Source: a virus
Taxonomy: Duplodnaviria; Heunggongvirae; Uroviricota; Caudoviricetes
IMG/VR virus record: IMGVR_UViG_3300046820_001896
Length of the DNA: 64,000 nt
Direction: 5' to 3' (one strand)
Shown: positions 1 through 64,000 of the stretch, piece by piece
How the letters are laid out: the number at the start of each line of letters is the position of its first letter
Position numbering within the stretch: position 1 is the first letter of the stretch
Notes under the pieces: model-generated
The model's input: only the letters and a program-made list of their open reading frames with translations
Database searches by the model: none
Told to the model about the DNA's origin: nothing
Translations under genes and position numbers: made by a program

Positions 1-6708: not shown

Positions 6709-7043
6709 TGGATCTACTAATTGGTATAGTAACAGGAGTTATATTAACTCTTATTGTGTTAAATATTCTTGCTAAAGCTGTTGATGAAATTAGAAATAAA
6801 CAACTCGACAAGAAACTAGAAGAAGGGTTACAAAAGCTTAGAGAAGTTGTAATTCCTAGTCGCATCGAAGTAGTCAATGGCATGTTGTTTTTGTACAACA
6901 AAGAAAATGGCGAATTCATAGCACAAGGTAAAAACTTCATTGAGTTAAACGATAATGCAAAAGCTCGTTATCCTGAGAAACTATTTAATGTACCTCAAAA
7001 CGAGATTGATGCAGTAACTAAAGGAATATCAATAAAGGTATGA
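6708..7043 (+). CDS. N-terminally membrane-anchored protein (111 aa)
   Basis: In-frame ATG at 6708 (TAATG overlap) gives MDLLIGIVTGVILTLIVLNIL. The longer ORF-track start at 6642 overlaps the upstream gene. Confidence 0.55.
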   Translation: MDLLIGIVTGVILTLIVLNILAKAVDEIRNKQLDKKLEEGLQKLREVVIPSRIEVVNGMLFLYNKENGEFIAQGKNFIELNDNAKARYPEKLFNVPQNEIDAVTKGISIKV

Positions 7044-7315
7044 TTAACGATAATAAATTTTATACGATAGTTGTAGCTATTACTATTTTACTTGGTGGAT
7101 GCATTGCATGGGGAATTATTTCAAGTAATAATCGTGCAGAAGCTGTTAAGTTGGCTTTAGAAAAAGGTCAAAATCCATTATATGTTAAGTGTTCAATGAA
7201 TACTACAACAACAGAAGAGTGCCAATCTATGATTATGGCTATGTCACTCTCAGGTCAATTTAAGGACGCCTCAGCTCCTATTTCAGTCTCACCAGCAAGT
7301 TACCCTAAAAAGTAA
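7040..7315 (+). CDS. membrane-anchored protein (91 aa)
   Basis: ATGA overlap with the upstream gene. N-terminal TM segment FYTIVVAITILLGGCIAWGII. Confidence 0.55.
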   Translation: MINDNKFYTIVVAITILLGGCIAWGIISSNNRAEAVKLALEKGQNPLYVKCSMNTTTTEECQSMIMAMSLSGQFKDASAPISVSPASYPKK

Positions 7316-7323
7316 TATAAATA
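7316..7323 (+). promoter_or_regulatory. T4-type late promoter motif TATAAATA
   Basis: Exact TATAAATA 24 nt upstream of the PAAR gene ATG, followed by the hairpin cagatat...atatctg carrying the RBS in its loop. Confidence 0.5.
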
Positions 7324-7346
7324 CAGATATCTAAAAGGATATCTGT

Positions 7347-7673
7347 ATGCCAGGAATTGCTAGAGTTGGTGTTGACAAAGCCGGTGGAGTAGTCACCGGT
7401 AATTTAGCTCCCACAGTTTTCGTAAATGGTTCACCTATCGTAGTGATAGGTGCAACTATTGCAGGTCACGGACTTGCTCCTCACGCTTCTCCAACTATGG
7501 TTGAAGGAGCTGTTGACGTGTTTGCGAATGGTATAGGTATATGTAGAACTGGCGATTTGGCATCGTGCGGTCATGCTATTTCAGGTTCAGATAATGTATT
7601 AACAGGATTTTACCCAAATCCGGGACCTACACGATTTGGTATTTCGAAATTTGGTGTGGAGAAACAAGGATAA
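7347..7673 (+). CDS. PAAR-domain spike-tip protein
   Basis: Gly/Val-rich beta-rich 108-aa protein with GHGLAPHASP and TGDLASCGHAISG, typical of PAAR proteins (T4 gp5.4 class). Confidence 0.7.
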   Translation: MPGIARVGVDKAGGVVTGNLAPTVFVNGSPIVVIGATIAGHGLAPHASPTMVEGAVDVFANGIGICRTGDLASCGHAISGSDNVLTGFYPNPGPTRFGISKFGVEKQG

Positions 7674-7674
7674 T

Positions 7675-8094
7675 ATGGCATTAAAATATGCAGATAACGT
7701 TGGATCACAATTATTTGATCCTATTGGAGAAACAGATACTTTTGTAGTAGTAGAATCTGTTACATCATTTCCAGCAAATATATCACCAACTGATTTTGCT
7801 GTAGCAACTATTGCTAACGATGATAATAGTTTAACAGAATCGATTAAAATTACTTTTATTGATCGTCCTACTAGAACATTGACAATAGAACGAGGATACG
7901 ATGATTCGACACCGCGCAATTGGCCAAAAGGATCTAAATTAGAAATTCGTATTTCATCTGGTTTTTTCAGAGCATTTGAAGAACAGGTAAATACATATAC
8001 CGACGATGCAATTTCTGCATTAGAAACTTCATCGAATACAACAACAGAAGCTAAATCTAAAGCAGCATTTGCAGTTGCTTTTGTATTAAGCTAA
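7675..8094 (+). CDS. hypothetical (structural?) protein (139 aa)
   Basis: In-frame ATG at 7675, just after the PAAR stop. The ORF-track start at 7636 overlaps the PAAR gene. Confidence 0.6.
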   Translation: MALKYADNVGSQLFDPIGETDTFVVVESVTSFPANISPTDFAVATIANDDNSLTESIKITFIDRPTRTLTIERGYDDSTPRNWPKGSKLEIRISSGFFRAFEEQVNTYTDDAISALETSSNTTTEAKSKAAFAVAFVLS

Positions 8095-8103
8095 GGAGAT
8101 TAA

Positions 8104-8733
8104 ATGTCTTTTGATTTTGAATTTACGCAAGAAAAACTTGCACACGTTATTCCTAACGCAAAGTATGGAGTAGAAACATGGCACAAAGAATTGGTAGAAC
8201 TTTTACCAGTTTTTGAAATTACTACAGTTGGTCGTGTTGCTGCATTTGTTGCGCAAACTGCTCATGAATCTGGTGGTTATACAGCACTAAAAGAAAACTT
8301 AAACTATAGTGCTGAAGGTTTGCATAAACTATGGCCAAATCGTTTCCCAACGGTTGAGTCAGCTATGCCTTATAATCGTAATCCGCAAGCTATCGCTAAT
8401 AAAGTTTACTCATCACGTATGGGTAACGGAGATGAACATAGCGGTGAAGGTTGGTTGTATTGCGGTCGTGGTCTACTACAATTGACTGGTAAAGCAAACT
8501 ATTCTGCATTCGCACAATACGCAGGTATGTCAGTAGAAGATGCACCTGAATATATCGAATCTCCACGCGGTGCTGTACACTCAGCATGTTGGTTCTGGTA
8601 TTCAAATGACTTGAATACATACGCAGATGCTGGTGATTTCACTGGTATGACTAAGCGTATCAATGGTGGTACAATCGGTTTAGACGATCGTATCAAACAT
8701 TATAATCACGCTGTAGAGATTTTCTCAGCGTAA
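8104..8733 (+). CDS. endolysin, GH19 / chitinase-class-I-like lysozyme
   Basis: RVAAFVAQTAHESGGYTALKENLNYSAEGL ... YCGRGLLQLTGKANY is the conserved core of phage GH19-type muramidases. RBS aaggag. Confidence 0.8.
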   Translation: MSFDFEFTQEKLAHVIPNAKYGVETWHKELVELLPVFEITTVGRVAAFVAQTAHESGGYTALKENLNYSAEGLHKLWPNRFPTVESAMPYNRNPQAIANKVYSSRMGNGDEHSGEGWLYCGRGLLQLTGKANYSAFAQYAGMSVEDAPEYIESPRGAVHSACWFWYSNDLNTYADAGDFTGMTKRINGGTIGLDDRIKHYNHAVEIFSA

Positions 8734-8768
8734 CATAATATACACACTTTAACATAAGGAATGTTACA

Positions 8769-9002
8769 ATGAAAAAATTAATGTTAGCATTAGCGATTAC
8801 GTTTGGTATGACTAGTGTTTATGCTGCTGATCCAAAACCAGCACCGAAATTAGATTGCACAAAACCAGCAAATAAGAGTAAAGGTCCATGTCTTAAAGCA
8901 CCTGAGTCAAAAACAAAGGTAGAGATTAAGAAACCTGAGAAAAAGAAAGCTGCACCTGCTGCAACACAAAAGAAAGCTGCAGAAAATAACGCTAAACAAT
9001 AA
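8769..9002 (+). CDS. secreted Lys/Pro-rich small protein (77 aa)
   Basis: Signal peptide MKKLMLALAITFGMTSVYA followed by a low-complexity K/P/A-rich tail. Lies directly after the endolysin. Confidence 0.6.
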   Translation: MKKLMLALAITFGMTSVYAADPKPAPKLDCTKPANKSKGPCLKAPESKTKVEIKKPEKKKAAPAATQKKAAENNAKQ

Positions 9003-9058
9003 GCGTTGCAGAGAACAAGCTTTTTATAGATATCTCTATAAGGGCCGGGGGAAATAAT

Positions 9059-9084
9059 AAAGGGGACGAAAGTCCCCTTTTTTT
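9059..9084. terminator. bidirectional rho-independent terminator between convergent genes
   Basis: aaaggggac-gaaa-gtccccttt with T-rich flanks on both strands. Confidence 0.8.
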
Positions 9085-9098
9085 ATGCTTACTACTAT

Positions 9099-9653
9099 TT
9101 AAATAGTAATCGGTACAACTAACCATATACCTTGTGTTAGTAATAGAAGACCTATTACACCAACACCGAGGCTTGCATAATACATTCGCATATTGACAGC
9201 GATGATAGATGCGGATAATAAAACAATGGCGAGTTGGAATAACATTCCAGAGAATGTCAACCATGGACCATGTTTACGTGCTTCTTCACGTTCAGCTTCG
9301 TATGCTCTTGCTTTAGCTAAAAGTTCTTTCTTACCTTCACCAGATACTGGATCAGATTCGTATCTTTCGATCTTTGCTTTTAGTTTATCGGCTCTCGCAT
9401 GATCGCCTCTGTCTTTAGCTGTTTCGTATTCTGCTTCAGCTAATGATTGTTTCAATGATTTAGCTTGAAAGAATCCATACGTATTAGACGCTTTTAACAA
9501 ATTAGTCATCGCTGATCCGCTAAAGCTATTAGCAAAATATGTGTTTAATGCTAAGAACAATGCCATAATGACAATCACTAAACCAGCTTTGTCTTTAATT
9601 TGTGCTTCACGTTCGCTACGTGTCAATGGTTTCTTTTCTACAACTTCAGTCAT
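9099..9653 (-). CDS. DUF4337-like membrane protein (184 aa)
   Basis: TM helix, then FFQAKSLKQSLAEAEYE, a charged coiled coil and C-terminal TM helices. This matches the DUF4337 architecture (YYQAKGIKQNLAE) recalled from memory. RBS aagga. Confidence 0.6.
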   Translation of the reverse strand: MTEVVEKKPLTRSEREAQIKDKAGLVIVIMALFLALNTYFANSFSGSAMTNLLKASNTYGFFQAKSLKQSLAEAEYETAKDRGDHARADKLKAKIERYESDPVSGEGKKELLAKARAYEAEREEARKHGPWLTFSGMLFQLAIVLLSASIIAVNMRMYYASLGVGVIGLLLLTQGIWLVVPITI

Positions 9654-9663
9654 ATAATTTCCT

Positions 9664-10158
9664 TTATTTTCCTGCTAATGGGTTATCCAAAGCTTTCTGA
9701 ATCTTATTATCTATCTCTTTACGTACGTTACGGATTTCACGATCTACTTCTTTTTGAGCTTCTGTTGCTTCACGTGCAGATTGTTTAGCTGAACGTTCTA
9801 CTTGTTCAACAACTCCTTCTAAACGACGGATATCATTCTTAAGATCATTCTTGATATCACGTGTGTAGTCATTTGTCTTTGAGCTGTTTTCTTCGATGAC
9901 AGCTAACTTTTTATGCACTTCAGTCAAATCTGGTGTAACATACTCAGCAATCTTTTTCTTCATGCTTTGATAGTCTTTATATACTTCGAATACGCCGTAT
10001 AAACCACCAAGTGTTGATGATACGATTGTTGCTGCAATCATCAATTTAGCTGGAGTAAATTCATAACCACCAATACTAATTACAGTATTAGCACTCATGT
10101 ATTTTTCTTTAGCATCTGCTAAATCGTCTATCTTTTTGTTTAAGTTTTTATCTGACAT
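9664..10158 (-). CDS. single-pass membrane coiled-coil protein (164 aa)
   Basis: One TM segment (LMIAATIVSSTLGGLYGVF) followed by a long charged heptad-like region. RBS aaggga. Confidence 0.65.
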   Translation of the reverse strand: MSDKNLNKKIDDLADAKEKYMSANTVISIGGYEFTPAKLMIAATIVSSTLGGLYGVFEVYKDYQSMKKKIAEYVTPDLTEVHKKLAVIEENSSKTNDYTRDIKNDLKNDIRRLEGVVEQVERSAKQSAREATEAQKEVDREIRNVRKEIDNKIQKALDNPLAGK

Positions 10159-10167
10159 TTTCTTCCC

Positions 10168-10347
10168 TTATTTCCACACTATATGTGTGCTTTTCTTTGT
10201 TGAACTAGATTTAGCAACTGGTTTTACAGGTGCTTTTCGTTTTTGTGGTGATTGAGCCTTAGTACAATTCAATTCGTAAAGCGTATAAAGGGATAGTGCT
10301 AAGGATATCACTGAAATTACATAAGCTACAAATGGCATATAATCCAT
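10168..10347 (-). CDS. small membrane protein with basic tail (59 aa)
   Basis: In-frame Met giving MDYMPFVAYVISVISLALSLYTLY..., starting 1 nt after the stop of the 647-aa gene. The longer ORF-track version overlaps that gene. Confidence 0.5.
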   Translation of the reverse strand: MDYMPFVAYVISVISLALSLYTLYELNCTKAQSPQKRKAPVKPVAKSSSTKKSTHIVWK

Positions 10348-10348
10348 G

Positions 10349-12292
10349 TCAATCCTTTCTGTTATATTGTGAATCAACCATATCATAGTGCACTTTATCT
10401 GAAGGACCAAATAGTCCCATACTTGCACGACGATTATCAATAGTCTTTTGATTGTTGTATACTGTAAATGGTTTGTAACCTGCCACATCTGGCATTTTTA
10501 CTTGATAAGCATCAAATCCTGGAGTAAAACCCATTGCTTGGATAACTACGTTTTGAATTTGCTTTTGCTGTTCCATATCAGCAGCTTTACCCATGTTTCC
10601 AGCTAAATTTTTACCATCCTCAACTGCTTTAGCTTTTGCTGCTGCTTCACGTCTTGCTTGAAGTTCTTGGCGTGCAGTTGGTTTTGGACTATCTGAAGTT
10701 TTACTATTATTTGTTGATGCAGTTGTTGTAGATCCACCAGAAGATGCTTGTGTATTTGATGGAGCATTTTCTTTAGGTTCTTCTTTTTTGGCTGGTGCAG
10801 GTGCTGTAGCGACTGACGTAACAGAAGTTGGTGAAGATGTGCTCGTAGAACTAACTGAAGGTGTTAAACTAACAGCAGTAGTCGCTGCTGCCGCAGGAGA
10901 CGCAGATGTAGATGTTGATGTAACAACGTTATTAACAACTGGATCTGATATCACCGCTACAGGAGTTGATGATGTATTTGTATTAGATGCTACAACTACA
11001 GTTTCGGCAACAGTAGTTGTTGTCGTAGTAGTAGGTGTGTTTTGTCTTTGTAATGCTTGTTGAGTAGCATACGCTTCACCATAATTTGGGCAACGAGTAG
11101 AATACAAACCGCTTATTGTACATTGTTGACTAAAATATGCTTCTTGATATCCTGGACAATCTGTAGCATATAACGCATTGATAGAACATTGCTGTGCTTT
11201 GTAAGCTTGTTGATAACCACTACACGTTGTAGAATATAATGGATTTAATGAACATTGTAATTCTAAATAAGCTGTCGCATAACCTGGACAGTTCACAGAA
11301 TATAGTGTATTCAATGAACATTGTTGCTCGAAGTATGCTTGTTGATAACCACTACATGTTGTAGAATATAATGGATTAATAGAGCATTGTTGTTGTAAAT
11401 AAGCAGCTTGATAACCTGGACATTGTTGACTATACAATGGATTTGTAGAGCATTGTTGTGTTAAGTGTGCAGCTGCATATCCTGGACAAGATGGATCAAA
11501 TAATGCACTTATTGTACATTGTTGAGCAGTGTAAGCAACTTGATATCCTGGACATGTTGGTGATGATAATGGATTGATGATACACATGTCAACTGGACCT
11601 GTACCATTAGGTGCTTGCCAACTAAAAATACTTGCACTTCCAGGCGTAATGTTTAAACCTCGGCCGTGATAGTATTGATAATACTCACCATTTGCCAAGT
11701 TACCAGACATACCTGAAGTAACTGCATTCCATTGTACCATGGCACCAGCAATTCGTGTATCAACTAAACCAGCAGAGTTGATTTTAATCTCAAAACTATT
11801 ACCGCCTTGTGATGAACAACATTGACTTAAATTATACCAACCATATGTCATACTATTACCTTCACGCAGGTAATATTGGTTTTGGCCATTCCAAGAATAT
11901 AAATCTGTGTGTATACCAAAAATAGAGTAATTGTAACGAGGATCTGTTGTTGTTCTTAAATCAACACCTGTACAACATAATCCATAAGCACCGCTTTGCA
12001 TTGGATCTTGGAACGTTACAACGCCATTAGTCATTGCCCATGAATTATTGAACACTCTACCAAAAAATGGAAAATCAAAACCTAATGGAACATTGCGCCA
12101 ATCGTCATCAGCTGCAGTAATATTAACTGCATTTGGATTTGTGCGAATATTTTGTAAAGGTAAAGCATTAGCGCCTGTTCCAACTGTTATCGACAATCCA
12201 GGAGGAGCACCAGGAATTTGGATCGTAACAAGTTCAGCACGTGCAACAACCGTGCTTACTAATAATAGTAAGGACACAAGTAAGCGCTTCAT
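10349..12292 (-). CDS. secreted 647-aa protein: N-terminal beta-rich domain, 8 x 22-aa two-Cys repeats, Ser/Thr-rich mucin-like linker, C-terminal domain
   Basis: Signal peptide MKRLLVSLLLLVSTVVARA. Residues 237-412 are eight tandem repeats CSINPLYSTxCPGYQxAYxxQQ, followed by T7 and S/T/A/P-rich tracts. The N-terminal PLGFDFPFFGRVFNNSWAMTNGVVTF resembles the NIDO-domain core (tentative). Confidence 0.8.
   Translation of the reverse strand: MKRLLVSLLLLVSTVVARAELVTIQIPGAPPGLSITVGTGANALPLQNIRTNPNAVNITAADDDWRNVPLGFDFPFFGRVFNNSWAMTNGVVTFQDPMQSGAYGLCCTGVDLRTTTDPRYNYSIFGIHTDLYSWNGQNQYYLREGNSMTYGWYNLSQCCSSQGGNSFEIKINSAGLVDTRIAGAMVQWNAVTSGMSGNLANGEYYQYYHGRGLNITPGSASIFSWQAPNGTGPVDMCIINPLSSPTCPGYQVAYTAQQCTISALFDPSCPGYAAAHLTQQCSTNPLYSQQCPGYQAAYLQQQCSINPLYSTTCSGYQQAYFEQQCSLNTLYSVNCPGYATAYLELQCSLNPLYSTTCSGYQQAYKAQQCSINALYATDCPGYQEAYFSQQCTISGLYSTRCPNYGEAYATQQALQRQNTPTTTTTTTVAETVVVASNTNTSSTPVAVISDPVVNNVVTSTSTSASPAAAATTAVSLTPSVSSTSTSSPTSVTSVATAPAPAKKEEPKENAPSNTQASSGGSTTTASTNNSKTSDSPKPTARQELQARREAAAKAKAVEDGKNLAGNMGKAADMEQQKQIQNVVIQAMGFTPGFDAYQVKMPDVAGYKPFTVYNNQKTIDNRRASMGLFGPSDKVHYDMVDSQYNRKD
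11057..11584 (-). repeat. 8 tandem 66-nt coding repeats (22-aa C-x10-C-P-G-Y-x2-A-Y-x2-Q-Q units)
   Basis: Read directly from the translation: CIINPLSSPTCPGYQVAYTAQQ / CTISALFDPSCPGYAAAHLTQQ / CSTNPLYSQQCPGYQAAYLQQQ / CSINPLYSTTCSGYQQAYFEQQ / CSLNTLYSVNCPGYATAYLELQ / CSLNPLYSTTCSGYQQAYKAQQ / CSINALYATDCPGYQEAYFSQQ / CTISGLYSTRCPNYGEAYATQQ. Confidence 0.9.
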
Positions 12293-12294
12293 GC

Positions 12295-12768
12295 TTACTC
12301 TTTACTTTTTACTTTTTGTGGCTTGCGATCTGGATCTGCTTCCCAGATTTGTTTAGCCTGTTCACCGATTTTGCCATCTGCTGGACATGGTGTACCAGCA
12401 TTCATCATAGCTGTGAATACACGTTCATCTTGGCATAAAGTTGATACAGCTGCAACTTTCATACCCATATCGTATAATGAACGAGCTAATTTTAAGCGTT
12501 CGCAGTTCTTATCGGTAACACTACCGCCAAAAGAAATGCCCAACACTTGAGTTTGAGCAGCGCCTGAATATCCTACTGCACAGACGTCACTATTGATAAC
12601 TGTAATTGCTGGTGCAACTGCAGTTGGAGGAGGAGATTTTACTGTTGTTGTGCTATTTGAAGTAGAATCTGTTGTGGATCTACTTGTCGAGTCGGTAACA
12701 ATTGGTTGAGCAATTGTTAATGATGTAGTCATAACAAAAAGCACCGTTGCGGCGATCTTTTTGTACAT
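12295..12768 (-). CDS. secreted Ser/Thr-rich, four-Cys protein (157 aa)
   Basis: The ATG at 12768 has RBS aggaaa and yields the signal peptide MYKKIAATVLFVMTTSLTIAQP. Then an S/T-rich tract and a Cys-containing globular part. Confidence 0.65.
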   Translation of the reverse strand: MYKKIAATVLFVMTTSLTIAQPIVTDSTSRSTTDSTSNSTTTVKSPPPTAVAPAITVINSDVCAVGYSGAAQTQVLGISFGGSVTDKNCERLKLARSLYDMGMKVAAVSTLCQDERVFTAMMNAGTPCPADGKIGEQAKQIWEADPDRKPQKVKSKE

Positions 12769-12834
12769 GGTTTTTCCTGTTTTAGTTATTATAATGAAAC
12801 CAGTGGCATTTTTTGCCACCATGACACTTATTGT

Positions 12835-12846
12835 TATTTATAAATA
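12835..12846. promoter_or_regulatory. palindromic TATTTATAAATA: back-to-back T4-type late promoter motifs in a divergent intergenic region
   Basis: TATAAATA reads on the plus strand at 12839-12846 and on the minus strand at 12835-12842, between the minus-strand cassette and the gene at 12854. Confidence 0.4.
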
Positions 12847-12853
12847 AAAGCAT

Positions 12854-13363
12854 ATGAAAACGCACATTTTAGGCAATGGTCCTTCCAATATATTATATGA
12901 ACCAAGCGATGGATACGTAATCGGTTGTAATGTACAAACCCATCCAGTTGATATATCAATTGCTGTTGATATAAAACCATTCCATTTGTACATGGCAAAT
13001 AGGATGATTTTTCAAGGTAAACCTATCATCACTTCTCAATATGCTATGGATGGAATTAAACATAAAGACATTGAGAAAGAACTAGACATCATTTATAAGT
13101 TACCTTTTTTAGAAAAATATATGAGTGCAGGTCATATCGCTGCAAAATGGGCAATTGATAATGGATACACAGAAATTCATCTATGGGGATTTGACTCAAT
13201 TTGGTCAGATAGCCAAGAAACAAAAACTGACATACTAATTCCTAGAGATAGACGGCAACACGACTTACCTATCCATTGGAGAGAAAAATGGCAACAATTT
13301 AAAACATACAACATAATCGTGCATAACACAATAGAAGGCACACAACTGAAAGACTTAATATGA
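12854..13363 (+). CDS. putative glycosyltransferase-like protein (GNGPS motif; CstII/DUF115-like)
   Basis: N-terminal HILGNGPSN and later MSAGHIAAKWAIDNGYTEIHLWGFDS parallel the IIAGNGPSL and ITSGVYMCAVAIALGYKEIYLSGIDF motifs of Campylobacter CstII-type transferases. Recalled from memory; the protein is short (169 aa). Confidence 0.4.
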   Translation: MKTHILGNGPSNILYEPSDGYVIGCNVQTHPVDISIAVDIKPFHLYMANRMIFQGKPIITSQYAMDGIKHKDIEKELDIIYKLPFLEKYMSAGHIAAKWAIDNGYTEIHLWGFDSIWSDSQETKTDILIPRDRRQHDLPIHWREKWQQFKTYNIIVHNTIEGTQLKDLI

Positions 13364-13638
13364 ACAAGAACCAAATACAAGAGATTGATTTCGATTTCGG
13401 GTTTACTGCTGTCGATGAGGAAGAACTTGAAGCGGTACAAACAGTCACTGCACAAGTAGAAGCAACAAGCGGGGAAGTAGAGACACTTAAAGAAAAGTTG
13501 AAGACGCTACGTGCATGTATCGAACCACTACTAAAGAATCTGGAAGCAAATCCTGAGAAAGCATACATCCACTGGCCAGATCGTACAAGCAAGGTTAAGG
13601 CATTTAGGAGTAAATTAGACTCGATACAAAAGTTCTAA
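13360..13638 (+). CDS. hypothetical acidic coiled-coil protein (92 aa)
   Basis: ATGA overlap with the upstream gene. Confidence 0.6.
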   Translation: MNKNQIQEIDFDFGFTAVDEEELEAVQTVTAQVEATSGEVETLKEKLKTLRACIEPLLKNLEANPEKAYIHWPDRTSKVKAFRSKLDSIQKF

Positions 13639-13680
13639 TTTCACCTGGTGAAATGCACCACATCCAAGTCCCTCCGTGCA

Positions 13681-13705
13681 AGCCAATGATTTCATTGGCT
13701 TTTTC
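13681..13705 (+). terminator. rho-independent terminator
   Basis: agccaatg-attt-cattggct followed by ttttt. Confidence 0.7.
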
Positions 13706-13741
13706 TTGCTGAAAAAAAAGTGAAAATATTTCGCCCAGGCT

Positions 13742-13771
13742 ATGTACAAACTGCAGGAAACGCTGTATAAT
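13742..13771 (+). promoter_or_regulatory. early-type promoter, copy 3
   Basis: tgtaca 13743-13748, N17, tataat 13766-13771. Confidence 0.6.
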
Positions 13772-13802
13772 GGTTACATAAATTGAAAAAGCGAGGTAAA
13801 TT

Positions 13803-14150
13803 ATGAAATACACATTAGACGAAGGCATCTCAAAAGCTGTACAACTTATGCAAGATAGTTACATTAATTTGTACAAAGCTCGCGCTGATGACAATGCTGC
13901 ACGCAAAGTTTTTGCTGCAGAACAAGTAGAAAAGTTTATCAAAACTACACGTATTGAAAAAGGTCGTAACTATGTAAAAATTGCCGCTGATGGTAGCGTT
14001 AAATTTTTTGTCGTAGCAAAAGCAACAAAAGGTTTTAATGTCGGTGATATTTTGAAAGCTGCATCGTGGCGTGCACCAGCAACAAACTTTGCACGCGGTA
14101 ACGTTATCGATGGAGATTTTAGTCAAATTACATGGACAGGAGCATACTAA
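13803..14150 (+). CDS. conserved phage hypothetical protein (115 aa)
   Basis: RBS gaggt. KGRNYVKI...GDILKAASWRAPATNFARGN resembles a widespread phage family (from memory). Confidence 0.65.
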   Translation: MKYTLDEGISKAVQLMQDSYINLYKARADDNAARKVFAAEQVEKFIKTTRIEKGRNYVKIAADGSVKFFVVAKATKGFNVGDILKAASWRAPATNFARGNVIDGDFSQITWTGAY

Positions 14151-14302
14151 TGATTCGAGTAGTAATTGGTTTTCTGATAGTTTTTGGTGCAGTTGGTGGC
14201 ATGGACAGTGGTACTGATGCGCAATTACCTGCACAGATCGCTCTGGCGGTTACAGGATTGGCATTGATGTACTTTGGTACTAAAAAAATAAATGCGAATT
14301 AA
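14150..14302 (+). CDS. small two-TM membrane protein (50 aa, below the ORF-track cutoff)
   Basis: TAATG overlap. Hand translation: MIRVVIGFLIVFGAVGGMDSGTDAQLPAQIALAVTGLALMYFGTKKINAN. Confidence 0.5.
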   Translation: MIRVVIGFLIVFGAVGGMDSGTDAQLPAQIALAVTGLALMYFGTKKINAN

Positions 14303-14314
14303 TTCGCAAAAAGC

Positions 14315-14344
14315 ATGTACAAACAAGAAAAAGTGTGGTATAAT
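14315..14344 (+). promoter_or_regulatory. early-type promoter, copy 4
   Basis: tgtaca 14316-14321, N17, tgtggtataat ending at 14344. Confidence 0.65.
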
Positions 14345-14349
14345 TAATC

Positions 14350-14508
14350 ATGACAAAACGAAAGGTAACTCGCAAAGCAAATCCGATAGCGAAAGATTTG
14401 CGTACACCGAAGTACCGCATGCGTGTTGTCAAAAGCAAGAAAGCTTACACACGTAAGCAACGTAGTGAAATCATTAACATTGAAATGGAGTTAAATCATG
14501 GGTCGTAA
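14350..14508 (+). CDS. ArfA-like small basic protein (52 aa; possible alternative ribosome-rescue factor)
   Basis: Hand translation MTKRKVTRKANPIAKDLRTPKYRMRVVKSKKAYTRKQRSEIINIEMELNHGS. The core P-x-(F/Y)-R-x-R-V-x-K-x-K-K...Y-x-R-K parallels E. coli ArfA [21 protein letters not shown]. Starts 6 nt after promoter copy 4. Confidence 0.45.
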   Translation: MTKRKVTRKANPIAKDLRTPKYRMRVVKSKKAYTRKQRSEIINIEMELNHGS

Positions 14509-14983
14509 AGCACGTGTTTATCAAGCAGAATTTGTTCAAAAGTTCGAAGACAAGTTCTATTCAGAATTCCCTCAAGTAAAGAGTGGTGGTACATTCCTTT
14601 GGAAAGATGCAGTTAAAGTCATGCGTCAACTTGGTTTGAATCCACGTAACGGTAACGAATATCCGTTTTACTTCTTTACTAACAAAGTTTCGAAAGGCGT
14701 TTACAAAATGCCAACGAAACCAGCATTGATCGCTGGTACACCTGCAGCAACTGCAGCAAGCATCGTTAAATCGAAGCAACCAAAGGTAGCGAAGACGCCT
14801 AAAGCGACAGTAGCTCGCGTGTCCGCACCGAAAGTCACCACAGCTGTGACACGTATTAAGAAGTCAGATAAGTCCGATTCAGATATCGGCACTGGTGGAT
14901 TCGACAACGATGTATCATTCGATGACGTAGCATCTCTGCGCGGCGAATTTGGTCTCGGCGAATTCCGTAACACACTAGACTAA
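14498..14983 (+). CDS. hypothetical protein (161 aa)
   Basis: RBS ggag. 11-nt overlap with the mini-ORF upstream. Confidence 0.65.
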   Translation: MGRKARVYQAEFVQKFEDKFYSEFPQVKSGGTFLWKDAVKVMRQLGLNPRNGNEYPFYFFTNKVSKGVYKMPTKPALIAGTPAATAASIVKSKQPKVAKTPKATVARVSAPKVTTAVTRIKKSDKSDSDIGTGGFDNDVSFDDVASLRGEFGLGEFRNTLD

Positions 14984-15082
14984 GCTCCTTTCCTTTCGCT
15001 TAGACTGACCACCACATTCGGGAGAATCTGGCTATATAGGTCGCCGCATTAGAGTAAGCGGCTCCATTTATTGAAAGGCTAT

Positions 15083-15259
15083 ATGATTAGACTTTGGTTG
15101 GCATTTTTCGTAATATTTTTTCTGTTTTATGTTGGTATTCCTACATTCCATAAACTCACTGGTCGTGAGAAGTGGGCTGTAACGAAGATCGCATTGTACA
15201 GTTTTGTGTGCTCTTTGCTTGCAATCGGCGCAATGATTTTGATCGTGATTTTATTTTAA
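15083..15259 (+). CDS. small two-TM membrane protein (58 aa)
   Basis: ATG at 15083 with RBS aaagg (the ORF track uses TTG at 15071). MIRLWLAFFVIFFLFYVGIP... Confidence 0.5.
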   Translation: MIRLWLAFFVIFFLFYVGIPTFHKLTGREKWAVTKIALYSFVCSLLAIGAMILIVILF

Positions 15260-15267
15260 GGATTTAT

Positions 15268-16065
15268 ATGAAGACATCTATGAAACTCTTGGCTATCGCA
15301 ATGGCCGTCGCTGCACTCCCAGCATGTACACGTATTGAGACTGGCGAAGTCGGTGTACGAGTTGGTTTCGATAAACAAGTTCAACAAGGCGAACTCTTGC
15401 CTGGTTCGTTCAATCAAGTGTTGATTGGTGATGTGCTTACATTCCCAATCAAAGATGTGAACGTTAAGCTCGAAGATATGACACCTGTTGCAAAAGACAA
15501 TAGCACAATGAAAGACTTCGATGCTGTTGTAATCTATAACATCAATCAAGCACAAGTCGCTGAGCTCTATAGCCAAAAGAGTCAAGCATTCCACGCTCGT
15601 CATAACGGCGACATCTATCTGATGTACAACTATATCGTTCAAACTACTCGTAATGCTATTTACAAAGAAGCACGTAAATACGAAGCATTAGACATGGCTG
15701 ACAATCGTCAAGCAATGGAACAAGCAATCAAAGAACAGATCCAGAAATCACTCGCTGAAGAAAAGCTTGATGGTAGTTTGATGATCGGTCAAGTGTTGAT
15801 TCGTAACATCGTTCCTGCTGATTCAGTCGTTGAGAGTGCAAACGCATTGGTTCGTGCAAAGAACGAACTAAAGCAAAAAGAAGTTGAAGTGCGTACAGCT
15901 AAAATGGAAGCTGAACGTATGCAAGCATTGTCCAATCAAGGTGCAAGTTCTATCGCATACATGAATGCTCAAGCTGCATTGAACATCTCTGAAGGTATTA
16001 AGAACGGTAAAGTGCAAACCATCGTTGTACCTAGCAACATGACTGGCTTGATGATTGGAAAATGA
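15268..16065 (+). CDS. SPFH/band-7 (prohibitin-like) domain lipoprotein
   Basis: The ATG at 15268 (RBS aagga) gives MKTSMKLLAIAMAVAALPAC with the lipobox LPAC. TGEVGVRVGFDK...PGSFNQVL and a long Ala/Glu-rich C-terminal helix are typical of SPFH proteins. Confidence 0.7.
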   Translation: MKTSMKLLAIAMAVAALPACTRIETGEVGVRVGFDKQVQQGELLPGSFNQVLIGDVLTFPIKDVNVKLEDMTPVAKDNSTMKDFDAVVIYNINQAQVAELYSQKSQAFHARHNGDIYLMYNYIVQTTRNAIYKEARKYEALDMADNRQAMEQAIKEQIQKSLAEEKLDGSLMIGQVLIRNIVPADSVVESANALVRAKNELKQKEVEVRTAKMEAERMQALSNQGASSIAYMNAQAALNISEGIKNGKVQTIVVPSNMTGLMIGK

Positions 16066-16310
16066 TGATTATTAATAAAGATACACTCCGCAAAGAACTT
16101 AAAGAAGGTGTGAAAACGATCACCTTCACTAAGACTGATGGCACTCAACGTGTATTGAAGTGCACTCTACAAGAATTTGTGTTGCCACAAGTAGATGCTA
16201 CTAAATTAGTAACTGCCAAAAAGCAGAACGATGAAGCACTTGCAGTGTGGGACATTGAGAACGCAGGGTGGAGATCATTTAGGTATGATTCAATCATCAG
16301 CGTCGTATAA
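16062..16310 (+). CDS. conserved phage small protein (82 aa)
   Basis: ATGA overlap. ITFTKTDGTQRVLKCTL...WDIENAGWRSFRYDSI resembles a common phage small-protein family (from memory). Confidence 0.6.
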   Translation: MMIINKDTLRKELKEGVKTITFTKTDGTQRVLKCTLQEFVLPQVDATKLVTAKKQNDEALAVWDIENAGWRSFRYDSIISVV

Positions 16311-17046
16311 AGCTTTTGTCATTCATAAAGAAGATCAAGAGATAAGCAGTAAACTTGCTCAGGCTTGTGTAAACACGGGTAAAAAATTTGGTATACATGT
16401 TGAGAAGGTCAATGGACTATATCAACAAACTGCACAAGAATTTTTAGCTCATCACAACCTAAGACCTTATTTAGAGAATGGCAAAGAGACTCTACTAACA
16501 AAACAATTCCCACGAAAGGGTGTTTTGGCGAGTCATTATATGATGTGGTTGAAGTGTGCAGAGTTGGACGAACCAATCATCATCTTAGAACATGATGCTT
16601 TCTTTGTTCGACCTCTGCCAGAGGTTCATGGAAAGTTTACAGACTTTCTATCGCTTGATCCTCACACGAATGATCCTACTCAAGACACAGCTGAGTCACG
16701 TGCCACTTTCATAATGAATCCTAAATTATATGGAGAAAAAGTTATGAAAGATGGACCACAGACGATCGAACGTTTCTATGGTTATGGTAATTATACAGAT
16801 GAAATTAACTTCGAGCAGTTGAGGAATAGGTTCATTCGTGGTTCTCATGGATATATCATTACACCTGATGCATGTAAAAAACTTTTTAAAGTGATTGAAG
16901 AAATTGGTTATGTTACTAGTGATGTACAACTCAATTCATTATTCATAGAGATGTACATACTACAACCAAACGTAGTGCGAGTTAATGATTTTTTCTGCAA
17001 TACTTTTAATCATCAACGATATTCACATTGTAGTACCACAGTATAA
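16285..17046 (+). CDS. glycosyltransferase family 25-like protein
   Basis: YKAFVIHKEDQEIS... start and IILEHDAFF match the GT25 pattern (VINL...R, LEDD). I prefer the ATG at 16285 over 16231, which lies deep in the upstream gene. Confidence 0.55.
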   Translation: MIQSSASYKAFVIHKEDQEISSKLAQACVNTGKKFGIHVEKVNGLYQQTAQEFLAHHNLRPYLENGKETLLTKQFPRKGVLASHYMMWLKCAELDEPIIILEHDAFFVRPLPEVHGKFTDFLSLDPHTNDPTQDTAESRATFIMNPKLYGEKVMKDGPQTIERFYGYGNYTDEINFEQLRNRFIRGSHGYIITPDACKKLFKVIEEIGYVTSDVQLNSLFIEMYILQPNVVRVNDFFCNTFNHQRYSHCSTTV

Positions 17047-17048
17047 GC

Positions 17049-17078
17049 ATGTACTGCAGGAAATTAATGTGGTATAAT
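17049..17078 (+). promoter_or_regulatory. early-type promoter, copy 5 (-35 variant TGTACT)
   Basis: atgtact 17049-17055, N17, tgtggtataat ending at 17078. Confidence 0.6.
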
Positions 17079-17097
17079 AATACAATGAGGAGAAAAT

Positions 17098-18294
17098 ATG
17101 GCAACAGTAAAGATTAATGGTAAGGCTTTCAAGCCACCAAAAAAGCGTATCACAAACCCATTGATGGTTGATGAGAAGTACACTGGAGAGGAACCGATCT
17201 TTGCTGGTGTCGAATTCAAAGACGAGACTCATCGCAAAGTCTCGTTAATGAGAGCTTTTAATTATTACAACTACTTCAATAGCGGTAAACACTTTAAGAA
17301 AGACTTGATTAAATATGCTAAAGACGAACTTAAATTCAGTAAAGACAAGCTTGAATTGTTGGATAGCTCGCCTGATTGGACTGCTGAACTACAATCTGGA
17401 GCTCTTTTGCGTATGCGTAGTCGCGGTCTTGTTCTTCGCGATGCAGAGTTTAAATACATAAACAACGTTCTCGAAAAAATGATGCTTGCGACTACACGCA
17501 AGATCAAAGAAGATGCTGTTGAAGATGCAAAAGATGCAGCAAACGGTCATGTTAAACGTGAAGTCATATCAGTACAAGAACGTCTTCGAATGAAAGTGGA
17601 TGCAACTGTATTAGGCGATCTCGAAGACATGCTCGATCAATGGATTATGGGAGAATCACCATTCATTGATGTATACGAAGCAATGAAAGCAGCCATTTTA
17701 CCTGCAATGGCATCTAAACATATCATTGATTGGTCTCAAAGGCATCTTGTGGAGATTCAAGGTGCTATAAATAAGACAGATCCTCAGTTAGTTGAGGGTT
17801 ATTCTCATCTTACATTAAAACGTAAGAAAGAATTTGCATCATGGTTCGAGGGTATTATTGCAGATGCTCAGCGTTTTGGTACTAACACTAAGACTGTCCG
17901 CAAAGCCCGTACGAAAAAACCTGTATCTCTCGAGAAACAAGTCTCGAAGCTCAAATACTTGAAGGAGTCGCCCGAGCATAAATTAGTTTCGATCAATCCG
18001 TCTCTGATAATCGGTGCCACAGAGTTGTGGACTTACAATGTTAAGTACAAATCTCTAACGCGCTATATCGCTGAGTCAGGTCTTGGGTTTGAAATCAAGG
18101 GCACTTCCCTTATCAAGTTTAATACTTCCGAATCCCAAACACGTACACTACGTAAGCCTGAAGAAACGTTATCAGAGGTGCTGTCGTCTTCAAAAACGAA
18201 AGCAGCCAAACTTTTTGCTTCACTTACTACGAAGCCTAAAGAACCAAATGGACGGATCAACGAAGATACGATCATTTTAAAGGTAACTAAATGA
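17098..18294 (+). CDS. hypothetical protein (398 aa)
   Basis: RBS gaggag, long ORF. Confidence 0.7.
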   Translation: MATVKINGKAFKPPKKRITNPLMVDEKYTGEEPIFAGVEFKDETHRKVSLMRAFNYYNYFNSGKHFKKDLIKYAKDELKFSKDKLELLDSSPDWTAELQSGALLRMRSRGLVLRDAEFKYINNVLEKMMLATTRKIKEDAVEDAKDAANGHVKREVISVQERLRMKVDATVLGDLEDMLDQWIMGESPFIDVYEAMKAAILPAMASKHIIDWSQRHLVEIQGAINKTDPQLVEGYSHLTLKRKKEFASWFEGIIADAQRFGTNTKTVRKARTKKPVSLEKQVSKLKYLKESPEHKLVSINPSLIIGATELWTYNVKYKSLTRYIAESGLGFEIKGTSLIKFNTSESQTRTLRKPEETLSEVLSSSKTKAAKLFASLTTKPKEPNGRINEDTIILKVTK

Positions 18295-18821
18295 CAGAAA
18301 TATTAATCGCGATCACTACATGGATATCGGCGTTGGTAAACCCGATTCCATTAAATGAGCAAGATGTATATTGTCTAACACGTAACGCATACTACGAAGC
18401 GAAAGGGGATTCGCAGATGTCACAGATCGCTGTGACACACGTAGTTTTAAATCGCATGAAAGATCCAGGTTTTCCTAAGAGTGCCTGCGATGTAGTCTAT
18501 CAAAAGACTAAACACGAAGCAAAGACTACATGTCAGTTTTCGTGGACATGCGATCGCCGATTAATGGGTCAACTTGCACCGCAAGAATCCGATATTTGGC
18601 AAGATTCTTTAGAATCAGTTCGTCAAGCACTAAAGATGTATTATCATCGCAATGTTGACGTAACACAAGGATCTACATTTTATCATGCGCACTATGTCAA
18701 TCCACAATGGAGAGGCGTAGAACGAGTAACAACAATTGGTAGCCACATATATTATAAGGTAAATGAAAAATGTCAGAACAACCAGAAGGCATGTTCACAA
18801 AAAAGTCGTTCAGCGATTTAG
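18291..18821 (+). CDS. SleB-like cell-wall hydrolase
   Basis: CLTRNAYYEAKGDSQMSQIAVTHVVLNRMKDPGFPKSACDVVYQ...QFSW is the conserved core of the SleB / Hydrolase_2 family. Confidence 0.7.
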   Translation: MTEILIAITTWISALVNPIPLNEQDVYCLTRNAYYEAKGDSQMSQIAVTHVVLNRMKDPGFPKSACDVVYQKTKHEAKTTCQFSWTCDRRLMGQLAPQESDIWQDSLESVRQALKMYYHRNVDVTQGSTFYHAHYVNPQWRGVERVTTIGSHIYYKVNEKCQNNQKACSQKSRSAI

Positions 18822-19006
18822 TTCAAGAACGAGTTAAGAAGGATCGATCAACATACCTCGATGCAATCATGGATATTTGCAAAGAGCGTATGTTAGATCC
18901 AGAAGACGTGGCAAAAATGTTGAGTAATCCTATTAAAGCCAAACTCGAGGCTGAAGGGATGAATCTTGGTTATTTAAAGAAAAAGAATGAGTTACAGTTC
19001 GATTGA
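18770..19006 (+). CDS. hypothetical protein (78 aa)
   Basis: RBS aaggt. 52-nt overlap with the upstream gene. Confidence 0.5.
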   Translation: MSEQPEGMFTKKSFSDLVQERVKKDRSTYLDAIMDICKERMLDPEDVAKMLSNPIKAKLEAEGMNLGYLKKKNELQFD

Positions 19007-19607
19007 TGGCTTCACAGCATACCAAAAGTATATTGCAATTAAGTTGCACTTTGAATCAAAGACGTATGACTATTTCAAATACAATGGTAAATCGAGCGTA
19101 ACTCCTAAATCATTCTTTGCTCGTAGAGATAAGTACTTCTTTGCGAAACTAGTGAGGACGTATGGCATCGACGAGTTACCATACTTTTTTGCTTGTAACT
19201 TTGCACATCATGGTACGAAGTGGGTTGGTGGATTAACTGACGATCAAGCTGATGAGACGTATAAGTCTTATAAAAGTTTGTTAGAAAGTTTCACATATCG
19301 CTTCAAAAATGATATAGATAAAATTATATCGGTGAACGACTTCAAAAGTTTGTTTGTGGTAGAGGATGGACAACATCCTAAACTCGTTAAGATGTTAATT
19401 CAAAACGAGATACCACTCGAGACCTTTGTTGTCCTTAATCGATACATAGACTTCATGCCGAAGTTCGACAAAGAGATAACAGATCCCATCATGTGGCCTG
19501 ATATCTCGCTGAAGATCAGAAAGTATGATAAGTTTATTTCGGTGAATAACAAAAAAGTCGCAGAGGCGTTAAAAGATTGTTTACAATCGAATGCCGTTGT
19601 GGTATAA
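18987..19607 (+). CDS. gp59: T4 gp59-like helicase loader
   Basis: RRDKYFFAKL (T4 gp59 RRDKYFFQKL) and IPLETFVVLN (T4 ISFETFILLD), similar length, located immediately upstream of the gp32 homologue as in T4. Confidence 0.75.
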   Translation: MSYSSIDGFTAYQKYIAIKLHFESKTYDYFKYNGKSSVTPKSFFARRDKYFFAKLVRTYGIDELPYFFACNFAHHGTKWVGGLTDDQADETYKSYKSLLESFTYRFKNDIDKIISVNDFKSLFVVEDGQHPKLVKMLIQNEIPLETFVVLNRYIDFMPKFDKEITDPIMWPDISLKIRKYDKFISVNNKKVAEALKDCLQSNAVVV

Positions 19608-19608
19608 T
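19580..19608 (+). promoter_or_regulatory. early-type promoter, copy 6 (-35 variant TTTACA)
   Basis: tttaca 19580-19585, N17, tgtggtataat ending at 19608, inside the 3' end of gp59. Confidence 0.55.
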
Positions 19609-19653
19609 AGTTATTCCATACAATGTTAAACACTGCTATATAAGGAACATAAT

Positions 19654-20550
19654 ATGTCATTAGCAAATCTCAAAGCAAATCGCGTTTCAGCGATCAACAA
19701 ACTAGTTGCAGCAGCCGAAAAAGTCGGCGGTGGTCAGCAACAATCTTTCGAAGACAATCGCATGTGGAAACCTGAGGTCGACAAAGCTGGTAACGGTTTT
19801 GCGGTCATTCGTTTCTTGCCAGCACCCGAAGGTGATGATTATCCATGGACTCGTTATTGGGACCACGGTTTTCAAGGTCCTGGTGGTTGGTACATCGAAA
19901 AGTCTTTGACTTCCATCGGTGGTCAAGATCCAGTTTCTGAAATCAACTCTAAACTATGGAATAGTGGTTTAGAATCTGATAAGGATATCGCACGTAAACA
20001 GAAGCGTCGTCTTCACTACGTATCGAACATCCTCGTTGTTTCAGATCCAGCTCATCCCGAAAATGAAGGTAAAGTATTCCTCTTCCAATATGGTAAGAAG
20101 ATCTATGACAAGATGATGGATGTTATGCAACCACAATTCCAAGACGAAACACCGGTTAATCCTTTCGATCTATGGGAAGGTGCAAACTTTAAGTTGAAGA
20201 TTCGCAACGTTGAAGGTTATCGTAACTATGACAAATCAGAGTTCGATAAGCAAAGCGCTGTTGCAAATGGCGATGAAGAAGAACTTGAAGCAATCTATTC
20301 TAAGTGCTACTCACTCAAAGAGTTCACTGATCCTAAGACTTACAAAACTTATGATGAATTGAAAGCAAAGCTCGAGCGTGTATTGGGTGGTTCCGCACCA
20401 CGTACTACTGCTGAGTCCATCACTCTTGATGAATCAGCTACTGCACCATCAGTTGGTAAGACTAAGTTCGCACCAGTTGAAGCATCAGATGACGAAGCAG
20501 GTGACGACGAAACTTTGTCATACTTCTCACGTCTAGCTAAAGAAGCTTAA
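19654..20550 (+). CDS. gp32: T4 gp32-like single-stranded DNA-binding protein
   Basis: Long colinear similarity to T4 gp32: [12 protein letters not shown] (AGNGQAVIRFLP), WYIE, [29 protein letters not shown] ([29 protein letters not shown]), WEGANFKLK, acidic C-terminus. Confidence 0.92.
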   Translation: [298 protein letters not shown]

Positions 20551-20559
20551 TTGAGTTAT

Positions 20560-20586
20560 GGGTGGGGGAAACTCCACCCATTTTAT
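20560..20586 (+). terminator. rho-independent terminator after gp32
   Basis: gggtgg-gggaaact-ccaccc followed by attttat. Confidence 0.55.
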
Positions 20587-20589
20587 ACT

Positions 20590-21003
20590 ATGAATGAACA
20601 CGACGAATTTTTCCCCTTCGAAATCAACCACGATATGATTATGCGCGCCGATATGATGACGTGCACACATGACTGTGTCCGTATGATTCAGAAGAACGAA
20701 TACCTAACTGTAGGTGAATACTTACAGAGCATTACAACAAGTCAACTCGACGAGATGCTAGATGTTGCAGAGAATGAAGACAATCCAAAGATGGAGGAAT
20801 TCCTTCTTATTGCAGAGATGCTAGCACGAGCAGAAGGTTTAGAAGGATCAGAGGATTTTGATGTACTTCATAAACGACTAAATATTTTCCTTGCATTGAT
20901 TGCAATTGAGAGTCTCTATCGTAGAGGTATGATTAGAATCTATCGCGAGAATATGTCATTCGGCGATGATATGAATACGAAGAAAATAGCAGAGAAGTTG
21001 TAA
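20590..21003 (+). CDS. hypothetical acidic protein (137 aa)
   Basis: I prefer the ATG at 20590. The ORF-track TTG start at 20551 would run through the terminator hairpin. Confidence 0.6.
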   Translation: MNEHDEFFPFEINHDMIMRADMMTCTHDCVRMIQKNEYLTVGEYLQSITTSQLDEMLDVAENEDNPKMEEFLLIAEMLARAEGLEGSEDFDVLHKRLNIFLALIAIESLYRRGMIRIYRENMSFGDDMNTKKIAEKL

Positions 21004-21318
21004 ATGGCTGGTGTTTACAAGCAAAAAGAATGTAAGCAGTGCGGAGAGGTTCACAGAAAACGTGGACCTTTTTGCTCTCAAGCTTGTTCTAATTCTTTTC
21101 GTGAAGTAGGCATAAAGACAAAGCTATTGCATTCTCATAATGCTAAAGAATGGAAGAAAACACCCGAAGGTGTAGCGAGTACAAAGAAGTTTGCGCGTGA
21201 TATTGAGACTCATAAGAAGAATGAGGAACGTAGAGCAAACGGTGAATATGTATTACAAGAAGATGATTGGTATGTGCTACCACCATCTGATTATGATGAC
21301 GATGGTATTGAACTATGA
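21004..21318 (+). CDS. hypothetical zinc-ribbon protein (104 aa)
   Basis: CKQCGEVH...CSQACSN Cys cluster. Abuts the upstream stop. Confidence 0.6.
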   Translation: MAGVYKQKECKQCGEVHRKRGPFCSQACSNSFREVGIKTKLLHSHNAKEWKKTPEGVASTKKFARDIETHKKNEERRANGEYVLQEDDWYVLPPSDYDDDGIEL

Positions 21319-21509
21319 CAAACAGAGATAAACAAAAAGCAAGATGTGAGTTGATGGTTGAAGCATTAGTTGGTAAAGAAATGGCACCAAAATGGTGGGC
21401 ATCTCCAAATAAAGCATTTAAAGATCAAACACCATTCGTTGCTTTTGAATTAAATTCAGATGAAGTGCATGATTATTTGGCATGGCATTGTTACGGAGGA
21501 TTCGCATAA
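21315..21509 (+). CDS. hypothetical protein (64 aa)
   Basis: ATGA overlap. Confidence 0.55.
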   Translation: MTNRDKQKARCELMVEALVGKEMAPKWWASPNKAFKDQTPFVAFELNSDEVHDYLAWHCYGGFA

Positions 21510-21673
21510 TGGTACCATGGATTGATGTGATTAATTTTTTAGGATTTAACATCTCATACGTAAAAAGTGATCGTATGTGGAATTGGGGTTTCCACATAGG
21601 ATGGGCATATAAACGATTTAATATTTCGTTAAATATAAATCCCACAATTAAAGATGATTATGGGTTGTCATGA
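21509..21673 (+). CDS. hypothetical Trp-rich protein (54 aa)
   Basis: TAATG overlap at 21509. The ORF-track start at 21482 overlaps the upstream gene. Confidence 0.4.
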   Translation: MVPWIDVINFLGFNISYVKSDRMWNWGFHIGWAYKRFNISLNINPTIKDDYGLS

Positions 21674-21921
21674 TGTATGTAATAGCAGGAACTTATGAAG
21701 AATATAATAATTTCATAAAAGGTAGAAATTACAACACTAGTGAATATAAGTATGTTACCAACGCAAATAGTTTGCGAGGTGTGACAGATCCCCATGGTTT
21801 TTTTGTGGGAACTTGGGAGAAAAGACTCGATCGTGATGATATTCTCTCTCAATTGTGGATGTGTACACGTACACGAAATCCTTTACTCGACGATATCATC
21901 GAAGAAGTCGATAAAGGTTAA
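21670..21921 (+). CDS. hypothetical protein (83 aa)
   Basis: ATGA overlap. Confidence 0.55.
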   Translation: MMYVIAGTYEEYNNFIKGRNYNTSEYKYVTNANSLRGVTDPHGFFVGTWEKRLDRDDILSQLWMCTRTRNPLLDDIIEEVDKG

Positions 21922-21936
21922 TTAAAGGAAATAAAA

Positions 21937-22518
21937 ATGAATGTATATATTTTGTTAGATCGTAGTGGCTCAATGCAAACCATGTGGGGAGAAGCATTAG
22001 GTTCAATCAATGGTTATGTTAAGAAGTTAAACAAAAAAGATAAAGTGCACTTAGCCGTATTTGATAGCGTATCGCATGATGTAGTACGTGATTGCACAGT
22101 TGAGAAGTGGAAAGATATCAACACTGAAGAAGTATCTCCAAGAGGTGGTACACCATTATATGACTCATGCGGCAAAGTCATGTCATTGGCTGAAGAAGCA
22201 GACGCACGTAAAACATTAATGGTTGTAATGACTGATGGATTTGAGAACGCATCACATGAGTATACACAAGCAGCGATCAAAGCTAAAGTAGAATCATGGA
22301 CTGATAAGAAATGGGAAGTAGTATTCCTTGGTGCAAACTTTGATGCAGTTGAATCCGTATCGAACTCTATCGGTGTAGTTGGTTCTAAGACATTGAACTA
22401 TGGTGTCGGTAATTTTGCTCGCGGTATGGATACATTGATGGCATCTACTATGGCATACGCTAGTGGTGCATCAATCAACTTTAGCGACGCAGATAAGCAA
22501 GCAGCAGCAGGAAAATAA
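21937..22518 (+). CDS. von Willebrand factor A (vWA) domain protein
   Basis: ILLDRSGSM (DxSxS MIDAS motif) ... GGTPLYDS ... VVMTDGFEN. Confidence 0.75.
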   Translation: MNVYILLDRSGSMQTMWGEALGSINGYVKKLNKKDKVHLAVFDSVSHDVVRDCTVEKWKDINTEEVSPRGGTPLYDSCGKVMSLAEEADARKTLMVVMTDGFENASHEYTQAAIKAKVESWTDKKWEVVFLGANFDAVESVSNSIGVVGSKTLNYGVGNFARGMDTLMASTMAYASGASINFSDADKQAAAGK

Positions 22519-22539
22519 CTCGCAACGCAATTACATGCA

Positions 22540-22562
22540 GCCACCTTCGGGTGGCTTTTTTA
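22540..22562 (+). terminator. rho-independent terminator
   Basis: gccacc-ttcg-ggtggc followed by T6. Confidence 0.8.
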
Positions 22563-22565
22563 TTG

Positions 22566-22595
22566 GTGTACAGCAGAGAATAAATGTGGTATAAT
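22566..22595 (+). promoter_or_regulatory. early-type promoter, copy 7
   Basis: tgtaca 22567-22572, N17, tgtggtataat ending at 22595. Confidence 0.65.
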
Positions 22596-22626
22596 ATACC
22601 CATAACTGCAATTTTTAAGGATTACA

Positions 22627-22938
22627 ATGAGTGAATATACACCCGATCGATGGGTTTTGGTTGAATTGACTGTCACAGAGACAGGTGAGACACACACGAA
22701 AGTGTTTGCTGGTTGGTACGGCGGATACGGTGGTGCAGACTCATGGAAATTATCTTCGGGTGTTGTGAACACTGAAGATCGTGATGACTATTATGAATTC
22801 ACCAATCATAGTGGATCTGTCTATCGATGCTATAAGAATGCACAAGGAATGGGTGCATATATGAGTAGCGTTTACAGCGGTTTCCAACGTGATGCTGAGA
22901 AGACCGGTAAGTTTACCATGAATGTATTGAACATGTAA
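22627..22938 (+). CDS. hypothetical protein (103 aa)
   Basis: RBS aagga. Confidence 0.6.
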   Translation: MSEYTPDRWVLVELTVTETGETHTKVFAGWYGGYGGADSWKLSSGVVNTEDRDDYYEFTNHSGSVYRCYKNAQGMGAYMSSVYSGFQRDAEKTGKFTMNVLNM

Positions 22939-22939
22939 T

Positions 22940-23221
22940 ATGTTGACACTATTTAAAACTGTTACAGAAGATGAAGCACGACCAGTGCCTCAAGAATCTC
23001 TTGATGAGATACTCATAGAACTATTAAATTATGGACAACCACGAATTGGTGTCTATGGTAGTGATATGAAATGGCATTGTAACGTTGAAATGAATACTAA
23101 CACAATCGGATCAGATTTTAAAGTACGTTCAGAATGGAATCATGCAACTCCGATTGAAGCAGCAAAAATATGCAGAGATCGTGTAGTGAAAGCAGTAGCA
23201 ATCTATAAGGAAATCAAATGA
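22940..23221 (+). CDS. hypothetical protein (93 aa)
   Basis: Starts 1 nt after the upstream stop. Confidence 0.55.
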   Translation: MLTLFKTVTEDEARPVPQESLDEILIELLNYGQPRIGVYGSDMKWHCNVEMNTNTIGSDFKVRSEWNHATPIEAAKICRDRVVKAVAIYKEIK

Positions 23222-23469
23222 TTTTAGATTATGAGAATCGTATCTATCTGAGCAAGCGCAACTTGCTGACCCTTCTATCCAAACTCGAGCGATTCGAGAA
23301 AGGTGAGGAGACTAAGTGTACGATCATTAAGAATGCCAATCCATTAGATCCATATTGTCAAACCATTGACGAGATCGCAGTCATTGCCATTCCCGATGAA
23401 CACTACTATACAAAGAGAAGTGCTGGACCTATGCACCCATCAGATGAAGCAAACATTAAAGGTAAGTGA
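23218..23469 (+). CDS. hypothetical protein (83 aa)
   Basis: ATGA overlap. Confidence 0.55.
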   Translation: MILDYENRIYLSKRNLLTLLSKLERFEKGEETKCTIIKNANPLDPYCQTIDEIAVIAIPDEHYYTKRSAGPMHPSDEANIKGK

Positions 23470-23813
23470 TGTTACAATACTCTGAAGAATACGATGCGTA
23501 TTATGACGACCAAACCAATGAATGGGTTGATAGTCGGTGTTGTGATCCCGCATGTGAATATTGTAGCAATAGACCAAAGAAACCTATGCATGAGACAAAC
23601 ACTGACAATCCTATTGATTTCCCACCTGTAAAGAATGATCTCGTATATCGGCTAAACAAACGAGCTGAGATTCGCCGTCAAATCACCACACGAAAATCAG
23701 TACAGGAAGGTGCACCTGATAGGATTGCAGACCTATTAGAGGAAGCAGCACAGAGGATCGCCATCCTCGAGAAGAACATTGCTATGATGAAGGAAGAAAA
23801 CAATGGAAAATGA
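23466..23813 (+). CDS. hypothetical protein (115 aa)
   Basis: ATGA overlap. Confidence 0.55.
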   Translation: MMLQYSEEYDAYYDDQTNEWVDSRCCDPACEYCSNRPKKPMHETNTDNPIDFPPVKNDLVYRLNKRAEIRRQITTRKSVQEGAPDRIADLLEEAAQRIAILEKNIAMMKEENNGK

Positions 23814-24138
23814 ATGTAAGCGCGAATTGAATTGGTGGGAACACTACCCACTACATCAACTATGGTGCAATGATCTGTGCCCACTAGTCCCACGATTCTC
23901 ATATCGACCTAAGGATGAATGGAATGCCGCAGATGTGAGTGTGCATTGGCTTATTTTCCACGTATGGACACTCAGTCATGTAAGCATTCAATTTGACCTT
24001 GAAATCTCCCCATCCTGTATCGGGTTCGGTGCCATCCTTCCGTATCTTCGTGTGTTTGTTGGTCCTCGTCATATGCATGGACCAATCGGCCAGTTTTTCT
24101 ATAAGTACCTCACACGTAAAGGAACCTCAAGATGGTAA
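23803..24138 (+). CDS. hypothetical protein (111 aa)
   Basis: 11-nt overlap with the upstream gene. Confidence 0.45.
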   Translation: MENECKRELNWWEHYPLHQLWCNDLCPLVPRFSYRPKDEWNAADVSVHWLIFHVWTLSHVSIQFDLEISPSCIGFGAILPYLRVFVGPRHMHGPIGQFFYKYLTRKGTSRW

Positions 24139-24332
24139 AATCATTCCTTCATACAGAAGACATAGATCGCATCAAGGCACTGATGGAAGCCATTGATTAT
24201 GATGGTAACTTTGAGATCGAGATCGATGAATCCTCAGGCATAGGAAGGACAGTCATTGTACATGTACCATATTCAGTCAATTCATTGCGTGGTACATTTT
24301 CTTATATTATTTCAAATGTGGAGAACTGGTAA
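24132..24332 (+). CDS. hypothetical protein (66 aa)
   Basis: Short overlap with neighbours on both sides. Confidence 0.5.
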   Translation: MVKSFLHTEDIDRIKALMEAIDYDGNFEIEIDESSGIGRTVIVHVPYSVNSLRGTFSYIISNVENW

Positions 24333-24841
24333 TGAGTAACTATGAAAAACATGCATTGATGGAATTCCGTGCTGCAGGATGGATAGATGAGAATGGTAAT
24401 TATATCGATGAGATGCAAGAGATGATTTGTCGTCATGTACTTGCATTACTTGATGTATTCGATGGTGAGGGACATAGTGGATCCTCTGCACCGTATGCTA
24501 TCAATTTATTCTCCAAACTTGCTAAGTTTGATCCTGTTGTGCCATTGACTGGTGAAGATTGGGAATGGACTGAGGTAAGCGAACGAATGGGTAGCAAGTG
24601 TTGGCAAAACAAACGATGCGGTAAGGTGTTCAAGGATGAGGATGGACGAGCATACGATATCGATGGGAAAGTTTTTTGGGAATGGAGTGGTACGAAGGAA
24701 GATCCATATAAGTCGCACTACACATGCCGAGAATCTCGTGTGTATGTCACCTTCCCATATACTCCATCGACTGAGTATGTGTATCGATACTCTGATGCCA
24801 CTCCACCTGCCCCACCACAAACAGAGCAAGGGTTACTATGA
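24332..24841 (+). CDS. hypothetical protein (169 aa)
   Basis: TAATG overlap, long ORF. Confidence 0.6.
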   Translation: MSNYEKHALMEFRAAGWIDENGNYIDEMQEMICRHVLALLDVFDGEGHSGSSAPYAINLFSKLAKFDPVVPLTGEDWEWTEVSERMGSKCWQNKRCGKVFKDEDGRAYDIDGKVFWEWSGTKEDPYKSHYTCRESRVYVTFPYTPSTEYVYRYSDATPPAPPQTEQGLL

Positions 24842-25017
24842 GCATAAGTTATGTAACCATTATGGTTGTAATATGGATGAACTCCGCGGGCCCTCAGATC
24901 ACAGTCACAGAGGTCAGTTCAGCATCTAATTGTTATGAGGCAAAAATGCAGATCGAGGCCTATGGCAAAAAGTTTAGGAAAGACTGGGATGTCAACGTAT
25001 TATGCATCAAGAAGTAA
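24838..25017 (+). CDS. hypothetical small protein (59 aa, below the ORF-track cutoff)
   Basis: ATGA overlap. Hand translation MSISYVTIMVVIWMNSAGPQITVTEVSSASNCYEAKMQIEAYGKKFRKDWDVNVLCIKK. Confidence 0.4.
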   Translation: MSISYVTIMVVIWMNSAGPQITVTEVSSASNCYEAKMQIEAYGKKFRKDWDVNVLCIKK

Positions 25018-25154
25018 AGAAGTGGTGTAATCGGTGTCAGAGGTACCACGATGCCAAACCGGTCGATCCACAAAAAATCATAGAACAACATGCCATGGAT
25101 CTTGCCAAACACATAGATCGTATGGTCATAGAGGAACTAAAGAATGAAAAATGA
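25002..25154 (+). CDS. hypothetical small protein (50 aa)
   Basis: Hand translation MHQEVKKWCNRCQRYHDAKPVDPQKIIEQHAMDLAKHIDRMVIEELKNEK. Confidence 0.35.
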   Translation: MHQEVKKWCNRCQRYHDAKPVDPQKIIEQHAMDLAKHIDRMVIEELKNEK

Positions 25155-25255
25155 CGCAATATTCTATGGATCAATTGTAGCTATGTTTGCATTCATGACA
25201 GGTAGTCCATTCATTGCACTAACGATCTTCCTCCTCTCCCTCTTGGCATCATAAT
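25145..25255 (+). CDS. hypothetical small membrane protein (36 aa)
   Basis: Hand translation MKNDAIFYGSIVAMFAFMTGSPFIALTIFLLSLLAS. Confidence 0.35.
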
Positions 25256-25293
25256 AATAGTCTATCGTTTTGCATGTAATACTATCTTCCTAC

Positions 25294-25323
25294 ATGTACA
25301 AACTCACCCATTGTGATAGAATA
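25294..25323 (+). promoter_or_regulatory. early-type promoter, copy 8 (-10 variant TAGAAT)
   Basis: tgtaca 25295-25300, N17, tgtgatagaat ending at 25323. Confidence 0.55.
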
Positions 25324-25355
25324 GGTTCTAACAGATTAAGAAAAGGACTAAGAAA

Positions 25356-25541
25356 ATGTACGGATACCTGCAAAGCTCATATGAACAAGACTTGGAAGTA
25401 GTCAAAGCCAAACTCGCCGAGGAAGGCATTCTCCACTACACAACATATAAGGCTAATCACTGTGTTGGTGTAAATTATGGTCGAGTCAGTGCATATTATA
25501 TTGTTCGTAATGGTAAGGTTGTAGATGTCCAAATCGATTGA
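25356..25541 (+). CDS. hypothetical protein (61 aa)
   Basis: RBS aagga. Confidence 0.55.
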   Translation: MYGYLQSSYEQDLEVVKAKLAEEGILHYTTYKANHCVGVNYGRVSAYYIVRNGKVVDVQID

Positions 25542-25607
25542 AAATTTCCTCGCTAAACTCGCCTCTGATAAAGAGATCATGAACGTATTGAAAAGAATGG
25601 CTAATAA

Positions 25608-25850
25608 ATGAATACTAAGACTCGCACCCTCTACTCCCTCGAACTCGACATTTGCTCAGAATACCCAACCTCTGAACTCGATCAGGACATGTCAAACTAT
25701 GGATTAGTAGCTGAACTCATCGATCCAAATGGACCAGGAGGAGGCAATCCAGTCTACAAATTCTCATCATATAATAAGGACGACCTTCTCGCCTTCGCCG
25801 AGGTATGTGGATATGATGATGCAGAGGAATACCTCGAGGAAACAGTATGA
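25608..25850 (+). CDS. hypothetical acidic protein (80 aa)
   Basis: ORF in the operon frame pattern. Confidence 0.55.
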   Translation: MNTKTRTLYSLELDICSEYPTSELDQDMSNYGLVAELIDPNGPGGGNPVYKFSSYNKDDLLAFAEVCGYDDAEEYLEETV

Positions 25851-26026
25851 ACAAAATAGAATACGATAACACCACCTCTCTTACCCATTTCATGGACCTA
25901 TTCACTATCAATAGATTAGAGAGAACGATCTACTTTGAGGAGAACTGCACTCCCCAAAACACCGAACTCATTAATTCATGTAAAGTAGTAGTAGAACATC
26001 TAAAAGCTGTATGGGGGATCAAGTAA
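25847..26026 (+). CDS. hypothetical small protein (59 aa)
   Basis: ATGA overlap. Hand translation MNKIEYDNTTSLTHFMDLFTINRLERTIYFEENCTPQNTELINSCKVVVEHLKAVWGIK. Confidence 0.4.
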   Translation: MNKIEYDNTTSLTHFMDLFTINRLERTIYFEENCTPQNTELINSCKVVVEHLKAVWGIK

Positions 26027-26238
26027 TGGATGCAGCACTAAAAGTAGTCTTCGCAGCATTGATCATCACGTTCATTGGCTTCTTCGTGTATGTCATCCCA
26101 TTAGACATGGATAGGACAAAAAGAGCAGAACAATTAGCCACAGAGATGGGATGTACGTATATCGGTAATGCAAGGGATTTAAACTCGGTCAAGTTCTTCC
26201 AGTGCGGTGAGAATATAGTACTAAGGAGAGTGAAATGA
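26026..26238 (+). CDS. small membrane-anchored protein (70 aa)
   Basis: TAATG overlap at 26026. TM segment VVFAALIITFIGFFVYVIPL. Confidence 0.5.
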   Translation: MDAALKVVFAALIITFIGFFVYVIPLDMDRTKRAEQLATEMGCTYIGNARDLNSVKFFQCGENIVLRRVK

Positions 26239-26396
26239 CAGACTTCGAACAAGATTGCCTCCATCATTATGGGAAGATCCTCATAGGCAAGTACAAACAT
26301 TATTGCTGTGAATGGGATTTCTTACCCATAGACGAAACATGTCAAGAATTCTTTGCATGCACATGCTTTGATGATAAGGAATCTAATGTCAGATAG
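26235..26396 (+). CDS. small Cys-rich protein (53 aa)
   Basis: ATGA overlap. Hand translation MTDFEQDCLHHYGKILIGKYKHYCCEWDFLPIDETCQEFFACTCFDDKESNVR. Confidence 0.4.
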   Translation: MTDFEQDCLHHYGKILIGKYKHYCCEWDFLPIDETCQEFFACTCFDDKESNVR

Positions 26397-26556
26397 AAAG
26401 AACAGAGACATAGGCAACAAAAGAGAACATCAAAAGAATAAGCCACAATGTGATTGTTGGTTATGTCGAGAAGGTAAGACAAAAAAGCGTGTCATAAGGG
26501 ATAAGGACATAAGAAAGGAACTCGGTTATGCAAGAATCGGACTCAATAACATATAA
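26386..26556 (+). CDS. small basic protein with CDCWLC motif (56 aa)
   Basis: In-frame ATG at 26386 of ORF 26353..26556. Confidence 0.4.
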   Translation: MSDRKNRDIGNKREHQKNKPQCDCWLCREGKTKKRVIRDKDIRKELGYARIGLNNI

Positions 26557-26719
26557 GTGTATAGAATGTGGTAATGATGCCACATGGATTAGATCAACAC
26601 AATTTGCAGGGGATCATCCATTTTGTGAGGAACATGCAAAGCAAGAGGAAGGATTTGGTATAAACGACTCATATGAGTATTGGTACCAGATAGAAACAAA
26701 GGTTCTAGGTAGCAACTGA
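26528..26719 (+). CDS. zinc-ribbon small protein (63 aa)
   Basis: CIECGN...HPFCEEH four-ligand pattern. Confidence 0.5.
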   Translation: MQESDSITYKCIECGNDATWIRSTQFAGDHPFCEEHAKQEEGFGINDSYEYWYQIETKVLGSN

Positions 26720-26852
26720 AGCTCGCTCCCATGCCATCCTGTGAAATAAAGGGATTAAATGAGTAGTCCCCAGAGCCAAGAAGACCCGTGTAAGCCAATG
26801 ATCTGTATAGACAAATAATACTGTACTGAAACGGTAGACTACTCAAATAAAC

Positions 26853-26882
26853 ATGTACAAGGGGCTGTGGGTGTGGTATTAT
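26853..26882 (+). promoter_or_regulatory. early-type promoter, copy 9 (-10 variant TATTAT)
   Basis: tgtaca 26854-26859, N17, tgtggtattat ending at 26882. Confidence 0.55.
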
Positions 26883-26915
26883 CTATCCATAGATTGAATA
26901 ACATAAGGATAGTAA

Positions 26916-27839
26916 ATGACTCAAGTTTCTGTAATGATCGCCTTTGACAAGGCTGCTGGCAAGTTCAAGTGTTCTATTAATGGTCAGAAGTTTACCACGA
27001 CCAAACAGTCTTACATCGAATACATGTTCAAGCAAATCACTGGTCAAAAGCGTACATTCAAAGACATCGAGGCAATGCAAAAAGCCACTGTTGAGAAGTT
27101 TGGCATCAACGAACGATTTGGTTTCGTGGAGAAGATCGTAGGCATGGTCGCCACTGGCATCCAGCCATCTACAGTGATCACCGGTCAAGGTGGTTTGGGC
27201 AAGACATACACTGTCATGAAGACTCTCAAGGCTTCTGGTCTCCAAGACTACAATGAATTAATCCAACGTTTGCCTTCTGGCTCTACGATCCAAATGTCTA
27301 AGGTGTATGTCACTGTCAAAGGTTACTCTACTCCTAAGGGTTTGTACCGTACTCTGTTCGAGAATCAGAATGCAACCATTGTGTTCGATGACTGTGATTC
27401 TATCCTCAAAGACCCTGTTGCCCTTAACTTGCTCAAAGGTGCTTTGGACTCCTATGGCAAGCGCATCATCTCTTGGAATGCAGAGTCCTTTGGCAAGGAC
27501 GACGAGTTGCCACGTAGCTTCGAGTTCAAAGGTCGTGTAGTGTTCATCTCTAACATGGACCAAGACAAGATTGACCAGGCAATCCGTAGTCGTTCTATGA
27601 TGATTGACTTGTCCATGACAGACGATCAGAAAATCGACCGTATGGCTCACATTGCAGACAGCGAAGAATTCATGCCAGAATACGACGCTAAAGTCAAGTC
27701 CGATTCACTTGCTCTGATCCGCGAAGTTAAAGACGATGCTAAAGAAATCAGTCTCCGTACTTTGATCAGTGTTTGTAAGATCCGCGCAGCTAACCCTGTG
27801 GACTACAAAGACCTCGCAACTTACATCTTGACTAACTAA
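26916..27839 (+). CDS. P-loop AAA-type ATPase
   Basis: Walker A GQGGLGKTYTV and Walker B IVFDDCDS. RBS aagga. The gene is visibly more GC-rich than its surroundings. Confidence 0.75.
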   Translation: MTQVSVMIAFDKAAGKFKCSINGQKFTTTKQSYIEYMFKQITGQKRTFKDIEAMQKATVEKFGINERFGFVEKIVGMVATGIQPSTVITGQGGLGKTYTVMKTLKASGLQDYNELIQRLPSGSTIQMSKVYVTVKGYSTPKGLYRTLFENQNATIVFDDCDSILKDPVALNLLKGALDSYGKRIISWNAESFGKDDELPRSFEFKGRVVFISNMDQDKIDQAIRSRSMMIDLSMTDDQKIDRMAHIADSEEFMPEYDAKVKSDSLALIREVKDDAKEISLRTLISVCKIRAANPVDYKDLATYILTN

Positions 27840-27851
27840 TTGGGAGTTTTT

Positions 27852-28004
27852 ATGTTGACAGACAAAGAGATATGCGACCTCAGGGATGAGATCCAGATCA
27901 TGATTATTCAGAAGGTCCAGGAGAGACTCGATCCGAACTTGTCTATTGATGAATGTGTCGAGCAGACAGACGAGATCATGGACTTTATTAAGGAGATGAT
28001 GTGA
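27852..28004 (+). CDS. hypothetical small acidic protein (50 aa)
   Basis: Hand translation MLTDKEICDLRDEIQIMIIQKVQERLDPNLSIDECVEQTDEIMDFIKEMM. Confidence 0.4.
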   Translation: MLTDKEICDLRDEIQIMIIQKVQERLDPNLSIDECVEQTDEIMDFIKEMM

Positions 28005-28195
28005 AGCTGTTCAGGGAGACGACTAAGGATTGGCAGCAGCCTACCCCCAATCATGCCTATGTACTGTCAGATGACAAACAGTGGATGTATGGGTATGTCA
28101 AGGCTGGTACACGGGACCTGATCACCCTCTCCAAGAGGATTAGGTTTGATGCCAGGTACAGGACATTTGTAGCATTAAAGAAAGGACAAATATGA
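28001..28195 (+). CDS. hypothetical protein (64 aa, GTG start)
   Basis: GTGA-type overlap with the upstream mini-ORF. Confidence 0.45.
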   Translation: MKLFRETTKDWQQPTPNHAYVLSDDKQWMYGYVKAGTRDLITLSKRIRFDARYRTFVALKKGQI

Positions 28196-28329
28196 AACTA
28201 TTCAATGCAGTGACAGACATGATCCAGGCACGGATGTACATGTGTCTATTAGGAGTAATCATTGTTGTGGTAGGGATGCTCTCCCCACAATTAGCGCTTA
28301 AGTGTGTACAGACAGGAGTCAACAGATGA
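28192..28329 (+). CDS. small membrane protein (45 aa)
   Basis: ATGA overlap. MKLFNAVTDMIQARMYMCLLGVIIVVVGMLSPQLALKCVQTGVNR. Confidence 0.4.
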   Translation: MKLFNAVTDMIQARMYMCLLGVIIVVVGMLSPQLALKCVQTGVNR

Positions 28330-28520
28330 AGAAATACACAGCATCCACCAGATGGACACAACCGTATCATTACATCACCGGATGGAGAAAACGTCAGACC
28401 ATCAATAGAGTATTAGATGATCTACATACACAGCAACTAGACTTCATTGATGCAGCAGTAGATCAGTCAGATTTGTCAGATGCAAAGACAATCATTGCTC
28501 ATATCATGCAGAAACAATAG
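28326..28520 (+). CDS. hypothetical protein (64 aa)
   Basis: ATGA overlap at 28326 (in-frame Met of ORF 28302..28520). Confidence 0.45.
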   Translation: MKKYTASTRWTQPYHYITGWRKRQTINRVLDDLHTQQLDFIDAAVDQSDLSDAKTIIAHIMQKQ

Positions 28521-28530
28521 TATACAGGCA

Positions 28531-28563
28531 GGGGTACCTATAGGAAACTAAGGTACCCTTTTA
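28531..28563 (+). terminator. rho-independent terminator closing the early plus-strand block
   Basis: gggtacc (28532-28538) pairs with ggtaccc (28552-28558), followed by tttt. Confidence 0.6.
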
Positions 28564-28981
28564 TTAAGGTTCCATATTAATAGGAGACCATCTATAAGTT
28601 ACATACTCGGTTAAACCGTTGTCGTCCGTCACAAAGACAAAAAATAAAAAATTCCCCCCATGGGCAGAATATCCCCAGGATGTCAGTCCCTTCCAAGGAT
28701 GAACAGTAACCAATTATCTTTTTCCAGATAATTACAGATAATTCGCCATAGAAAAATTCCCCCCAGGGTTTATCCCTTCTCCTGGGGGTAATACTGTATC
28801 CAAGAGATTAATACTATACAACCTTCACATTGTTCCCCCCTTAGGTTGTTTGTTTCTCATGATACAGAATGTATCCCATTGTATACAGAATACTGCAGTT
28901 TGTATACTATAAGAAACAATATTGTATCATTAATGAGTCCCTAAGCTACTTAATGACTACTATATGATCCATTACAATACC
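28564..28981. repeat. repeat-rich non-coding region (C6 boxes x3, AGATAATT x3, ATACAGAAT x2)
   Basis: aaaaattcccccca at 28647-28660 and 28753-28766, a third C6 at 28835-28840, agataatt at 28712-28719 (inverted), 28727-28734 and 28737-28744, atacagaat at 28862-28870 and 28883-28891. No ORF. Confidence 0.7.
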
Positions 28982-29011
28982 ATGTACAACAATATATTTC
29001 TATGGTATAAT
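28982..29011 (+). promoter_or_regulatory. early-type promoter, copy 10
   Basis: tgtaca 28983-28988, N17, tggtataat ending at 29011. Confidence 0.6.
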
Positions 29012-29055
29012 ATAACCATCAGTAAAAAACCGGCGGGAACCCCTTAGCAGGATAT

Positions 29056-29103
29056 ATGTCTGATTTATTAGAGCGTCGTGGGGGTCCTCTGCCTAATTAT
29101 TAA
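29056..29103 (+). CDS. 15-codon upstream mini-ORF (MSDLLERRGGPLPNY) duplicating an internal segment of the next gene
   Basis: ATG at 29056. The stop TAA at 29101-29103 overlaps the RBS aaggag of the downstream gene. The 17 nt at 29068-29084 are identical to 29188-29204. Confidence 0.3.
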   Translation: MSDLLERRGGPLPNY

Positions 29104-29112
29104 GGAGTGCGC

Positions 29113-29343
29113 GTGGGATATATTACAGTAAACGTAGATGTGGATGTAGATCTATATGACATCGATACAGAAGACTTAAGGGAAGAGTTAGAGCGTCGTG
29201 GGGGCTCTCTGTCTGATAATGATTGGGAGGACGGCGATAATAAGAACTTGCTCAATATCATCTATGAATCTCGAAGATTAGGGAAAGACTATCAAAAAGA
29301 ACTAGATACCTTAATCTTTAGGGTATTAGGGAGAATCATATAA
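29113..29343 (+). CDS. hypothetical acidic protein (about 76 aa, GTG start)
   Basis: GTG at 29113 lies 5 nt after aaggag (the ORF track uses GTG at 29107). Confidence 0.5.
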   Translation: MGYITVNVDVDVDLYDIDTEDLREELERRGGSLSDNDWEDGDNKNLLNIIYESRRLGKDYQKELDTLIFRVLGRII

Positions 29344-29345
29344 TA

Positions 29346-29372
29346 AAAAAGGGACCTTTCGGTCCCTTTCTA
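29346..29372. terminator. bidirectional rho-independent terminator between convergent genes
   Basis: aaagggacc-tttc-ggtcccttt. An A/T run follows it on the minus strand. Confidence 0.8.
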
Positions 29373-29433
29373 ATATCCAGGAATATTTTTCCCGTCTGTC
29401 TTTGGTAAGTTATCTAAAAACTTCCTAATCTTC

Positions 29434-31176
29434 TTAACGTGCGCCACGAGCCATTGCATCTTCTGGATCCCATTTAGTTGTACGTGCTGTGAGTGGAACA
29501 ATCTGAGGTTGGCTATACTTACCTCCCTCTGGACGTGCTCTATCAAAGCTTGGGCGGCGACCTTCTGCCATGGCTTGAACGTTTGCCTCAGCTCTTGATA
29601 CCTCAGCAACAGTAGTACCTTGAACGTTCTTACTTTGAACATTACTTAGTTCGGCGGCCGCAGGTGGTTGAGGAGCAGCTATCGGTGCTTTACCTACTGT
29701 AGCACCATTCACCGTCATTTGTCCACCCGCTTGTGCAAAGGCAGTCATTCTAACCCATGGGAATTCATTGATTGCCTTCATACTATCAGGACTAATCGCA
29801 GCAAACTTAGCCATCGCATCAGCAATTCTACTTAGACCTTCAGCAGTTTTTAATAAACCATCACCAGCTCTTGATAACTTTAAAATCTGATCAACAGGAG
29901 AATCTTGACCAATAGTTAATAGGTTAGAGATTAATGTGCCTAAACCTGCTGCTGCTTGACCTACGGCGAATGCAGCCATAGCAGCACCTAATGCACCAAG
30001 TGCACCAGCTGTAGTTAATAATCCTGTTCCATCTACCTTAGCAAGTCTTTCTAGACCAGCTGTAAATGTGTCCATTGTTCCTGCGACTACTTCAAATGCC
30101 TTCGCAGCAATATACAATGCACCAGCAACAGCGATCATGGCCGCAGCACCAAGTAATGCAACAGGTGCAGTTGCGCCTAATAATAACACTGCTGCTACTA
30201 ATCCGCCTAATACTACAACACCTTTAGCTATACCTTCCCAATCAAGAGCAGCAAACTTACCCATTGATTCGCTTAAGATAAACATCGCACCTGCAACAGC
30301 TAAGATTGTTAATGCGCCTGTGGCTCCGTTCATTAGTTTAGTAGCGATAGCCAATGCACCTAATACTACAATACCTTTAGCTACTTCTGACCAATCTAAT
30401 TTACTAAACTGTCTAAATGATTCTGCTAAGATAAGCATAGCACCACCGATTGCTAAGAGTGGTTTCCAACTATCTTTACCGTTTCCTTTACCAATTACAG
30501 CACCAGCAACAGTTAATGCACCAAGGGTTAATAATCCCTTAGACATATCTGACCATGAAAGTTTACTAAAATCACCAAATGCTTTTGCTAAGACCCAAAT
30601 TGCAGCAGCCATAGCAAGTAAACCTTTACCTGCATTGAACATGCCTTCGCCAAGATCTTTCATCATGGAGCCGAAGTTACCCTTCTTAGCATCCTTCTCT
30701 TTATCACCCTTCATAGCTTTTGCTTGAGGAGATTCTTTAGGATTTTGAAGCGCAGCAAGGATAGCTTCGTTATGCTTTGTCTGTTCAGCAGTTAATTCTT
30801 TTTGTTTTAGTCTATCTGCTTCAGCCGCTTCATGCATGGCTTTCATACTTTCTGCAGAGTCAACCATTTCATTGTTGATTTTCTGCAAAGCATAGTTAGA
30901 ACTAGTCGCTAAGTCTAATATTGCGTCTTGATGTTCGCGAATAAATCCAGCTAAAACAACAAGATTATCGTTAAAAGCTTTAGTATTATAAGCAGTAGCC
31001 CAAGTTTCAGATGCTATGGAAGCTATATTTGTTTTTATATCTTCAGCAATACTTTTTAAAGAAGCATTACGCTCATCATCTTTTGGCTGTGCCTCGATCA
31101 TGAGCGCATTGGTTTTTTGCACCTCTTGAATAAGAGCTGCAATATTTTCTTTAGACGTTACGTACTTGGTTGCCAT
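29434..31176 (-). CDS. tail tape-measure-like protein (580 aa)
   Basis: N-terminal coiled coil, then a Gly/Ala-rich hydrophobic core with three internal repeats (FGDFSKLSWSDMSKGLLTLGAL / FRQFSKLDWSEVAKGIVVLGAL / MGKFAALDWEGIAKGVVVLGGL). Lies downstream of a tube-fold gene. Confidence 0.65.
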   Translation of the reverse strand: MATKYVTSKENIAALIQEVQKTNALMIEAQPKDDERNASLKSIAEDIKTNIASIASETWATAYNTKAFNDNLVVLAGFIREHQDAILDLATSSNYALQKINNEMVDSAESMKAMHEAAEADRLKQKELTAEQTKHNEAILAALQNPKESPQAKAMKGDKEKDAKKGNFGSMMKDLGEGMFNAGKGLLAMAAAIWVLAKAFGDFSKLSWSDMSKGLLTLGALTVAGAVIGKGNGKDSWKPLLAIGGAMLILAESFRQFSKLDWSEVAKGIVVLGALAIATKLMNGATGALTILAVAGAMFILSESMGKFAALDWEGIAKGVVVLGGLVAAVLLLGATAPVALLGAAAMIAVAGALYIAAKAFEVVAGTMDTFTAGLERLAKVDGTGLLTTAGALGALGAAMAAFAVGQAAAGLGTLISNLLTIGQDSPVDQILKLSRAGDGLLKTAEGLSRIADAMAKFAAISPDSMKAINEFPWVRMTAFAQAGGQMTVNGATVGKAPIAAPQPPAAAELSNVQSKNVQGTTVAEVSRAEANVQAMAEGRRPSFDRARPEGGKYSQPQIVPLTARTTKWDPEDAMARGAR

Positions 31177-31177
31177 A

Positions 31178-31627
31178 TTAACTTACCTTTGGTGGTACTG
31201 CAATAACTGGTGGTGGTTTTGCCACCGCTGGTGCAGCCACTGATGGTACAGCTACAGATGGTACAGACACTGATGGTGCTGGAACTGCAGGTGTTACTGA
31301 TGGAGTTACTGGAGTTGGAACTGCTGCACCACCATTATTAGCACCACCTAATTTTTCTTGTGTACGACCATAAGCTGCGATACCAAGGATTGCACCCATA
31401 GCCATATGGAAAAGTCCTGCGCCTTGTAAAGTAATAGGCGACCATTGTGTTTCAACTTTTCCACCACCAATAACTTGAACTAAAGACCAAAGAATAGGGA
31501 ATAAAACAAAGTCGGCTGTACAAACAACCATGTACATCCATCCCATCATTGGACGCCATTTGCTGTTCATCCAATCTTCTTTTTTCTTTTCGCTTTCGCT
31601 CATTTGTGGTTTGACTTCTTCTGTCAT
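31178..31627 (-). CDS. three-TM membrane protein with Pro/Val/Ala-rich tail (GTA-type 3TM holin-like)
   Basis: WRPMMGWMYMVVCTADFVLFPILW and two further TM helices resemble the 3TM holin family of gene-transfer agents (from memory). RBS aggaaa. Confidence 0.45.
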   Translation of the reverse strand: MTEEVKPQMSESEKKKEDWMNSKWRPMMGWMYMVVCTADFVLFPILWSLVQVIGGGKVETQWSPITLQGAGLFHMAMGAILGIAAYGRTQEKLGGANNGGAAVPTPVTPSVTPAVPAPSVSVPSVAVPSVAAPAVAKPPPVIAVPPKVS

Positions 31628-31636
31628 ATTAGTTTC

Positions 31637-31783
31637 CTACATCTTTCCGTATTTGGAATTTACTTGTTTTATTCTATCATTTTCTTCTTTAACATATTCA
31701 ACTAACATAGCAACGTAAACTTCTCTCTCCCATGGCAACATCTCGTTCAATTCAGTCAAACTATACTTGTGATGTTGCATCAT
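31637..31783 (-). CDS. hypothetical small protein (48 aa)
   Basis: The in-frame Met at 31783 has RBS gaggt. The longer ORF-track form overlaps the upstream gene. Confidence 0.45.
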   Translation of the reverse strand: MMQHHKYSLTELNEMLPWEREVYVAMLVEYVKEENDRIKQVNSKYGKM

Positions 31784-31830
31784 AATGAAATTACCTCGAT
31801 AATGGTTAGCGAGGTCGTCATGTGAGAGAG

Positions 31831-32541
31831 CTATGCGAAAAAATGCTGCAAACCTTCGACAGTGATGTCGTTGTCTGAGCCACATTTCTCACATTTAAAA
31901 CTAACCTGATGGGATAGTTTTGGAATCGATACGAAGAATTCTTGGATCTTAGCAAACTGCTGAGAGTTTAATGAATCAATAAATTCTTCAATATCTTTTT
32001 TCTGCATATCTTTTGCTTGATAAACGTTCTCTGTATCAAAGATTGATTCTACACAAGCAGTAATAATATTAAATGTTGTCTTAATATCACTTGAATCAGA
32101 GGACATAGTCTTAGACACATCTTCTGAGTTTGGATATTTAAGTGTAATACCAACTGTATCTGTCAACATAATCTTTGGATCAACTTTCTCACCAAATTTA
32201 ATCTCAACATCATTCAAGTTGATAGTAACATTATTAGTAGTTTTACATTCTCCGCACTCATAACCAACCGTAGATGTTTCACCTACAGATTTAGCACGAA
32301 GCTTTAAGAATAATAATTCTAATTCAGATGTTGGTAATGCTTTGATGTTTAGTTCACCAAATGTACATGTACCAATAACTTCTTGAATTGTCTTAAGGAT
32401 ATGTTTTTGATCCTTAGACTCTAACGCCATCATTAATAGTTTTTCTTCCTTAACTAAGTAAGGACGATATGAAACCGTTTTCTTTGAAATCGGCAATTCA
32501 ACTTCATATTTCGGTGTGTTTAAAATAATAGGTAAAGACAT
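31831..32541 (-). CDS. tail-assembly-associated protein with two CxxC pairs (236 aa)
   Basis: The ATG at 32541 is preceded by ggag. CGECK...CEKCG zinc-ribbon-like pairs. Position between the tube-fold gene and the tape measure suggests a chaperone or assembly role. Confidence 0.55.
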   Translation of the reverse strand: MSLPIILNTPKYEVELPISKKTVSYRPYLVKEEKLLMMALESKDQKHILKTIQEVIGTCTFGELNIKALPTSELELLFLKLRAKSVGETSTVGYECGECKTTNNVTINLNDVEIKFGEKVDPKIMLTDTVGITLKYPNSEDVSKTMSSDSSDIKTTFNIITACVESIFDTENVYQAKDMQKKDIEEFIDSLNSQQFAKIQEFFVSIPKLSHQVSFKCEKCGSDNDITVEGLQHFFA

Positions 32542-32559
32542 AATATACTCCAATAAAAA

Positions 32560-33210
32560 TTAAAAACCAAATGTTTTTCCAACTGATCCAAGAAGCACTT
32601 TGCCTTTGGATAGAATAGATTCTACAAAACCCTCTTCATACCAATCATCGTACGCTAGGGTAATTTGCATACGTTGTGTTTGATTCTCACCGCTATTAGT
32701 TACTTCATAACCTGCAATAGTAGTAGGAAATGCATTGCGTAATGTACATGTGTAAACAGGAACATCGCGTTGATCCAATTGCTGGATAATAACATCCGTA
32801 GCATATTGAGACTTATATTTAATTGTCATCGAACGACGGTCAACGATCTGATTAAACCACTTTTCGAAATACTTTTTCATAAAGTGGTCATTTGTAATAT
32901 GGAATGAGAATGTAACATCATCATTCATATATGTGTATGGCATCTTTACAGCCAATAAGTTATTCTGTAAATCATTAGTTGCAATTTGGCGACCTGGCAT
33001 TGTCACTGAATCACACAAAATTGATACATCTCGTGGATCATTGATACCCAATAAACCACCACCAGTGTTTGCGCCTTGGTCAAATACTTTTGCAATTAGA
33101 TCTTGTGGATCAAAACTAATTAATGGCAATGCCATGTAGACTGCAAAACGGTTTTGCGGAGCTAGTCCACCGCGTTTGCTAATTACTGATTTAAACTTGT
33201 CGATTTGCAT
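32560..33210 (-). CDS. T4 gp19-fold tail tube family protein (tube or tube-baseplate junction, gp48/gp54-like)
   Basis: N-terminal RGGLAPQNRFAVYM (T4 gp19 FARPNLFQVEI) and C-terminal MQITLAYDDWYEE (gp19 FEVTLALDYWE). Confidence 0.65.
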   Translation of the reverse strand: MQIDKFKSVISKRGGLAPQNRFAVYMALPLISFDPQDLIAKVFDQGANTGGGLLGINDPRDVSILCDSVTMPGRQIATNDLQNNLLAVKMPYTYMNDDVTFSFHITNDHFMKKYFEKWFNQIVDRRSMTIKYKSQYATDVIIQQLDQRDVPVYTCTLRNAFPTTIAGYEVTNSGENQTQRMQITLAYDDWYEEGFVESILSKGKVLLGSVGKTFGF

Positions 33211-33812
33211 TATGCTCTGTATCCTGTAACCATTTGTTTAGATTCTCTCCAAACTTTGGTCTTATTTGCACCAACGAACTTTTCAGTTGGTAAAAAGATG
33301 GCAATTTCCCATTCAGATGAAGGAATTAACATAATCCTAGAATCGACTTGGGAGAACAAGTATTTTTTAAAGCACGGTCTAAACCATCTAAACTTTGCTG
33401 CAGAATTTAAGATATTATAATTAATTTTAAACTTTGTAGTCTCGTCATAATTGTCATTATTATTGGTTAACATTAAATTATCCAATAAACGAGCTCGTGG
33501 TGCTGGAGCAATATAATGTAAATTCATGCCATAGAATCCGCCTTCTGCAGGCGCTACGGCAACGATCAAAGGAAAACGGTCAAAATATGGTAATGTATCT
33601 TTATTCAATGCATCATAAATGAAATGATACATGAAACCTGGTCTGAATTTTGTTTTTCTGATGAAGTGTGGATCTTTTAGGAATTGCAACGAATTGATGT
33701 TGCCCTTAAGACTTTTTACCTTCTCGCCAAACCATTTTTTAGATGCATTAGAACGTTCAGGCACTGTCATGCCTTTGCGCATCTTGTCGAATAAACTTGT
33801 TGTTGTAGCCAT
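33210..33812 (-). CDS. conserved virion-associated protein, possibly T4 gp2-like DNA end protector
   Basis: Lies next to the gp4 homologue as gene 2 does in T4. The motif YFDRFPLIVAV...GFYGMNLHYI is recalled as gp2-like, with low certainty. Confidence 0.35.
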   Translation of the reverse strand: MATTTSLFDKMRKGMTVPERSNASKKWFGEKVKSLKGNINSLQFLKDPHFIRKTKFRPGFMYHFIYDALNKDTLPYFDRFPLIVAVAPAEGGFYGMNLHYIAPAPRARLLDNLMLTNNNDNYDETTKFKINYNILNSAAKFRWFRPCFKKYLFSQVDSRIMLIPSSEWEIAIFLPTEKFVGANKTKVWRESKQMVTGYRA

Positions 33813-33820
33813 ACTTCTAT

Positions 33821-34264
33821 TTATGTAAGTAATCTGATGCCCATGGATTTAATTGTGTCTTCAGTCCAAATAACAAATTGCCAATTACGGTCATTTGCGT
33901 AGTCTGTAGCAGCTTTCCATTTGCATTGATTTTTAACGAATGTTCTAGCTTCCTCTAAATACTTTTTGGTTTGTCTAGAAGGTTTCTTTGGAGGTAGTGT
34001 TTGAGACTTTGGTTTAATCTCTACTAGGAATGTGCCTTGGGCAGTAGTGTACTTGACATCAACAAAGTATCGATGCCATTTTTTATCTAGTGGGAGATAA
34101 TAAGGCACAACTATCTCCTCAGAACTCCATTTAAGGACCTGATCATTTGAGTCGCACCATCGAAATACTTGCATCTCCCAATGGGATCTGTAGACGACAT
34201 TCTTAAAATCGCCATCATATTTCGCAGGGTTCTTCACCCTATAAAAACCTTTGTAAGTTGCCAT
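33821..34264 (-). CDS. gp4: T4 gp4-like head completion protein
   Basis: YKGFYRVKNPAKYDGDFKNVVYRSHWEMQVFRWCD...KWSSEEIVVPY...HRYFVD...LVEIKPK parallels T4 gp4 as recalled. Diverges from a gp53 homologue as in T4. Confidence 0.65.
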   Translation of the reverse strand: MATYKGFYRVKNPAKYDGDFKNVVYRSHWEMQVFRWCDSNDQVLKWSSEEIVVPYYLPLDKKWHRYFVDVKYTTAQGTFLVEIKPKSQTLPPKKPSRQTKKYLEEARTFVKNQCKWKAATDYANDRNWQFVIWTEDTIKSMGIRLLT

Positions 34265-34271
34265 ATAAATA
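34264..34271 (+). promoter_or_regulatory. T4-type late promoter motif TATAAATA
   Basis: Exact TATAAATA 34 nt upstream of the ATG at 34305, in the 40-nt divergent gap. Confidence 0.55.
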
Positions 34272-34304
34272 CTAGAAAGAGAAATTTCACCTTATAGGGT
34301 ATCT

Positions 34305-35204
34305 ATGGCAATTCTTACAGATCTAGTTGGCAGTGTAAAGTCAACAATTACTAAAATTTTAGGTGTCGACCTATTCACAAATCCATTTGGAGCTCAGGTA
34401 AGTTACCGATATCCTCTTGGAGACGTGGCAAAATATGAGAACGTTATTAAGTTTTCAGCTTTAGCTCGTGTGAAGAAAAGCAGTGTAGTAGATGTGCGAG
34501 TTCCTAAGCTAGCTGAAAAGCCATTAGGAAGTGTTACACTATACATGCCAGCTGGTGTTTCAGTTAATGATAACTTATCATACGATAATGCTGATACAGG
34601 TCTTGGCGGTATGGCACTTAATGCAGCAGGTTCATCAGCAAACCCTGGTGAATTTATTGATAAAGTAAAAGAAAACGCTAAACCACTTGCTCAAACAGCA
34701 GTTATTGCTGGTCTAAGCAGATTATCCCAAGAAAAAGGTTTAGGCGGTGCAGCTCAACAAGCACAAATTAATGCTGGTGTTGTTGCTAACCCTCACACTC
34801 AAATGTTGTTTAAGACTCCTGCGCTTAGACAGTTTACATATAGTTTTAAGATGATCCCTCGTTCACAAGCAGAAGCTCGTGAAATTATTAAGATTGTACA
34901 ATTTTTCCGTATTGCTGCATATCCAGAACTTGGTGGCGGTGGTGGTGATACTAGTGGAGAAGGTACTCTTGAAATGGCAACGTTCAAGTTCCCAGATATT
35001 TTCGAAATCACTTATTTAAATAGAGGTGTTGAAAACGAAAATATGATTGCTGTTATGAATTCATATCTTACTTCTGTTACTGTAACATATAACACAAATA
35101 GTCCAACATTCCATAAAGATGGTATGCCAGCTGAAGTTGATTTACAGCTTACATTCCAAGAATCTAAAGCACTCAACAGAGCGCTTATCAAAAAAGGTTA
35201 CTAA
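34305..35204 (+). CDS. baseplate/tail-tube junction protein (gp48/gp54-like, tentative)
   Basis: 299-aa late ORF at the head of the baseplate operon. The call rests on position and a beta-rich sequence only. Confidence 0.4.
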   Translation: MAILTDLVGSVKSTITKILGVDLFTNPFGAQVSYRYPLGDVAKYENVIKFSALARVKKSSVVDVRVPKLAEKPLGSVTLYMPAGVSVNDNLSYDNADTGLGGMALNAAGSSANPGEFIDKVKENAKPLAQTAVIAGLSRLSQEKGLGGAAQQAQINAGVVANPHTQMLFKTPALRQFTYSFKMIPRSQAEAREIIKIVQFFRIAAYPELGGGGGDTSGEGTLEMATFKFPDIFEITYLNRGVENENMIAVMNSYLTSVTVTYNTNSPTFHKDGMPAEVDLQLTFQESKALNRALIKKGY

Positions 35205-35205
35205 A

Positions 35206-35922
35206 ATGTCAGTGTATTTCCAAGGTTTTCCTACAATTCAATATGACGTCGATGATGATAGACACTTCATCGAAGTCACTGATATTTTTAGAACTGTTAG
35301 ACCAAAGCAATCATTAAAAGATGATCTGTTATTGTATAGCAAATATACAATTAAAGACGGAGAACGTCCAGATCATGTTTCGCAAAAGCTTTATGGTTCT
35401 ATTGATTATTATTGGACATTCTTTATGGTTAACGAGAAGTTAGTTAACTACCACACAGATTGGCCATTATCACGTCAAGAATTAGAAGATCATATTGCAT
35501 TGAAATATGATGGATATGCACTAACAGTTGATAGCGACATATCTACTTTATTCACTAAAAATGAAACAATCCAAGGTTTAGTATCTGGTGCAACTGCAAC
35601 AATAACTCAAAAAGATTGCAATACAGATACTATTCGAATACTTAATGTAGTTGGTCAATTTAGAGCTAATGAATTAATTAGAGGATTGACAAGCAACGAT
35701 ACAGTTCAAATTACGGGTCAAATTCCATTCTATGATGCAACTCATCATTATGAAGGACCGAATTCTACAATTACAGATAAAGCTCATGGAATTCCAATAA
35801 CAAATTCAGAATACGAATTCAACTTGAATGAAGAAAAAACTGAAATTAAAGTTATTCGACCACAATACATAATGCGTGTATCTGAGCAATTCTTCCAACA
35901 AATTAATCCGACAGCAGAATAA
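35206..35922 (+). CDS. gp53: T4 gp53-like baseplate wedge protein
   Basis: VTDIFR...YTIKDGERPDHVSQKLYGSIDYYWTFFMVNE...W parallels T4 gp53 MTDIFR...YYIKGSPRPEELANAIYGNPQLYWVLLMCND. ATG at 35206. Confidence 0.65.
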   Translation: MSVYFQGFPTIQYDVDDDRHFIEVTDIFRTVRPKQSLKDDLLLYSKYTIKDGERPDHVSQKLYGSIDYYWTFFMVNEKLVNYHTDWPLSRQELEDHIALKYDGYALTVDSDISTLFTKNETIQGLVSGATATITQKDCNTDTIRILNVVGQFRANELIRGLTSNDTVQITGQIPFYDATHHYEGPNSTITDKAHGIPITNSEYEFNLNEEKTEIKVIRPQYIMRVSEQFFQQINPTAE

Positions 35923-37181
35923 TGGCAGCATTAGGTAAATTAGACTATTCGATAGATGAAGCAACACTGACTTCGTCTACTGGTGAAGTATTCAAATTTA
36001 AAGATTTGATTAGTGGTATAGACATATATGAATCATTATTATCTCCATATATTAAAGTGGATTTAACAATTGGTGATGCCGCAAACTTATTTGAAACTGC
36101 TCCAATTATTGGACAAGAAAAAGTTGAATTGACTATCACTGAAGGTCCACATAAAATTACTAGAACATTTTATGTTGCTGGTATGTCAAACTTTATCAAA
36201 GGCAATAATCAAGCCACAATGTATGTGTTGAAATTGATTACGCCTGAACAAATGATGAATAGTTTGTTATTGGTTTCGCAATCATTTAGCGGTACTATCG
36301 ATCAATCTATCGAACAAATTGTAAAAGATTATTTAAAAAGTAAAATTGCCAATAAAGAACAATCTGCTGGTAATTACAGCGTTGTCATTCCAAATTGGAA
36401 TCCATTTCAAGCTATCGATTGGTTAGCTCGTAGAGCAATGACTGCAAAGAAAATGCCATTTGCTTTTTATGAAACATGGAAAGATGGTTTTCAGTTTGAA
36501 TCATATGAATCTATGTTCAAAAAGAAAGTGTACAATAAATTTGTTCATAAAGGTGGTACAACTGCAGAGAGTGATGCTGAAAACCAAGCTGCATCATATA
36601 ACGTTGCATTTGAATATGATTTAGCAGACTATGCTAATACGCATAAAAATACATTACGTGGAACGTTTGGTTCTGGTATGTGGGTAATTGATATTGCAAC
36701 TAAGACATATAAGTTTGTTCAATATAATTATGAAAAAGATTTTGATAAAAAAGATCATTTAGATAAAAAAGCTTTCGTTAACCCAGATTTTAAAGTAAAT
36801 GGTAAAAAAATATCTGAATACGATTCTATTCATCATGTAGTTAATAAAAATACAAAAGCATTTGGTGAAAAAGCTACTAATAATTATAACAATGAAGCAG
36901 AATACACAAAACTTGAAGGCGATCCATTCATTTATCAACTAACATTAAACAAAATGAACTTAGCTGTTCGTGGAAGATGTGATTTAAGCCCAGGTAAGAT
37001 TATTGATTTTGCTGTAGATAGAGCTAAACCTTCTGTATATGGTAATACTAAAGATGAGAACGAATATATTTCTGGCAAGTATCTTGTATTAAATACTCAC
37101 CACAAATTAGCATCTGGTAAATTTGTAACTATTTTTGATGCTGTTCGTGATTCTCTTGGTAAGAAAGTGAAAAAAGCATAA
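35922..37181 (+). CDS. baseplate hub protein (gp27-like, tentative)
   Basis: 419 aa (T4 gp27 is about 390), immediately upstream of and start/stop-coupled to the gp5 homologue. Confidence 0.45.
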   Translation: MAALGKLDYSIDEATLTSSTGEVFKFKDLISGIDIYESLLSPYIKVDLTIGDAANLFETAPIIGQEKVELTITEGPHKITRTFYVAGMSNFIKGNNQATMYVLKLITPEQMMNSLLLVSQSFSGTIDQSIEQIVKDYLKSKIANKEQSAGNYSVVIPNWNPFQAIDWLARRAMTAKKMPFAFYETWKDGFQFESYESMFKKKVYNKFVHKGGTTAESDAENQAASYNVAFEYDLADYANTHKNTLRGTFGSGMWVIDIATKTYKFVQYNYEKDFDKKDHLDKKAFVNPDFKVNGKKISEYDSIHHVVNKNTKAFGEKATNNYNNEAEYTKLEGDPFIYQLTLNKMNLAVRGRCDLSPGKIIDFAVDRAKPSVYGNTKDENEYISGKYLVLNTHHKLASGKFVTIFDAVRDSLGKKVKKA

Positions 37182-38422
37182 TGAAAAACTATATGAATTG
37201 GTGGACTGGTGTTGTAGAAGATCGCGCAGATCCACAAGAATTGGGTCGTGTGCGTGTTCGTATTTTTGGACATCATACCGATGATATTGATAAAATTAAA
37301 TTAGGTGATTTGCCATGGGCTCATGTGATGATGCCTACTACATCTGCATCTATTTCAGGTTTAGGTTGGTCACCGACAGGTTTAGTTGAAGGTTCATGGG
37401 TTGTTGGTTTCTTCGCTGACGGAGAAAATTGCCAAGATCCTATTGTGTTAGGTTCTATTCATGGATATCCAACTCAACCAGGTGAAGAGAAAAAAGCTTT
37501 TAAGGATTACACAGGTGCATATCCTCGTTGGTTAAATGACACCGATGTATCATATACTGCGCGTGGAAAATGGAAAGAACACCAATCGTATTTTGCAAGA
37601 TATGGTGAAATGGTTAAAGGCATTGAGCAATCAACAAAGCCCACATTAAAAACTGTTGATGCTGATGCAACTGATGAAGCACGTCAAACTTGGGATGAAC
37701 CAGAACCAAGACGTGGAGTTCCAGGAGCATATCCGTTTATTCATACTTACGAATCTGAATCTGGAATTGTCAGAGAAATAGATGATACTAATGCTGCTTC
37801 GCGTATTACTGAATATCATCCAGCTGGCACATTTTATGAAATTTTACCAGATGGCGATAAAGTAACTAAAGTTTCAGGTGATAATTATGAAATTATTATT
37901 GCATCTGATAATATTTTAGTTCGTGGCACTAGAACAACTACTATTGAAGGTGATTGTCGTCATCTTGTAAAAGGTGATTACATCGTCGAAGTAATGGGCG
38001 ATTATAATTTAAAAGTGCATGGTAATAGAAATACTAAAGTTACTTTAAATGATAATATGGAAGTAGTAGGTAATTATAACTTAAACGTTGCTGAAGATTT
38101 TTTAACACGTGTTGGTAAAAACCAAACATTATTAATTGACGTTGATAAAACTGAAAGTATTGGTGGAAAATCTACATTAACTGTAACTGGTACAGTTGAT
38201 TTGGTGCTTTTAGATACGTATAGTATGTTCTCTAATGGAGCACAACAAATATCAACAAATTCTACACAACAATTTTTATCAAAAGATGGATTAAATATTG
38301 GATCTGAAGCTGCAACAGTTGTTAAGTGTAATTCAAATATGACTTATGAAGTTTCTGGAACATTCAATATTAATGCTGGTCCAACATTCCAAGTTTTAGC
38401 AGATAAGATAGAGTTGAACTAA
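37181..38422 (+). CDS. gp5: T4 gp5-like central spike protein lacking the lysozyme domain
   Basis: N-terminal NWWTGVVEDRADPQELGRVRVRIFGHH (T4 NWFVGVVEDRMDPLKLGRVRVRVVGLH). C-terminal YPFIHTYESESGIVREIDDT...YHPAGTFYEI plus beta-helix repeats (T4 YPYVHTMETESGHIQEFDDT). No lysozyme segment between them. Confidence 0.88.
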   Translation: MKNYMNWWTGVVEDRADPQELGRVRVRIFGHHTDDIDKIKLGDLPWAHVMMPTTSASISGLGWSPTGLVEGSWVVGFFADGENCQDPIVLGSIHGYPTQPGEEKKAFKDYTGAYPRWLNDTDVSYTARGKWKEHQSYFARYGEMVKGIEQSTKPTLKTVDADATDEARQTWDEPEPRRGVPGAYPFIHTYESESGIVREIDDTNAASRITEYHPAGTFYEILPDGDKVTKVSGDNYEIIIASDNILVRGTRTTTIEGDCRHLVKGDYIVEVMGDYNLKVHGNRNTKVTLNDNMEVVGNYNLNVAEDFLTRVGKNQTLLIDVDKTESIGGKSTLTVTGTVDLVLLDTYSMFSNGAQQISTNSTQQFLSKDGLNIGSEAATVVKCNSNMTYEVSGTFNINAGPTFQVLADKIELN

Positions 38423-38423
38423 T

Positions 38424-39713
38424 ATGACAAATAAAGTTTGTGGTGTAAATGCCGCTTTAGATGAAGCAAAAGCAGGAATTAATTCTTTAAAAGATAAAAT
38501 TTCTGGTGGATTAGACTCGATTGGAGATTTAGGTGGTTTAGCAACTACTATTAAAAATAAACTTGCTGAGGTAAATGTACCTCAACTTCCAACAATAAAT
38601 CTTCAAGCAGAATTAGCTAATTTACCTAAATTAACTCCTGAAGAATATGCAGCCAAAGTAGCTGAATTAAAAAAAGCTTTTGGAGATGCAGTTCCAAATT
38701 TAGATAATATTATTTCTAAAATTCCTAAACCAGCAGGCGTGGATGGAGTTGGCCAAAAAGATATTTTTGCAGATTTAAAAGCTTTAGCTGGTGATGTTGG
38801 TGCTGCTGTTAGAAAGGCACAAGAAGAACTCGCAAACTTAAGCATTGATTCTGTTGTTGCTGATGTATGTAAAGAAGTACCAAACGTAGAAGTAGTTACT
38901 ACTACTGAAACTGTTAAAATTGCTGATCCAAAAACTGGTAAAGAAACTAAAGTTGAAGTTCCTGTAACATCTCCACCAGTTGAAAAAGCAAAACCACCTA
39001 CAACACCAAAAGAAAATCCTAAAAAAGAAATACCACCTTCAGAACCTCCTGCAAAAGGTTTTACTTTTAATTTTACAAGAGAAAAATTAATTGCTGCAGG
39101 TGGAAAAGAAGCAGGACCATGGTATGATGCTATGGTAGAAATGTTGCCAAAATATAACATCACAACTCCTGAAAGAGTTGCCGCATTTATTGGTAACGTA
39201 AGAGCTGAATCTACATGGACTAAGTTGTCTGAAAATTTAAATTATGGAGCTAAGTACTTATTTGAAAGATTAAATCCTGGACGTATTCGTTTTCCAACTT
39301 ATGAGGATGCTGTTAAAGTAGAAAGAAAACCAGAACCTATTGCTAACATAATTTATATGGTTGGTCGTAAATTGCTAGATCCACAACCAGGTGATGGTTG
39401 GAAATTTAGAGGGCGTGGATTGATTGGTTTAACCTTTAAAGATGAATATTTAAGAGCTTCTAAAGCAATCTATAATGATGATAGATTGGTACAAAATCCA
39501 GATTTAGTTGCAACTGATAGAACTACAGCAATCTTAACTGCATGTTATTTCTTTAAACGCAATAATATGAATCCATGGGCAGATAAACAAGATTGGGGAA
39601 ATTGTAGAAGTATCGTTAATGCTGGTTCTCCTGGTAAAGATCCTAAAATTATTCACGGATATGAGTCTGGAGTAAAATTTCAACAAGATGCATATAACGT
39701 TCTGAAAGGTTAA
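38424..39713 (+). CDS. tail-associated lysin: coiled/Pro-Lys linker plus C-terminal GH19-type muramidase domain
   Basis: C-terminal ERVAAFIGNVRAESTWTKLSENLNYGAKYL...FRGRGLIGLTFKDEY is paralogous to the endolysin at 8104-8733. The linker is VTSPPVEKAKPPTTPKENPKKEIPPSEPP. Confidence 0.75.
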   Translation: MTNKVCGVNAALDEAKAGINSLKDKISGGLDSIGDLGGLATTIKNKLAEVNVPQLPTINLQAELANLPKLTPEEYAAKVAELKKAFGDAVPNLDNIISKIPKPAGVDGVGQKDIFADLKALAGDVGAAVRKAQEELANLSIDSVVADVCKEVPNVEVVTTTETVKIADPKTGKETKVEVPVTSPPVEKAKPPTTPKENPKKEIPPSEPPAKGFTFNFTREKLIAAGGKEAGPWYDAMVEMLPKYNITTPERVAAFIGNVRAESTWTKLSENLNYGAKYLFERLNPGRIRFPTYEDAVKVERKPEPIANIIYMVGRKLLDPQPGDGWKFRGRGLIGLTFKDEYLRASKAIYNDDRLVQNPDLVATDRTTAILTACYFFKRNNMNPWADKQDWGNCRSIVNAGSPGKDPKIIHGYESGVKFQQDAYNVLKG

Positions 39714-39724
39714 TAAATAGGATC

Positions 39725-40162
39725 ATGCGTACACAACATCCATCAGATTTATTAACACCAAAAGCTTCTATCGTAGCAAAAAGTTATGTTCACACTGATT
39801 TAGATTTGACTTTTACACCAAATCCAGTCACTGGCGATATTAATGCTATTAAAGATATTGAAGCTATTAAGCGTTCTGTTAAAAACTTAATCTTAACTAA
39901 CTTCCAAGAGCGTCCATTTCAACCTGAAATAGGTTCTGGAGTGCGTGGATTGCTATTTGAATTAGCAGATCCAATTACGATGCATGATATTAAGCAAGCA
40001 ATTGCTCGTACTATTAAAAACTTTGAACCAAGAGTTAACTTGATTGATGTATCGGTAAACGATGATTTTGATAATAATTCATATAATGTCGACATAACAT
40101 TTCAAATTATTGCTAATGAATTAATTGGCAATGCAACAATCATACTAGAGAGATTACGATAA
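39725..40162 (+). CDS. gp25: gp25-like baseplate wedge protein (GPW/gp25 family)
   Basis: 145 aa. IKRSVKNLILTNFQERPFQPEIGSGVRGLLFE is the conserved gp25/W core. Confidence 0.75.
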   Translation: MRTQHPSDLLTPKASIVAKSYVHTDLDLTFTPNPVTGDINAIKDIEAIKRSVKNLILTNFQERPFQPEIGSGVRGLLFELADPITMHDIKQAIARTIKNFEPRVNLIDVSVNDDFDNNSYNVDITFQIIANELIGNATIILERLR

Positions 40163-42090
40163 TGGCATCTAACCTAAGAGTTACTGAGTTAGATTTTTTC
40201 CAAATTAGAGAAAACTTCAAAACTTATCTAAAAGCTCAACAAGATAAAGGTAAATTCACCGACTATGACTTCGACGGGTCAGGTATGTCTGTGCTTTTAG
40301 ATATTTTAGCATATAATACTCACTACAATGCGGTGAATGCTAATATGGCACTTAATGAAGTGTTCTTAGATACTGCAGAACGTCGCAATAACGTTGTTTC
40401 TCTAGCTAAAATGATTAGTTATGTACCTCGTTCTGTTACAGCACCATTTTCATCAGTTGATATTGTAGTAAATTCTCCAACTGGTGCACCGGTATCATTA
40501 ACGTTAGATCGTGGTACAGTTTTTAATACTACTATTGATGATCAACAATATACGTTTGTTAATTTAGAAGGCATCACAATTACACCACAAGACGAAGTTA
40601 TTACCACAATTAGTGGTCAACAAACTTTGACTACTACGAACTATAACGTTTATCGTTTCCCAGAAGTAAAATTATACGAAGGCACTTTAACTAATATTGA
40701 ATATACTGTTGATTCATTTGATGAAGGATTCTATTTCCAAATTCCAGATGAAAAAGCTGATATCACAACTTTAGTAGTTAAAGTAAAAGCAAATTCTGCT
40801 TCAACAAGACAAGAAGTGTTTACACTGGCAACAGATTTTACTACTATTCGTGAAGACACAGCAGCATATTTCTTACAAGAAGGTCTTGATGGAAAATTTG
40901 AAGTATATTTTGGCGATGGTGTTACTGGTAAAGCATTAGAAGGCGGTAACGTAGTAACTTTAGAATGGTTAAGCACTAATGGTATTGCTGCAAATGGTGC
41001 TTCGGTATTCGTTTTAGCTGATACGATTTCAGGCAATTCAGATGTTGATGTTGCAACAATTAATAAAGCAACTGGCGGTGCTGAAAGAGAAGATCTAGCA
41101 TCTATCAAATTTAATGCTCCTTTATCATATTTGGCACAAAATAGAGTTGTTACAGCTGAAGACTATAAGTCAATGGTTGCTAATAACTATGGTGATGTTG
41201 AAACAGTAACTGTTTGGGGTGGTGAAGAGAATGATCCACCACAATATGGTAAAGCATATATCTGTATCAAACCTAAAACAGCGGCTGCGTTAAATGATGT
41301 TGAGAAAAAATTCATTATTGATAATATTTTAAGAACAAAAAATGTGGTTTCTATCACTCCAGTATTAGTAGATCCGCAATATACGTATTTGTTTTTCAAT
41401 GTTAATTTTAAATATAATCCAAACTTAACAGATTCGACTTCTGGACAATTAAAAACGATCGTAAATGACGTAATTGTCAATTATAATAACACAGATTTGA
41501 AAAAATTCGATGGAGTTTTCCGTCATTCTAAGATGACTCGTTTAATTGACTCGTCCGACGCTGGTATTTTAAGTTCTTCTGTGCGAGTATTCATGCAAAA
41601 GCGCTTACAACCTACTTTGGACGTGAAAAAACGCTATGAAATGCAATTTTCAGCTCCAATTGTGGGCGCAAGAAGCAATCCAAATGAACCTATCTTAAAA
41701 TCTAGCGGTTTTACACACAATGGAGTAACACAATACATCGAAGATCGTGTTTTATTAGCGGGAGAAGTAAATTCTCATGCTGATGAGAATGCAACGCATG
41801 TTTTACAAATGTATCGTATAGTAAACAACCAAAAAGTCATTTCAAACTCAGATGTTGGTTATATTAACGCTGATACAGGTTTAGTTGTATTAACTGGATT
41901 ACAGATTTCAGCTGTGCCAAACACATTTGTTAATTTTACAGCTATCCCAGCTTCTGATGATATTGCTCCTAAGCGTGAACAATTATTAGAAATTGATATT
42001 GCTCTTTGTACTGTAACTCCTACAATTGATACTATCGCAGTTGGTAGTTCAAATGCTGGTATCGGTTATACAACTACTAAGCGTAACTAA
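40162..42090 (+). CDS. gp6: gp6-like baseplate wedge protein (baseplate J family)
   Basis: 642 aa, start/stop-coupled to gp25. DFDGSGMSVLLDILAYNTHY near the N-terminus is typical of the J/gp6 family. Confidence 0.65.
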   Translation: MASNLRVTELDFFQIRENFKTYLKAQQDKGKFTDYDFDGSGMSVLLDILAYNTHYNAVNANMALNEVFLDTAERRNNVVSLAKMISYVPRSVTAPFSSVDIVVNSPTGAPVSLTLDRGTVFNTTIDDQQYTFVNLEGITITPQDEVITTISGQQTLTTTNYNVYRFPEVKLYEGTLTNIEYTVDSFDEGFYFQIPDEKADITTLVVKVKANSASTRQEVFTLATDFTTIREDTAAYFLQEGLDGKFEVYFGDGVTGKALEGGNVVTLEWLSTNGIAANGASVFVLADTISGNSDVDVATINKATGGAEREDLASIKFNAPLSYLAQNRVVTAEDYKSMVANNYGDVETVTVWGGEENDPPQYGKAYICIKPKTAAALNDVEKKFIIDNILRTKNVVSITPVLVDPQYTYLFFNVNFKYNPNLTDSTSGQLKTIVNDVIVNYNNTDLKKFDGVFRHSKMTRLIDSSDAGILSSSVRVFMQKRLQPTLDVKKRYEMQFSAPIVGARSNPNEPILKSSGFTHNGVTQYIEDRVLLAGEVNSHADENATHVLQMYRIVNNQKVISNSDVGYINADTGLVVLTGLQISAVPNTFVNFTAIPASDDIAPKREQLLEIDIALCTVTPTIDTIAVGSSNAGIGYTTTKRN

Positions 42091-42104
42091 TAAAGGTAAG
42101 AAGT

Positions 42105-43028
42105 ATGGCTGACGTCACTAAAAGAATAAGTCCATCGAATCCAAAGTTTTATTCTTTGGATTCAATTTTACCTGAGCACTTAAAAGAAAATACAAAATTT
42201 ACACAATTTTTACAAGAGTATTTTAATTGGATGCAACTTGATGAGACTTCACCGGTCTCAGTCATCAATACACTTGATAAATTTCGTGATGCAGATTTAA
42301 TTAATGAAAATTTTCTAAAGTATTTAGAGCGTGAACTTGCAATTTCTATTCCTGGTAATTTACCAAATACTGACAAGCGAAAACTTTATAAACAAGTAAA
42401 CGACATCTATCGAGCTAAAGGTTCAATTCCTTCGTTCGAAGCATTGTTCAATTTGTTATACGGCGATGATATTGAACTATATTATCCTCGTATTGACCTG
42501 ATGAAGTTATCTGATGGTAATTGGAGCGAAGATGAAAATCGTTATTTGAATAAAGGTAGCTTTTTATCTGATTATAACTACATTCAAGACAGTTATTACT
42601 ATCAAGATTATTCATATGTTATTAAAACAAGAAAACCATATGAACAATGGCAAGCTGCAGTTAGAAAAATGCTACATCCTTCTGGATTTGCATTATTTGG
42701 TAGAGTAACTATTGTAAGTCAAGCCACTGTTAAAAGATTGAAGTCACCAAAACTTCAACCTGGAAGTAGATTTACAAGTTATGACAGAGTAATTCCAATC
42801 AGATTAGCTGTTGTAAAAGCAACTACTACTGTTGTTGAGATAGATTCATTCTTAGAAACGACATACTTTTCAGTTGGTGCAAAATTTGGGCCATCTTTCA
42901 GTTTATTAGACAAAATTAAGTTTATCATCGATCAACCAATCAATGCTTATATGCAATTTACATTGAAGGATGCTAGAGATGGTAATGGATTCAACGTATT
43001 ACCAGGTTCTGTAATAACGGTATCCTGA
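42105..43028 (+). CDS. baseplate wedge-associated protein (307 aa)
   Basis: Position between the gp6 and gp8 homologues. Confidence 0.5.
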   Translation: MADVTKRISPSNPKFYSLDSILPEHLKENTKFTQFLQEYFNWMQLDETSPVSVINTLDKFRDADLINENFLKYLERELAISIPGNLPNTDKRKLYKQVNDIYRAKGSIPSFEALFNLLYGDDIELYYPRIDLMKLSDGNWSEDENRYLNKGSFLSDYNYIQDSYYYQDYSYVIKTRKPYEQWQAAVRKMLHPSGFALFGRVTIVSQATVKRLKSPKLQPGSRFTSYDRVIPIRLAVVKATTTVVEIDSFLETTYFSVGAKFGPSFSLLDKIKFIIDQPINAYMQFTLKDARDGNGFNVLPGSVITVS

Positions 43029-43031
43029 GCA

Positions 43032-43039
43032 TATAAATA
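43032..43039 (+). promoter_or_regulatory. T4-type late promoter motif TATAAATA
   Basis: Exact TATAAATA 27 nt upstream of the ATG at 43066. Confidence 0.55.
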
Positions 43040-43065
43040 GTTAAAGTACATAATAAGGACATAAA

Positions 43066-44394
43066 ATGTCAGCAATCATCACTACAAAATTTCGTTATCA
43101 AACTGCCGTAAATCTCATCAACGCGATGGGTGGCAATGGTTCTCAAGCCGACGACAAATATTACTTATTCATTGGTCGCACAGAAGAATGGCAAGATGAC
43201 GATAATCCTCCATTACCTGAAGACAGCGTAAGTCAAGAAAATGACGCACGCTTTAATATGCTTTCGCTAAAGCTTATTACTGCACCTAAGATTAGTCACG
43301 TTATTCCACGTTACAACTGGACTTCTGGTCAAACATACACAGAATTTGATGATCAAGATGAAGCTTTAACTACTAAACGTTTCTATGTTTACACTGAAGA
43401 TGATTTAAGCGTTTATAAGTGTATTAAAGCTGGTGCTGGTGCATCAGTTGTCAAACCTAGTGGAACAGATTTAACTATTGGTAATGTATTGTCTGATGGA
43501 TATCAATGGAAATATATGTTCACGTTGACTGGTTCAGCGATTGGAACATTTACTACTTCTCAGTTTATCCCTGTTAAAACTCTTGCTACAGACGATCTAA
43601 CTTATCAATGGGATGTACAACAAGCAGCTATTCCTGGTGCTATTTGGAGAATCAAAGTTACTAATGGCGGTACAGGTTATCAATCAAAGCCAACTGTAAC
43701 AATTGAAGGTAACGGTACAGGTTGTGTTGTACAAGCTGATGACATCACGCTAACTGGTGGTGTTATTACACAAATTTTAGTAAAAGCTGCGAATGTTGGT
43801 CAAGATTATTCACAAGCAAAAGTTGTATTCACAGGCGGTGGTCCAACTTCAACAGCTTCAGCACGTGCAATCATTACACCTAATGGTGGTCATGGTTCAG
43901 ATCCTATCCAAGAACTTGGCGGATATTATGCTATGATTACATCTACTTTAGCTGGTGATGAAGGTACAGGAGACTTTATTATTGATAATGGTTTCCGTCA
44001 AATTGGCATCTTGCGCAATCCTATAGATACTGCTACAGATGAAATTGGCGAAGCTACTACTTACTTAGCATGTACAAAGTTAGAATACTCTAATTTAGTT
44101 GGTGGTACATTTGCAGTAGGTGATACTGTGATTGGTGCAACATCTGGAGCAGAAGCAATTATTGATTCAGTTGGTACTGGATTTATTTTAGTACACCAGA
44201 ATATTGGTACAGGATTTACTGCATTTACTGCAACAGAATCTATTGAAGTTGGTTCAGTAAGCGCAACGTTAGACACAATTACAGAACCAGAAATCGATTT
44301 AAATAGCGGTGAAGTATTGTATATTGAAAACATTTCTCCTGTTACTCGTAACGAAAACCAAACAGAAGATATTAAATTAGTTTTAGAGCTATAA
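43066..44394 (+). CDS. gp8: T4 gp8-like baseplate wedge protein
   Basis: IITTKFRYQ...YYLFIGRTEEWQDDDNPPLPEDSV...MLSLKLI...VIPRYNW...GYQWKYMF...FRQIGILRNP...GEVLYIEN parallels T4 gp8 blocks (IVTSKFR, FITFGRSEPW, PPYPTDSV, VIPRRDW, GYVWEYLF, FRQISIITNP, GEMIYMEN). Confidence 0.8.
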   Translation: MSAIITTKFRYQTAVNLINAMGGNGSQADDKYYLFIGRTEEWQDDDNPPLPEDSVSQENDARFNMLSLKLITAPKISHVIPRYNWTSGQTYTEFDDQDEALTTKRFYVYTEDDLSVYKCIKAGAGASVVKPSGTDLTIGNVLSDGYQWKYMFTLTGSAIGTFTTSQFIPVKTLATDDLTYQWDVQQAAIPGAIWRIKVTNGGTGYQSKPTVTIEGNGTGCVVQADDITLTGGVITQILVKAANVGQDYSQAKVVFTGGGPTSTASARAIITPNGGHGSDPIQELGGYYAMITSTLAGDEGTGDFIIDNGFRQIGILRNPIDTATDEIGEATTYLACTKLEYSNLVGGTFAVGDTVIGATSGAEAIIDSVGTGFILVHQNIGTGFTAFTATESIEVGSVSATLDTITEPEIDLNSGEVLYIENISPVTRNENQTEDIKLVLEL

Positions 44395-44409
44395 CACAAA
44401 GGCAAAAAC

Positions 44410-47400
44410 ATGTCACTGAAGATTTTTTCACAAGCTCCTTACAACGATGACTACGATGAAACGAAGAAATATCTTCGTATGTTGTTTCGTCCAGGAGTTT
44501 CATTACAGGTACGAGAGTTAAATCAGCTACAAACTTATCTGCAAACTCAAATTCAGCGTTTAGGTTTACATTTATTTAAAGAAGGCTCAATGGTCATTCC
44601 AGGTCAAACTGCGATTGACACAAAAATTGTATATTTAAAAATTCAACCTGAAACAAACGGCGTTGAAATTAGTACTATTCTTGCAGATTTGGTTGGTAAG
44701 ACTATTACCGGTGCTAGCGGTGTACAAGCTCAGGTTCTTACATACGCTGCAGAAGAAGATACAGATCCTATTACATTATTCGTGCGTTATGTTGCATCTT
44801 CTGATGATGAAGAAACAAAAACATTTTCTGCCGAAGAATTATTAACTACTACTATCGATAGTGAAGAATACACATTACAAATTCTTCCATCGACTGATAC
44901 TCCAGTTGGTTTTGGTTCTATTGCATCTATCGAAGCTGGTGTTTATTTTATTAAGAGTCAATTTGTACAAGTTGATTCTGCTACAATCATTCTTTCTAAA
45001 TATAGCAATACACCGACATATCGAGTTGGTTTATTGGCAACAGAAAACATTGTAACATCTAATTCTGATGCTTCACTAAATGACAACGCCAATGGTTCTC
45101 CAAATGAGAATGCTCCTGGTGCTCATCGTTACCAATTATTATTAACATTTGCAAAATTAGCAGTTGATTCAGAATTAGACGAAAACTTTATTGAATTACT
45201 TCGTATTGAAAATGGTGAACTAAAGAGTAAAGTAGAAACATCTACATATTCTGAACTTGCTAAAACATTAGCACGTCGTACATTTGACGAATCTGGTAAC
45301 TATACAGTTCGTCCATTCAAATTAGCAATTCGCGAACATCGTAATAACGATCGCGGGCAATGGCAAGCATTTACTGAATATCGTTTAGGTGACATTGTAA
45401 AGAGCGGTGATAATTATTTCACAGCTATGGAAACTGCTACGTCTGGTAGTATCGAACCAGCTACTACTTTCTCTGAAACAAATCCATATCAAATCTATTC
45501 AGATAATAACATGGATTGGAACTATACTCCACGACCATCGTTTAATCGTGGTTACAAAACACCAGAAAACGGTGGTTCAGAATCTTCATTTGCAGTTGCT
45601 ATTGAACCTGGTAAAGGTTATGTACAAGGTTATGAAATCGAGAAGATTGCTACTGAATTCTTAGAAGTTCCTAAGTCAAGAGAATTTGCACGCATTGATA
45701 GTGATTCAATCGATATCAAGTACGGAAACTATGTTTATGTTTCTAACGTACGTGGTGTACCTGATTGCACAACATATCCAACAATCACTTTATACGATCA
45801 ATTAACTCCATCAACAAATTCTCAAGCTTCTGGTGCAGGTAATGCGATTGGTACCGCTCGTCTTCGTGCATTCGAATATGATTCAGGTACTCCTGGTGCA
45901 TCTGCAGTTTATAAAGCATATTTGTTCGACCTTCAAATGGAAGCTGGTTATACATTTGAACGTGATGTTAAACAATTCTTTTATGATTCAGGAACAACAT
46001 TAAGCAACTTCGTTGCAGATGTTTCACAAATTTATACTACATTAAGCGGTACAGTTAGCGGATCATCTACAACTGTTACAGGCGTTGGTACAAAGTTTAC
46101 AACTGAATTAAAAGTTGGAGATTATATTCGTGTTGAAGATTCTGCTGGAGCATTAGAAGTTCGCAGAGTTACTTCAATCACAAATAACACAACACTTGCT
46201 ATTGCTTCTGCTTTTAGCGGTACAGTTACTGGTAAAACATTTCAACGTGTGATGACACAAGTGCAAGATCCAAGTTTCACTGGATTGATTTTCCCTCTTG
46301 CACAATCATTTATTCGCAAAGTTCGTGGTGGTGAAAATGATGCTACATTTGCAACATCATACACAACTACACAAAAATTCACAGGTTCTACTTCATCAGG
46401 TCAATCAACACTGACAATTTCAGTTGGTGCTGCATCTGGTGCAACAACTCTTGGTACAGAATTTAATCCTTCAGCAAATAAAAATGAATTCGTTGTAATT
46501 AATAGATCAACTGGACGTCCAGTTAATCCAACTGCAATTAATTTATTAAATAATGGCGCGGATGCACAAATTACTGGTTTAAGTCAATCTTCTTCATATA
46601 CTGTATTTGCTCCAGTTCGTAAAGCTGGCACAATTGCACAAGAAAAGAAGAAAACACTTGTAAGCAATGCAGTAAAAGACTTCACTTCTATTGGTGCAGT
46701 TCAACCATTAACATTGTCTCTTGGTAAAGCTGACGGCTATCGCATTGTTGCTATTCGCATGAAGAATAGCGGATTCACTGCATCATCTAATCCAACTGAA
46801 ACTACTGATATTACTGATTGGTACACATTTGATAATGGTCAACGTGAAACACACTATGATGTAGCTACAATCACACGTAAACCTGGATATCCAGTTCCAA
46901 AGGGTGCTGTTCGTGTAATTTTTGATTATTTCGATCACACAGCTGGTACTGCCGGTGACTACTTTACAGTAGACTCATATTCAGATATTCCATTTGAAAA
47001 TATTCCATACTTCACGCCTGCTGGTGGCATGATTGCTCTTGCTGATGTTATGGATTTCCGTCCACGTATTAATGATGTTGGTACAGGTTATAGTAGCACA
47101 GGTGCTTCTCCATCAGAGTTGCCAAAACTTGGATTTGAAACAATTGCAAGTTACTCACACTATCTTGCACGTCGCGATAAATTAGCATTAGATATCGAAG
47201 GCAGATTCTTTACAATTTCTGGTGTAGCAAGTACTGCTCCGCAAGAACCAAAAGATCCAGCTCTTGGAATGATGTTAGCTAAGTTAAATGTTTCTCCATA
47301 CACAGCTTTCCCAAGCGATGGTTCTGTTACAATTGAAACTATCGATACTAAACGTTACACAATGCGTGATATCGGTAAGTTAGATAAGCGTATCGAAAAC

Positions 47401-50400
47401 TTAGAATACTACACAGCGCTTTCATTGTTAGAAAACGAAACAAAATCTCTTGCAATTAAAGACGATGTTGGCTTAGAACGTTTCAAAAATGGTTTCATTG
47501 TCGATAATTTCAAAGGTCAAGACTTAGGTGACGTAGCTTCTATTGACTATCGTTGCTCTATCGATATGACTGCACAAGAATTACGTCCATTTTACACAAT
47601 GGATAACGTAAACCTTGTTGAAGAAAACCAGATTAATGCTGATAGAACTTCTGACGGTTACCAATTGACAGGCGATATCATCACATTGCCATATACACAC
47701 TTTAAGTTTATCACTCAACCATTTGCGTCACGCACTGAGAACGTTAACCCATTTGCGGTGTTTACATTCTTAGGTCAAATGTCATTGAATCCACCATCTG
47801 ATGATTGGTTTGAAACAGATCGTCGTCCAGATATTATTACAAACGTAGAAGGTAACTTCTCTGCTGTACAAACACAACTTGAAAAACAAGGTGTTCTTGG
47901 CACAGTGTGGAATGCATGGCAAACAACATGGACAGGTCAAACACGTAATATTGATCGCTTAGTTGTTTCACGTGGCTTCGATAGTACAAACTATGGTCTT
48001 GGCGCTGGTCGTTGGATGGATCGTCGTACATTTACTGCTGCTGAACTTCGTGCTATTGGTGGTGATGCTCCATCATTTGGTAATGGTGCTGCTGGTGCTC
48101 GTGTATTGACATTCCAAACACAAGCTACAACAATTGGACAATCACGTTCAGGTATCACAACATCTGTTGTTCCTAAGGTAGACTATGAAGTTGTTGGAGA
48201 TAAAGTTCTTCAAACTTCTGTTATTCCTTACATTCGTGCACGTGAATTATTATTTGTTTGCCGTGGTTTAAAACCTAACACTAAATTAAATCCATTCTTT
48301 GATGATGCATCTATTCAAGCATATGTAACTCCTGCTACTCGTCTTCCAATTACTCAAAATGGTTCATTAGAATTCGATACAGAAACTAATGCTGGTGCGG
48401 CAGCAAATGACATTGGTCGTCAAGTTGGTGGTAAACCAGAAGTATCATTCAACAAGGGTGATGTTGTGTATGTTAAAACGCGTGGTGGTACAACATACAA
48501 CTCACAAGTAACATCGCCAGCTCGTGGTGTTGCAGTGTTGAAAGAAAAAACTACTGACACTGGTGCAGAAGCTGTTTATGTTCTAAACGTAACTGGTACT
48601 TTCCAAGGTGGAGACGTTATCAAAGGTTCTCTATCAGGTGCTGAATATATTATTCAAGGATCTGGTTCAATTGCTACTGCAACTCAAGGTTCAAACTTAG
48701 TAACTAACTTTAACGGTAACTTAGCTGGTGTATTCTCAATTCCAAATACAGATAGCATGCGCTTCCGTACAGGTGTTCGTGAATTTAAGTTAAGCGATAG
48801 CGTAACTGGTGGTAACGATTTTACAACACAAGGTCGTGGCACATATCGTGCTCAAGGTACATTAGAAACTAAACAGCGTTCTGTTAATGCTGTGCGTAAC
48901 TCTGAAATTGTTACACGTCCTGCATCAGAAACACGTACACAAGAGATCTTCTCTCCTGAACGTATCGTACGTGATACTGGTTGGTATGACCCTCTTGCCC
49001 AAACTATTATGATTGGTTCTAAGGGCGGTGCATTCTTAACTAAAGTTGATATCTTCTTCTCTACTAAAGATGCAAACATTCCAGTTAACTTACAAATTCG
49101 TGAATCTGTAAACGGTTACCCAGGTCCAGGTATTCTACCTTTCTCTAAGGTTACATTAAACCCAGATCAAATCATAACATCTAATGATGCATCTTTAGCA
49201 ACTACATTTACATTTGAATCTCCAGTTTATGTTCAAGACGAGACTGAATACTGTATCGTTCTTCTATCTGATTCAAACAACTATCGTGTTTGGATTTCAC
49301 AACTTGGTGAAAAAAATATTGGTACAGATCGTTTCATCTCTGAACAACCATACGCAGGTGTATTGTTTAAATCACAAAACGCTTCTACATGGACTGCTAA
49401 CCAAGAACAAGATTTGAAGTTCACAGTATATCGTGCTGAGTTTAATACAAACACAGAAGGCGTGGCTACATTCACTAATGATATCCTTCCTCCTGCTGTA
49501 TTAGATGGAAATCCATTTAAGACAACACTAGATTCGTCTAAGGTTCGTGTATCACATCGTAATCACGGCATGCCAGCAGGTTCAACAGTAATCATTTCTA
49601 ACGTTGCAGATGGAGACTATAACGGTATCGTTACAACATCTACTTCTGGTCTAAACGGTGAATTCATTATTAGCAACCCAGAACCAGATTCATATGTTAT
49701 CGATACTGGTACTGATGCTGATGCAACTGGTTTTGTTGGTGGTACAGATGTGGTTGTTTCTGAGAACGTTCCAATGGATGCTGCTCAGTTAATTACTCAA
49801 TCACAAACATTCTCTGACACAACATTATCATATGAAATGTTGACAACAGATTTATCATATAATCTTGCGACTGAAGCAACTAGCGTAATTCCAAATGAAA
49901 CAGTATACTTTGGCACATCTCAACAAGTTGCTTCTGCTATTAACGAAGAAACTGCTACTCCATTAAATGGTTCAAAGTCATTGAAAGTTATTGCAAGATT
50001 GAATACAGATAATTCTGCATTATCTCCAATCATTGATACTTCACGCTTATCAGTTGCAACAATCAAAAACCGTGTTGATAATTTCACATACGCTACTAAG
50101 AACGTTGCAGGTTTAGATGATATCATCGTAGCAGATGCAATTTCTGGTTTCACTTTCGATTCTGGAAGCCCTGGTACAATCTTTGTTCCAAGTACAGCAA
50201 GATCTGCGGTGCGTTCTATCACAGTTGGAAAATATGTTTCTGTAAGTGGTACAACAAGCAATAACACAACAATTCCTGTGTTAGTCACAGCAGTTGCAGC
50301 AAATGGTTCATCAATCACGACTAATTATGCTGGATTTACAACAGAATCTCCAGCAAATACTACTATCACATTGAAAGATAATTTCATCGATGAAAGTGTA

Positions 50401-50766
50401 CCAATTGGTGGTTCTGCGACATCTAAGTACTTAACTCGTTTAATTAACTTAGAACAACCTTCAACGTTCTTGAAAGTTATGTTCGCAGCAAACATTCCTG
50501 CGGTCACTGATTCAGACATTGAAGTTTGGTACAAGTTAATCCCAACTGGTACAAACGGTGATATCTCTCAACATTCATTTGTGCGTGCTACAACTCCTCT
50601 TAAGAACGTTAAGAGAACATCTAACCCAGACGAGTTCGTAGATGTACAATACGATTTGACAGATCTTCCAGCATTTGATGGTGTTGTTGTTAAGTTAGTA
50701 TTTAAGTCTGGCAATAGTGCTCAACCTCCACGCGTTAAAGAGTTGAGAGTAATTGCTTGTGCATAA
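44410..50766 (+). CDS. giant virion structural protein (2118 aa; DUF4815-like N-terminus, probable baseplate/fibre component)
   Basis: Single uninterrupted ORF. The N-terminal YDETKKYLRMLFRPGVSLQVRELNQLQ resembles the conserved start of large marine-myovirus structural proteins (from memory). Confidence 0.8.
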   Translation: MSLKIFSQAPYNDDYDETKKYLRMLFRPGVSLQVRELNQLQTYLQTQIQRLGLHLFKEGSMVIPGQTAIDTKIVYLKIQPETNGVEISTILADLVGKTITGASGVQAQVLTYAAEEDTDPITLFVRYVASSDDEETKTFSAEELLTTTIDSEEYTLQILPSTDTPVGFGSIASIEAGVYFIKSQFVQVDSATIILSKYSNTPTYRVGLLATENIVTSNSDASLNDNANGSPNENAPGAHRYQLLLTFAKLAVDSELDENFIELLRIENGELKSKVETSTYSELAKTLARRTFDESGNYTVRPFKLAIREHRNNDRGQWQAFTEYRLGDIVKSGDNYFTAMETATSGSIEPATTFSETNPYQIYSDNNMDWNYTPRPSFNRGYKTPENGGSESSFAVAIEPGKGYVQGYEIEKIATEFLEVPKSREFARIDSDSIDIKYGNYVYVSNVRGVPDCTTYPTITLYDQLTPSTNSQASGAGNAIGTARLRAFEYDSGTPGASAVYKAYLFDLQMEAGYTFERDVKQFFYDSGTTLSNFVADVSQIYTTLSGTVSGSSTTVTGVGTKFTTELKVGDYIRVEDSAGALEVRRVTSITNNTTLAIASAFSGTVTGKTFQRVMTQVQDPSFTGLIFPLAQSFIRKVRGGENDATFATSYTTTQKFTGSTSSGQSTLTISVGAASGATTLGTEFNPSANKNEFVVINRSTGRPVNPTAINLLNNGADAQITGLSQSSSYTVFAPVRKAGTIAQEKKKTLVSNAVKDFTSIGAVQPLTLSLGKADGYRIVAIRMKNSGFTASSNPTETTDITDWYTFDNGQRETHYDVATITRKPGYPVPKGAVRVIFDYFDHTAGTAGDYFTVDSYSDIPFENIPYFTPAGGMIALADVMDFRPRINDVGTGYSSTGASPSELPKLGFETIASYSHYLARRDKLALDIEGRFFTISGVASTAPQEPKDPALGMMLAKLNVSPYTAFPSDGSVTIETIDTKRYTMRDIGKLDKRIENLEYYTALSLLENETKSLAIKDDVGLERFKNGFIVDNFKGQDLGDVASIDYRCSIDMTAQELRPFYTMDNVNLVEENQINADRTSDGYQLTGDIITLPYTHFKFITQPFASRTENVNPFAVFTFLGQMSLNPPSDDWFETDRRPDIITNVEGNFSAVQTQLEKQGVLGTVWNAWQTTWTGQTRNIDRLVVSRGFDSTNYGLGAGRWMDRRTFTAAELRAIGGDAPSFGNGAAGARVLTFQTQATTIGQSRSGITTSVVPKVDYEVVGDKVLQTSVIPYIRARELLFVCRGLKPNTKLNPFFDDASIQAYVTPATRLPITQNGSLEFDTETNAGAAANDIGRQVGGKPEVSFNKGDVVYVKTRGGTTYNSQVTSPARGVAVLKEKTTDTGAEAVYVLNVTGTFQGGDVIKGSLSGAEYIIQGSGSIATATQGSNLVTNFNGNLAGVFSIPNTDSMRFRTGVREFKLSDSVTGGNDFTTQGRGTYRAQGTLETKQRSVNAVRNSEIVTRPASETRTQEIFSPERIVRDTGWYDPLAQTIMIGSKGGAFLTKVDIFFSTKDANIPVNLQIRESVNGYPGPGILPFSKVTLNPDQIITSNDASLATTFTFESPVYVQDETEYCIVLLSDSNNYRVWISQLGEKNIGTDRFISEQPYAGVLFKSQNASTWTANQEQDLKFTVYRAEFNTNTEGVATFTNDILPPAVLDGNPFKTTLDSSKVRVSHRNHGMPAGSTVIISNVADGDYNGIVTTSTSGLNGEFIISNPEPDSYVIDTGTDADATGFVGGTDVVVSENVPMDAAQLITQSQTFSDTTLSYEMLTTDLSYNLATEATSVIPNETVYFGTSQQVASAINEETATPLNGSKSLKVIARLNTDNSALSPIIDTSRLSVATIKNRVDNFTYATKNVAGLDDIIVADAISGFTFDSGSPGTIFVPSTARSAVRSITVGKYVSVSGTTSNNTTIPVLVTAVAANGSSITTNYAGFTTESPANTTITLKDNFIDESVPIGGSATSKYLTRLINLEQPSTFLKVMFAANIPAVTDSDIEVWYKLIPTGTNGDISQHSFVRATTPLKNVKRTSNPDEFVDVQYDLTDLPAFDGVVVKLVFKSGNSAQPPRVKELRVIACA

Positions 50767-50992
50767 AGCTGTTAAAGTTGAAAATGAAGTAGGTCTCTAC
50801 CGAGACCTATCTTCTGGTGCTATTGTAAATACAGACGATAGCGGTAGAAATGCATATTTAAAACAGCGCAAAGCATTGCTTAAAGCTAGAGAAGAAACTG
50901 AACAAAACACTAGGGACATTCAAGAGCTTAAAGGGGAAGTTCAAGACATTAAGCAGATGCTAAGTCAGATTTTAGCACATGTCCAAAAATAA
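50753..50992 (+). CDS. small coiled-coil protein (about 79 aa, non-ATG start)
   Basis: Only TTG (50753) or GTG (50759) starts are available. Fills the gap before the fibre gene. Confidence 0.4.
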   Translation: MLVHKAVKVENEVGLYRDLSSGAIVNTDDSGRNAYLKQRKALLKAREETEQNTRDIQELKGEVQDIKQMLSQILAHVQK

Positions 50993-51003
50993 GAGAGAAG
51001 TAA

Positions 51004-52095
51004 ATGTCTGTCATAAACGTAAGTTTAGAAGATACATTCGAACAATGGAGAATTAAGACTAATCAGCTTGGTTCTACCATTGGTGATGCAGCTTCTCTTC
51101 AAACAACTTCAACAAATTTAGTTGCAGCAATCAATGAAGTTCGCAGTAATGCGGTCGTTGATGGTATCGTCACGACTTATGGCAATATATTTCAAATTAA
51201 TATTGATGAAGGCGATTCAGCTGAATTAATATTAGATTTGGACGGTAACTTAACATTAGCTGGTGATTTAATTGCTGACGTTACAGGTAACCTAAATGGT
51301 AATGCTAATACAGCAACGAAACTTCGTAATGGTCGTATTATCTCTATTACTGGTGATGCGACATGGGATGTAGTATTTGATGGATCTGCTAATGCAACCG
51401 GTCAATTGCAAATCAATCCAACAGGTGTTGTACCAGGAACATTTACTAAAGTTACTGTTGATGGAGATGGTAGAATATATGAAGGTTTTGATTTAGAAGA
51501 TACTGATGTTATTGCTGCTCTTGGATATACACCAGTAAGTGAAGATGCAGGTTATGATAATCCAAGTTGGCTGACTTCTATTAATGGTAATAAAATTAAT
51601 AGTGCAAGCAATATTACAATTGCTAACTTAACTGTTGGAAGTAGAGTATATCTTGGAAACGGTTCTGCAACTGCTCCAAGTATCGGGTTTTCTTCTGATG
51701 CTGCTCAAGATACTGGAATTTATTGGGGTGGAGATGGTTACACTTTCTTCACCAACAATGGTGTAAAAAGCGGTGAGATTCAACCTGGCGGAAACTTAGT
51801 GATGGTTGGTAACGTTGGTGGTTATTCAGATATTCGTCTTAAAAGGGATATTGAAACTATCAAAGGCGCTCTTGATATTGTTAATCAGTTAAGAGGCATC
51901 TATTATACGTCTATAGATACTAATGAACGTAGCGTTGGTGTTGTAGCTCAAGAAGTACAAAACAAAATTCCAGAATTAATTAGAGTTGGTGAAAATGGAA
52001 TGCTTTCAGTTTCATATGGAAACATGGGAGGTCTTCTTTTACAAGCTATCAATGAATTGACAGAGAGAGTAAAAGCTATCGAAGCTAAATTATGA
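51004..52095 (+). CDS. tail fibre/spike protein with C-terminal S74-type intramolecular chaperone domain
   Basis: C-terminal YSDIRLKRDIETIKGALDIVNQLRGIYYT...VGVVAQEVQNKIPELI...LSVSYGNMGGLLLQAINEL is the auto-cleaving chaperone module of endosialidase-type fibres. Confidence 0.8.
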   Translation: MSVINVSLEDTFEQWRIKTNQLGSTIGDAASLQTTSTNLVAAINEVRSNAVVDGIVTTYGNIFQINIDEGDSAELILDLDGNLTLAGDLIADVTGNLNGNANTATKLRNGRIISITGDATWDVVFDGSANATGQLQINPTGVVPGTFTKVTVDGDGRIYEGFDLEDTDVIAALGYTPVSEDAGYDNPSWLTSINGNKINSASNITIANLTVGSRVYLGNGSATAPSIGFSSDAAQDTGIYWGGDGYTFFTNNGVKSGEIQPGGNLVMVGNVGGYSDIRLKRDIETIKGALDIVNQLRGIYYTSIDTNERSVGVVAQEVQNKIPELIRVGENGMLSVSYGNMGGLLLQAINELTERVKAIEAKL

Positions 52096-52502
52096 CTTTA
52101 CAAACAACAGGATTAATCACTCTTAGAGATATAGCAAATGAGGCTGGGCAACCAACCTCATTTTCGCCTTCCCTATCGTGGGTTAAATCAATCGTAAAAC
52201 CCGCAAATAGACTTCCAACTAATGAGATTGACGATGTCTATGGATTTGCATATTTCCAAAAAAATTCTGAAGGCAACTGTGCTAACGGAAATTGTACAGC
52301 AAATTGTAATTGTGGAAATATTCAATGTACTAACTGCGCTATTACTGGAACAGTAAATTGTACAAACTGCGATACACAAGCTTGGTTACAACCAAATTGT
52401 AATTGTGCTTGCACATATAATTGTAACCAAACACAAATTAGCTATAACTGTGCGTGTGCTTGTGCATGCGCTTGTGCTTGTGCTGATGGTGGCGGTGGAT
52501 AA
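52092..52502 (+). CDS. Cys/Asn-rich protein (136 aa), putative substrate of the adjacent radical SAM enzyme
   Basis: ATGA-coupled to the fibre gene. Residues 1-62 have no Cys; residues 63-130 have 18 Cys, 11 of them as Asn-Cys. Ends NCACACACACACADGGGG. Confidence 0.75.
   Translation: MTLQTTGLITLRDIANEAGQPTSFSPSLSWVKSIVKPANRLPTNEIDDVYGFAYFQKNSEGNCANGNCTANCNCGNIQCTNCAITGTVNCTNCDTQAWLQPNCNCACTYNCNQTQISYNCACACACACACADGGGG
52449..52484 (+). repeat. (TGY-GCN)6 hexanucleotide coding repeat = (Cys-Ala)6
   Basis: tgt gcg tgt gct tgt gca tgc gct tgt gct tgt gct, read directly. Confidence 0.95.
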
Positions 52503-52523
52503 ATAGTTATTTGAGGCGATATT

Positions 52524-53957
52524 ATGATATTTGAAATTTTAGCAGAACGCAGTGAAAAAGATAGAAAAACATTTTTTTACGATAATATAAAAAATGTCTT
52601 ATCTTCAGAGGATGGTTTCATATTTAGTGTGGAAAATAAAAAAACACACAATCATATTGCTATACCATTTTCTAAAAAATCCCCATTGAAAAAATCAAAG
52701 AATATTACAAAACTAAAGATCCAAATGGGTCTTTCGTGTAACTATTCTTGCGACTATTGTTCTCAAAAGTTTGTTGGTCGTCCACCAGAAACCAATAAAA
52801 AAGACATTGATGACTTTATGAAAAAGTTAGAGGTGTTAGAATTCACAGAAGAACAAGGTTTATCAGTAGAATTTTGGGGAGGAGAGCCATTCGTTTATTG
52901 GAAAACTATGAAGCCTCTCGCAGAAGCTATTATGGAAAAGTTTTCTCATTGGAAAAATAGACCTAAGTTTTCAGTGATCACAAACGGTTCTATCTTAACA
53001 AGAGACATTTGTGCTTGGTTATATTACATGGGGTTTTATGTTTCAATTAGTCATGACGGTCCAGGGCAAAGTGTCAGAGGTCCTGATCCATTCGAAGACG
53101 AAGAAGCAAAAAAGATCGTATTAGAATTTTACAAAATAATGAAGCCACAAGGTAGAATTAGTTTTAATTCTATGCTTAATTCTAAAAATAAAAATCGGAA
53201 AGCAATTCACGAATGGTTTATCAATTTTACTGGAGATCCCGAAGTTCCTTTAGGAGAAGGTGCTTTAGTTGATGCATATGATTTAGATGGTATGAATAAT
53301 TCACTATCTACTAAAGAAGAACATTTTGAATTTAGAAGAAATTCTTTTAATGATATTAGATCGAATAATGGTTATATTGGATTTGGAACTATATTACAAA
53401 AAATAGATGGTTTTACTAATTCAGTGATGAATCAACTACCAGCTTCTGGATTAGGACAAAAGTGTGGAATGGATGATCAACATGTTTTAGCGATTGATAT
53501 GAAAGGCAATGTATTAACTTGTCAAAATGTATCTGCTGTTGAAACTGCAATGAATGGTGAATCTCATTTAGGCGGAAACTTAGATGACTACGATAATGTA
53601 GAGTTAAAATCTTCTACTCATTGGGCAAATAGAGAAGAGTGTTCAAAGTGCCCAGTTTTGCATCTATGCAAAGGTTCTTGTATGTTTTTAGATGGTCAGT
53701 TTTGGAAAACAACATGCGATAATGCTTATTCTGATAACATTTCACTTTTTGCTTTAGCATTCGAAAAGATGACATCAGGGTATATTCCATTGTACATAAA
53801 TAGTAATGAATTATCCCCAGAAAGAAAAGATATTTGGGGAACAATATTAAGCCATAAAGAAGAACCTACTAAAAAAATTATTCCTATTATTGCTGTAAGC
53901 GAAAAAACAGTATTAAATGATGTAGAAGTCTATACACAAGCAAAGGTAACACAATGA
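52524..53957 (+). CDS. radical SAM enzyme with C-terminal SPASM domain (peptide-maturase / anSME-like)
   Basis: C72-x3-C76-x2-C79 (SCNYSCDYC), GGEPF, VITNGS. SPASM signature C314-x13-G-x4-C333 and C373-x2-C376-x5-C382-x3-C386, then C398. RBS gagg. Confidence 0.88.
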   Translation: MIFEILAERSEKDRKTFFYDNIKNVLSSEDGFIFSVENKKTHNHIAIPFSKKSPLKKSKNITKLKIQMGLSCNYSCDYCSQKFVGRPPETNKKDIDDFMKKLEVLEFTEEQGLSVEFWGGEPFVYWKTMKPLAEAIMEKFSHWKNRPKFSVITNGSILTRDICAWLYYMGFYVSISHDGPGQSVRGPDPFEDEEAKKIVLEFYKIMKPQGRISFNSMLNSKNKNRKAIHEWFINFTGDPEVPLGEGALVDAYDLDGMNNSLSTKEEHFEFRRNSFNDIRSNNGYIGFGTILQKIDGFTNSVMNQLPASGLGQKCGMDDQHVLAIDMKGNVLTCQNVSAVETAMNGESHLGGNLDDYDNVELKSSTHWANREECSKCPVLHLCKGSCMFLDGQFWKTTCDNAYSDNISLFALAFEKMTSGYIPLYINSNELSPERKDIWGTILSHKEEPTKKIIPIIAVSEKTVLNDVEVYTQAKVTQ

Positions 53958-54274
53958 TATTAATTGATGTAGAAAGTCAAAATTTGCCTGAATTAATTCG
54001 TTTATATAAGACTATTCCTTATGTTGTCCAAATAAGATGCAATAAAATATTAAGACAGCATTATAAAGATTTTGTAGGAGAAGATGGTTTGTATGTTGCA
54101 TGTTTAGTGCAGGTGAAGTCAGGCGAAGACAAATATTTAAAGTTTGAAGATATCTTATCTAAAGAGGTGTGGGATGATCCCATGCAATATCAATATTGTC
54201 TGCAGAATATGAAATTAAAAATAGATGATTACATAGAAAATGATGTTCTTCCAAAAACACCATATAGCGAGTAA
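53954..54274 (+). CDS. small protein, paralogue A of a tandem pair (106 aa)
   Basis: ATGA overlap with the rSAM gene. Shares NL..L......V.Q.R....L.Q...D.VG.DG....CL and K..IDDYI..D..P with the next ORF. Confidence 0.65.
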   Translation: MILIDVESQNLPELIRLYKTIPYVVQIRCNKILRQHYKDFVGEDGLYVACLVQVKSGEDKYLKFEDILSKEVWDDPMQYQYCLQNMKLKIDDYIENDVLPKTPYSE

Positions 54275-54276
54275 TT

Positions 54277-54573
54277 ATGGAAACACCTAATTTATTAACT
54301 TTAGTAAATCGTCTTAGACAAACTGAACATGTTACGCAAGTTAGATATCACCAAGTTTTAAAACAACGTTTTAGAGATTTAGTTGGAGTAGATGGTATTT
54401 CAATTGTATGTTTACTTACTAATAAAGCTAATCCTGAAAATTTTGTGAAAATTGTAACTATTTTAGAAGCTTCAGTAATTGAGAATTTAGAACGACATGA
54501 TGCTATCATAGAAGATATTAAAACAAGAATCGATGATTATATCATCAGAGATATAAGGCCACCAAAATTCTAA
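54277..54573 (+). CDS. small protein, paralogue B of the tandem pair (98 aa)
   Basis: See paralogue A. 2-nt gap. Confidence 0.65.
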   Translation: METPNLLTLVNRLRQTEHVTQVRYHQVLKQRFRDLVGVDGISIVCLLTNKANPENFVKIVTILEASVIENLERHDAIIEDIKTRIDDYIIRDIRPPKF

Positions 54574-55307
54574 TGTTAACAGATCAAGAAATTAATGACT
54601 ATTACGATAGTCTTGTGCCAGTTATGCCAAGACCAGAAGATCGTGTCGTAGATATGTCATTTAAAAATACTAATACCAACATTCTAATATCTGCCGGTAG
54701 ATTATTAGCTGTTGCCAATTATTCTGCAAGCGTAAAAGCATTAGCAGAATTTAATAAATCTAATATTTTTACATTTCAATTAGTAGGAATGGAAGAACGT
54801 CCAAATTTATATTTTCAAAAAAATAAATGTTGGAGAATTCGTGTTACTGAAGATGGTAAAGCTTGGCAAGATTCGCCTAATATTGAATCAATCGAACAAT
54901 TATATGATTTTATTTTAATCTCTCAAAAAGCTGCAGTCTTAGATGTTATTCATCGTCGTTTAGATATGAATAGACGTAGAGAAATTAAAGCTGCACAAGG
55001 TCAAAATCACATCTATTTTGCAAAATATTTAGAAGCAAAAGAAATCCTTGAAAAAGGAATTACTGAAGATCCTATTTGTAAATATCCATTTGTTACTGGA
55101 TATGCTGATTTAGTCGGAATGGATATTGTAGAAGCATCTAAGCGCATTAAATTTAAGTATGAAACTCGTGCATCATTTTTAGCAGAAAATGAAACGCTTA
55201 GATTAAAATATACTGCATTCGTTAAACAGCAAACTACTCTGGAAGATTTAGGTGCTGTGTTAGAACAATTTAAAGCTGAAAGCACAAAGTACGGCGATTC
55301 ACTATGA
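54573..55307 (+). CDS. hypothetical protein of the cassette (244 aa)
   Basis: TAATG overlap upstream and ATGA overlap downstream. Confidence 0.65.
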   Translation: MLTDQEINDYYDSLVPVMPRPEDRVVDMSFKNTNTNILISAGRLLAVANYSASVKALAEFNKSNIFTFQLVGMEERPNLYFQKNKCWRIRVTEDGKAWQDSPNIESIEQLYDFILISQKAAVLDVIHRRLDMNRRREIKAAQGQNHIYFAKYLEAKEILEKGITEDPICKYPFVTGYADLVGMDIVEASKRIKFKYETRASFLAENETLRLKYTAFVKQQTTLEDLGAVLEQFKAESTKYGDSL

Positions 55308-56425
55308 GCACTATATTTTATAATAGTTATGATATCTTCGTAAATGAAGCATATCATGAAAAACGCAATCAAATTCCAGGTGGTCATGCATTTGGTGGTT
55401 ATTTTCAATTATTTTCTAGCAATATTACATCTATTGACAGAACGAATACATTTAGTATACCACTAAAGACTACTGTATTACCTCATCTTCAAATGCCAAA
55501 AATGAGAACATTCACTAAATCATTTAGTGATATTTGTGATGATAGAGCCATTGAATTGATGAATAAAGCTAAGACAGATAATCGTAAGATTGCGGTTATG
55601 TACAGCGGAGGAATTGATTCTACTGTTATTCTGTGTGCTTTATTAAAGAACTGCACAGAACAAGATTTAAAAAACCATGTAATTGTGCTTTTGACAGATC
55701 ATAGTATTTTAGAAAATCCTAATTTTTATAATGACTATATTATCAAAAAGTTTGAATGTGTTTCAAGTTATAGATTTCCATATTTCCTAGGGAATGATGA
55801 TTACATCGTAATTTCTGGTGAAAATGCAGATCAATTGTTTGGTTCACAAGTAGTTGCTAAATTTATTGCATATCGTTCGTTTGATTATTTGTTTACTCCA
55901 TTAGATCAAGCTGCTGGGGATATCATTGATTGGATGACTATGAAATTGCAAGATGAATATAAAAAATATGCGCCTTATTATTGGCAAATGTTTAGACATC
56001 TTTGCAATGCTGCTCCGATTCCTATTGATAACGTATATAAATTTTTCTGGTGGATTAACTTTACAAACAAATGGCAATCAGTATATGTTCGTATTTTACC
56101 ATACGCTAAAAATAGAAGTAATATTAAATTAGAAGATAATTACACTACGTTTTTCTGCCCGCAAGATTTCCAATTGTGGTCATTAAATAATCCAGATAAT
56201 CTAGTAAAAGAATCTTTAGATAATGTAAAATATATCGCAAAAGATTATATTTTAGATTTTAATGGAGATCAATCTTACTATAAAAAACCTAAGATTGGTA
56301 GCTTAACTAATATTGTGAAGCAAAAAGAAATTGTTATGTTATTAAATGATGATATGACATTTACAAATGACTACCCAGATAGTCAACACTGGAATGAAAC
56401 AAACACTTTTTCGGAGATGATGTAA
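55304..56425 (+). CDS. PP-loop ATP pyrophosphatase, asparagine synthetase B synthetase-domain-like (lasso-cyclase-like)
   Basis: IAVMYSGGIDST (SGGxDS, residues 101-106) and ISGENADQLFG (AsnB GEGADELFGG). No N-terminal glutaminase Cys. Confidence 0.7.
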   Translation: MSTIFYNSYDIFVNEAYHEKRNQIPGGHAFGGYFQLFSSNITSIDRTNTFSIPLKTTVLPHLQMPKMRTFTKSFSDICDDRAIELMNKAKTDNRKIAVMYSGGIDSTVILCALLKNCTEQDLKNHVIVLLTDHSILENPNFYNDYIIKKFECVSSYRFPYFLGNDDYIVISGENADQLFGSQVVAKFIAYRSFDYLFTPLDQAAGDIIDWMTMKLQDEYKKYAPYYWQMFRHLCNAAPIPIDNVYKFFWWINFTNKWQSVYVRILPYAKNRSNIKLEDNYTTFFCPQDFQLWSLNNPDNLVKESLDNVKYIAKDYILDFNGDQSYYKKPKIGSLTNIVKQKEIVMLLNDDMTFTNDYPDSQHWNETNTFSEMM

Positions 56426-57069
56426 TGATTATTGAAAACAAGATTGATGTGCTAGATACGATGTATCCTTGTTATGCTGAAAAAGTAGTAAATGCATTAT
56501 ATCACTCTAAAGCATATTGTACATTATATGGATATATTATGTCAGGAGAAGTTACATTTCCTAATGGAAGTGTAGCTGTAGAAGGGCAATATTTTTGTTA
56601 TTGGACTGGTGAAGGTGATTCTATTAGAACTACTGGTGAAGTTTACATATTCACACGCTTTGGATTCAAAGGACAAAACACCATTGGTGGTCCAATTGAA
56701 GAAAGCGGTCGTTTAGTTTATATAGATTCTTGTTCTGATAGTTTATTGGTGTATCCTCCTAGAATGGGAGATCCATCTTTAAACTTATTACAATTTCCTT
56801 CTGCTGTCAAACAATCGTATCATATCCATCCGAGCATTAGACTTGGAGTAGTTGTAAAAGGTAAAGGATATGCTTGTATCAAAAAAGCATATGAAGAAGA
56901 ACAAATTGAATTAAAGCCAGGTGTTATGTTCTGTATAGAAGAAAGAGAACAACATCGTTTTATGACAACATACGATGAAATGACAGTTATAGCATTCCAT
57001 CCAGACGGTGATTGGGGTCCAACTGATCATAATCACACAATGTTAAACAGAACATATATTACGAAATAA
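56425..57069 (+). CDS. cupin-fold protein (tentative)
   Basis: SYHIHPSIRLGVVVKGKG and KPGVMFCIEEREQHRF resemble the two cupin motifs. TAATG overlap. Confidence 0.45.
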   Translation: MIIENKIDVLDTMYPCYAEKVVNALYHSKAYCTLYGYIMSGEVTFPNGSVAVEGQYFCYWTGEGDSIRTTGEVYIFTRFGFKGQNTIGGPIEESGRLVYIDSCSDSLLVYPPRMGDPSLNLLQFPSAVKQSYHIHPSIRLGVVVKGKGYACIKKAYEEEQIELKPGVMFCIEEREQHRFMTTYDEMTVIAFHPDGDWGPTDHNHTMLNRTYITK

Positions 57070-57081
57070 TCGGAGAAAAAT

Positions 57082-57441
57082 ATGGCAGCGCCAAATATCG
57101 TTAACGTTTCAAACATTACTGGAAAAACAGCTGTAATGTTTGTTACTACATCTGCGCAAGATCTTATCACAAATCCTGCATCTAGCAATAAAGTTTTAAA
57201 ACTAAATAGTTTGACTATTGCTAACGTTAACGGAACTGCAGCTGCATCTGTGACTGTTAGTATTTTTAGAAGTTCATCAGAGTATAAACTTGCACATACT
57301 GTTTTCGTTCCAGCAAATGCTACTTTAGTTGTAGTATCAAAGGATAGTGGAATTTATTTAGAAGAAGGCGATAGTTTACGCATTGTCGGATCAGCAAATA
57401 ATTATTTGCATGCAGTATGTGGATATGAGAGCATTAGTTAA
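57082..57441 (+). CDS. small beta-rich structural protein (119 aa), distant paralogue of 62650-62991
   Basis: RBS ggag. Shared VSNIT.K start and L.IANV...V.VS......Y...V.V.PN.S pattern. Confidence 0.6.
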   Translation: MAAPNIVNVSNITGKTAVMFVTTSAQDLITNPASSNKVLKLNSLTIANVNGTAAASVTVSIFRSSSEYKLAHTVFVPANATLVVVSKDSGIYLEEGDSLRIVGSANNYLHAVCGYESIS

Positions 57442-58073
57442 TGTCTTTACGCAACAAAGGTAAAGCTGGTTATATTGGATACGACCGTGTTAGTAGTCCT
57501 GATGTTGGAAGCGGTATATGGAACTTAAACCAACATCACACAGCTGTATCTGATTATAGTTGGGCTGGTCAGTCTGTATACACAAACTATGATGGAAATT
57601 TAAATGGTTTTACTGTTAGCGGAGCTACTACTAGCAGTAATGCCATATATGTTCCAGGAAATAGTTATGCATATAGAGATATGATATCTCCGTTCACTAG
57701 TTTATTATTTAAAACAATGACTTTTGAAGTTTATATTAGCGGCGGAGTATGTGGTGTATTAATTGGAAGTTCTACTGCCGGTAGAGGACCTTTATTAAAA
57801 CTAGATGCACGTGGCGGCAGTAATTATAGCGGTATGATGTTCCAAACTTCTTGGACTGTTAGAGGTGATCCTCCAGTTACCGGTGTGCAATTACCAGCGA
57901 ATTCATGGGTACCTGTGCGACTAGAAGTTAATAATGCGATGCGTATTGACTGGTCTGCAAATAATAGGTATGATCGTCAACCTATTCTTTTATCTGGTCC
58001 ATTTATTACATTCCTTGGATTAGGCGGCGGCGGTTATTTTAGAAATATTAGAGTTTATAATGGTGTATCATAA
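57441..58073 (+). CDS. structural protein with GIWNLNQ N-terminal motif (210 aa)
   Basis: TAATG overlap. GSGIWNLNQHH shared with GIWHLKQVG of the next ORF. Confidence 0.6.
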   Translation: MSLRNKGKAGYIGYDRVSSPDVGSGIWNLNQHHTAVSDYSWAGQSVYTNYDGNLNGFTVSGATTSSNAIYVPGNSYAYRDMISPFTSLLFKTMTFEVYISGGVCGVLIGSSTAGRGPLLKLDARGGSNYSGMMFQTSWTVRGDPPVTGVQLPANSWVPVRLEVNNAMRIDWSANNRYDRQPILLSGPFITFLGLGGGGYFRNIRVYNGVS

Positions 58074-59266
58074 TGTATAACGGCGGAATATTTGGTAAAA
58101 AAAATTATCCAAACGTTTTTAATGCTAATGGTATATGGCATTTAAAACAAGTTGGGGATTTTATACATCGTGGTGAATGGTATTTTGCAAGAAGCGCAAC
58201 TGTTAATGCTACTTCATTTTTAGAAGGTGATACTATCACTGTTACAATTAATGCTCCAAGCTTACCAGACGGTACAAAACTATATTGGACTATTAATACT
58301 GTTTCAGGAACTATTCGTACAGATGATTTCGATAATCGTATTTTGAATGGTCCGCTTTCTATTATTAATGGAAAAGATACGACTAGTAGAAAATTAGAAA
58401 CAAGTAAACAAGGAGATGGTAATAGATCATTTACTATTGCTATTAGAACTGAATCTGTAGAAGGTCCAATTATTGCAACTACTCCTGTTTTAACACTAGA
58501 CGACGTAGCTCGTGGCGGTAATGCCATTTTTGATAGAGGTGGATATCGATATCATAAATTTACTTCTTCTGGTAATTTCCTTTGTAATCGTTCTCTCGGT
58601 TTAACTGTATTTGCAGTTGGCGGAGGCGGTGGCGGTGGCGGTAATGGTGGAGGTGGCGGCGGTGGCGGAGGTATCGTATATACAAATATCTCTGTTGGAG
58701 CTGGAACTTATTTTATTGGAATAGGTGGAGGAGGAAGCGCAGCTCCTAATGGTAGTGTACACGGAGGAAACGGTGGAGCTACCACATTTCAAGGATTTAT
58801 AACTGCTAATGGCGGTGGCGGTGGTGGCTCTCGAGACACAGATCGTAACGGTTATTATGGTGGTTCAGGTGGTGGTGGATCTAGTAATGGTGGAGGAGGT
58901 GGCGGTACTCCTGGCCAAGGTAATAATGGTGGTAATGGTATTATTGCTGGTTCTGGTGAAGTCCAATCTACTGGCGGTGGTGGCGGTGGATATGGCGGTG
59001 GTGGACAAAACGGTGCTGCTAAAGATGCTGGTAATGGTGGACCAGGAGGTGCATTTGATCCAACTGCCGACGGTACTGCAGAATATTATTCTGGCGGCGG
59101 AGGTGGAGGTAGAACTGTTTTCGGTACTACTGGTTCAAATGGTCAAGGGCAAGGTGTCAATAGAGGTGGAGGAGGTAAAGGCGGTTCTGGAGGATCGACT
59201 TCATTTGCTGCTCAAGCTGGAGACACAGGCTATTGTGTAATTCGTTATTTGATTCCGAGTAATTAA
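58073..59266 (+). CDS. glycine-rich domain protein (397 aa)
   Basis: N-terminal GIWHLKQ motif. C-terminal half with G7NG9 and repeated GGGGxG/NGG tracts interrupted by short beta-like segments (IVYTNISVGAGTYFIGIGGGG). Confidence 0.7.
   Translation: MYNGGIFGKKNYPNVFNANGIWHLKQVGDFIHRGEWYFARSATVNATSFLEGDTITVTINAPSLPDGTKLYWTINTVSGTIRTDDFDNRILNGPLSIINGKDTTSRKLETSKQGDGNRSFTIAIRTESVEGPIIATTPVLTLDDVARGGNAIFDRGGYRYHKFTSSGNFLCNRSLGLTVFAVGGGGGGGGNGGGGGGGGGIVYTNISVGAGTYFIGIGGGGSAAPNGSVHGGNGGATTFQGFITANGGGGGGSRDTDRNGYYGGSGGGGSSNGGGGGGTPGQGNNGGNGIIAGSGEVQSTGGGGGGYGGGGQNGAAKDAGNGGPGGAFDPTADGTAEYYSGGGGGGRTVFGTTGSNGQGQGVNRGGGGKGGSGGSTSFAAQAGDTGYCVIRYLIPSN
58619..58672 (+). repeat. (GGN)18 low-complexity coding repeat
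   Basis: ggc gga ggc ggt ggc ggt ggc ggt aat ggt gga ggt ggc ggc ggt ggc gga ggt. Confidence 0.9.
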
Positions 59267-59267
59267 T

Positions 59268-59636
59268 ATGGCAACATACGCTCAAATAGATGAAAATGAT
59301 TTTGTAGTAAATGTTATAGTTGCTGAAGAAGAATTTATTGCTTCTTTACCTAATACTGCTGAATTTATACAAACATCCAGAAATACGTATGGAGGAGTAC
59401 ATGTATTAGGCAAAACTCCGCTTAGAAAAAATTATGCAGCTATTGGTTATTTTTACGATAGAAATAGAGATGCATTTATTCCGCCAAAGCTTTTTGATTC
59501 ATTCGTATTTAATGAAGATACATGTCAATGGGATCCTCCTATTCCATGTCCAAATAAAGATGGATACATGTATAAATGGAATGAAAATACAATCTCATGG
59601 ATAGAGCAATTAATTCCTCCAGATGATTCGGCGTAA
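59268..59636 (+). CDS. conserved phage hypothetical protein (122 aa)
   Basis: MATYAQIDENDFVVNVIVAEEEFI is a common phage N-terminus (from memory). Confidence 0.6.
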   Translation: MATYAQIDENDFVVNVIVAEEEFIASLPNTAEFIQTSRNTYGGVHVLGKTPLRKNYAAIGYFYDRNRDAFIPPKLFDSFVFNEDTCQWDPPIPCPNKDGYMYKWNENTISWIEQLIPPDDSA

Positions 59637-59647
59637 GCAGTAAATCA

Positions 59648-59655
59648 TATAAATA
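59648..59655 (+). promoter_or_regulatory. T4-type late promoter motif TATAAATA
   Basis: Exact TATAAATA 34 nt upstream of the ATG at 59689. Confidence 0.55.
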
Positions 59656-59688
59656 AAGCCAGAATAACAATATTTTGGATTTGCATTA

Positions 59689-60027
59689 ATGTCTCAGTTA
59701 GTTAACCTAGTTATCGACCAAGGATCAGACTTCGTAGCCACGTTGGATATCGAAGATTCCATTGGTACTGCATTGGATTTAGCTCCATACACAGTGCGTG
59801 GTCAAATTAGAAAGACATACACTTCGCTTACAGCAACAGTAATTGGTTGCACAAAAACAGATAACAGAGGCGAAGTAAAATTAACGCTGACAAATGAACA
59901 AACGTCAGCTATGCGTGACGGTCGTTATGTGTATGATATTGAGATTGTCCATTCAATTTTAGGCACAGTAATTCGTGTTGTTGAAGGACAAGTAACAGTA
60001 ACTCCTAGAGCAACTCGACCAGCGTAA
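59689..60027 (+). CDS. Ig-like/beta-sandwich structural protein (112 aa)
   Basis: ORF after a late promoter. Alternating beta-strand pattern. Confidence 0.55.
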   Translation: MSQLVNLVIDQGSDFVATLDIEDSIGTALDLAPYTVRGQIRKTYTSLTATVIGCTKTDNRGEVKLTLTNEQTSAMRDGRYVYDIEIVHSILGTVIRVVEGQVTVTPRATRPA

Positions 60028-60036
60028 GAGGCATAA

Positions 60037-60261
60037 ATGACAACATTAAGATCAAGAATTAAACTTGACACACCAGTCACAGTACGTACTTTTGCTCTTG
60101 GTATCACATCGTTAAATTTACTAGATTTAAATGACGTAGATTCCACTGAATTAGAAGATGGTGCGATGATGATATATGATGCTGATACTGCAAAATTCAA
60201 ACTAACAGCTACGATCGATCATCCTCGATCAAAAGTAAAAATCATCGGAGGAAAGTACTAA
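60037..60261 (+). CDS. hypothetical structural protein (74 aa)
   Basis: RBS agagg. Confidence 0.5.
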   Translation: MTTLRSRIKLDTPVTVRTFALGITSLNLLDLNDVDSTELEDGAMMIYDADTAKFKLTATIDHPRSKVKIIGGKY

Positions 60262-60264
60262 ACC

Positions 60265-61656
60265 ATGGCAACGATTATTAAAATCAAAAACTCGGGCACA
60301 AGCGGCTCACCAAGTACGCTTGCAACAGGAGAGTTAGCCTATTCATATCTATCACAAGATTCTATTGAAGGTCTTGTTGTTGCCAATGGCGGTGATCGCT
60401 TATATATTGGTACTGGTGACGAAGTTGCTGGTGAAGCAACAAACATCGTACATATTGGCGGTAAGTATTATATGGATATGTTGGATCACCAAAACGGTGT
60501 TCTAACAGTTAATTCTGCAGTAATTACAGATTCTAACAATAAAGTAAATCAATTTAACGTTGATAACTTACGTTTAGATGCTAATACACTTTCTATCACA
60601 GAAACAAACGGTGATTTACGTTTAGCAGCTAATGGTACTGGTAAAATCCGTTTTGACTCTGACTTAGTATTAGACACATCTGCTGTTGATACTATCAGTT
60701 CTTCACGTGAAGATGGTAATATTTTTATTGCCCCAGGTTCTACTGGTTATGTTCAGTTCTCTTCACAAAACGCTATTCGTTTACCAGTAGGTAATACATC
60801 AACACGCGACTCATCACCTTTACAAGGTATGGTACGTTATAACACTACGGATGGTTGGTTTGAAGGTTATGACGGTACAGACTGGATTTCGTTAAATCGT
60901 TTAATTGATTCAGCATCTTCTGGTAATGATACAAAGATTACTGTTGAAAATGCAACAGGTGTAAACAATGATCAAATCCGTATGTGGACTGACGGTGTTG
61001 AACGTCAACGTGTTGAAGCAACTGGTGAAACAAAGTTCTCTGATGATTTAACAGCAGTATCTCCAGTTGGTACACAAATCAAGAACAATAGAATTTCTAC
61101 ATTCGGTTCTGACATTCTTTACCTTGATCCATCAACAGGTGTATCAAATACTGGTTCTGTTGTTATTGAAGGTAACTTAACTATCAAGGGTGTTACAACA
61201 ACAGTTTCAGCTGCATCAGCACAGTCAAATAATCCTACAATGATTTTAGGTTATCAATCTGATGCTGAAGGTGCAGAAACTGCAATGACTGCGCCTGATG
61301 GTCTTGATAAAGGTATTGAATTTAGATGGCACAATGGTACTGCAGCTAAATCAGGTTTCTTTGGTTATGATTCATCTGCAAAGCGCTTCACATTCATTGA
61401 AGATGCTACTAACTCAGACGATGCATTCTCTGGTACACCATCAGATGTACGTTTCGGTAATGCATTACTAACAGAACTATCATTCTCTGTATTCACAGCT
61501 AACTCAGTACCTTGGGTTGATGTGAACGGTGACACATCATTTATTACTGGCGATGATGCTAGCGTATATAATGGTGGTGACACAACTGGTCAAGTTTTAC
61601 AAATGAATTCATCTGGTCTTCCAGTATTCAGCCATATTGATTGTGGCACATATTAA
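60265..61656 (+). CDS. tail-fibre-like protein (463 aa)
   Basis: N-terminal IKIKNSGTSGSPSTLATGELAYSY is the conserved fibre N-terminus seen in many myoviruses (from memory). Confidence 0.65.
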   Translation: MATIIKIKNSGTSGSPSTLATGELAYSYLSQDSIEGLVVANGGDRLYIGTGDEVAGEATNIVHIGGKYYMDMLDHQNGVLTVNSAVITDSNNKVNQFNVDNLRLDANTLSITETNGDLRLAANGTGKIRFDSDLVLDTSAVDTISSSREDGNIFIAPGSTGYVQFSSQNAIRLPVGNTSTRDSSPLQGMVRYNTTDGWFEGYDGTDWISLNRLIDSASSGNDTKITVENATGVNNDQIRMWTDGVERQRVEATGETKFSDDLTAVSPVGTQIKNNRISTFGSDILYLDPSTGVSNTGSVVIEGNLTIKGVTTTVSAASAQSNNPTMILGYQSDAEGAETAMTAPDGLDKGIEFRWHNGTAAKSGFFGYDSSAKRFTFIEDATNSDDAFSGTPSDVRFGNALLTELSFSVFTANSVPWVDVNGDTSFITGDDASVYNGGDTTGQVLQMNSSGLPVFSHIDCGTY

Positions 61657-61675
61657 TTAATTATAAGGATATATT

Positions 61676-61879
61676 ATGTCAGCTATTGAAGCGAGTCAAG
61701 ATTTTGTTAATAAGTTTGTAGAGAGACAACAACGAGCTATTGCGGATCTAATGAATAAAGTAATTTTATTAGAAACGCAATTAGCAGTTGCACAAGATAG
61801 AGTTAAAGCTTTAGAAGCTGTAGCTCAAAAAGAAGATAAAAAAGAAGACTTTAAGTCGTCAGAAATTAAAGAAGACTAA
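61676..61879 (+). CDS. small coiled-coil protein (67 aa)
   Basis: RBS aagga. Confidence 0.5.
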   Translation: MSAIEASQDFVNKFVERQQRAIADLMNKVILLETQLAVAQDRVKALEAVAQKEDKKEDFKSSEIKED

Positions 61880-62349
61880 TGGCAACTAATGGTACAACAG
61901 TAACGCTAAAGAAGAATACTACACATGATGTAGAACCTACTTCTTTATATCAAGCTGAATTAGCAATTAATACAGCTGATGCAAAAATCTTCGCGCAACG
62001 TGATGATGGTGTTATTTTGTCCCAATCTATTGGTACAGTTCAAGCTAATTATTATGTAGCTAGTACTACTACATCAAATCAAGTTATTGATTCATTTGAT
62101 GCAACGATTTATCGTTCTGCAAAATATGTAGTACAGTGTACACATGCAACGCTAGGTTATCAAACAATTGAAATTTTAGTAATGCACGATGGTACAAATG
62201 TTTATATTACTCGTTATGGTTTAATGTTTACTGCTAATGAATTAGCAGAATTTAGTGTAGCTAAAGATGATGATCAAATACAACTCTTAGCAACACCAAC
62301 AAATACCAATACAACGTTTAAATTCACAAGAACCGTTGTTCAGGCATAA
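61879..62349 (+). CDS. fibre-associated structural protein (156 aa)
   Basis: TAATG overlap. TLKKNTTHDVEPTSLYQAELAINTADAKIF echoes the fibre N-terminal motif. Confidence 0.55.
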   Translation: MATNGTTVTLKKNTTHDVEPTSLYQAELAINTADAKIFAQRDDGVILSQSIGTVQANYYVASTTTSNQVIDSFDATIYRSAKYVVQCTHATLGYQTIEILVMHDGTNVYITRYGLMFTANELAEFSVAKDDDQIQLLATPTNTNTTFKFTRTVVQA

Positions 62350-62350
62350 G

Positions 62351-62358
62351 TATAAATA
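62351..62358 (+). promoter_or_regulatory. TATAAATA motif only 7 nt before an ATG (function doubtful)
   Basis: Exact motif, but the spacing leaves no leader. Confidence 0.25.
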
Positions 62359-62364
62359 CAAGAT

Positions 62365-62646
62365 ATGGCAACAATTAATAAAGCATTCATCGTAAAAGAT
62401 AACTTAGTTATTGATCAAGCACCTGGTCGACAATTTGTCATTCCAGTTGGGCTTGACGCCGATAGACCAGGTGTTAATGGTTTACCTGAACCAATTCCTG
62501 GAACTATTCGTCTTAATGAAAATAGAGGCGTTGTAGAAATTTTTAATAGTTCTGAAGAATGGCAATCTGTTGCTTCTGCTGGTGATGCTGTCAACGCTCA
62601 AGGTGCTGAAGAAATTGCTTTAGTACAATCAATTATTTTTGGATAA
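62365..62646 (+). CDS. hypothetical structural protein (93 aa)
   Basis: ORF in the fibre operon. Confidence 0.5.
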   Translation: MATINKAFIVKDNLVIDQAPGRQFVIPVGLDADRPGVNGLPEPIPGTIRLNENRGVVEIFNSSEEWQSVASAGDAVNAQGAEEIALVQSIIFG

Positions 62647-62649
62647 GAT

Positions 62650-62991
62650 ATGGCATCAGTAAGTAATATCACAAATAAAGTACTTAAGAATTTAGGTAAA
62701 GATGAACAAACATTGATTTCAACATCATCTGTTCAAAAAGGCGCATGCGTTGGTTTAAGTCTTGCTAATTTAACACAACAAGTTGTTAAAGCATCGGTAT
62801 TTGTTACCGATGCGACTGATGTTAAAGGTTACTATATTAAAGATTTAGAGATTGCTCCTAATAGTAGTGCACGAATTATTAACGGTGGTGAAAAGTTATT
62901 GCTAGCACCATCTAATTCTGTAAGCGTTGTATGTGATACGTGGGATGCATTAGATGTTGTATTCTCTCTTGTTGTTATTACATACTCATAA
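62650..62991 (+). CDS. small beta-rich structural protein (113 aa), distant paralogue of 57082-57441
   Basis: See 57082-57441. Confidence 0.55.
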   Translation: MASVSNITNKVLKNLGKDEQTLISTSSVQKGACVGLSLANLTQQVVKASVFVTDATDVKGYYIKDLEIAPNSSARIINGGEKLLLAPSNSVSVVCDTWDALDVVFSLVVITYS

Positions 62992-63000
62992 GGTTAATAT

Positions 63001-63798
63001 ATGACAACACCATACGTTTTAGGTCAATCAGTAGGAGATTTTGAAAATTCTCCTGGCGTATATCTTTTTGCTTTGCGCCGCACAGAAGAAGGTGATTTAT
63101 ATCTTCTTAAAGTAAATTTAAATGATCCAAATGATTCAGCACAATTATTTGGTGACGATATGCCTGCAGAATTTGCAGACTATACATTTCCTGGCGACGA
63201 CTATTTCGATGGTCGTGACGAAGCCAGATTATTAGAATATAGTACAGATGATGTAAAATATGAGCAATGGAAATGGGAAGATTCAATTAGATCTTACTAC
63301 ATTGACACGGAAGGTAATTTTGTATTAGTTACTGGTGAAAATATTGAATTGCCAGCAATCGAAGATATACAAATTCCAACTGGTCATGAACAAACGTTTG
63401 ATATTGTTGGAGAAAACTTCAATATTAATTTATACGATAAACTAATTTCAATGGGTTGGAATGGTTTATCTGAAGTAACTGTGAATATTACTGGTAATAT
63501 CGGTTCTACGAATCCAGTAAAACCTGCATTATTGATCACTAAACAATTTAAGAATGGTTTGACGATCATAAATACAGGTAATATCATAGGATGTAACGGC
63601 AATTTACAACACGATCCTGTAGATAATAGATATAATGGCGTTGCTATTGTAGTTGAAACTACAGTTGATTCATTTACAAACAGCGGACTTGTCAAGGCTG
63701 GCTCATTTAATAGAGCTTACGCTAATGTTTTCAGAGGATTTAATAATATTGATTCTTGGCAAAACAACGGTGGATCTTGGATAGGTTACGACGATTAA
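63001..63798 (+). CDS. hypothetical structural protein (265 aa)
   Basis: RBS aaggt. Confidence 0.6.
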   Translation: MTTPYVLGQSVGDFENSPGVYLFALRRTEEGDLYLLKVNLNDPNDSAQLFGDDMPAEFADYTFPGDDYFDGRDEARLLEYSTDDVKYEQWKWEDSIRSYYIDTEGNFVLVTGENIELPAIEDIQIPTGHEQTFDIVGENFNINLYDKLISMGWNGLSEVTVNITGNIGSTNPVKPALLITKQFKNGLTIINTGNIIGCNGNLQHDPVDNRYNGVAIVVETTVDSFTNSGLVKAGSFNRAYANVFRGFNNIDSWQNNGGSWIGYDD

Positions 63799-63838
63799 TT
63801 TTAGAGCACTCAAACTGCAATATCAAAGGGAATAACAA

Positions 63839-64000
63839 ATGGCAGAGTTTAAACTAGGTAGACTTAAATTCGTATGGAAAGGTCAGTGGACTGCTTCTGC
63901 TACGTATGTAAAAGATGACATCGTTCGTCACGGTGGTAAATCTTATGTGTGCGTACAAGGACACGTTGCTGGTGGTACTCTATACTCAGATTCTGCCAAA
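63839..64000 (+). CDS. tail-fibre-like protein, 5' fragment (runs off the window)
   Basis: The ATG at 63839 gives MAEFKLGRLKFVWKGQWTASATYVKDDIVRHGGKSYVCVQGH, an N-terminal repeat type common in fibre proteins. The ORF is open to the window end. Confidence 0.6.
   Translation, partial: MAEFKLGRLKFVWKGQWTASATYVKDDIVRHGGKSYVCVQGHVAGGTLYSDSAK

Follow-up and report, generated by a model that had tools for sequence, protein, structure and literature searches.

Ranthipeptide- and sactipeptide-type maturases (PapB, CteB/SCIFF, CcpM, NxxcB) join a radical SAM core to a seven-Cys SPASM domain, and the small gene of a Cys-rich substrate adjoins theirs. In quinohemoprotein amine dehydrogenase gamma-subunit maturation (QhpD/QhpC), a radical SAM/SPASM enzyme puts several intramolecular Cys thioethers into a small structural subunit, and SPASM enzymes also carry out C-C bond formation, epimerisation and formylglycine formation. 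Lasso cyclases have an AsnB-type fold that is able to act on peptide carboxylates. Among phage proteins, S74 domains are found in tail fibres and spikes of the endosialidase and T5 pb1 type, and the T-even adhesin Gp38 is encoded by a small gene directly 3' of the fibre gene and has a repeat-rich receptor-side half with Gly-rich motifs. We know of no S74 fibre whose tip is rich in Cys and Asn or that has a radical SAM enzyme dedicated to it, and no published description of a radical SAM enzyme paired with a tail-fibre-like Cys/Asn-rich protein was found.

Here we analyse a window of 64,000 nt (the whole stretch of DNA under study) that appears to derive from an uncultivated marine T4-like myovirus. 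Within what would be its late tail-fibre operon lies a cassette of seven genes (52092-57069), which we interpret, with moderate confidence, as a RiPP-like system, restricted to phages, that matures a fibre-tip-like Cys-rich protein; its low GC reflects the amino-acid make-up of its enzymes.

The cassette and its operon

The first cassette gene starts within the last 4 nt of an S74-terminated tail fibre gene, and a fibre-like unit follows the cassette (Table 1). Between the late-promoter-like copies at 43032 and 59648 neighbouring genes either overlap or are separated by no more than 21 nt, and no convincing terminator was found there. From sequence, we propose that the late operon holding the cassette starts at the first of these copies.

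Table 1 Features of the cassette and its surroundings
Feature	Position	Strand	Evidence
T4-type late-promoter-like TATAAATA, 5' of 43066; proposed late-operon start, cassette included	43032..43039	+	
Tail fibre gene, 363 aa, C-terminal Peptidase_S74 intramolecular chaperone ('YSDIRLK...')	51004..52095	+	PF13884 43.9 bits (cutoff 22); tail-fibre PHROGs to 8e-31
Cys/Asn-rich protein, 136 aa, 18 Cys; first cassette gene	52092..52502	+	Adjacency to radical SAM gene; family fusions
(TGYGCN)n tract, giving the CACACACACA tail of the Cys-rich protein	52449..52489	+	Repeat search; translation
Radical SAM/SPASM enzyme, 477 aa	52524..53957	+	PF04055 36.6 bits (cutoff 29.5); TIGR04085 SPASM 35.3 bits (cutoff 27); phrog_1802 1e-63
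s106a, 106 aa, paralogue of s106b	53954..54274	+	Paralogy E 6e-19
s106b, 98 aa, paralogue of s106a	54277..54573	+	
p244, 244 aa	54573..55307	+	Two copies in L004 and in L018; accompanies the AsnB-like gene
AsnB-like PP-loop ATP-pyrophosphatase, 373 aa, 'SGGIDS' at residues 101-106	55304..56425	+	Weak PF01171 and PF00733
Cupin-fold protein, 214 aa, HxH...E and PxG..H metal-site motifs	56425..57069	+	PF07883 26.9 bits (cutoff 27.2)
Downstream fibre-like unit: 119, 210, 397 (29% Gly) and 122 aa	57082..59636	+	
Late-promoter-like TATAAATA, 5' of 59689; next + strand copy after 43032	59648..59655	+	

Base composition

An earlier note on this DNA had described 52503-57081 as markedly more AT-rich than the flanking fibre genes, and its hand-counted G+C proved exact (27 of 120 nt at 52561-52680 and 13 of 60 at 55681-55740, against 22 of 60 at 51061-51120 and 26 of 60 at 57481-57540). 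The AT-rich stretch is real: its GC is 0.311, below that of both the whole window (0.373) and the remaining structural module (0.363), and it is the lowest among all 4,579-nt spans (step 50 nt; mean 0.372, s.d. 0.026; approximately 2.3 s.d. below the mean). A 500-nt profile falls at approximately 52.25-52.5 kb and climbs back at approximately 56.5-57 kb, in agreement with those compositional edges, and it is the enzymes of the cassette that the low-GC stretch encodes. As the left boundary of the unit, however, 52503 was wrong, given that the unit starts at 52092 with the Cys/Asn-rich ORF, which has a normal GC of 0.384 and had been left out.

The same composition had been taken as a possible sign of foreign DNA. 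If the cassette had recently come from an AT-richer donor and been placed between two fibre genes, with its composition still unameliorated, a GC this far below the surroundings would be expected, but the synonymous positions do not follow: GC3 hardly differs between the cassette (0.193), the other module genes (0.188) and the immediate flanks (0.191), GC at four-fold sites is not below that of the flanks, and the dip is located in GC1 and GC2. The synonymous-codon distance of the cassette (0.095) is unexceptional beside 35922-39713 (0.101) and pieces of the giant gene (0.12-0.14), and lies below that of the early genes used as positive control (0.145). The GC, GC3 and codon-usage comparison thus reveals no codon-usage break, the outcome that the earlier note itself had named as speaking against its reading. 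Module codon usage combined with the amino acids of the cassette predicts a GC of 0.326, and amino-acid content (fewer Thr, Gly and Ala, more Lys and Glu) accounts for approximately 70% of the dip. The residual of -0.014 beyond amino-acid composition, negative in five of the six cassette genes, would fit a recent acquisition, and it is inside the spread of the other module genes. Single genes in the same module are equally AT-rich (35922-37181, GC 0.309; 39725-40162, 0.322; 42105-43028, 0.323), and the contrast with the flanks is inflated by Gly/Ala/Thr-rich fibre genes such as 58073-59266 (29% Gly, GC up to 0.50).

In every carrier genome the GC of the cassette is below that of its neighbours, as expected if protein composition is the cause, and in one relative (L018) cassette GC3 even exceeds that of the flanks (0.336 versus 0.268), yet GC1 and GC2 are lower in the cassette. 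The AT-richness is a by-product of protein composition and no sign of foreign DNA: the dip arises where Lys-, Glu-, Ile-, Tyr- and Met-rich enzymes are encoded amid Gly/Ala/Thr-rich fibre proteins.

Distribution and history

The whole cassette occurs at the same site, conserved like its flanks, in L016 and L017 (93-97% amino-acid identity) and in L018 (62-81%), and divergence from L017 at four-fold sites is 0.350 for the cassette and 0.339 for the flanks. A repeat search found no boundary repeats at the cassette edges, and no integrase or homing endonuclease was found with it. On the other side, neither Melnitz nor any other cultured relative in the phage collection searched carries the cassette, and it is absent from the distant T4-like contig L022, in which the homologue of 59689-60027 comes straight after the S74 fibre and the downstream unit 57082-59636 is missing along with the cassette. 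These absences would fit a recent arrival, but the shared site in relatives down to 62-81% identity and the equal silent-site divergence do not, and we regard recent acquisition as highly improbable.

Comparison of the genomes instead suggests that at this site the cassette has been vertically inherited since before the split of lineages that are now 62-81% identical. Over longer times it appears to be an accessory module that takes different places in different phages, as the same gene set adjoins PhoH in a non-fibre context in four others (L066, L095, L057 and L090). The earlier suggestion of a mobile accessory module is therefore borne out by the comparative data as far as accessory and portable go, and not in its compositional argument or in a recent arrival; the cassette seems to be old, portable and phage-restricted.

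Enzymes of the cassette

The radical SAM enzyme has its CX3CX2C motif at C72/C76/C79 and a seven-Cys SPASM domain (C314, C333, C373-x2-C376-x5-C382-x3-C386, C398). The curated families nearest to it (PapB, QhpD, CcpM, SCIFF) are Cys-thioether-forming maturases, and the ranthipeptide/sactipeptide-type maturases, its nearest NCBIfam models, offer precedent for thioethers from Cys to Asn, Asp, Glu or Thr. However, the best NCBIfam equivalogs (PapB, geopeptide, QhpD, CcpM) all score far under their cutoffs (PapB 74 versus 340; QhpD, TIGR03906, 68 bits versus 453), and, unlike QhpD/QhpC, the cassette has no dehydrogenase partner genes, another substrate sequence and a viral context. Given these scores and the other chemistries of SPASM enzymes, thioether formation is putative. 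Matches in the PDB are 8vpo, 5wgg and 4k37. Of the solved homologues, 8vpo is nearest in sequence, and a paper on RS-SPASM cyclopropylglycine synthases cites it.

The AsnB-like protein resembles AsnB-family amide synthetases (lasso-peptide cyclases, beta-lactam synthetase, TsnB9) in its PP-loop SGGxDS motif and, in an AlphaFold2 (AF2) model (pLDDT 92), in a predicted synthetase-domain fold; the best Foldseek matches are TsnB9, human ASNS, beta-lactam synthetase, carbapenam synthetase and E. coli AsnB. Unlike the AsnB family, it lacks the N-terminal glutaminase-like domain and reaches only 15 bits against Pfam Asn_synthase (cutoff 21). We predict a carboxylate-adenylating, amide-forming enzyme; its family comprises 487 clusters, none of them annotated. 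The cupin-fold protein, 60-70% identical in L018, L066 and L095, matches ectoine synthase and acireductone dioxygenase weakly and is possibly an oxygenase or isomerase. Searches of Pfam, PHROGs and NCBIfam, and a profile search of the PDB, gave no match for p244. The two s106 proteins, fused as one 214-aa protein in L018, have no match to known folds, and s106a is homologous to the C-terminal half of a protein 3' of the radical SAM gene in other cassette types (hhalign 96.6%, E 7e-10).

The Cys/Asn-rich protein

The 136-aa protein consists of an N-terminal domain of approximately 55 aa and a core, GNCANGNCTANCNCGNIQCTNC..VNCTNCD..WLQPNCNCACTYNC..YNCACACACACACADGGGG, and has no family match in Pfam, NCBIfam or PHROG. 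Its adjacency to the radical SAM/SPASM gene is obligate in character: the two adjoin on the same strand in 78 of 80 IMG/VR loci, mostly less than 100 nt apart, the pairing also occurs in L024, L027 and Paraburkholderia (L025/26), and both gene orders and at least three genomic contexts are seen. In cellular genomes the Cys-rich motif has five matches in approximately 185,000 species. The family alignment has 20 invariant columns, nearly all G, N or C.

Family members fuse the core to Peptidase_S74 ('..CFW/SDDRLK', the slash marking the junction) or to a Hint self-cleaving domain ('..NCNS/CFPAGT'), and such fusions point to a tail-fibre architecture. S74 directly follows the core in approximately one-fifth of the family, with a conserved SD(D/I)RLK junction; the window's own Cys-rich protein lacks S74, unlike the known S74 fibres, to which the upstream fibre belongs. 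As the ORF is elsewhere fused to the very domain that ends the upstream fibre, its placement after the fibre gene, which it overlaps here and in Paraburkholderia, is probably non-arbitrary. Like Gp38, it is encoded directly 3' of a fibre gene and has a repeat-rich half, and its N-terminal 55 aa or so match Gp38-domain proteins weakly in structure (probability 0.92, E 0.1), with no sequence match to PF05268 or Gp38 PHROGs. Unlike Gp38, the core is rich in Cys and Asn instead of Gly, and modification enzymes are encoded alongside.

A small Cys-rich ORF beside a radical SAM/SPASM enzyme, with a halogenase, 2OG oxygenases or an AsnB-like enzyme, also follows classic RiPP cluster logic, and the 136-aa protein could be a leader-plus-core precursor of a diffusible peptide (toxin, signal or host-manipulating), its fibre neighbourhood being incidental. 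In many phages PhoH and 2OG oxygenases, not fibre genes, neighbour the pair, many loci lying in the PhoH/AMG region, and a non-structural role fits this equally well; the AF2 core is disordered and peptide-like (pLDDT <50, against 75-89 at the N-terminus). We nevertheless consider a diffusible product unlikely. Unlike in ranthipeptide/sactipeptide systems, no RiPP recognition element was detected in the cassette (only approximately 55 aa precede the radical SAM core), and no leader peptidase or exporter was found in any cassette type. The candidate substrate is 125-330 aa long with a folded N-terminal domain, its core is much more conserved than the 'leader', and its family is essentially phage-restricted. 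The S74 and Hint domains fused at the C-terminus, of a kind usual in trimeric fibres and spikes, the Gly-rich fibre-like insert of one member and the overlap with an S74 fibre gene in a late structural operon likewise argue for a structural protein.

Evenly spaced CxC and NC motifs, along with repeats that can expand, would also suit a disulfide-bonded or metal/Fe-S-binding beta-solenoid-like module, for which Cys-rich insect antifreeze beta-helices and the lambda Fe-S tail-tip protein gpL are comparisons; the radical SAM enzyme would then have another target or use the protein as cluster or sulfur donor. The AF2 failure could mean that metal or oligomerisation is needed, and the radical SAM homologue of RSP15 has no Cys-rich partner within 17 kb. 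However, the near-constant adjacency across gene orders and contexts argues for a direct functional couple, the nearest radical SAM families all modify Cys-rich peptides or proteins, and the tail co-varies with tailoring enzymes, which suggests that the protein is a modification target; we judge this module reading distinctly unlikely.

Proposed function

For the favoured maturation system, we infer from genomic context that the Cys-rich protein is the substrate, which chemistry it undergoes and that it is located in the virion. The 136-aa protein, encoded right after the fibre gene, would be the substrate, and the radical SAM/SPASM enzyme would modify its core, most probably by several Cys-S-to-carbon thioether cross-links with the invariant Asn residues as plausible acceptors. 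NxxcB makes a Cys-Asn beta-thioether (PMC9389541) and PapB makes Cys-Asp/Glu thioethers (PMC9413430). Further tailoring may be performed or helped by p244, the cupin, both s106 proteins and the AsnB-like enzyme, for which we expect the Asp/Gly tail at the C-terminus to be the target. The product would most likely be a small, very stable fibre-tip/adhesin-like virion component and not a secreted peptide.

In raw counts that ignore kinship, an AsnB-like gene is present in 6 of 7 loci with a Gly-ending Cys-rich protein and in 0 of 39 others, a Trp halogenase accompanies W-ending tails (7/7 versus 1/39), and an AspH-like gene accompanies an extension of approximately 170 aa (26/27 versus 0/19). 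In Achromobacter phage JWF, the fibre gp028, two genes upstream of the radical SAM homologue, combines an (NC)n run with a Hint domain. Melnitz carries recurrent units of 110, approximately 404 and approximately 125 aa that are similar to the fibre-like unit downstream of the cassette.

Results

Composition of the cassette

The cassette around the radical SAM (rSAM) gene, given as 52503-57081 in the earlier note, had been proposed from its low GC content to be a horizontally acquired insertion between the fibre genes. The low GC content itself is real. All four hand counts of G+C recount identically, the span has a GC content of 0.311 compared with 0.373 for the whole window, and it is the lowest among spans of equal length (50-nt sampling; mean 0.372, s.d. 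0.026). A 500-nt profile drops at approximately 52.25-52.5 kb and returns at approximately 56.5-57 kb. The span is no extreme outlier, given that genes of the structural module are equally AT-rich (35922-37181, 0.309; 39725-40162, 0.322; 42105-43028, 0.323), and its contrast with the flanks is heightened by Gly-rich fibre genes such as 58073-59266 (29% Gly, GC up to 0.50).

At synonymous positions the cassette resembles its surroundings. The cassette has a GC3 of 0.193, close to the immediate flanks (0.191) and to the remainder of the 34.3-63.8 kb module (0.188); GC at four-fold sites is, if anything, above that of flanks and module, and the deficit is located in GC1 and GC2. Applying the synonymous codon usage of the module to the amino-acid sequences of the cassette gives an expected GC content of 0.326, compared with 0.311 observed and 0.363 in the rest of the module. 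Hence, roughly 70% of the dip is due to amino-acid content: the cassette is poorer in Thr, Gly, Ala, Val and Ser and richer in Lys, Glu, Met, Cys, Tyr and His. The remaining -0.014 falls within the range of residuals of other module genes (-0.033 to +0.039). The synonymous-codon distance between the cassette and the rest of the module (0.095) exceeds a homogeneous null (0.056 +/- 0.0075), but blocks of the same size reach or pass it (35922-39713, 0.101; pieces of the 2118-aa gene, 0.12-0.14), and an early-gene positive control is well above it at 0.145. GC3 and synonymous codon usage therefore do not change abruptly at the cassette boundaries, which is the codon-level outcome that had been named in advance as speaking against a foreign origin. 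Taken alone, the GC-based claim of horizontal transfer concerns an ordinary signal and is largely refuted. In AT-rich phage genomes a local GC dip among fibre genes can stem wholly from amino-acid composition, and GC3 and codon-level tests are therefore needed before horizontal transfer is invoked.

Synteny and history of the cassette

Judged by its gp48, gp5, gp6, gp32-type SSB and giant virion protein genes, the source of the window is classed as an uncultivated marine T4-like myovirus, with a gp6 that shares 42% identity with its counterpart in Methylophilales phage Melnitz and 40% with the one in Pelagibacter phage HTVC008M. When 50-60 kb was searched by Megablast, none of 50,697 phage records matched at the DNA level, and synteny was compared using protein anchors and IMG/VR contigs. 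In three IMG/VR contigs the whole cassette lies between homologues of 51004-52095 and 57082-57441 (L016 and L017, 93-97% protein identity; L018, 62-81%), and its proteins are as conserved as those of the flanks. Divergence from L017 at four-fold sites is 0.350 for the cassette and 0.339 for the flanks. The L018 cassette has a GC3 of 0.336, above its flanks (0.268), with GC1 and GC2 still lower in the cassette. A search of the cassette edges revealed no boundary repeats or insertion scars, and the window ORFs include no integrase, transposase or homing endonuclease. The shared site, the equal divergence and the lack of boundary repeats and mobility genes together argue that the cassette is old at its present site.

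It is nevertheless not a fixed part of such genomes. Homologues of rSAM occur in only nine phage records, none related to the window phage, and Melnitz, which is related, has no cassette. In a distant T4-like contig (L022) the S74 fibre is directly followed by the homologue of 59689-60027, so the entire 52092-59636 region is absent. As in the window, Cys-rich, rSAM, s106, p244, AsnB-like and cupin genes occur as a set (32-65% identity) that adjoins PhoH and a lysozyme-like gene in four other contigs (L066, L095, L057 and L090). Presence or absence among relatives, several genomic contexts and at least three cassette architectures are all found, as expected of an accessory module. The suggestion of a mobile accessory module thus survives in its portable and accessory part, on comparative evidence, whereas the compositional argument for it falls away.

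Gene content and transcription

Features of the cassette and of the fibre gene preceding it.
Feature	Coordinates	Evidence and remarks
Tail fibre, C-terminal Peptidase_S74 chaperone	51004-52095	PF13884, 43.9 bits (cutoff 22); junction 'YSDIRLK'
Cys/Asn-rich protein, 136 aa, 18 Cys	52092-52502	Outside the cassette as first delimited
Radical SAM enzyme (rSAM)	52524-53957	CX3CX2C and complete seven-Cys SPASM signature
Two paralogous small proteins (s106)	53954-54274, 54277-54573	Fused in L018
p244, 244-aa protein	54573-55307	Duplicated in L004 and L018
PP-loop protein, 'SGGIDS' (AsnB-like)	55304-56425	AF2 pLDDT 92; closest to AsnB-family synthetase domains
Putative cupin	56425-57069	Cupin_2 (PF07883), 26.9 bits (threshold 27.2); HxH and PxG..H motifs visible

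The genes of the cassette overlap or are separated by at most 21 nt. T4-type late-promoter motifs precede 43066 and 59689, no further copy lies between these two, and scans for sigma-70 promoters and terminators gave counts not above shuffled expectation and no convincing terminator. Given this tight spacing and the lack of an intervening late promoter or convincing terminator, the cassette appears to be co-transcribed with the late structural genes. The late-promoter motif TATAAATA has no overall enrichment (8 found, 7.8 expected), and only the placement of its copies is suggestive. It occurs at 34264, 43032, 59648 and 62351 (also 7316 and 12839), and nearly all plus-strand copies are intergenic, 25-45 nt upstream of a start codon.

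A Cys-rich protein paired with a radical SAM enzyme

In each of the seven loci initially recovered through rSAM, a homologue of the Cys-rich protein adjoins the rSAM gene. Among the 80 loci recovered through the Cys-rich family, 78 have an rSAM gene adjacent and on the same strand, upstream of the Cys-rich gene in 45 and downstream in 33, with a gap of mostly 2-100 nt; the other two are a contig end and a short rSAM match. A putative precursor adjoining its maturase, the arrangement expected of RiPP systems, is thus present in 78/80 loci. The pair is likewise adjacent in two contigs, one of 202 kb and a phage contig of 79 kb, and in Paraburkholderia sp. BCC1886, where it lies in a fibre-rich region and the Cys-rich gene shares 4 nt with an S74-terminated fibre, exactly as it does in the window. 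Many pairs lie in PhoH/AMG regions and not in fibre modules. The family comprises approximately 105 representatives at 50% clustering and 137 IMG/VR loci, and no model in Pfam, NCBIfam or PHROG covers it. When bacterial genomes were scanned with a degenerate motif of the family, the signature was found in just 5 of approximately 185,000 species genomes, and the system appears essentially confined to phages.

The rare occurrences in 'bacterial' assemblies include L025/L026, the Paraburkholderia locus, which also has Mtd_N and Gp34_trimer genes, and a 28.7-kb Polynucleobacter sp. JS-Safj-400b-B2 contig with 277x coverage (L110), which looks like a co-assembled phage and also carries an AsnB-like gene (P0360). 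Ralstonia phage RSP15 has an rSAM homologue among its tail-fibre genes (8001-9341, 45% identity), with no Cys-rich partner ORF within 17 kb.

Fibre-like architecture of the Cys-rich protein

S74 domains, which typify trimeric fibres and spikes, are chaperones that cut before a conserved Ser; a Hint domain acts at its first Cys. The Cys-rich family occurs in five forms: stand-alone; with a C-terminal Peptidase_S74 domain (junction '..C.CFW|SDDRLK'); with a C-terminal Hint domain (junction '..NCNS|CFPAGT'); with a hydrophobic extension of approximately 170 aa; and, in one case, with the N-terminal module and the core separated by a Gly-rich fibre-like domain. Peptidase_S74 is found in 7/30 aligned members and is absent from the copy in the window. 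In Achromobacter phage JWF, the rSAM protein (gp030, 44% identity) is preceded two genes upstream by gp028 (5799-7250), a fibre-repeat protein annotated as 'Hom_end-associated Hint family protein', which ends in 'QNCNCDCNCNCS' followed by a Hint domain at C308. Since two unrelated self-cleaving domains sit right after the (X-Cys)n tail, the mature product would end in that tail.

The family alignment has 20 invariant columns, almost exclusively G, N and C (GNC.NGNC...C.NC...NC.NCD.Q...NC.CACTYNC...NC.C.C), and the N-terminal ~55 residues are far more variable than the core. This is the reverse of typical RiPPs, in which the leader is conserved and the core variable. AF2 folds the N-terminal domain (pLDDT 75-89) and leaves the core unmodelled. 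The N-terminal domain has a weak Foldseek resemblance to Gp38-type adhesins, and sequence searches of Pfam (T-even Gp38, PF05268) and PHROG gave no match to confirm it.

The enzymes and helper proteins

SPASM enzymes catalyse diverse chemistry. The 477-aa rSAM protein belongs to PF04055 (36.6 bits, gathering cutoff 29.5; C72-x3-C76-x2-C79) and to SPASM subfamily TIGR04085 (35.3 bits, cutoff 27), and C314, C333, C373/376/382/386 and C398 follow the C-terminal CX9-15GX4C...CX2CX5CX3C...C pattern for auxiliary 4Fe-4S clusters. It scores far below the equivalog cutoffs of PapB (NF047865, 74 compared with 340 bits), QhpD (TIGR03906, 68/453), CcpM (TIGR04068, 63/500), the SCIFF maturase (TIGR03974, 44/425) and anSME (TIGR03942, 45/349), and is classed by these scores as related to all five and a member of none. 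Its best PDB sequence match is 8vpo, a structure cited in a paper on RS-SPASM cyclopropylglycine synthases.

A PqqD-like RiPP recognition element (RRE) was considered for the rSAM protein, in which only approximately 55 aa precede the core, and for the 106- and 98-aa s106 proteins. In the s106 consensus the order of helices and strands, judged by eye, does not appear RRE-like, and searches of Pfam and, by profile, of the PDB gave no match in support of the idea. Only three s106 homologues were found in a set of 5.8 billion proteins. The domain is homologous to the C-terminal half of the protein downstream of rSAM in halogenase-type and S74-type cassettes (hhalign 96.6%, E 7e-10), and a search for it in AspH-type cassettes found none. 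By this homology s106 is a third recurrent component of the cassettes. Small ORFs after the Cys-rich gene in L008/L009 were ruled out as s106 homologues (hhalign probability 0.1%). For p244, sequence and profile searches of Pfam, PHROGs, NCBIfam and the PDB gave no match, and comparison showed it to be unrelated to s106 and to 'ds'.

The AF2 model of the AsnB-like protein is closest to TsnB9, human ASNS, beta-lactam and carbapenam synthetases and E. coli AsnB. The fold match to AsnB, beta-LS, CarA and TsnB9 has a probability of 1.0 but a TM score of only 0.3-0.4. The protein (373 aa) scores 15 bits against the Asn synthetase family PF00733 (cutoff 21) and has no N-terminal Ntn glutaminase domain.

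Covariation of tails and neighbouring enzymes

The C terminus of the Cys-rich protein covaries with the neighbouring enzymes among 46 distinct, phylogenetically non-independent loci with enough flanking sequence. An AsnB-like gene accompanies 6/7 Gly-ending proteins ('..CGG', '..DGGGG') and 0/39 others, and a flavin-dependent Trp-halogenase gene all seven Trp-ending proteins ('..CACACW') and 1/39 others, that single locus being an S74 fusion likewise predicted to end in Trp once mature. An Asp/Asn beta-hydroxylase-like gene is present in 26/27 loci with the ~170-aa extension compared with 0/19 others. This is the pattern expected if the neighbouring enzymes act on the Cys-rich protein.

The '...CACACW' loci always have the halogenase (L005, L059, L064, L079, L084, L087-L089, L092, L096 and L104), a pairing which suggests that the C-terminal Trp of a phage protein may be halogenated. 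The extended variant is exemplified by L008/L009 (11489-12441) and occurs in approximately 27 other loci, with the core fused to a ~170-aa hydrophobic C-terminal domain ('SKIICTKLFDLGLM...'), rSAM upstream and the beta-hydroxylase-like gene nearly always present.

Discussion

What underlies the GC dip is of considerable interest, and the account that follows is wholly computational. Most probably, the rSAM/SPASM enzyme binds the Cys-rich core of the 136-aa protein, and a 5'-deoxyadenosyl radical together with thiolates bound to the auxiliary clusters would then form several Cys-S-C cross-links. Such cross-linking is favoured because the nearest curated relatives (PapB, QhpD, CcpM and the SCIFF maturase) all perform it, and NxxcB offers a precedent for Asn as thioether acceptor (PMC9389541). 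The AsnB-like enzyme may adenylate a carboxylate, either of a conserved Asp or of the C-terminal Gly of the ...ADGGGG tail, to yield an amide or lactam, and the putative cupin is a candidate oxidative tailoring enzyme. The expected product would be a tip or adhesin-like protein of the virion, compact and stapled by covalent links.

The cassette would work much as rSAM/SPASM RiPP and QhpD/QhpC systems do. RiPP clusters, however, have a leader peptidase and/or exporter, neither of which is encoded in any version of the cassette, and an RRE, none of which was detected. The cassette is linked to self-cleaving domains of the fibre type and occurs almost only in phages, and its rSAM falls below all curated equivalog cutoffs. 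Full-text literature searches found no description of the Cys-rich protein paired with rSAM; in a 2025 cyanophage paper an 'rSAM maturase' is named among antibiotic-synthesis genes, in an unrelated context.

We tentatively propose, with doubt outweighing confidence, a widespread, phage-restricted class of receptor-side fibre tips, in which an rSAM/SPASM-cross-linked Cys/Asn-rich module would carry lineage-specific decoration (a halogenated C-terminal Trp, hydroxylated Asn/Asp, or an AsnB-type amide or lactam at an Asp-Gly tail) and be released by S74 or Hint self-cleavage. If true, this would be the first RiPP-type radical chemistry that matures a virion structural protein. The cassette suggests a connection, so far undescribed, between the maturation of phage tail fibres and radical SAM chemistry of the RiPP type. 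A cross-linked fibre tip would give phages a new route to hyper-stable or chemically unusual receptor-binding structures, and would explain the recurrence of rSAM, 2OG-oxygenase and halogenase 'auxiliary metabolic genes' in marine myoviruses. The system lends itself to direct testing, with seven genes, a putative 136-aa substrate and a cultured carrier of a related arrangement (Achromobacter phage JWF), and the covariation of tails and enzymes provides ready predictions of substrate specificity.

Other features of the window

Codon heterogeneity is strong between 14000-31000 and 34300-63800. Genes at 14-28 kb have a GC3 of 0.30-0.54 compared with 0.11-0.27 in the late structural module, and the synonymous-codon distance of 14-31 kb from that module (0.145) is larger than any value at the cassette. 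The highest GC3 of the window (0.536) belongs to ORF 26916-27839 (phrog_1250, function not known), which by its composition has a stronger claim to foreign origin than the cassette. The lowest of the module (0.112; residual z = -5.2) is that of the endolysin-like baseplate gene 38424-39713, and stand-alone homologues of its C-terminal ~200 aa adjoin the PhoH-context cassettes of L066 and L095. The GC spike of 0.49-0.50 at 58500-59250 is caused by a 397-aa protein with 29% Gly and long poly-Gly runs (phrog_2295); similar Gly-rich proteins with flanking partners of ~110 and ~125 aa occur three times in Melnitz. On the minus strand, 10349-12292 encodes a 647-aa ORF without a PHROG match, in which GC2 is high (0.50) and GC3 low (0.17). 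The window starts with 12 tRNA genes at 53-2891 (Met, Thr x2, Pro, Gly x2, Leu, Arg, Ile(tat), Trp, Lys and His), among which tRNA-Ile (tat), 1207-1301, has an unusual length of 95 nt and stands out as long.

Follow-up and report, generated by a model that had tools for sequence, protein, structure and literature searches.

The proteins gp38 and gp57A of phage T4 and Tfa of phages lambda and Mu are small, fast evolving, and noncatalytic; they are encoded in the fiber module and act on the C-terminal tip of the fiber, and in T2-type phages the gp38 adhesin stays bound at the fiber end. Among radical SAM (rSAM) enzymes, the PapB, QhpD, CcpM, and SCIFF maturases cross-link Cys to Asp, Asn, Glu, or Thr carbons in Cys-rich substrates, which in systems of the QhpD/QhpC and PapB/CteB types are a secreted peptide or an enzyme subunit. 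PqqD-like RiPP recognition elements (RREs; PF05402) are likewise small (~90 to 100 amino acids [aa]), are presumed to be noncatalytic, and are encoded beside a SPASM rSAM maturase without a fused recognition domain, as is PqqD with the rSAM PqqE. The RRE is a winged helix-turn-helix with the strict N-to-C order βββ-ααα (PMC12710340). These systems, together with the class I chaperones of type III secretion (the SycN/YscB heterodimer, ExsC, and Spa15) and CsgE, are the closest known to the pair of phage proteins described here.

The window is a 64,000-nucleotide stretch of a Caudoviricetes virus (IMG/VR record IMGVR_UViG_3300046820_001896), in which all of the genes considered lie on the plus strand. 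A tail-fiber protein (positions 51004 to 52095), matching many PHROG tail-fiber families and ending in a Peptidase_S74 intramolecular chaperone domain (PF13884; E value of 3e-11), is followed by a 136-aa Cys/Asn-rich protein recognized from its open reading frame and composition (52092 to 52502; 18 Cys, 18 Asn, C terminus DGGGG) and by a 477-aa rSAM/SPASM maturase (52524 to 53957) with a Pfam Radical_SAM match. Two small open reading frames come next and encode the proteins referred to as A (53954 to 54274; 106 aa, pI 4.85) and B (54277 to 54573; 98 aa, pI 6.8). The ATG of A overlaps the rSAM stop codon (ATGA, 53954 to 53957), A thus beginning within the last 4 nt of the rSAM gene; 2 nt separate the stop of A from the start of B, and the stop of B in turn shares nucleotides with the ATG of the following gene. 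This gene encodes p244, a function-unassigned 244-aa protein (54573 to 55307) that opens an independent three-gene module continuing with a 373-aa PP-loop (SGGIDS) ATP-pyrophosphatase-like protein (55304 to 56425), which has weak PP-loop matches in Pfam, NCBIfam, and PDB (LarE), and a 214-aa cupin (56425 to 57069; Cupin_2, E value of 4e-6). A scan of 50.5 to 59.5 kb for promoters and terminators gave none exceeding shuffled expectation.

Both small open reading frames, and the peptide strings quoted from them in a sequence-only reading of the window, were present, and the roughly 30 percent colinear identity which that reading had estimated by eye was borne out by BLASTP (29 of 95 residues identical [31%], 61% positives, no gaps, E value of 9e-21). 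The similarity runs colinearly through nearly all of both proteins and far exceeds what chance would give, and A and B are paralogs. Related contigs L003, L004, L010, and L011 carry orthologs of both, arranged as in the window. With dN/dS values relative to L010 of 0.065 (A) and 0.099 (B), both are real genes under purifying selection.

A and B define a rare, previously undescribed α/β domain family of ~100 aa, named the S domain here. Searching 1.84 billion representatives with a profile returned 39 clusters at an E value of ≤1e-3, all from phage or metagenome contigs. No family in Pfam, NCBIfam, or PHROG and no PDB sequence profile matched A or B, and a search of 33 family members against Pfam, PHROGs, and NCBIfam likewise gave no family and a single marginal match, to an unannotated PHROG. 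Related loci were collected by using PP-loop and rSAM alignments as queries. In the 43 S-bearing loci examined, the domain is encoded by two genes, by a fused two-domain gene (~210 to 240 aa), or by one gene, and 35 of these loci have two domains. Natural A-B fusions were found in three representatives (P0008 to P0010) and in L012, and in 27 other loci a protein of 207 to 239 aa directly 3' of the rSAM gene, termed T, is a divergent S-S tandem (hhalign: C-terminal half, 96.8%, E value of 2e-10; N-terminal half, 63.5%, E value of 7e-5). A is a derived, "A-type" copy and B a "B-type" copy; most single-copy S proteins score better on the B-type than on the A-type HMM. Cultured phages yielded no matches to the cassette DNA or, by tblastn, to A, B, T, or the Cys-rich protein. 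No description of the rSAM/Cys-rich/S cassette was found in the literature; an rSAM maturase is mentioned in a single cyanophage paper, which counts it as an antibiotic-synthesis gene.

The S family is acidic (median pI of 5.1) and diverges much faster than its neighbors (25 to 32% identity where the rSAM holds 59 to 64%), S and T share no conserved polar residue, and neither a conserved Cys nor a cofactor motif was found in S. On these grounds S has the character of a nonenzyme. The idea that A and B are redox partners was rejected on the last of these points.

A confident AlphaFold model of A (pLDDT of 82.1, pTM of 0.75) has the order α-β-α-β-β-α-α, with helices at residues 11 to 18, 35 to 41, 70 to 73, and 76 to 96 and strands at 24 to 32, 45 to 53, and 61 to 69. 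QVR and Y93 would form a conserved surface on this fold. B has the same predicted order in a single-chain model of A plus B, built with the natural fusions, which reproduced both domains at a pTM of 0.55, a value at which no A-B interface is claimed. The sequence-only reading had likened the two proteins to stand-alone PqqD-like RREs because of their size and their location beside the rSAM gene. The reading is partly supported: size and location hold, with the rSAM/SPASM gene immediately preceding S both in the window and at almost every S-bearing locus, but the PqqD/RRE identity does not. The predicted order is not βββ-ααα, the matches listed in the fold search included no RRE (PqqD or the RREs of LynD, NisB, CteB, and SuiB), and hhalign of the S-family profile with a verified PqqD sequence (59 bits on PF05402) gave a probability of 0.1%. 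PF05402 had zero matches at an E value of ≤1 to A, B, and 33 family members. S further differs from RREs in being mostly paired and in being dispensable in close rSAM systems. The fold of type III class I chaperones (CesT/SycE-like) is α-β-β-β-α-β-β-α. S did not combine the β-α-β-β-β-α two-layer sandwich with the sequence family membership of the HPF/YfiA ribosome-hibernation factors.

The window rSAM matches phrog_1802 (E value of 1e-63) and has a SPASM domain exceeding the cutoff (1e-8). Its best NCBIfam families are the PapB ranthipeptide maturase (1e-20), QhpD (5e-19), and CcpM (3e-17), all of them below cutoffs, and its PDB relatives are CteB and anSME. The phage enzyme has ~50 to 55 residues ahead of the rSAM core, compared with ~90 to 98 in the RRE-bearing CteB/8vpo, and therefore lacks a full fused RRE. 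Cultured relatives exist for the rSAM only (RSP15, JWF, and Achromobacter phage 2-1; 42 to 45%), and the rSAM system is spread over at least 572 IMG/VR stretches. In nearly all of 80 related IMG/VR loci the rSAM is paired with a Cys-rich protein; the Cys-rich HMM missed ~6 of the 80, several of which are truncated. In other phages the same Cys-rich module precedes either a Peptidase_S74 chaperone domain, as in L073, or a Hint domain, as in JWF gp028, and we therefore consider it the C-terminal tip of the fiber. The 136-aa protein is presumed to be the substrate of the rSAM and the client of A and B, and the rSAM probably cross-links this Cys-rich tail-fiber tip protein by thioether-type links. 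The system differs from those of the QhpD/QhpC and PapB/CteB types in that its family matches are far below cutoffs and its substrate would be a phage structural protein; to our knowledge, those systems have no counterpart of the S domain.

S was found only directly 3' of this rSAM family and its invariant partner, the Cys/Asn-rich fiber-tip protein. Of the 48 loci ordered Cys-rich and then rSAM, 40 have S or T 3' of the rSAM, and the order rSAM, Cys-rich, S was seen in L073 only; S and an S74 domain occur together in five loci. None of the 33 loci whose Cys-rich protein bears a C-terminal extension of 154 to 171 aa carries S, and in 31 of them a different small gene, "U," follows. S and T are absent from 33 loci of the other architecture and from 6 untruncated loci of the same architecture, whose Cys-rich domains are very similar and whose rSAMs are 59 to 67% identical to the window enzyme, most aligned over residues 1 to 475. 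S is also absent near more distant rSAMs (42 to 56%), in a Paraburkholderia genome locus (sp. BCC1886, L115) and in the inspected neighborhoods of phages JWF and RSP15. Whether or not S is present, the Cys-rich protein has the same conserved N-terminal region. No hidden S-like domains were found in p244, the 300-aa Cys-rich proteins, U, or the ~320-aa proteins encoded where S is missing. At the equivalent position, some S-less loci have a protein of ~310 to 330 aa with a weak, subthreshold match to Invasin domain 3 (Ig-like).

We tentatively favor the view, which we hold at somewhat below an even chance, that A and B form a heterodimeric chaperone or adaptor of the Cys-rich fiber-tip protein; we infer A-B binding, client binding, and the role alike. 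As noncatalytic binding partners, A and B would hold or cap the free, Cys-rich C-terminal segment of this protein during its modification by the rSAM/SPASM enzyme, probably through thioether-type cross-linking, and during its assembly onto the tail. The two-domain unit in this model rests on the natural fusions, the T tandem, and the prevalence of two-domain loci, and the tie to the substrate C terminus rests on the lack of S from every C-terminally extended locus. Absence of S where the client has its own long C-terminal extension is also a likeness to Peptidase_S74 and other fiber chaperones. Like gp38, gp57A, and Tfa, S is small, fast evolving, and encoded in a fiber module, with a presumed noncatalytic action on the tip. 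However, it has no homology to them and belongs to no Pfam or PHROG chaperone family, and in the window and 40 loci the rSAM gene separates S from the Cys-rich gene, so that S is not immediately 3' of its presumed client.

An improbable but serious alternative is that A and B dock on the rSAM as a substrate-presenting subunit, functionally analogous to the RRE but different in fold, which would deliver the conserved N-terminal region or the Cys-rich core of the 136-aa protein to the active site. The position of S directly 3' of the rSAM, the gene overlap in the window, and an rSAM without a full fused RRE would fit such a subunit, and leader-binding domains other than the RRE provide a precedent in RiPP pathways (PMC12710340). 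The 33 plus 6 loci in which close rSAMs are encoded beside very similar Cys-rich domains without S or T argue against it, as do the S-less distant relatives and the unchanged N-terminal region. It is less likely still that A and B are virion components, a small tip or adaptor pair bound to the Cys-rich fiber end in the manner of the gp38 adhesin, which might aid host recognition. Their genes lie within a baseplate/tail-fiber module and diverge faster than every neighbor, and the Invasin-domain-3-like protein at the equivalent position could be structural; however, A and B lack fiber-like repeats and similarity to PHROG structural families, and their low dN/dS shows no diversifying selection.

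Membership of A and B in the p244/PP-loop/cupin module rather than that of the rSAM is very unlikely. No gaps separate these genes in the window or in its nearest relatives, p244 is conserved 3' of S in cassettes with the trio, and separate single-domain S genes (one or two) occur only alongside it. This reading is nonetheless largely contradicted by gene distribution: 27 loci with a two-domain S protein lack all three genes of the p244 module; ~20 phage loci without S have PP-loop and cupin genes, accompanied or not by a p244-like gene; and L014 and L015 have the rSAM and the trio without S. Furthermore, p244 is unrelated to S or T and occurs without both S and rSAM in L016, and PP-loop and cupin genes are widespread in T4-like phage contigs without rSAM and S. 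The 40 of 48 loci, the 27 trio-less loci, and the wide occurrence of the trio without S thus tie S to the rSAM/Cys-rich pair. That A and B are genuine PqqD-like RREs, as their size and SPASM rSAM neighbor might suggest, is scarcely credible, being already contradicted by fold order, profile comparison, and fold search.

For the annotation of small proteins adjacent to rSAM genes, these results advise caution, as position and size alone are insufficient to call them RREs. Since S is missing from Pfam, PHROGs, NCBIfam, and PDB, its definition fills an annotation gap, one that covers 39 clusters and further two-domain relatives in phage metagenomes. A SPASM rSAM acting on a Cys/Asn-rich structural protein would amount to RiPP-style chemistry on a part of the virion. 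It is doubtful, though conceivable, that the S pair represents a new class of non-RRE client-binding module for protein-modifying rSAMs, in a widespread but undescribed phage system that puts RiPP-like cross-links on the fiber tip; if so, A and B would be the first subunit dedicated to recognizing or chaperoning a structural virus protein for maturation by an rSAM. The S fusions and the mutually exclusive alternative of a C-terminal extension plus U suggest ways to probe fiber-tip maturation, and if A and B bind the Cys-rich fiber-tip protein, they would offer a handle on an uncharacterized and apparently common phage system.

ORFs A (53954-54274, 106 aa) and B (54277-54573, 98 aa) lie on the plus strand, and the colinear similarity of about 30% that the sequence-only reading had noted by eye was borne out. 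BLASTP aligned 95 residues without gaps at 31% identity and 61% positives, and the E value of 9e-21 places the similarity far beyond chance. The ATG of A overlaps the stop codon of the radical-SAM (rSAM) gene (ATGA), 2 nt separate the stop of A from the start of B, and the stop of B overlaps the start of the gene 3' of it. Relative to a related metagenomic contig (L010), A has a dN/dS of 0.065 and B one of 0.099, close to the 0.02 to 0.06 of neighboring genes; judged from sequence, A and B are expressed genes under selection. A consensus scan of 50.5 to 59.5 kb found no promoter- or terminator-like sites above shuffled expectation, and A, B, and their neighbors are probably carried on one long late transcript.

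The window represents a myovirus baseplate and tail-fiber module, encoding a gp5-like hub/lysozyme, baseplate wedge proteins, and a 2,118-aa phrog_358 protein. Upstream of A and B are a tail-fiber protein (51004-52095) carrying the intramolecular chaperone domain Peptidase_S74, a Cys-rich protein of 136 aa with 18 Cys, 18 Asn, and the C terminus DGGGG (52092-52502), and, directly before A, a 477-aa rSAM/SPASM enzyme (52524-53957), of which the Cys-rich protein is the presumed substrate. The SPASM domain is bona fide, and the best family matches of the enzyme are thioether-forming maturases (PapB, 1e-20; QhpD, 5e-19; CcpM, 3e-17; and the SCIFF maturase), all well under the family cutoffs. The window also encodes a 397-aa phrog_2295 protein with long poly-Gly runs (58073-59266), and in L006 (587-1693) and L015, the substrates have a similar Gly-rich insert that separates their Cys-rich C terminus from the conserved N-terminal region.

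Downstream of B are genes for a protein of 244 aa (p244), a PP-loop (SGGIDS) protein of 373 aa, and a cupin of 214 aa (54573-57069; other loci, L016 to L035). We considered whether A and B belong with this trio and rejected the idea, as its distribution is that of an independent module. The PP-loop and cupin genes, with or without a gene for about 200 to 244 aa between them, occur in about 20 T4-like phage contigs with neither rSAM nor A/B homologs; in L017, L020, and L028, the three contigs with flanks inspected, the module sits between genes for a gp46-like recombination ATPase and peptide deformylase (identified by reading the sequences). The full trio occurs without rSAM in L016 and with rSAM but no A/B homolog in L014 and L015, and 27 loci with such homologs lack the trio. 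The possibility that p244 is a cryptic tandem of the A/B domain was rejected on testing. The 244-aa gene is tandemly duplicated in L012 (5584-6998), which has a fused two-domain homolog, and in L038, which has two separate ones.

A and B define a domain family of about 100 aa, here called S. Word-indexed searching of 5.8 billion clusters recovered only three to four close homologs per protein, and when 1.84 billion representatives were searched exhaustively with an HMM, 39 clusters were recovered at an E value of ≤1e-3. Members are 100 to 143 aa long and share a near-invariant QVR motif on the first long strand (V24, V27, R28), G42, and Y93. In every genomic context recovered, the S gene directly follows a homologous rSAM gene, itself preceded by a gene for a homologous Cys-rich protein. 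Natural fusions of A-type and B-type domains were found in three representatives (214 to 222 aa) and in an ORF of L012. The S protein of 27 loci is 207 to 239 aa long with a partial or absent S HMM match, and hhalign showed it to be two S domains of divergent sequence in tandem, at 96.8% (E value of 2e-10) for the C-terminal half and 63.5% (E value of 7e-5) for the N-terminal half. One two-domain gene is present in 28 of 43 S-bearing loci, two genes in 7 (including the window), and a single gene in 8. Most single-copy proteins score nearer the B-type HMM, and A therefore appears, on this sequence comparison, to be the derived copy.

The sequence-only reading had proposed that A and B may be PqqD-like RiPP recognition elements (RREs), and this proposal failed against sequence libraries, in profile comparison, and in predicted fold. 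Neither protein matched Pfam, PHROGs, or NCBIfam, and a set of 33 diverse S-family members gave no PqqD (PF05402) match and no consistent Pfam or PHROG family. The S-family profile had no match among PDB sequences, and the domain was absent from 50,697 cultured phage records. The PqqD comparison sequence, taken to be that of Klebsiella pneumoniae, was confirmed as PF05402 (59 bits; cutoff, 23.4), and hhalign gave it a 0.1% probability against the S-family profile. By a recent structure-based definition, RREs require the order βββ-ααα (PMC12710340). The confident AlphaFold2 model from the A/B alignment (pLDDT, 82.1; pTM, 0.75) instead predicts α-β-α-β-β-α-α, in which residues 11-18, 35-41, 70-73, and 76-96 are helical and residues 24-32, 45-53, and 61-69 form the strands; a second model gave B the same element order as A.

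One point does favor the logic of the earlier proposal. The rSAM core starts at about residue 51 to 56 in the phage enzyme and at about residue 90 to 98 in CteB and 8vpo, so that a full fused RRE does not fit in the phage protein; the extra N-terminal stretch of CteB is presumably its fused RRE. The main rival to the explanation that we prefer below builds on this point, with A/B as an rSAM-docked subunit that presents the substrate, a functional but nonhomologous analog of an RRE. We regard it as unlikely, given how S is distributed.

Scanning IMG/VR with an rSAM alignment located relatives in at least 572 stretches, of which the 80 best (59 to 95% identity) were analyzed. Among these (L036 to L114, with 52092-53957 in the window), the near-invariant core is the rSAM enzyme plus the Cys-rich protein, in two gene orders. 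Gene families were tabulated with HMMs across the 80 loci and those fetched earlier, without dereplication. Where a Cys-rich protein of about 135 aa that ends at the Cys-rich region precedes rSAM, an S protein in either form is encoded directly after rSAM in 40 of 48 loci (two of the eight exceptions are truncated). Where rSAM comes first and the Cys-rich protein has a C-terminal extension of 154 to 171 aa ending in a hydrophobic, transmembrane-like segment (e.g., L050, 6483-7385), S is found in 0 of 33 loci, and 31 of these encode an unrelated protein of about 105 to 139 aa with an EF-hand-like motif (U). L073 (5693-6382) is a separate case, in which rSAM is followed by a Cys-rich protein with a Peptidase_S74 extension of about 95 aa and then by a two-domain S protein; extension lengths indicate that Peptidase_S74 probably also follows the Cys-rich module in L042 and L062 to L064. 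In phage JWF, a Hint domain follows the module (gp028; L002, 3799-5250). That autoprocessing or chaperone modules follow it in other phages marks the Cys-rich module as the C-terminal tip of a fiber.

S is absent from phage JWF, which has rSAM and a Cys-rich fiber end (NCNCDCNCNCSC ahead of the Hint domain), from phage RSP15, which has rSAM and only a short NCQCGN ending a nearby fiber gene, and from all 69 rSAM-matched bacterial-genome loci. Among the latter, Paraburkholderia sp. BCC1886 (L115; NZ_CAAJGK010000011.1, 1455-8742) retains the window's order of S74 fiber, Cys-rich, and rSAM genes, with a 1,074-aa Ala/Ser-rich fiber protein, a Cys-rich protein ending in GDGDGG, and an rSAM enzyme 56% identical to that of the window. 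By gene content, S is dispensable for the core rSAM/Cys-rich system.

Further rSAM homologs (31 to 49% identity; L116 to L170) are frequent in assemblies of freshwater Burkholderiales (Limnohabitans, Polaromonas) and Rhodospirillales; they presumably lie in prophages or tailocins, and they hint at which hosts the phage clade infects. Genes resembling 2OG-FeII_Oxy_5 (PF13759) occur within 5 kb of rSAM in 28 of 43 S-bearing and 26 of 31 U-bearing loci (e.g., L039, 7130-8186; L042, 7103-7729; L008, 4982-5536) and within 4 kb, usually just upstream, in 17 of the 69 bacterial-genome loci (L115 to L183), and none lies in the window. They could encode a further modifying enzyme or be merely common aquatic-phage cargo. 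A 6.5-kb contig with the Cys-rich/rSAM/two-domain-S cassette bears a giant-virus MAG label (L045; IMGVR_UViG_GVMAG-M-3300027708-63_000001), which is probably a binning artifact.

The S family lacks both a conserved Cys and a cofactor motif, and no polar residue is conserved across the S domains proper and the divergent tandem form. It is acidic (median pI, 5.1) and diverges much faster than every neighbor, with 59 to 65% identity where rSAM has 81% and 25 to 32% where rSAM has 59 to 64%, even as purifying selection acts on it. Together with the natural fusions, these properties point to a noncatalytic binding protein working as a two-domain unit. Its candidate clients are the rSAM enzyme and the Cys-rich protein. 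Enzymes 59 to 67% identical to that of the window, most aligned over residues 1 to 475, occur in lineages without S, and S tracks the substrate C terminus, being usual where nothing follows the Cys-rich region of the substrate and never found with the extension of about 160 aa and U. For these reasons, the free C-terminal end of the Cys-rich protein is favored as the client.

We tentatively propose that A and B pair as a heterodimer, which would chaperone or cap the Cys-rich tip while this is modified by rSAM and assembled. Every binding step in this explanation is inferred, and a single-chain model of A plus B had a pTM of 0.55 and did not resolve an interface. That A/B is instead a tip partner that stays bound in the virion seems more doubtful still than the docked-subunit alternative.

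S falls in a known category, the accessory proteins of rSAM maturation cassettes, but its fold and family are new and its distribution follows a different logic from that of RREs. More striking than S itself is the widespread system around it, in which an rSAM enzyme is paired with a Cys/Asn-rich fiber-tip protein; our literature search found no paper describing this cassette and no description of the pair, which is common in viral metagenomes. The Paraburkholderia locus, from the genome of a cultured bacterium, offers a tractable system against which to compare the core chemistry, and the S domain offers an experimental handle on the rSAM/Cys-rich fiber-tip system.

Follow-up and report, generated by a model that had tools for sequence, protein, structure and literature searches.

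A phage cassette encoding a stand-alone enzyme with a predicted AsnB-like synthetase fold, a constant partner protein and a cupin

Introduction

To our knowledge, adenylation followed by amide formation is the chemistry ascribed to every characterised AsnB-family synthetase domain. The small-molecule enzymes of the family include the hydroxyamidotransferase TsnB9 (7ylz), beta-lactam synthetase (1jgt) and the carbapenam synthetase CarA (1q15), which belong to pathways of Streptomyces or Pectobacterium. All three keep an N-terminal glutaminase-like domain, which is catalytically inactive in beta-lactam synthetase and CarA. On the peptide side, the thiostrepton TsrC-type proteins are AsnB-like C-terminal amidotransferases. 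FzmA is an AsnB-like enzyme that acts on the C-terminal carboxylate of a ribosomal peptide to give a C-terminal hydrazide (PMC13622209). The McjC-type lasso cyclases, FzmA and the TsrC-type proteins fall in the same superfamily and act on a peptide side-chain or C-terminal carboxylate, often together with a separate recognition protein and other maturases.

Here, we describe an AsnB-like enzyme encoded in a stretch of 64,000 nucleotides (the window) from a virus of the Caudoviricetes (IMG/VR record IMGVR_UViG_3300046820_001896). The gene and the motifs of its product are the following:

55304-56425, + strand: AsnB-like enzyme, 373 aa; stand-alone PP-loop ATP-pyrophosphatase with a predicted AsnB-family synthetase-domain fold, without glutaminase domain
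55604-55621, + strand: PP-loop motif SGGIDS (ATP pyrophosphate-binding loop), residues 101-106 of the enzyme, read directly
55817-55843, + strand: GENADQLFG motif, from the translation of the enzyme

The phage enzyme resembles the synthetase (C-terminal) domain of E. coli AsnB (1ct9) and human ASNS (6gq3, 8sue and 9b6c), with an identity of 10-15% and TM-scores of 0.30-0.34. Unlike these proteins, it lacks the N-terminal glutaminase domain with its Cys nucleophile and is accompanied by a separate partner protein and an associated cupin. No genes of the TsnB9, beta-lactam or carbapenam pathways were found near it. As with the AsnB-like enzymes of ribosomal peptides, the window enzyme shares its cassette with a radical-SAM (rSAM)/SPASM maturase-like enzyme and a Cys-rich protein; unlike in those pathways, the putative substrate here is 126-367 aa long, its N-terminus is conserved, and no leader peptide could be recognised in it.

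Results

Motifs and family of the enzyme

The first-pass annotation of this DNA had reported SGGIDS at 55604-55621 and GENADQLFG within a 373-aa protein, and both motifs lie there. GENADQLFG is the putative counterpart of the AsnB-type GEGxDExFGG segment. In an alignment of 102 diverse members (23-66% identity), G102, G103, D105 and S106 were invariant, and S101, G172, D176 and G180 were conserved in at least 90% of the sequences. Because they persist across such divergent members, the motifs are not due to chance. The enzyme belongs to a large uncharacterised family, which comprises at least 1,791 representative clusters at 50% identity.

The absence of the class II amidotransferase Cys, as annotated before, was borne out. 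Residue 2 is Ser, position 2 is variable, and no conserved N-terminal nucleophile Cys was found among 32 aligned homologues. In the AF2 model, just a short strand and helices stand ahead of the PP-loop fold, with no Ntn-hydrolase fold, and 373 aa is the length of one synthetase domain by itself.

Searches of PDB sequences (single-sequence and profile), Pfam, NCBIfam and PHROGs matched the enzyme at the P-loop only. The numerically best Pfam match was ATP_bind_3 (the TilS-type PP-loop family; E 0.0015, below cut-off), and Asn_synthase (PF00733) reached E 0.02 and 15 bits against a cut-off of 21; each match spans only about 30-45 residues around the P-loop. TIGR01536 scored 14.8 against a cut-off of 267. 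The best PDB sequence match was TilS (E 0.097), and the weak PHROG matches were to PAPS reductase (1.3e-4) and a QueC-like family (9.4e-4). TilS, LarE, NAD synthetase, GMP synthetase, QueC and PAPS reductase share with the enzyme the P-loop motif and the core Rossmann-like ATP-binding fold, the sole parts that profiles detect. None of the 102 family members had a significant Asn_synthase match (best E 0.0011); weak matches were to Asn_synthase in 31 members versus ATP_bind_3 in 19.

The family assignment of the enzyme therefore rests on its predicted structure. In the model, the synthetase-domain fold is nearer to the AsnB-family enzymes than to other PP-loop families, with low Foldseek TM-scores of 0.31-0.43, and its structural neighbours include TsnB9, beta-lactam synthetase and CarA. 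Thus modelled, the enzyme is a stand-alone synthetase-domain protein with the fold of AsnB (the C-terminal domain of class II amidotransferases) and an intact PP-loop. A best profile match to a tRNA-modifying PP-loop family had been named beforehand as the finding that would speak against an AsnB-type enzyme. ATP_bind_3 does rank first, yet below cut-off and at the P-loop only, and Asn_synthase is commoner over the 102 members, so that in substance the ranking does not count against the assignment.

Against 50,697 deposited phage records, blastn with the cassette and tblastn with the enzyme gave no match, and no cultured relative carrying the enzyme was found among them. A literature search found no paper on the enzyme family or on the cassette.

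Neighbouring genes and the partner protein

Upstream of the enzyme, the cassette encodes the following proteins:

52092-52502, + strand: Cys/Asn-rich protein, 136 aa, ending in ...CADGGGG, N-terminus MTL..G.I.L conserved family-wide; candidate substrate
52524-53957, + strand: radical-SAM/SPASM peptide-maturase-like enzyme, 477 aa; Pfam Radical_SAM 6.4e-9, phrog_1802 1.2e-63
53954-54274 (106 aa) and 54277-54573 (98 aa), + strand: small proteins, tandem paralogues, between the rSAM and partner genes
54573-55307, + strand: partner p244, 244 aa, upstream companion of the AsnB-like enzyme; small N-terminal beta domain and long helical bundle

The cassette lies in the baseplate and tail-fibre gene region of a T4-like phage, directly after an S74-chaperone tail-fibre gene. 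The Cys/Asn-rich protein, rSAM/SPASM enzyme, two small proteins, partner, enzyme and cupin are translationally coupled. The Cys/Asn-rich protein type occurs only alongside the rSAM (12 loci, 9 distinct sequences), its length ranges from 126 to 367 aa with a Gly-rich insertion in the longer variants, and its domain holds a single invariant Asp. All of these proteins end in G, 10 of the 12 in GG. The 477-aa rSAM enzyme matched the NCBIfam models for PapB (1e-20), the QhpD type (5e-19) and the SPASM domain (1.1e-8), all below equivalog cut-offs. In RSP15 and JWF, two cultured phages, homologues of this enzyme adjoin tail-fibre genes; no Cys-rich neighbour and no AsnB-like gene were found at these two loci. 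The 106-aa and 98-aa proteins are 31% identical to each other (E 9e-21) and had no family match in Pfam, NCBIfam or PHROGs. Other rSAM-bearing cassettes carry a single copy of this small protein (cluster c27).

A lasso-peptide cyclase was considered and rejected: the cassette ORFs showed no B protein (transglutaminase-like protease) and no RRE in Pfam and NCBIfam, and the only candidate substrate, at 126-367 aa, is not the short precursor with Asp or Glu at position 7-9 that goes with such a cyclase. No lasso-peptide cyclase model of NCBIfam was among the weak matches of the enzyme, and the fold searches brought up no lasso cyclase of solved structure.

The p244 gene overlaps the enzyme start by ATGA. 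The earlier annotation does not mention p244, though it is the most constant companion of the enzyme: in 41 of 55 dereplicated viral loci it stands directly upstream, with overlapping genes. The adjacency is strictly one-to-one, and phages with two or three enzymes hold an equal number of partner paralogues (L035 and L092). No known family, fold relative or catalytic signature was found for p244. The protein evolves fast, with about 12 positions conserved at 70% or more and none invariant, and its C-terminus is unconserved save for a hydrophobic last residue. In other lineages, different small proteins (c3, c5 and c33) occupy the partner position; by hhalign, these Bacteroidota and alphaproteobacterial proteins were not linked to the partner family (best probability 11.7%, for c33).

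The cupin

Directly after the enzyme, a cupin is encoded as follows:

56425-57069, + strand: cupin, 214 aa, single domain; 3-His site H133/H135/H177; invariant Arg139 at the Glu position of canonical motif 1
56821-56868, + strand: cupin motif 1, HIHPSIRLGVVVKGKG
56917-56961, + strand: cupin motif 2, PGVMFCIEEREQHRF

The enzyme stop TAA (56423-56425) and the cupin ATG (56425-56427) share one nucleotide, giving TAATG. This ORF with its two motifs, proposed earlier as a cupin, proved real, with a Cupin_2 (PF07883) match (E 4e-6; 26.9 bits, cut-off 27.2) and conserved His residues. Most of its homologues have a precomputed PF07883 match. We found 686 homologues, with 54-93% identity among the 120 listed. 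Across 27 homologues, H135, R139 and H177 were 100% conserved, H133 96% and C103 93%. The enzyme adjoins the cupin in all three distinct cupin contexts looked up, one of which has two partner-enzyme pairs flanking a single cupin.

Searches linked the protein to no characterised cupin at a significant level (best PDB E 0.047). Like the 3-His cupins acireductone dioxygenase and ectoine synthase, to which it has weak sequence matches, the phage cupin has one Cupin_2 barrel, whose metal ligands follow the HxH...H pattern. It differs from them in having the invariant Arg in place of the Glu ligand, an N-terminal extension of about 95 residues and a conserved C-terminal HPDGDWGPTDHNH segment.

Spread of the module and of the full cassette

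The partner-enzyme(-cupin) module occurs in many phages, CPR bacteria, Bdellovibrionales, Bacteroidota and Proteobacteria. In the 55 dereplicated viral loci, the cupin was adjacent in 15; 11 of the loci have the rSAM and nine the Cys-rich gene. Of 79 genome loci, 42 had a cupin next to the enzyme; the neighbour families common to these 79 loci included no rSAM family. In most module loci, the rSAM and a Cys-rich ORF were absent, as was any recognisable precursor within 8 kb; where viral and cellular loci lacking the rSAM were searched for ORFs of Cys-rich or precursor-like type, only spurious frames came up. Since the module is far more widespread than the rSAM, it is an autonomous module recruited here and not a dedicated rSAM accessory.

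The rSAM and Cys-rich genes occur with the enzyme only in the closest clade, whose members are 46% or more identical to the window enzyme. Co-occurrence is strict between the rSAM and the precursor-like Cys-rich protein, and the AsnB-like module joins them in this one clade only. In this clade, a single cassette with the genes for the Cys-rich protein, rSAM, small protein, partner, enzyme and cupin travels through different phage backbones (T4-like and lambda-like). The full cassette was found at a non-fibre position of T4-like contigs (L001, L011, L015 and L018), directly after gpJ and an S74 fibre in a lambda-like prophage of Polynucleobacter sp. JS-Safj-400b-B2 (L005), and in the window itself, with the same gene order and translational coupling across the three backbones. 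Pairwise identities of enzyme and rSAM correlate (Spearman 0.75), which shows co-inheritance only; the co-transfer of the cassette is likewise evidence of linkage, not of a shared substrate. The first-pass suggestion that the enzyme and cupin add a second and third chemistry to the rSAM step thus holds as far as the single travelling cassette of the closest clade, but not across the family, where the rSAM is found in so few of the viral loci and is not shared by the genome loci.

The pair lies directly downstream of tail-fibre genes in unrelated phages (the window, L005, L037 and the L113 group). In Mu/P2-like prophages, such as that of Undibacterium, it directly follows a short tail-fibre protein ending in ...TGG. 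Products ending in GG make up 0.83% of 2,178 ORFs (18), and 11 of these 18 are from the Cys-rich and the TGG-ending upstream families; the C-terminal Gly pattern therefore comes from two protein families only. In CPR bacteria, the pair occurs in operons with YcaO (3.8e-37) and a nitroreductase-family protein. Methyltransferases, an alpha/beta hydrolase and Asp/Asn beta-hydroxylase-like proteins, as well as a class IV aminotransferase (4e-37) and a fatty-acid desaturase (5.6e-20), accompany the module in viral islands. In Bdellovibrionales, its neighbours include a carrier protein (PP-binding, 1.5e-7) and a methyltransferase.

Discussion

We tentatively favour a reading in which the enzyme carries out the ATP-dependent adenylation of a carboxylate and then amide formation, here on the Gly-terminated Cys/Asn-rich protein, its probable substrate. 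ATP would bind at SGGIDS, the enzyme would adenylate the carboxylate to give acyl-AMP and PPi, and a nitrogen nucleophile would attack the acyl-AMP, yielding an amide or a lactam. Lacking a glutaminase domain, the enzyme would have to use free ammonia or an amine for this attack. The likeliest site would be the free C-terminal Gly carboxylate or the invariant Asp, modified before or after rSAM cross-linking. The partner would most likely present or select the substrate, and the cupin would act on that substrate too, in a metal-dependent reaction; carboxylate binding by the cupin as well is suggested by its invariant Arg.

A possible but less likely reading is that the partner-enzyme-cupin module makes or modifies something other than a protein (a lipid, a sugar acid, an envelope polymer or a carboxylated metabolite) and is genetically linked to the rSAM/Cys-rich pair while each acts on a different substrate. 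The autonomy of the module is consistent with this, as 44 of the 55 dereplicated viral loci have no rSAM and none is shared in the 79 genome loci, and so is a Bacteroidota trio of cupin, small protein and enzyme without conserved neighbours. The aminotransferase, methyltransferase, hydrolase, desaturase, beta-hydroxylase-like and carrier-protein neighbours fit small-molecule or envelope chemistry equally. Additionally, one member of the family occurs as a fusion with a GNAT acetyltransferase, and the structural neighbours TsnB9, beta-lactam synthetase and CarA act on small molecules. However, the cassette keeps its order and translational coupling across three phage backbones, the pair recurs directly 3' of tail-fibre genes in unrelated phages, and its counterparts in CPR bacteria lie in YcaO operons. 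A fast-evolving, pair-specific partner also suits macromolecular recognition better than metabolite binding.

A broader form of protein modification, which we regard as quite unlikely, is that the pair is a C-terminus-activating system for phage tail-fibre components, adenylating a C-terminal Gly(-Gly) and then amidating it or ligating it to another virion protein. Its candidates would be the Cys/Asn-rich knot-like protein here and the poly-Pro fibre stubs ending in ...TGG of the Mu/P2-like prophages. The amide or isopeptide ligation would amount to ubiquitin-like conjugation logic by PP-loop (AsnB-type) chemistry, and receptor-binding structures would be built post-translationally by RiPP-like enzymes (rSAM cross-links, an amide bond and a cupin step).

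We think it improbable that the enzyme modifies the 244-aa partner, as substrate or carrier, by adenylating the partner's C-terminal carboxylate or that of a conserved Glu, so that the two form a closed protein-modification system. The strict adjacency with overlapping genes, the matching paralogue numbers, the lack of a catalytic signature or fold relative and the different small proteins at the same position in other lineages would all agree with such a role; the unconserved C-terminus and the lack of any invariant position argue against it, and nothing sets it apart from an adaptor role.

The weak matches to ATP_bind_3, TilS, PAPS reductase and QueC-like proteins would agree with a nucleic-acid- or tRNA-modifying PP-loop enzyme (TilS, QueC, MnmA or ThiI type), a kind common in phages, but we consider this very improbable: neither a score at the cut-off nor the family-specific substrate-binding domains of TilS (PF01171), QueC (PF06508), ThiI or MnmA were found. 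Hardly credible is the earlier idea of Asp-to-Asn conversion in the Cys-rich protein, for although carboxylate amidation is canonical AsnB chemistry and D, N and A alternate between homologues at some C-terminal repeat positions, the abundant Asn is encoded directly as Asn in every homologue and therefore needs no enzymatic explanation, there is no ammonia-generating glutaminase domain or partner, and the domain has one invariant Asp only.

The enzyme family is absent from Pfam, NCBIfam, PHROGs and the cultured-phage records. If adenylation and amide formation on the Cys-rich protein holds, the family would be a widespread, unnamed branch of the AsnB superfamily working as a two- or three-protein module, with a new substrate class and a new partner architecture for AsnB-like enzymology. 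With a non-protein substrate, the module would be an auxiliary pathway that is new and very frequent in aquatic phages, CPR bacteria and Bdellovibrionales. The recurrence of the module by tail-fibre genes and peptide maturases (rSAM/SPASM in phages, YcaO in CPR bacteria) would make RiPP-type tailoring of fibre or receptor-binding proteins by phages a testable idea.

Gene layout of the cassette

The window carries a plus-strand series of T4-type phage structural genes, and from the fibre gene through the cupin gene every gene overlaps the next or is separated from it by at most 21 nt.

Features of the window (coordinates, strand, description)
structural gene run, +, gp6-like baseplate wedge (phrog_219, 1.5e-171)
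structural gene run, +, gp5-like hub
structural gene run, +, 2118-aa protein
51004-52095, +, S74-chaperone tail fibre, directly 5' of the cassette
52092-52502, +, Cys-rich protein, 136 aa
52524-53957, +, radical-SAM/SPASM protein (rSAM), 477 aa
53954-54274 and 54277-54573, +, two small ORFs of 106 and 98 aa, tandem paralogues in the rSAM-partner interval
54573-55307, +, partner protein, 244 aa
55304-56425, +, AsnB-like enzyme, 373 aa, ORF confirmed
55604-55621, +, SGGIDS PP-loop motif, read in the enzyme ORF
55817-55843, +, GENADQLFG motif, read in the enzyme ORF
56425-57069, +, cupin, 214 aa, TAATG overlap with the enzyme stop (Pfam Cupin_2, E 4e-6)

The G+C content is 0.30-0.33 over 52-56 kb and 0.30-0.34 over 52001-58000 (0.304 at 54-56 kb), whereas the flanks have 0.37-0.39 (46-52 kb) and 0.40 (58-60 kb), a dip consistent with a horizontally acquired island within the tail-fibre module. 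The two small proteins are 31% identical (E 9e-21) and matched no family; the window has two such genes, whereas other cassettes have one, and the products could assist the rSAM in recognition or as a chaperone. A 397-aa protein encoded at 58073-59266 (phrog_2295, 1.6e-29) contains long poly-Gly and Gly-Asn stretches, is similar in composition to the Gly-rich insertion found in the long Cys-rich proteins, and is probably another fibre-like structural protein.

Fold and class of the enzyme

The first-pass annotation had read a glutaminase-less AsnB-type enzyme and a cupin adding chemistry to the rSAM step, a reading borne out in part. Both ORFs proved real, with SGGIDS and GENADQLFG within the 373-aa ORF and the cupin ORF after it. 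The N-terminal nucleophile Cys is indeed missing from the enzyme, residue 2 being a Ser that varies among homologues.

Against Pfam, the enzyme matched ATP_bind_3 (E 0.0015) and Asn_synthase (E 0.02). In NCBIfam an AsnB-type amidotransferase came first (E 6.8e-4), with TilS, CysD, and LarE behind it, and PHROG returned only weak PAPS reductase and QueC-like matches. All of these span about 30-80 residues, lie far under cut-off, and cover the P-loop only; searching PDB sequences with the single protein and with profiles of 32 and 102 members again recovered the P-loop only. By sequence, the enzyme is a member of no curated family.

An AlphaFold2 model built from 32 homologues was confident (pLDDT 92.1, pTM 0.90). 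In structure comparison, GMP and NAD synthetases scored about 8, TilS 7.4 and 6.2, a QueC-type nitrile synthetase 7.2, LarE 7.0, and an N-acetyl-sugar amidotransferase 5.7. Independently, Foldseek ranked ASNS, TsnB9, beta-lactam synthetase, CarA, and AsnB at the top (E 1.5e-4 to 2e-2, about 310 columns), with low TM-scores of 0.3-0.43. Because of the structure comparison and the Foldseek ranking, the AsnB-type, glutaminase-less label holds for the modelled enzyme at fold level. The enzyme is likened in its working to the AsnB synthetase domain, but it falls outside that curated family on two membership criteria, having no glutaminase domain and scoring under the profile cut-off; unlike lasso cyclases, it lacks their defining neighbour genes.

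A best match to a tRNA- or nucleoside-modifying PP-loop family had been named as evidence against this class. Such a match exists nominally, at motif level and below threshold; it is contradicted by the structure and by the weak Pfam matches across 102 family members (Asn_synthase in 31, ATP_bind_3 in 19). A role in nucleic-acid modification is very improbable.

Partner and cupin

Gene neighbourhoods were compared at 80 IMG/VR loci and 79 genome loci and on several metagenome contigs. The most constant neighbour of the enzyme was not the rSAM but the 244-aa partner, which the first-pass annotation had missed while getting the family-level call and the cupin right. A partner homologue lies directly upstream of the enzyme gene, with a 1-41 nt overlap, in 41 of the 55 dereplicated viral loci, a count that takes in a remote cluster joined by hhalign at 97% probability. 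Members of the partner family also stand ahead of the enzyme gene in CPR bacteria, in Bdellovibrionales, and in proteobacterial prophages (hhalign 99.9%), and phages with several enzymes carry matching partner paralogues (L035, L092). Within the cassette clade, mean pairwise identity is 36.7% for the partner and 53.2% for the enzyme, the partner evolving faster. No residue of the partner is invariant, and the protein shows no catalytic signature; its predicted fold, a small beta domain with a helical bundle, has no structural relative.

The cupin carries the motifs HIHPSIRLGVVVKGKG and PGVMFCIEEREQHRF, as had been claimed. It adjoins the enzyme downstream in 15/55 viral loci and is present in 42/79 genome loci; when cupin homologues were looked up in three distinct cases, the enzyme was adjacent in all three. 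It is the best-conserved gene of the partner-enzyme-cupin trio, with H135, H177, and R139 invariant and H133 96% conserved; R139 takes the place of the motif-1 Glu of usual cupins. On the 133-kb viral contig L092 (3471-8403), a single cupin gene stands between two convergent partner-enzyme pairs, as if one cupin were common to two synthetases.

Linkage to the rSAM and the Cys-rich protein

The proposed rSAM link is real for one clade only. The rSAM/SPASM and Cys/Asn-rich genes are confined to loci whose enzyme shares 46% identity or more with the window copy, except in the group L030, L031, and L049, where a distant rSAM (36% identity) lies about 2.3 kb 3' of the enzyme gene. Among the dereplicated viral loci, the rSAM occurs in 11/55 and the Cys-rich gene in 9/55. 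Gene order does not vary within the clade: Cys-rich, rSAM, small protein, partner, enzyme, cupin. The surroundings of the block differ greatly: it is flanked by PhoH or PD-(D/E)XK genes and gp59/gp32 in T4-like contigs (L001, L011, L015, L018), lies directly 3' of gpJ and an S74 fibre in a lambda-like Polynucleobacter prophage (L005), and is 3' of the S74 fibre in the window. Enzyme and rSAM distances are correlated (Spearman 0.75).

The Cys-rich proteins (window 52092-52502; L001 6287-7378; L005 7049-7444; L013 311-1405; L017 4684-5787) occur in strict association with the rSAM. An N-terminal 'MTLPASG.IS...' motif and a C-terminal Gly are common to all, and the ending is Gly-Gly in 10/12 loci (7/9 distinct sequences); three distinct variants of 363-367 aa have a long Gly-rich insertion. 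The C-terminal ~70 aa follow the pattern 'GNCNNGNC..NCNCGNIQC.NC.I.G.VNC.NCD...WLQ.NCNCACTYNC....SYNC.C.C.C.GG'. In the cultured phages Ralstonia phage RSP15 (L006, 6001-7341) and Achromobacter phage JWF (L007, 5956-7320), rSAM homologues (42-45% identity) immediately follow tail-fibre genes, with neither a Cys-rich protein nor an AsnB-like gene nearby.

The pair in other settings

In CPR bacteria of several phyla, an operon encodes a YcaO (3.8e-37), a nitroreductase-family protein (1.3e-18), a PRTase/beta-propeller protein, the partner, and the enzyme (L099 3500-9100; L104; L107; L109; Paceibacterota and Kaiserbacteria genomes), often with a sodium:solute symporter. A YcaO is also near the pair in the Moranbacteria loci L095 and L096. 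We looked for a precursor peptide at the CPR YcaO operon loci and found none.

In Mu/P2-like prophages of Undibacterium, Ralstonia, and Xanthomonas (L113 6599-8846; L116; L119; L120), the baseplate genes gpW, gpJ, and gpI are followed by a short fibre-type protein and then immediately by the pair, at the site expected of a fibre tip or chaperone. The short protein joins a tail-fibre N-terminus to a long poly-Pro tail ending in ...TGG in three of four cases and ...DG in one. On viral contig L037 the pair lies amid several tail-fibre-like proteins, and the upstream protein has a Gly-rich tail end.

Bdellovibrionales combine a methyltransferase, the partner, two enzyme copies, a carrier protein, and a cupin, and in Bacteroidota and Alphaproteobacteria the cupin and enzyme are accompanied by unrelated small proteins. 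In three alphaproteobacterial loci (L160 4820-5854, L165 4875-5966, L149 3243-4256, all minus strand), the gene of a secreted 337-363-aa protein is divergent from a block that comprises methyltransferases (or else a second PP-loop protein), enzyme, small protein, and cupin; the tail of the secreted protein is made up of a Pro-rich stretch, a pair of adjoining Cys, and an end rich in Gly and Asp, with a GG terminus in 2/3 loci.

Larger viral islands add a second PP-loop protein, a fatty-acid desaturase, Asp/Asn beta-hydroxylase-like proteins, a class IV aminotransferase, methyltransferases, an alpha/beta hydrolase, and further rSAMs. Those of remote family members (L045, L050, L058, L024, L027) repeatedly hold a ~311-aa PP-loop protein (FSGGIDSE) with the desaturase, the beta-hydroxylase-like proteins, and further rSAMs, and may represent an uncharacterised multi-enzyme pathway of large aquatic phages.

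Proposed reaction and substrate

The enzyme module has an intact PP-loop, an AsnB-type fold without glutaminase, an obligate partner, and an associated three-His cupin. By analogy with the established chemistry of AsnB, beta-lactam synthetase, CarA, TsnB9, lasso cyclases, and FzmA, the enzyme would adenylate a carboxylate with ATP, and ammonia or an amine would then capture it to give an amide or lactam. AsnB-like enzymes have documented activity on ribosomal peptides, at the C-terminal carboxylate (PMC13622209).

The most economical substrate is a protein or peptide carboxylate, a reading we hold tentatively, at slightly under an even chance. It is favoured because the partner is pair-specific and fast-evolving, because the pair recurs beside peptide maturases (rSAM/SPASM, YcaO) and tail-fibre genes, and because proteins encoded just upstream end in Gly(-Gly). 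A GG terminus occurs in 18 of 2,178 ORF products, 11 of them from two upstream families, the Cys-rich and the Mu/P2-like poly-Pro fibre proteins. In the window, the carboxylate would be the C-terminal Gly or an invariant Asp of the Cys-rich protein. The argument for a protein substrate is moderate, not strong, because most loci have no candidate precursor and several contexts resemble small-molecule or envelope chemistry; a non-protein substrate is a lesser but serious prospect. That the partner itself is modified seems improbable, and the suggested Asp-to-Asn conversion, which found no support, is least probable of all.

Size and spread of the enzyme family

A word-indexed search returned 487 enzyme homologues of about 370 aa, nearly all without a name and none with a Pfam domain. 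The exhaustive profile search gave 1,791 clusters (50% identity) at E <=1e-3 and 712 at E <=1e-30. No homologue was present among 50,697 deposited phage genomes, and a literature search found nothing on the family. Over 102 members (23-66% identity), R46, G102, G103, D105, S106, W249, W292, and K309 are invariant; D45, P65, S101, S134, E137, G172, D176, G180, W250, F253, W257, F283, Q290, K313, Y325, K328, K330, and S333 are at least 90% conserved. The C-terminal motifs WWxNFxxKWQ, FQxWS, and K.K.GSL are family-specific. Among four fused or extended proteins (P0241, P0255, P0259, P0268), one has a C-terminal GNAT acetyltransferase and three have long, low-complexity, eukaryote-like extensions, which suggests that the family extends past bacteria and phages. 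The description that fits the enzyme best is a new variant of the AsnB-like/PP-loop kind, set apart by a family that is separate, large, and unnamed, by a core of two proteins, and by the frequent presence of a cupin.
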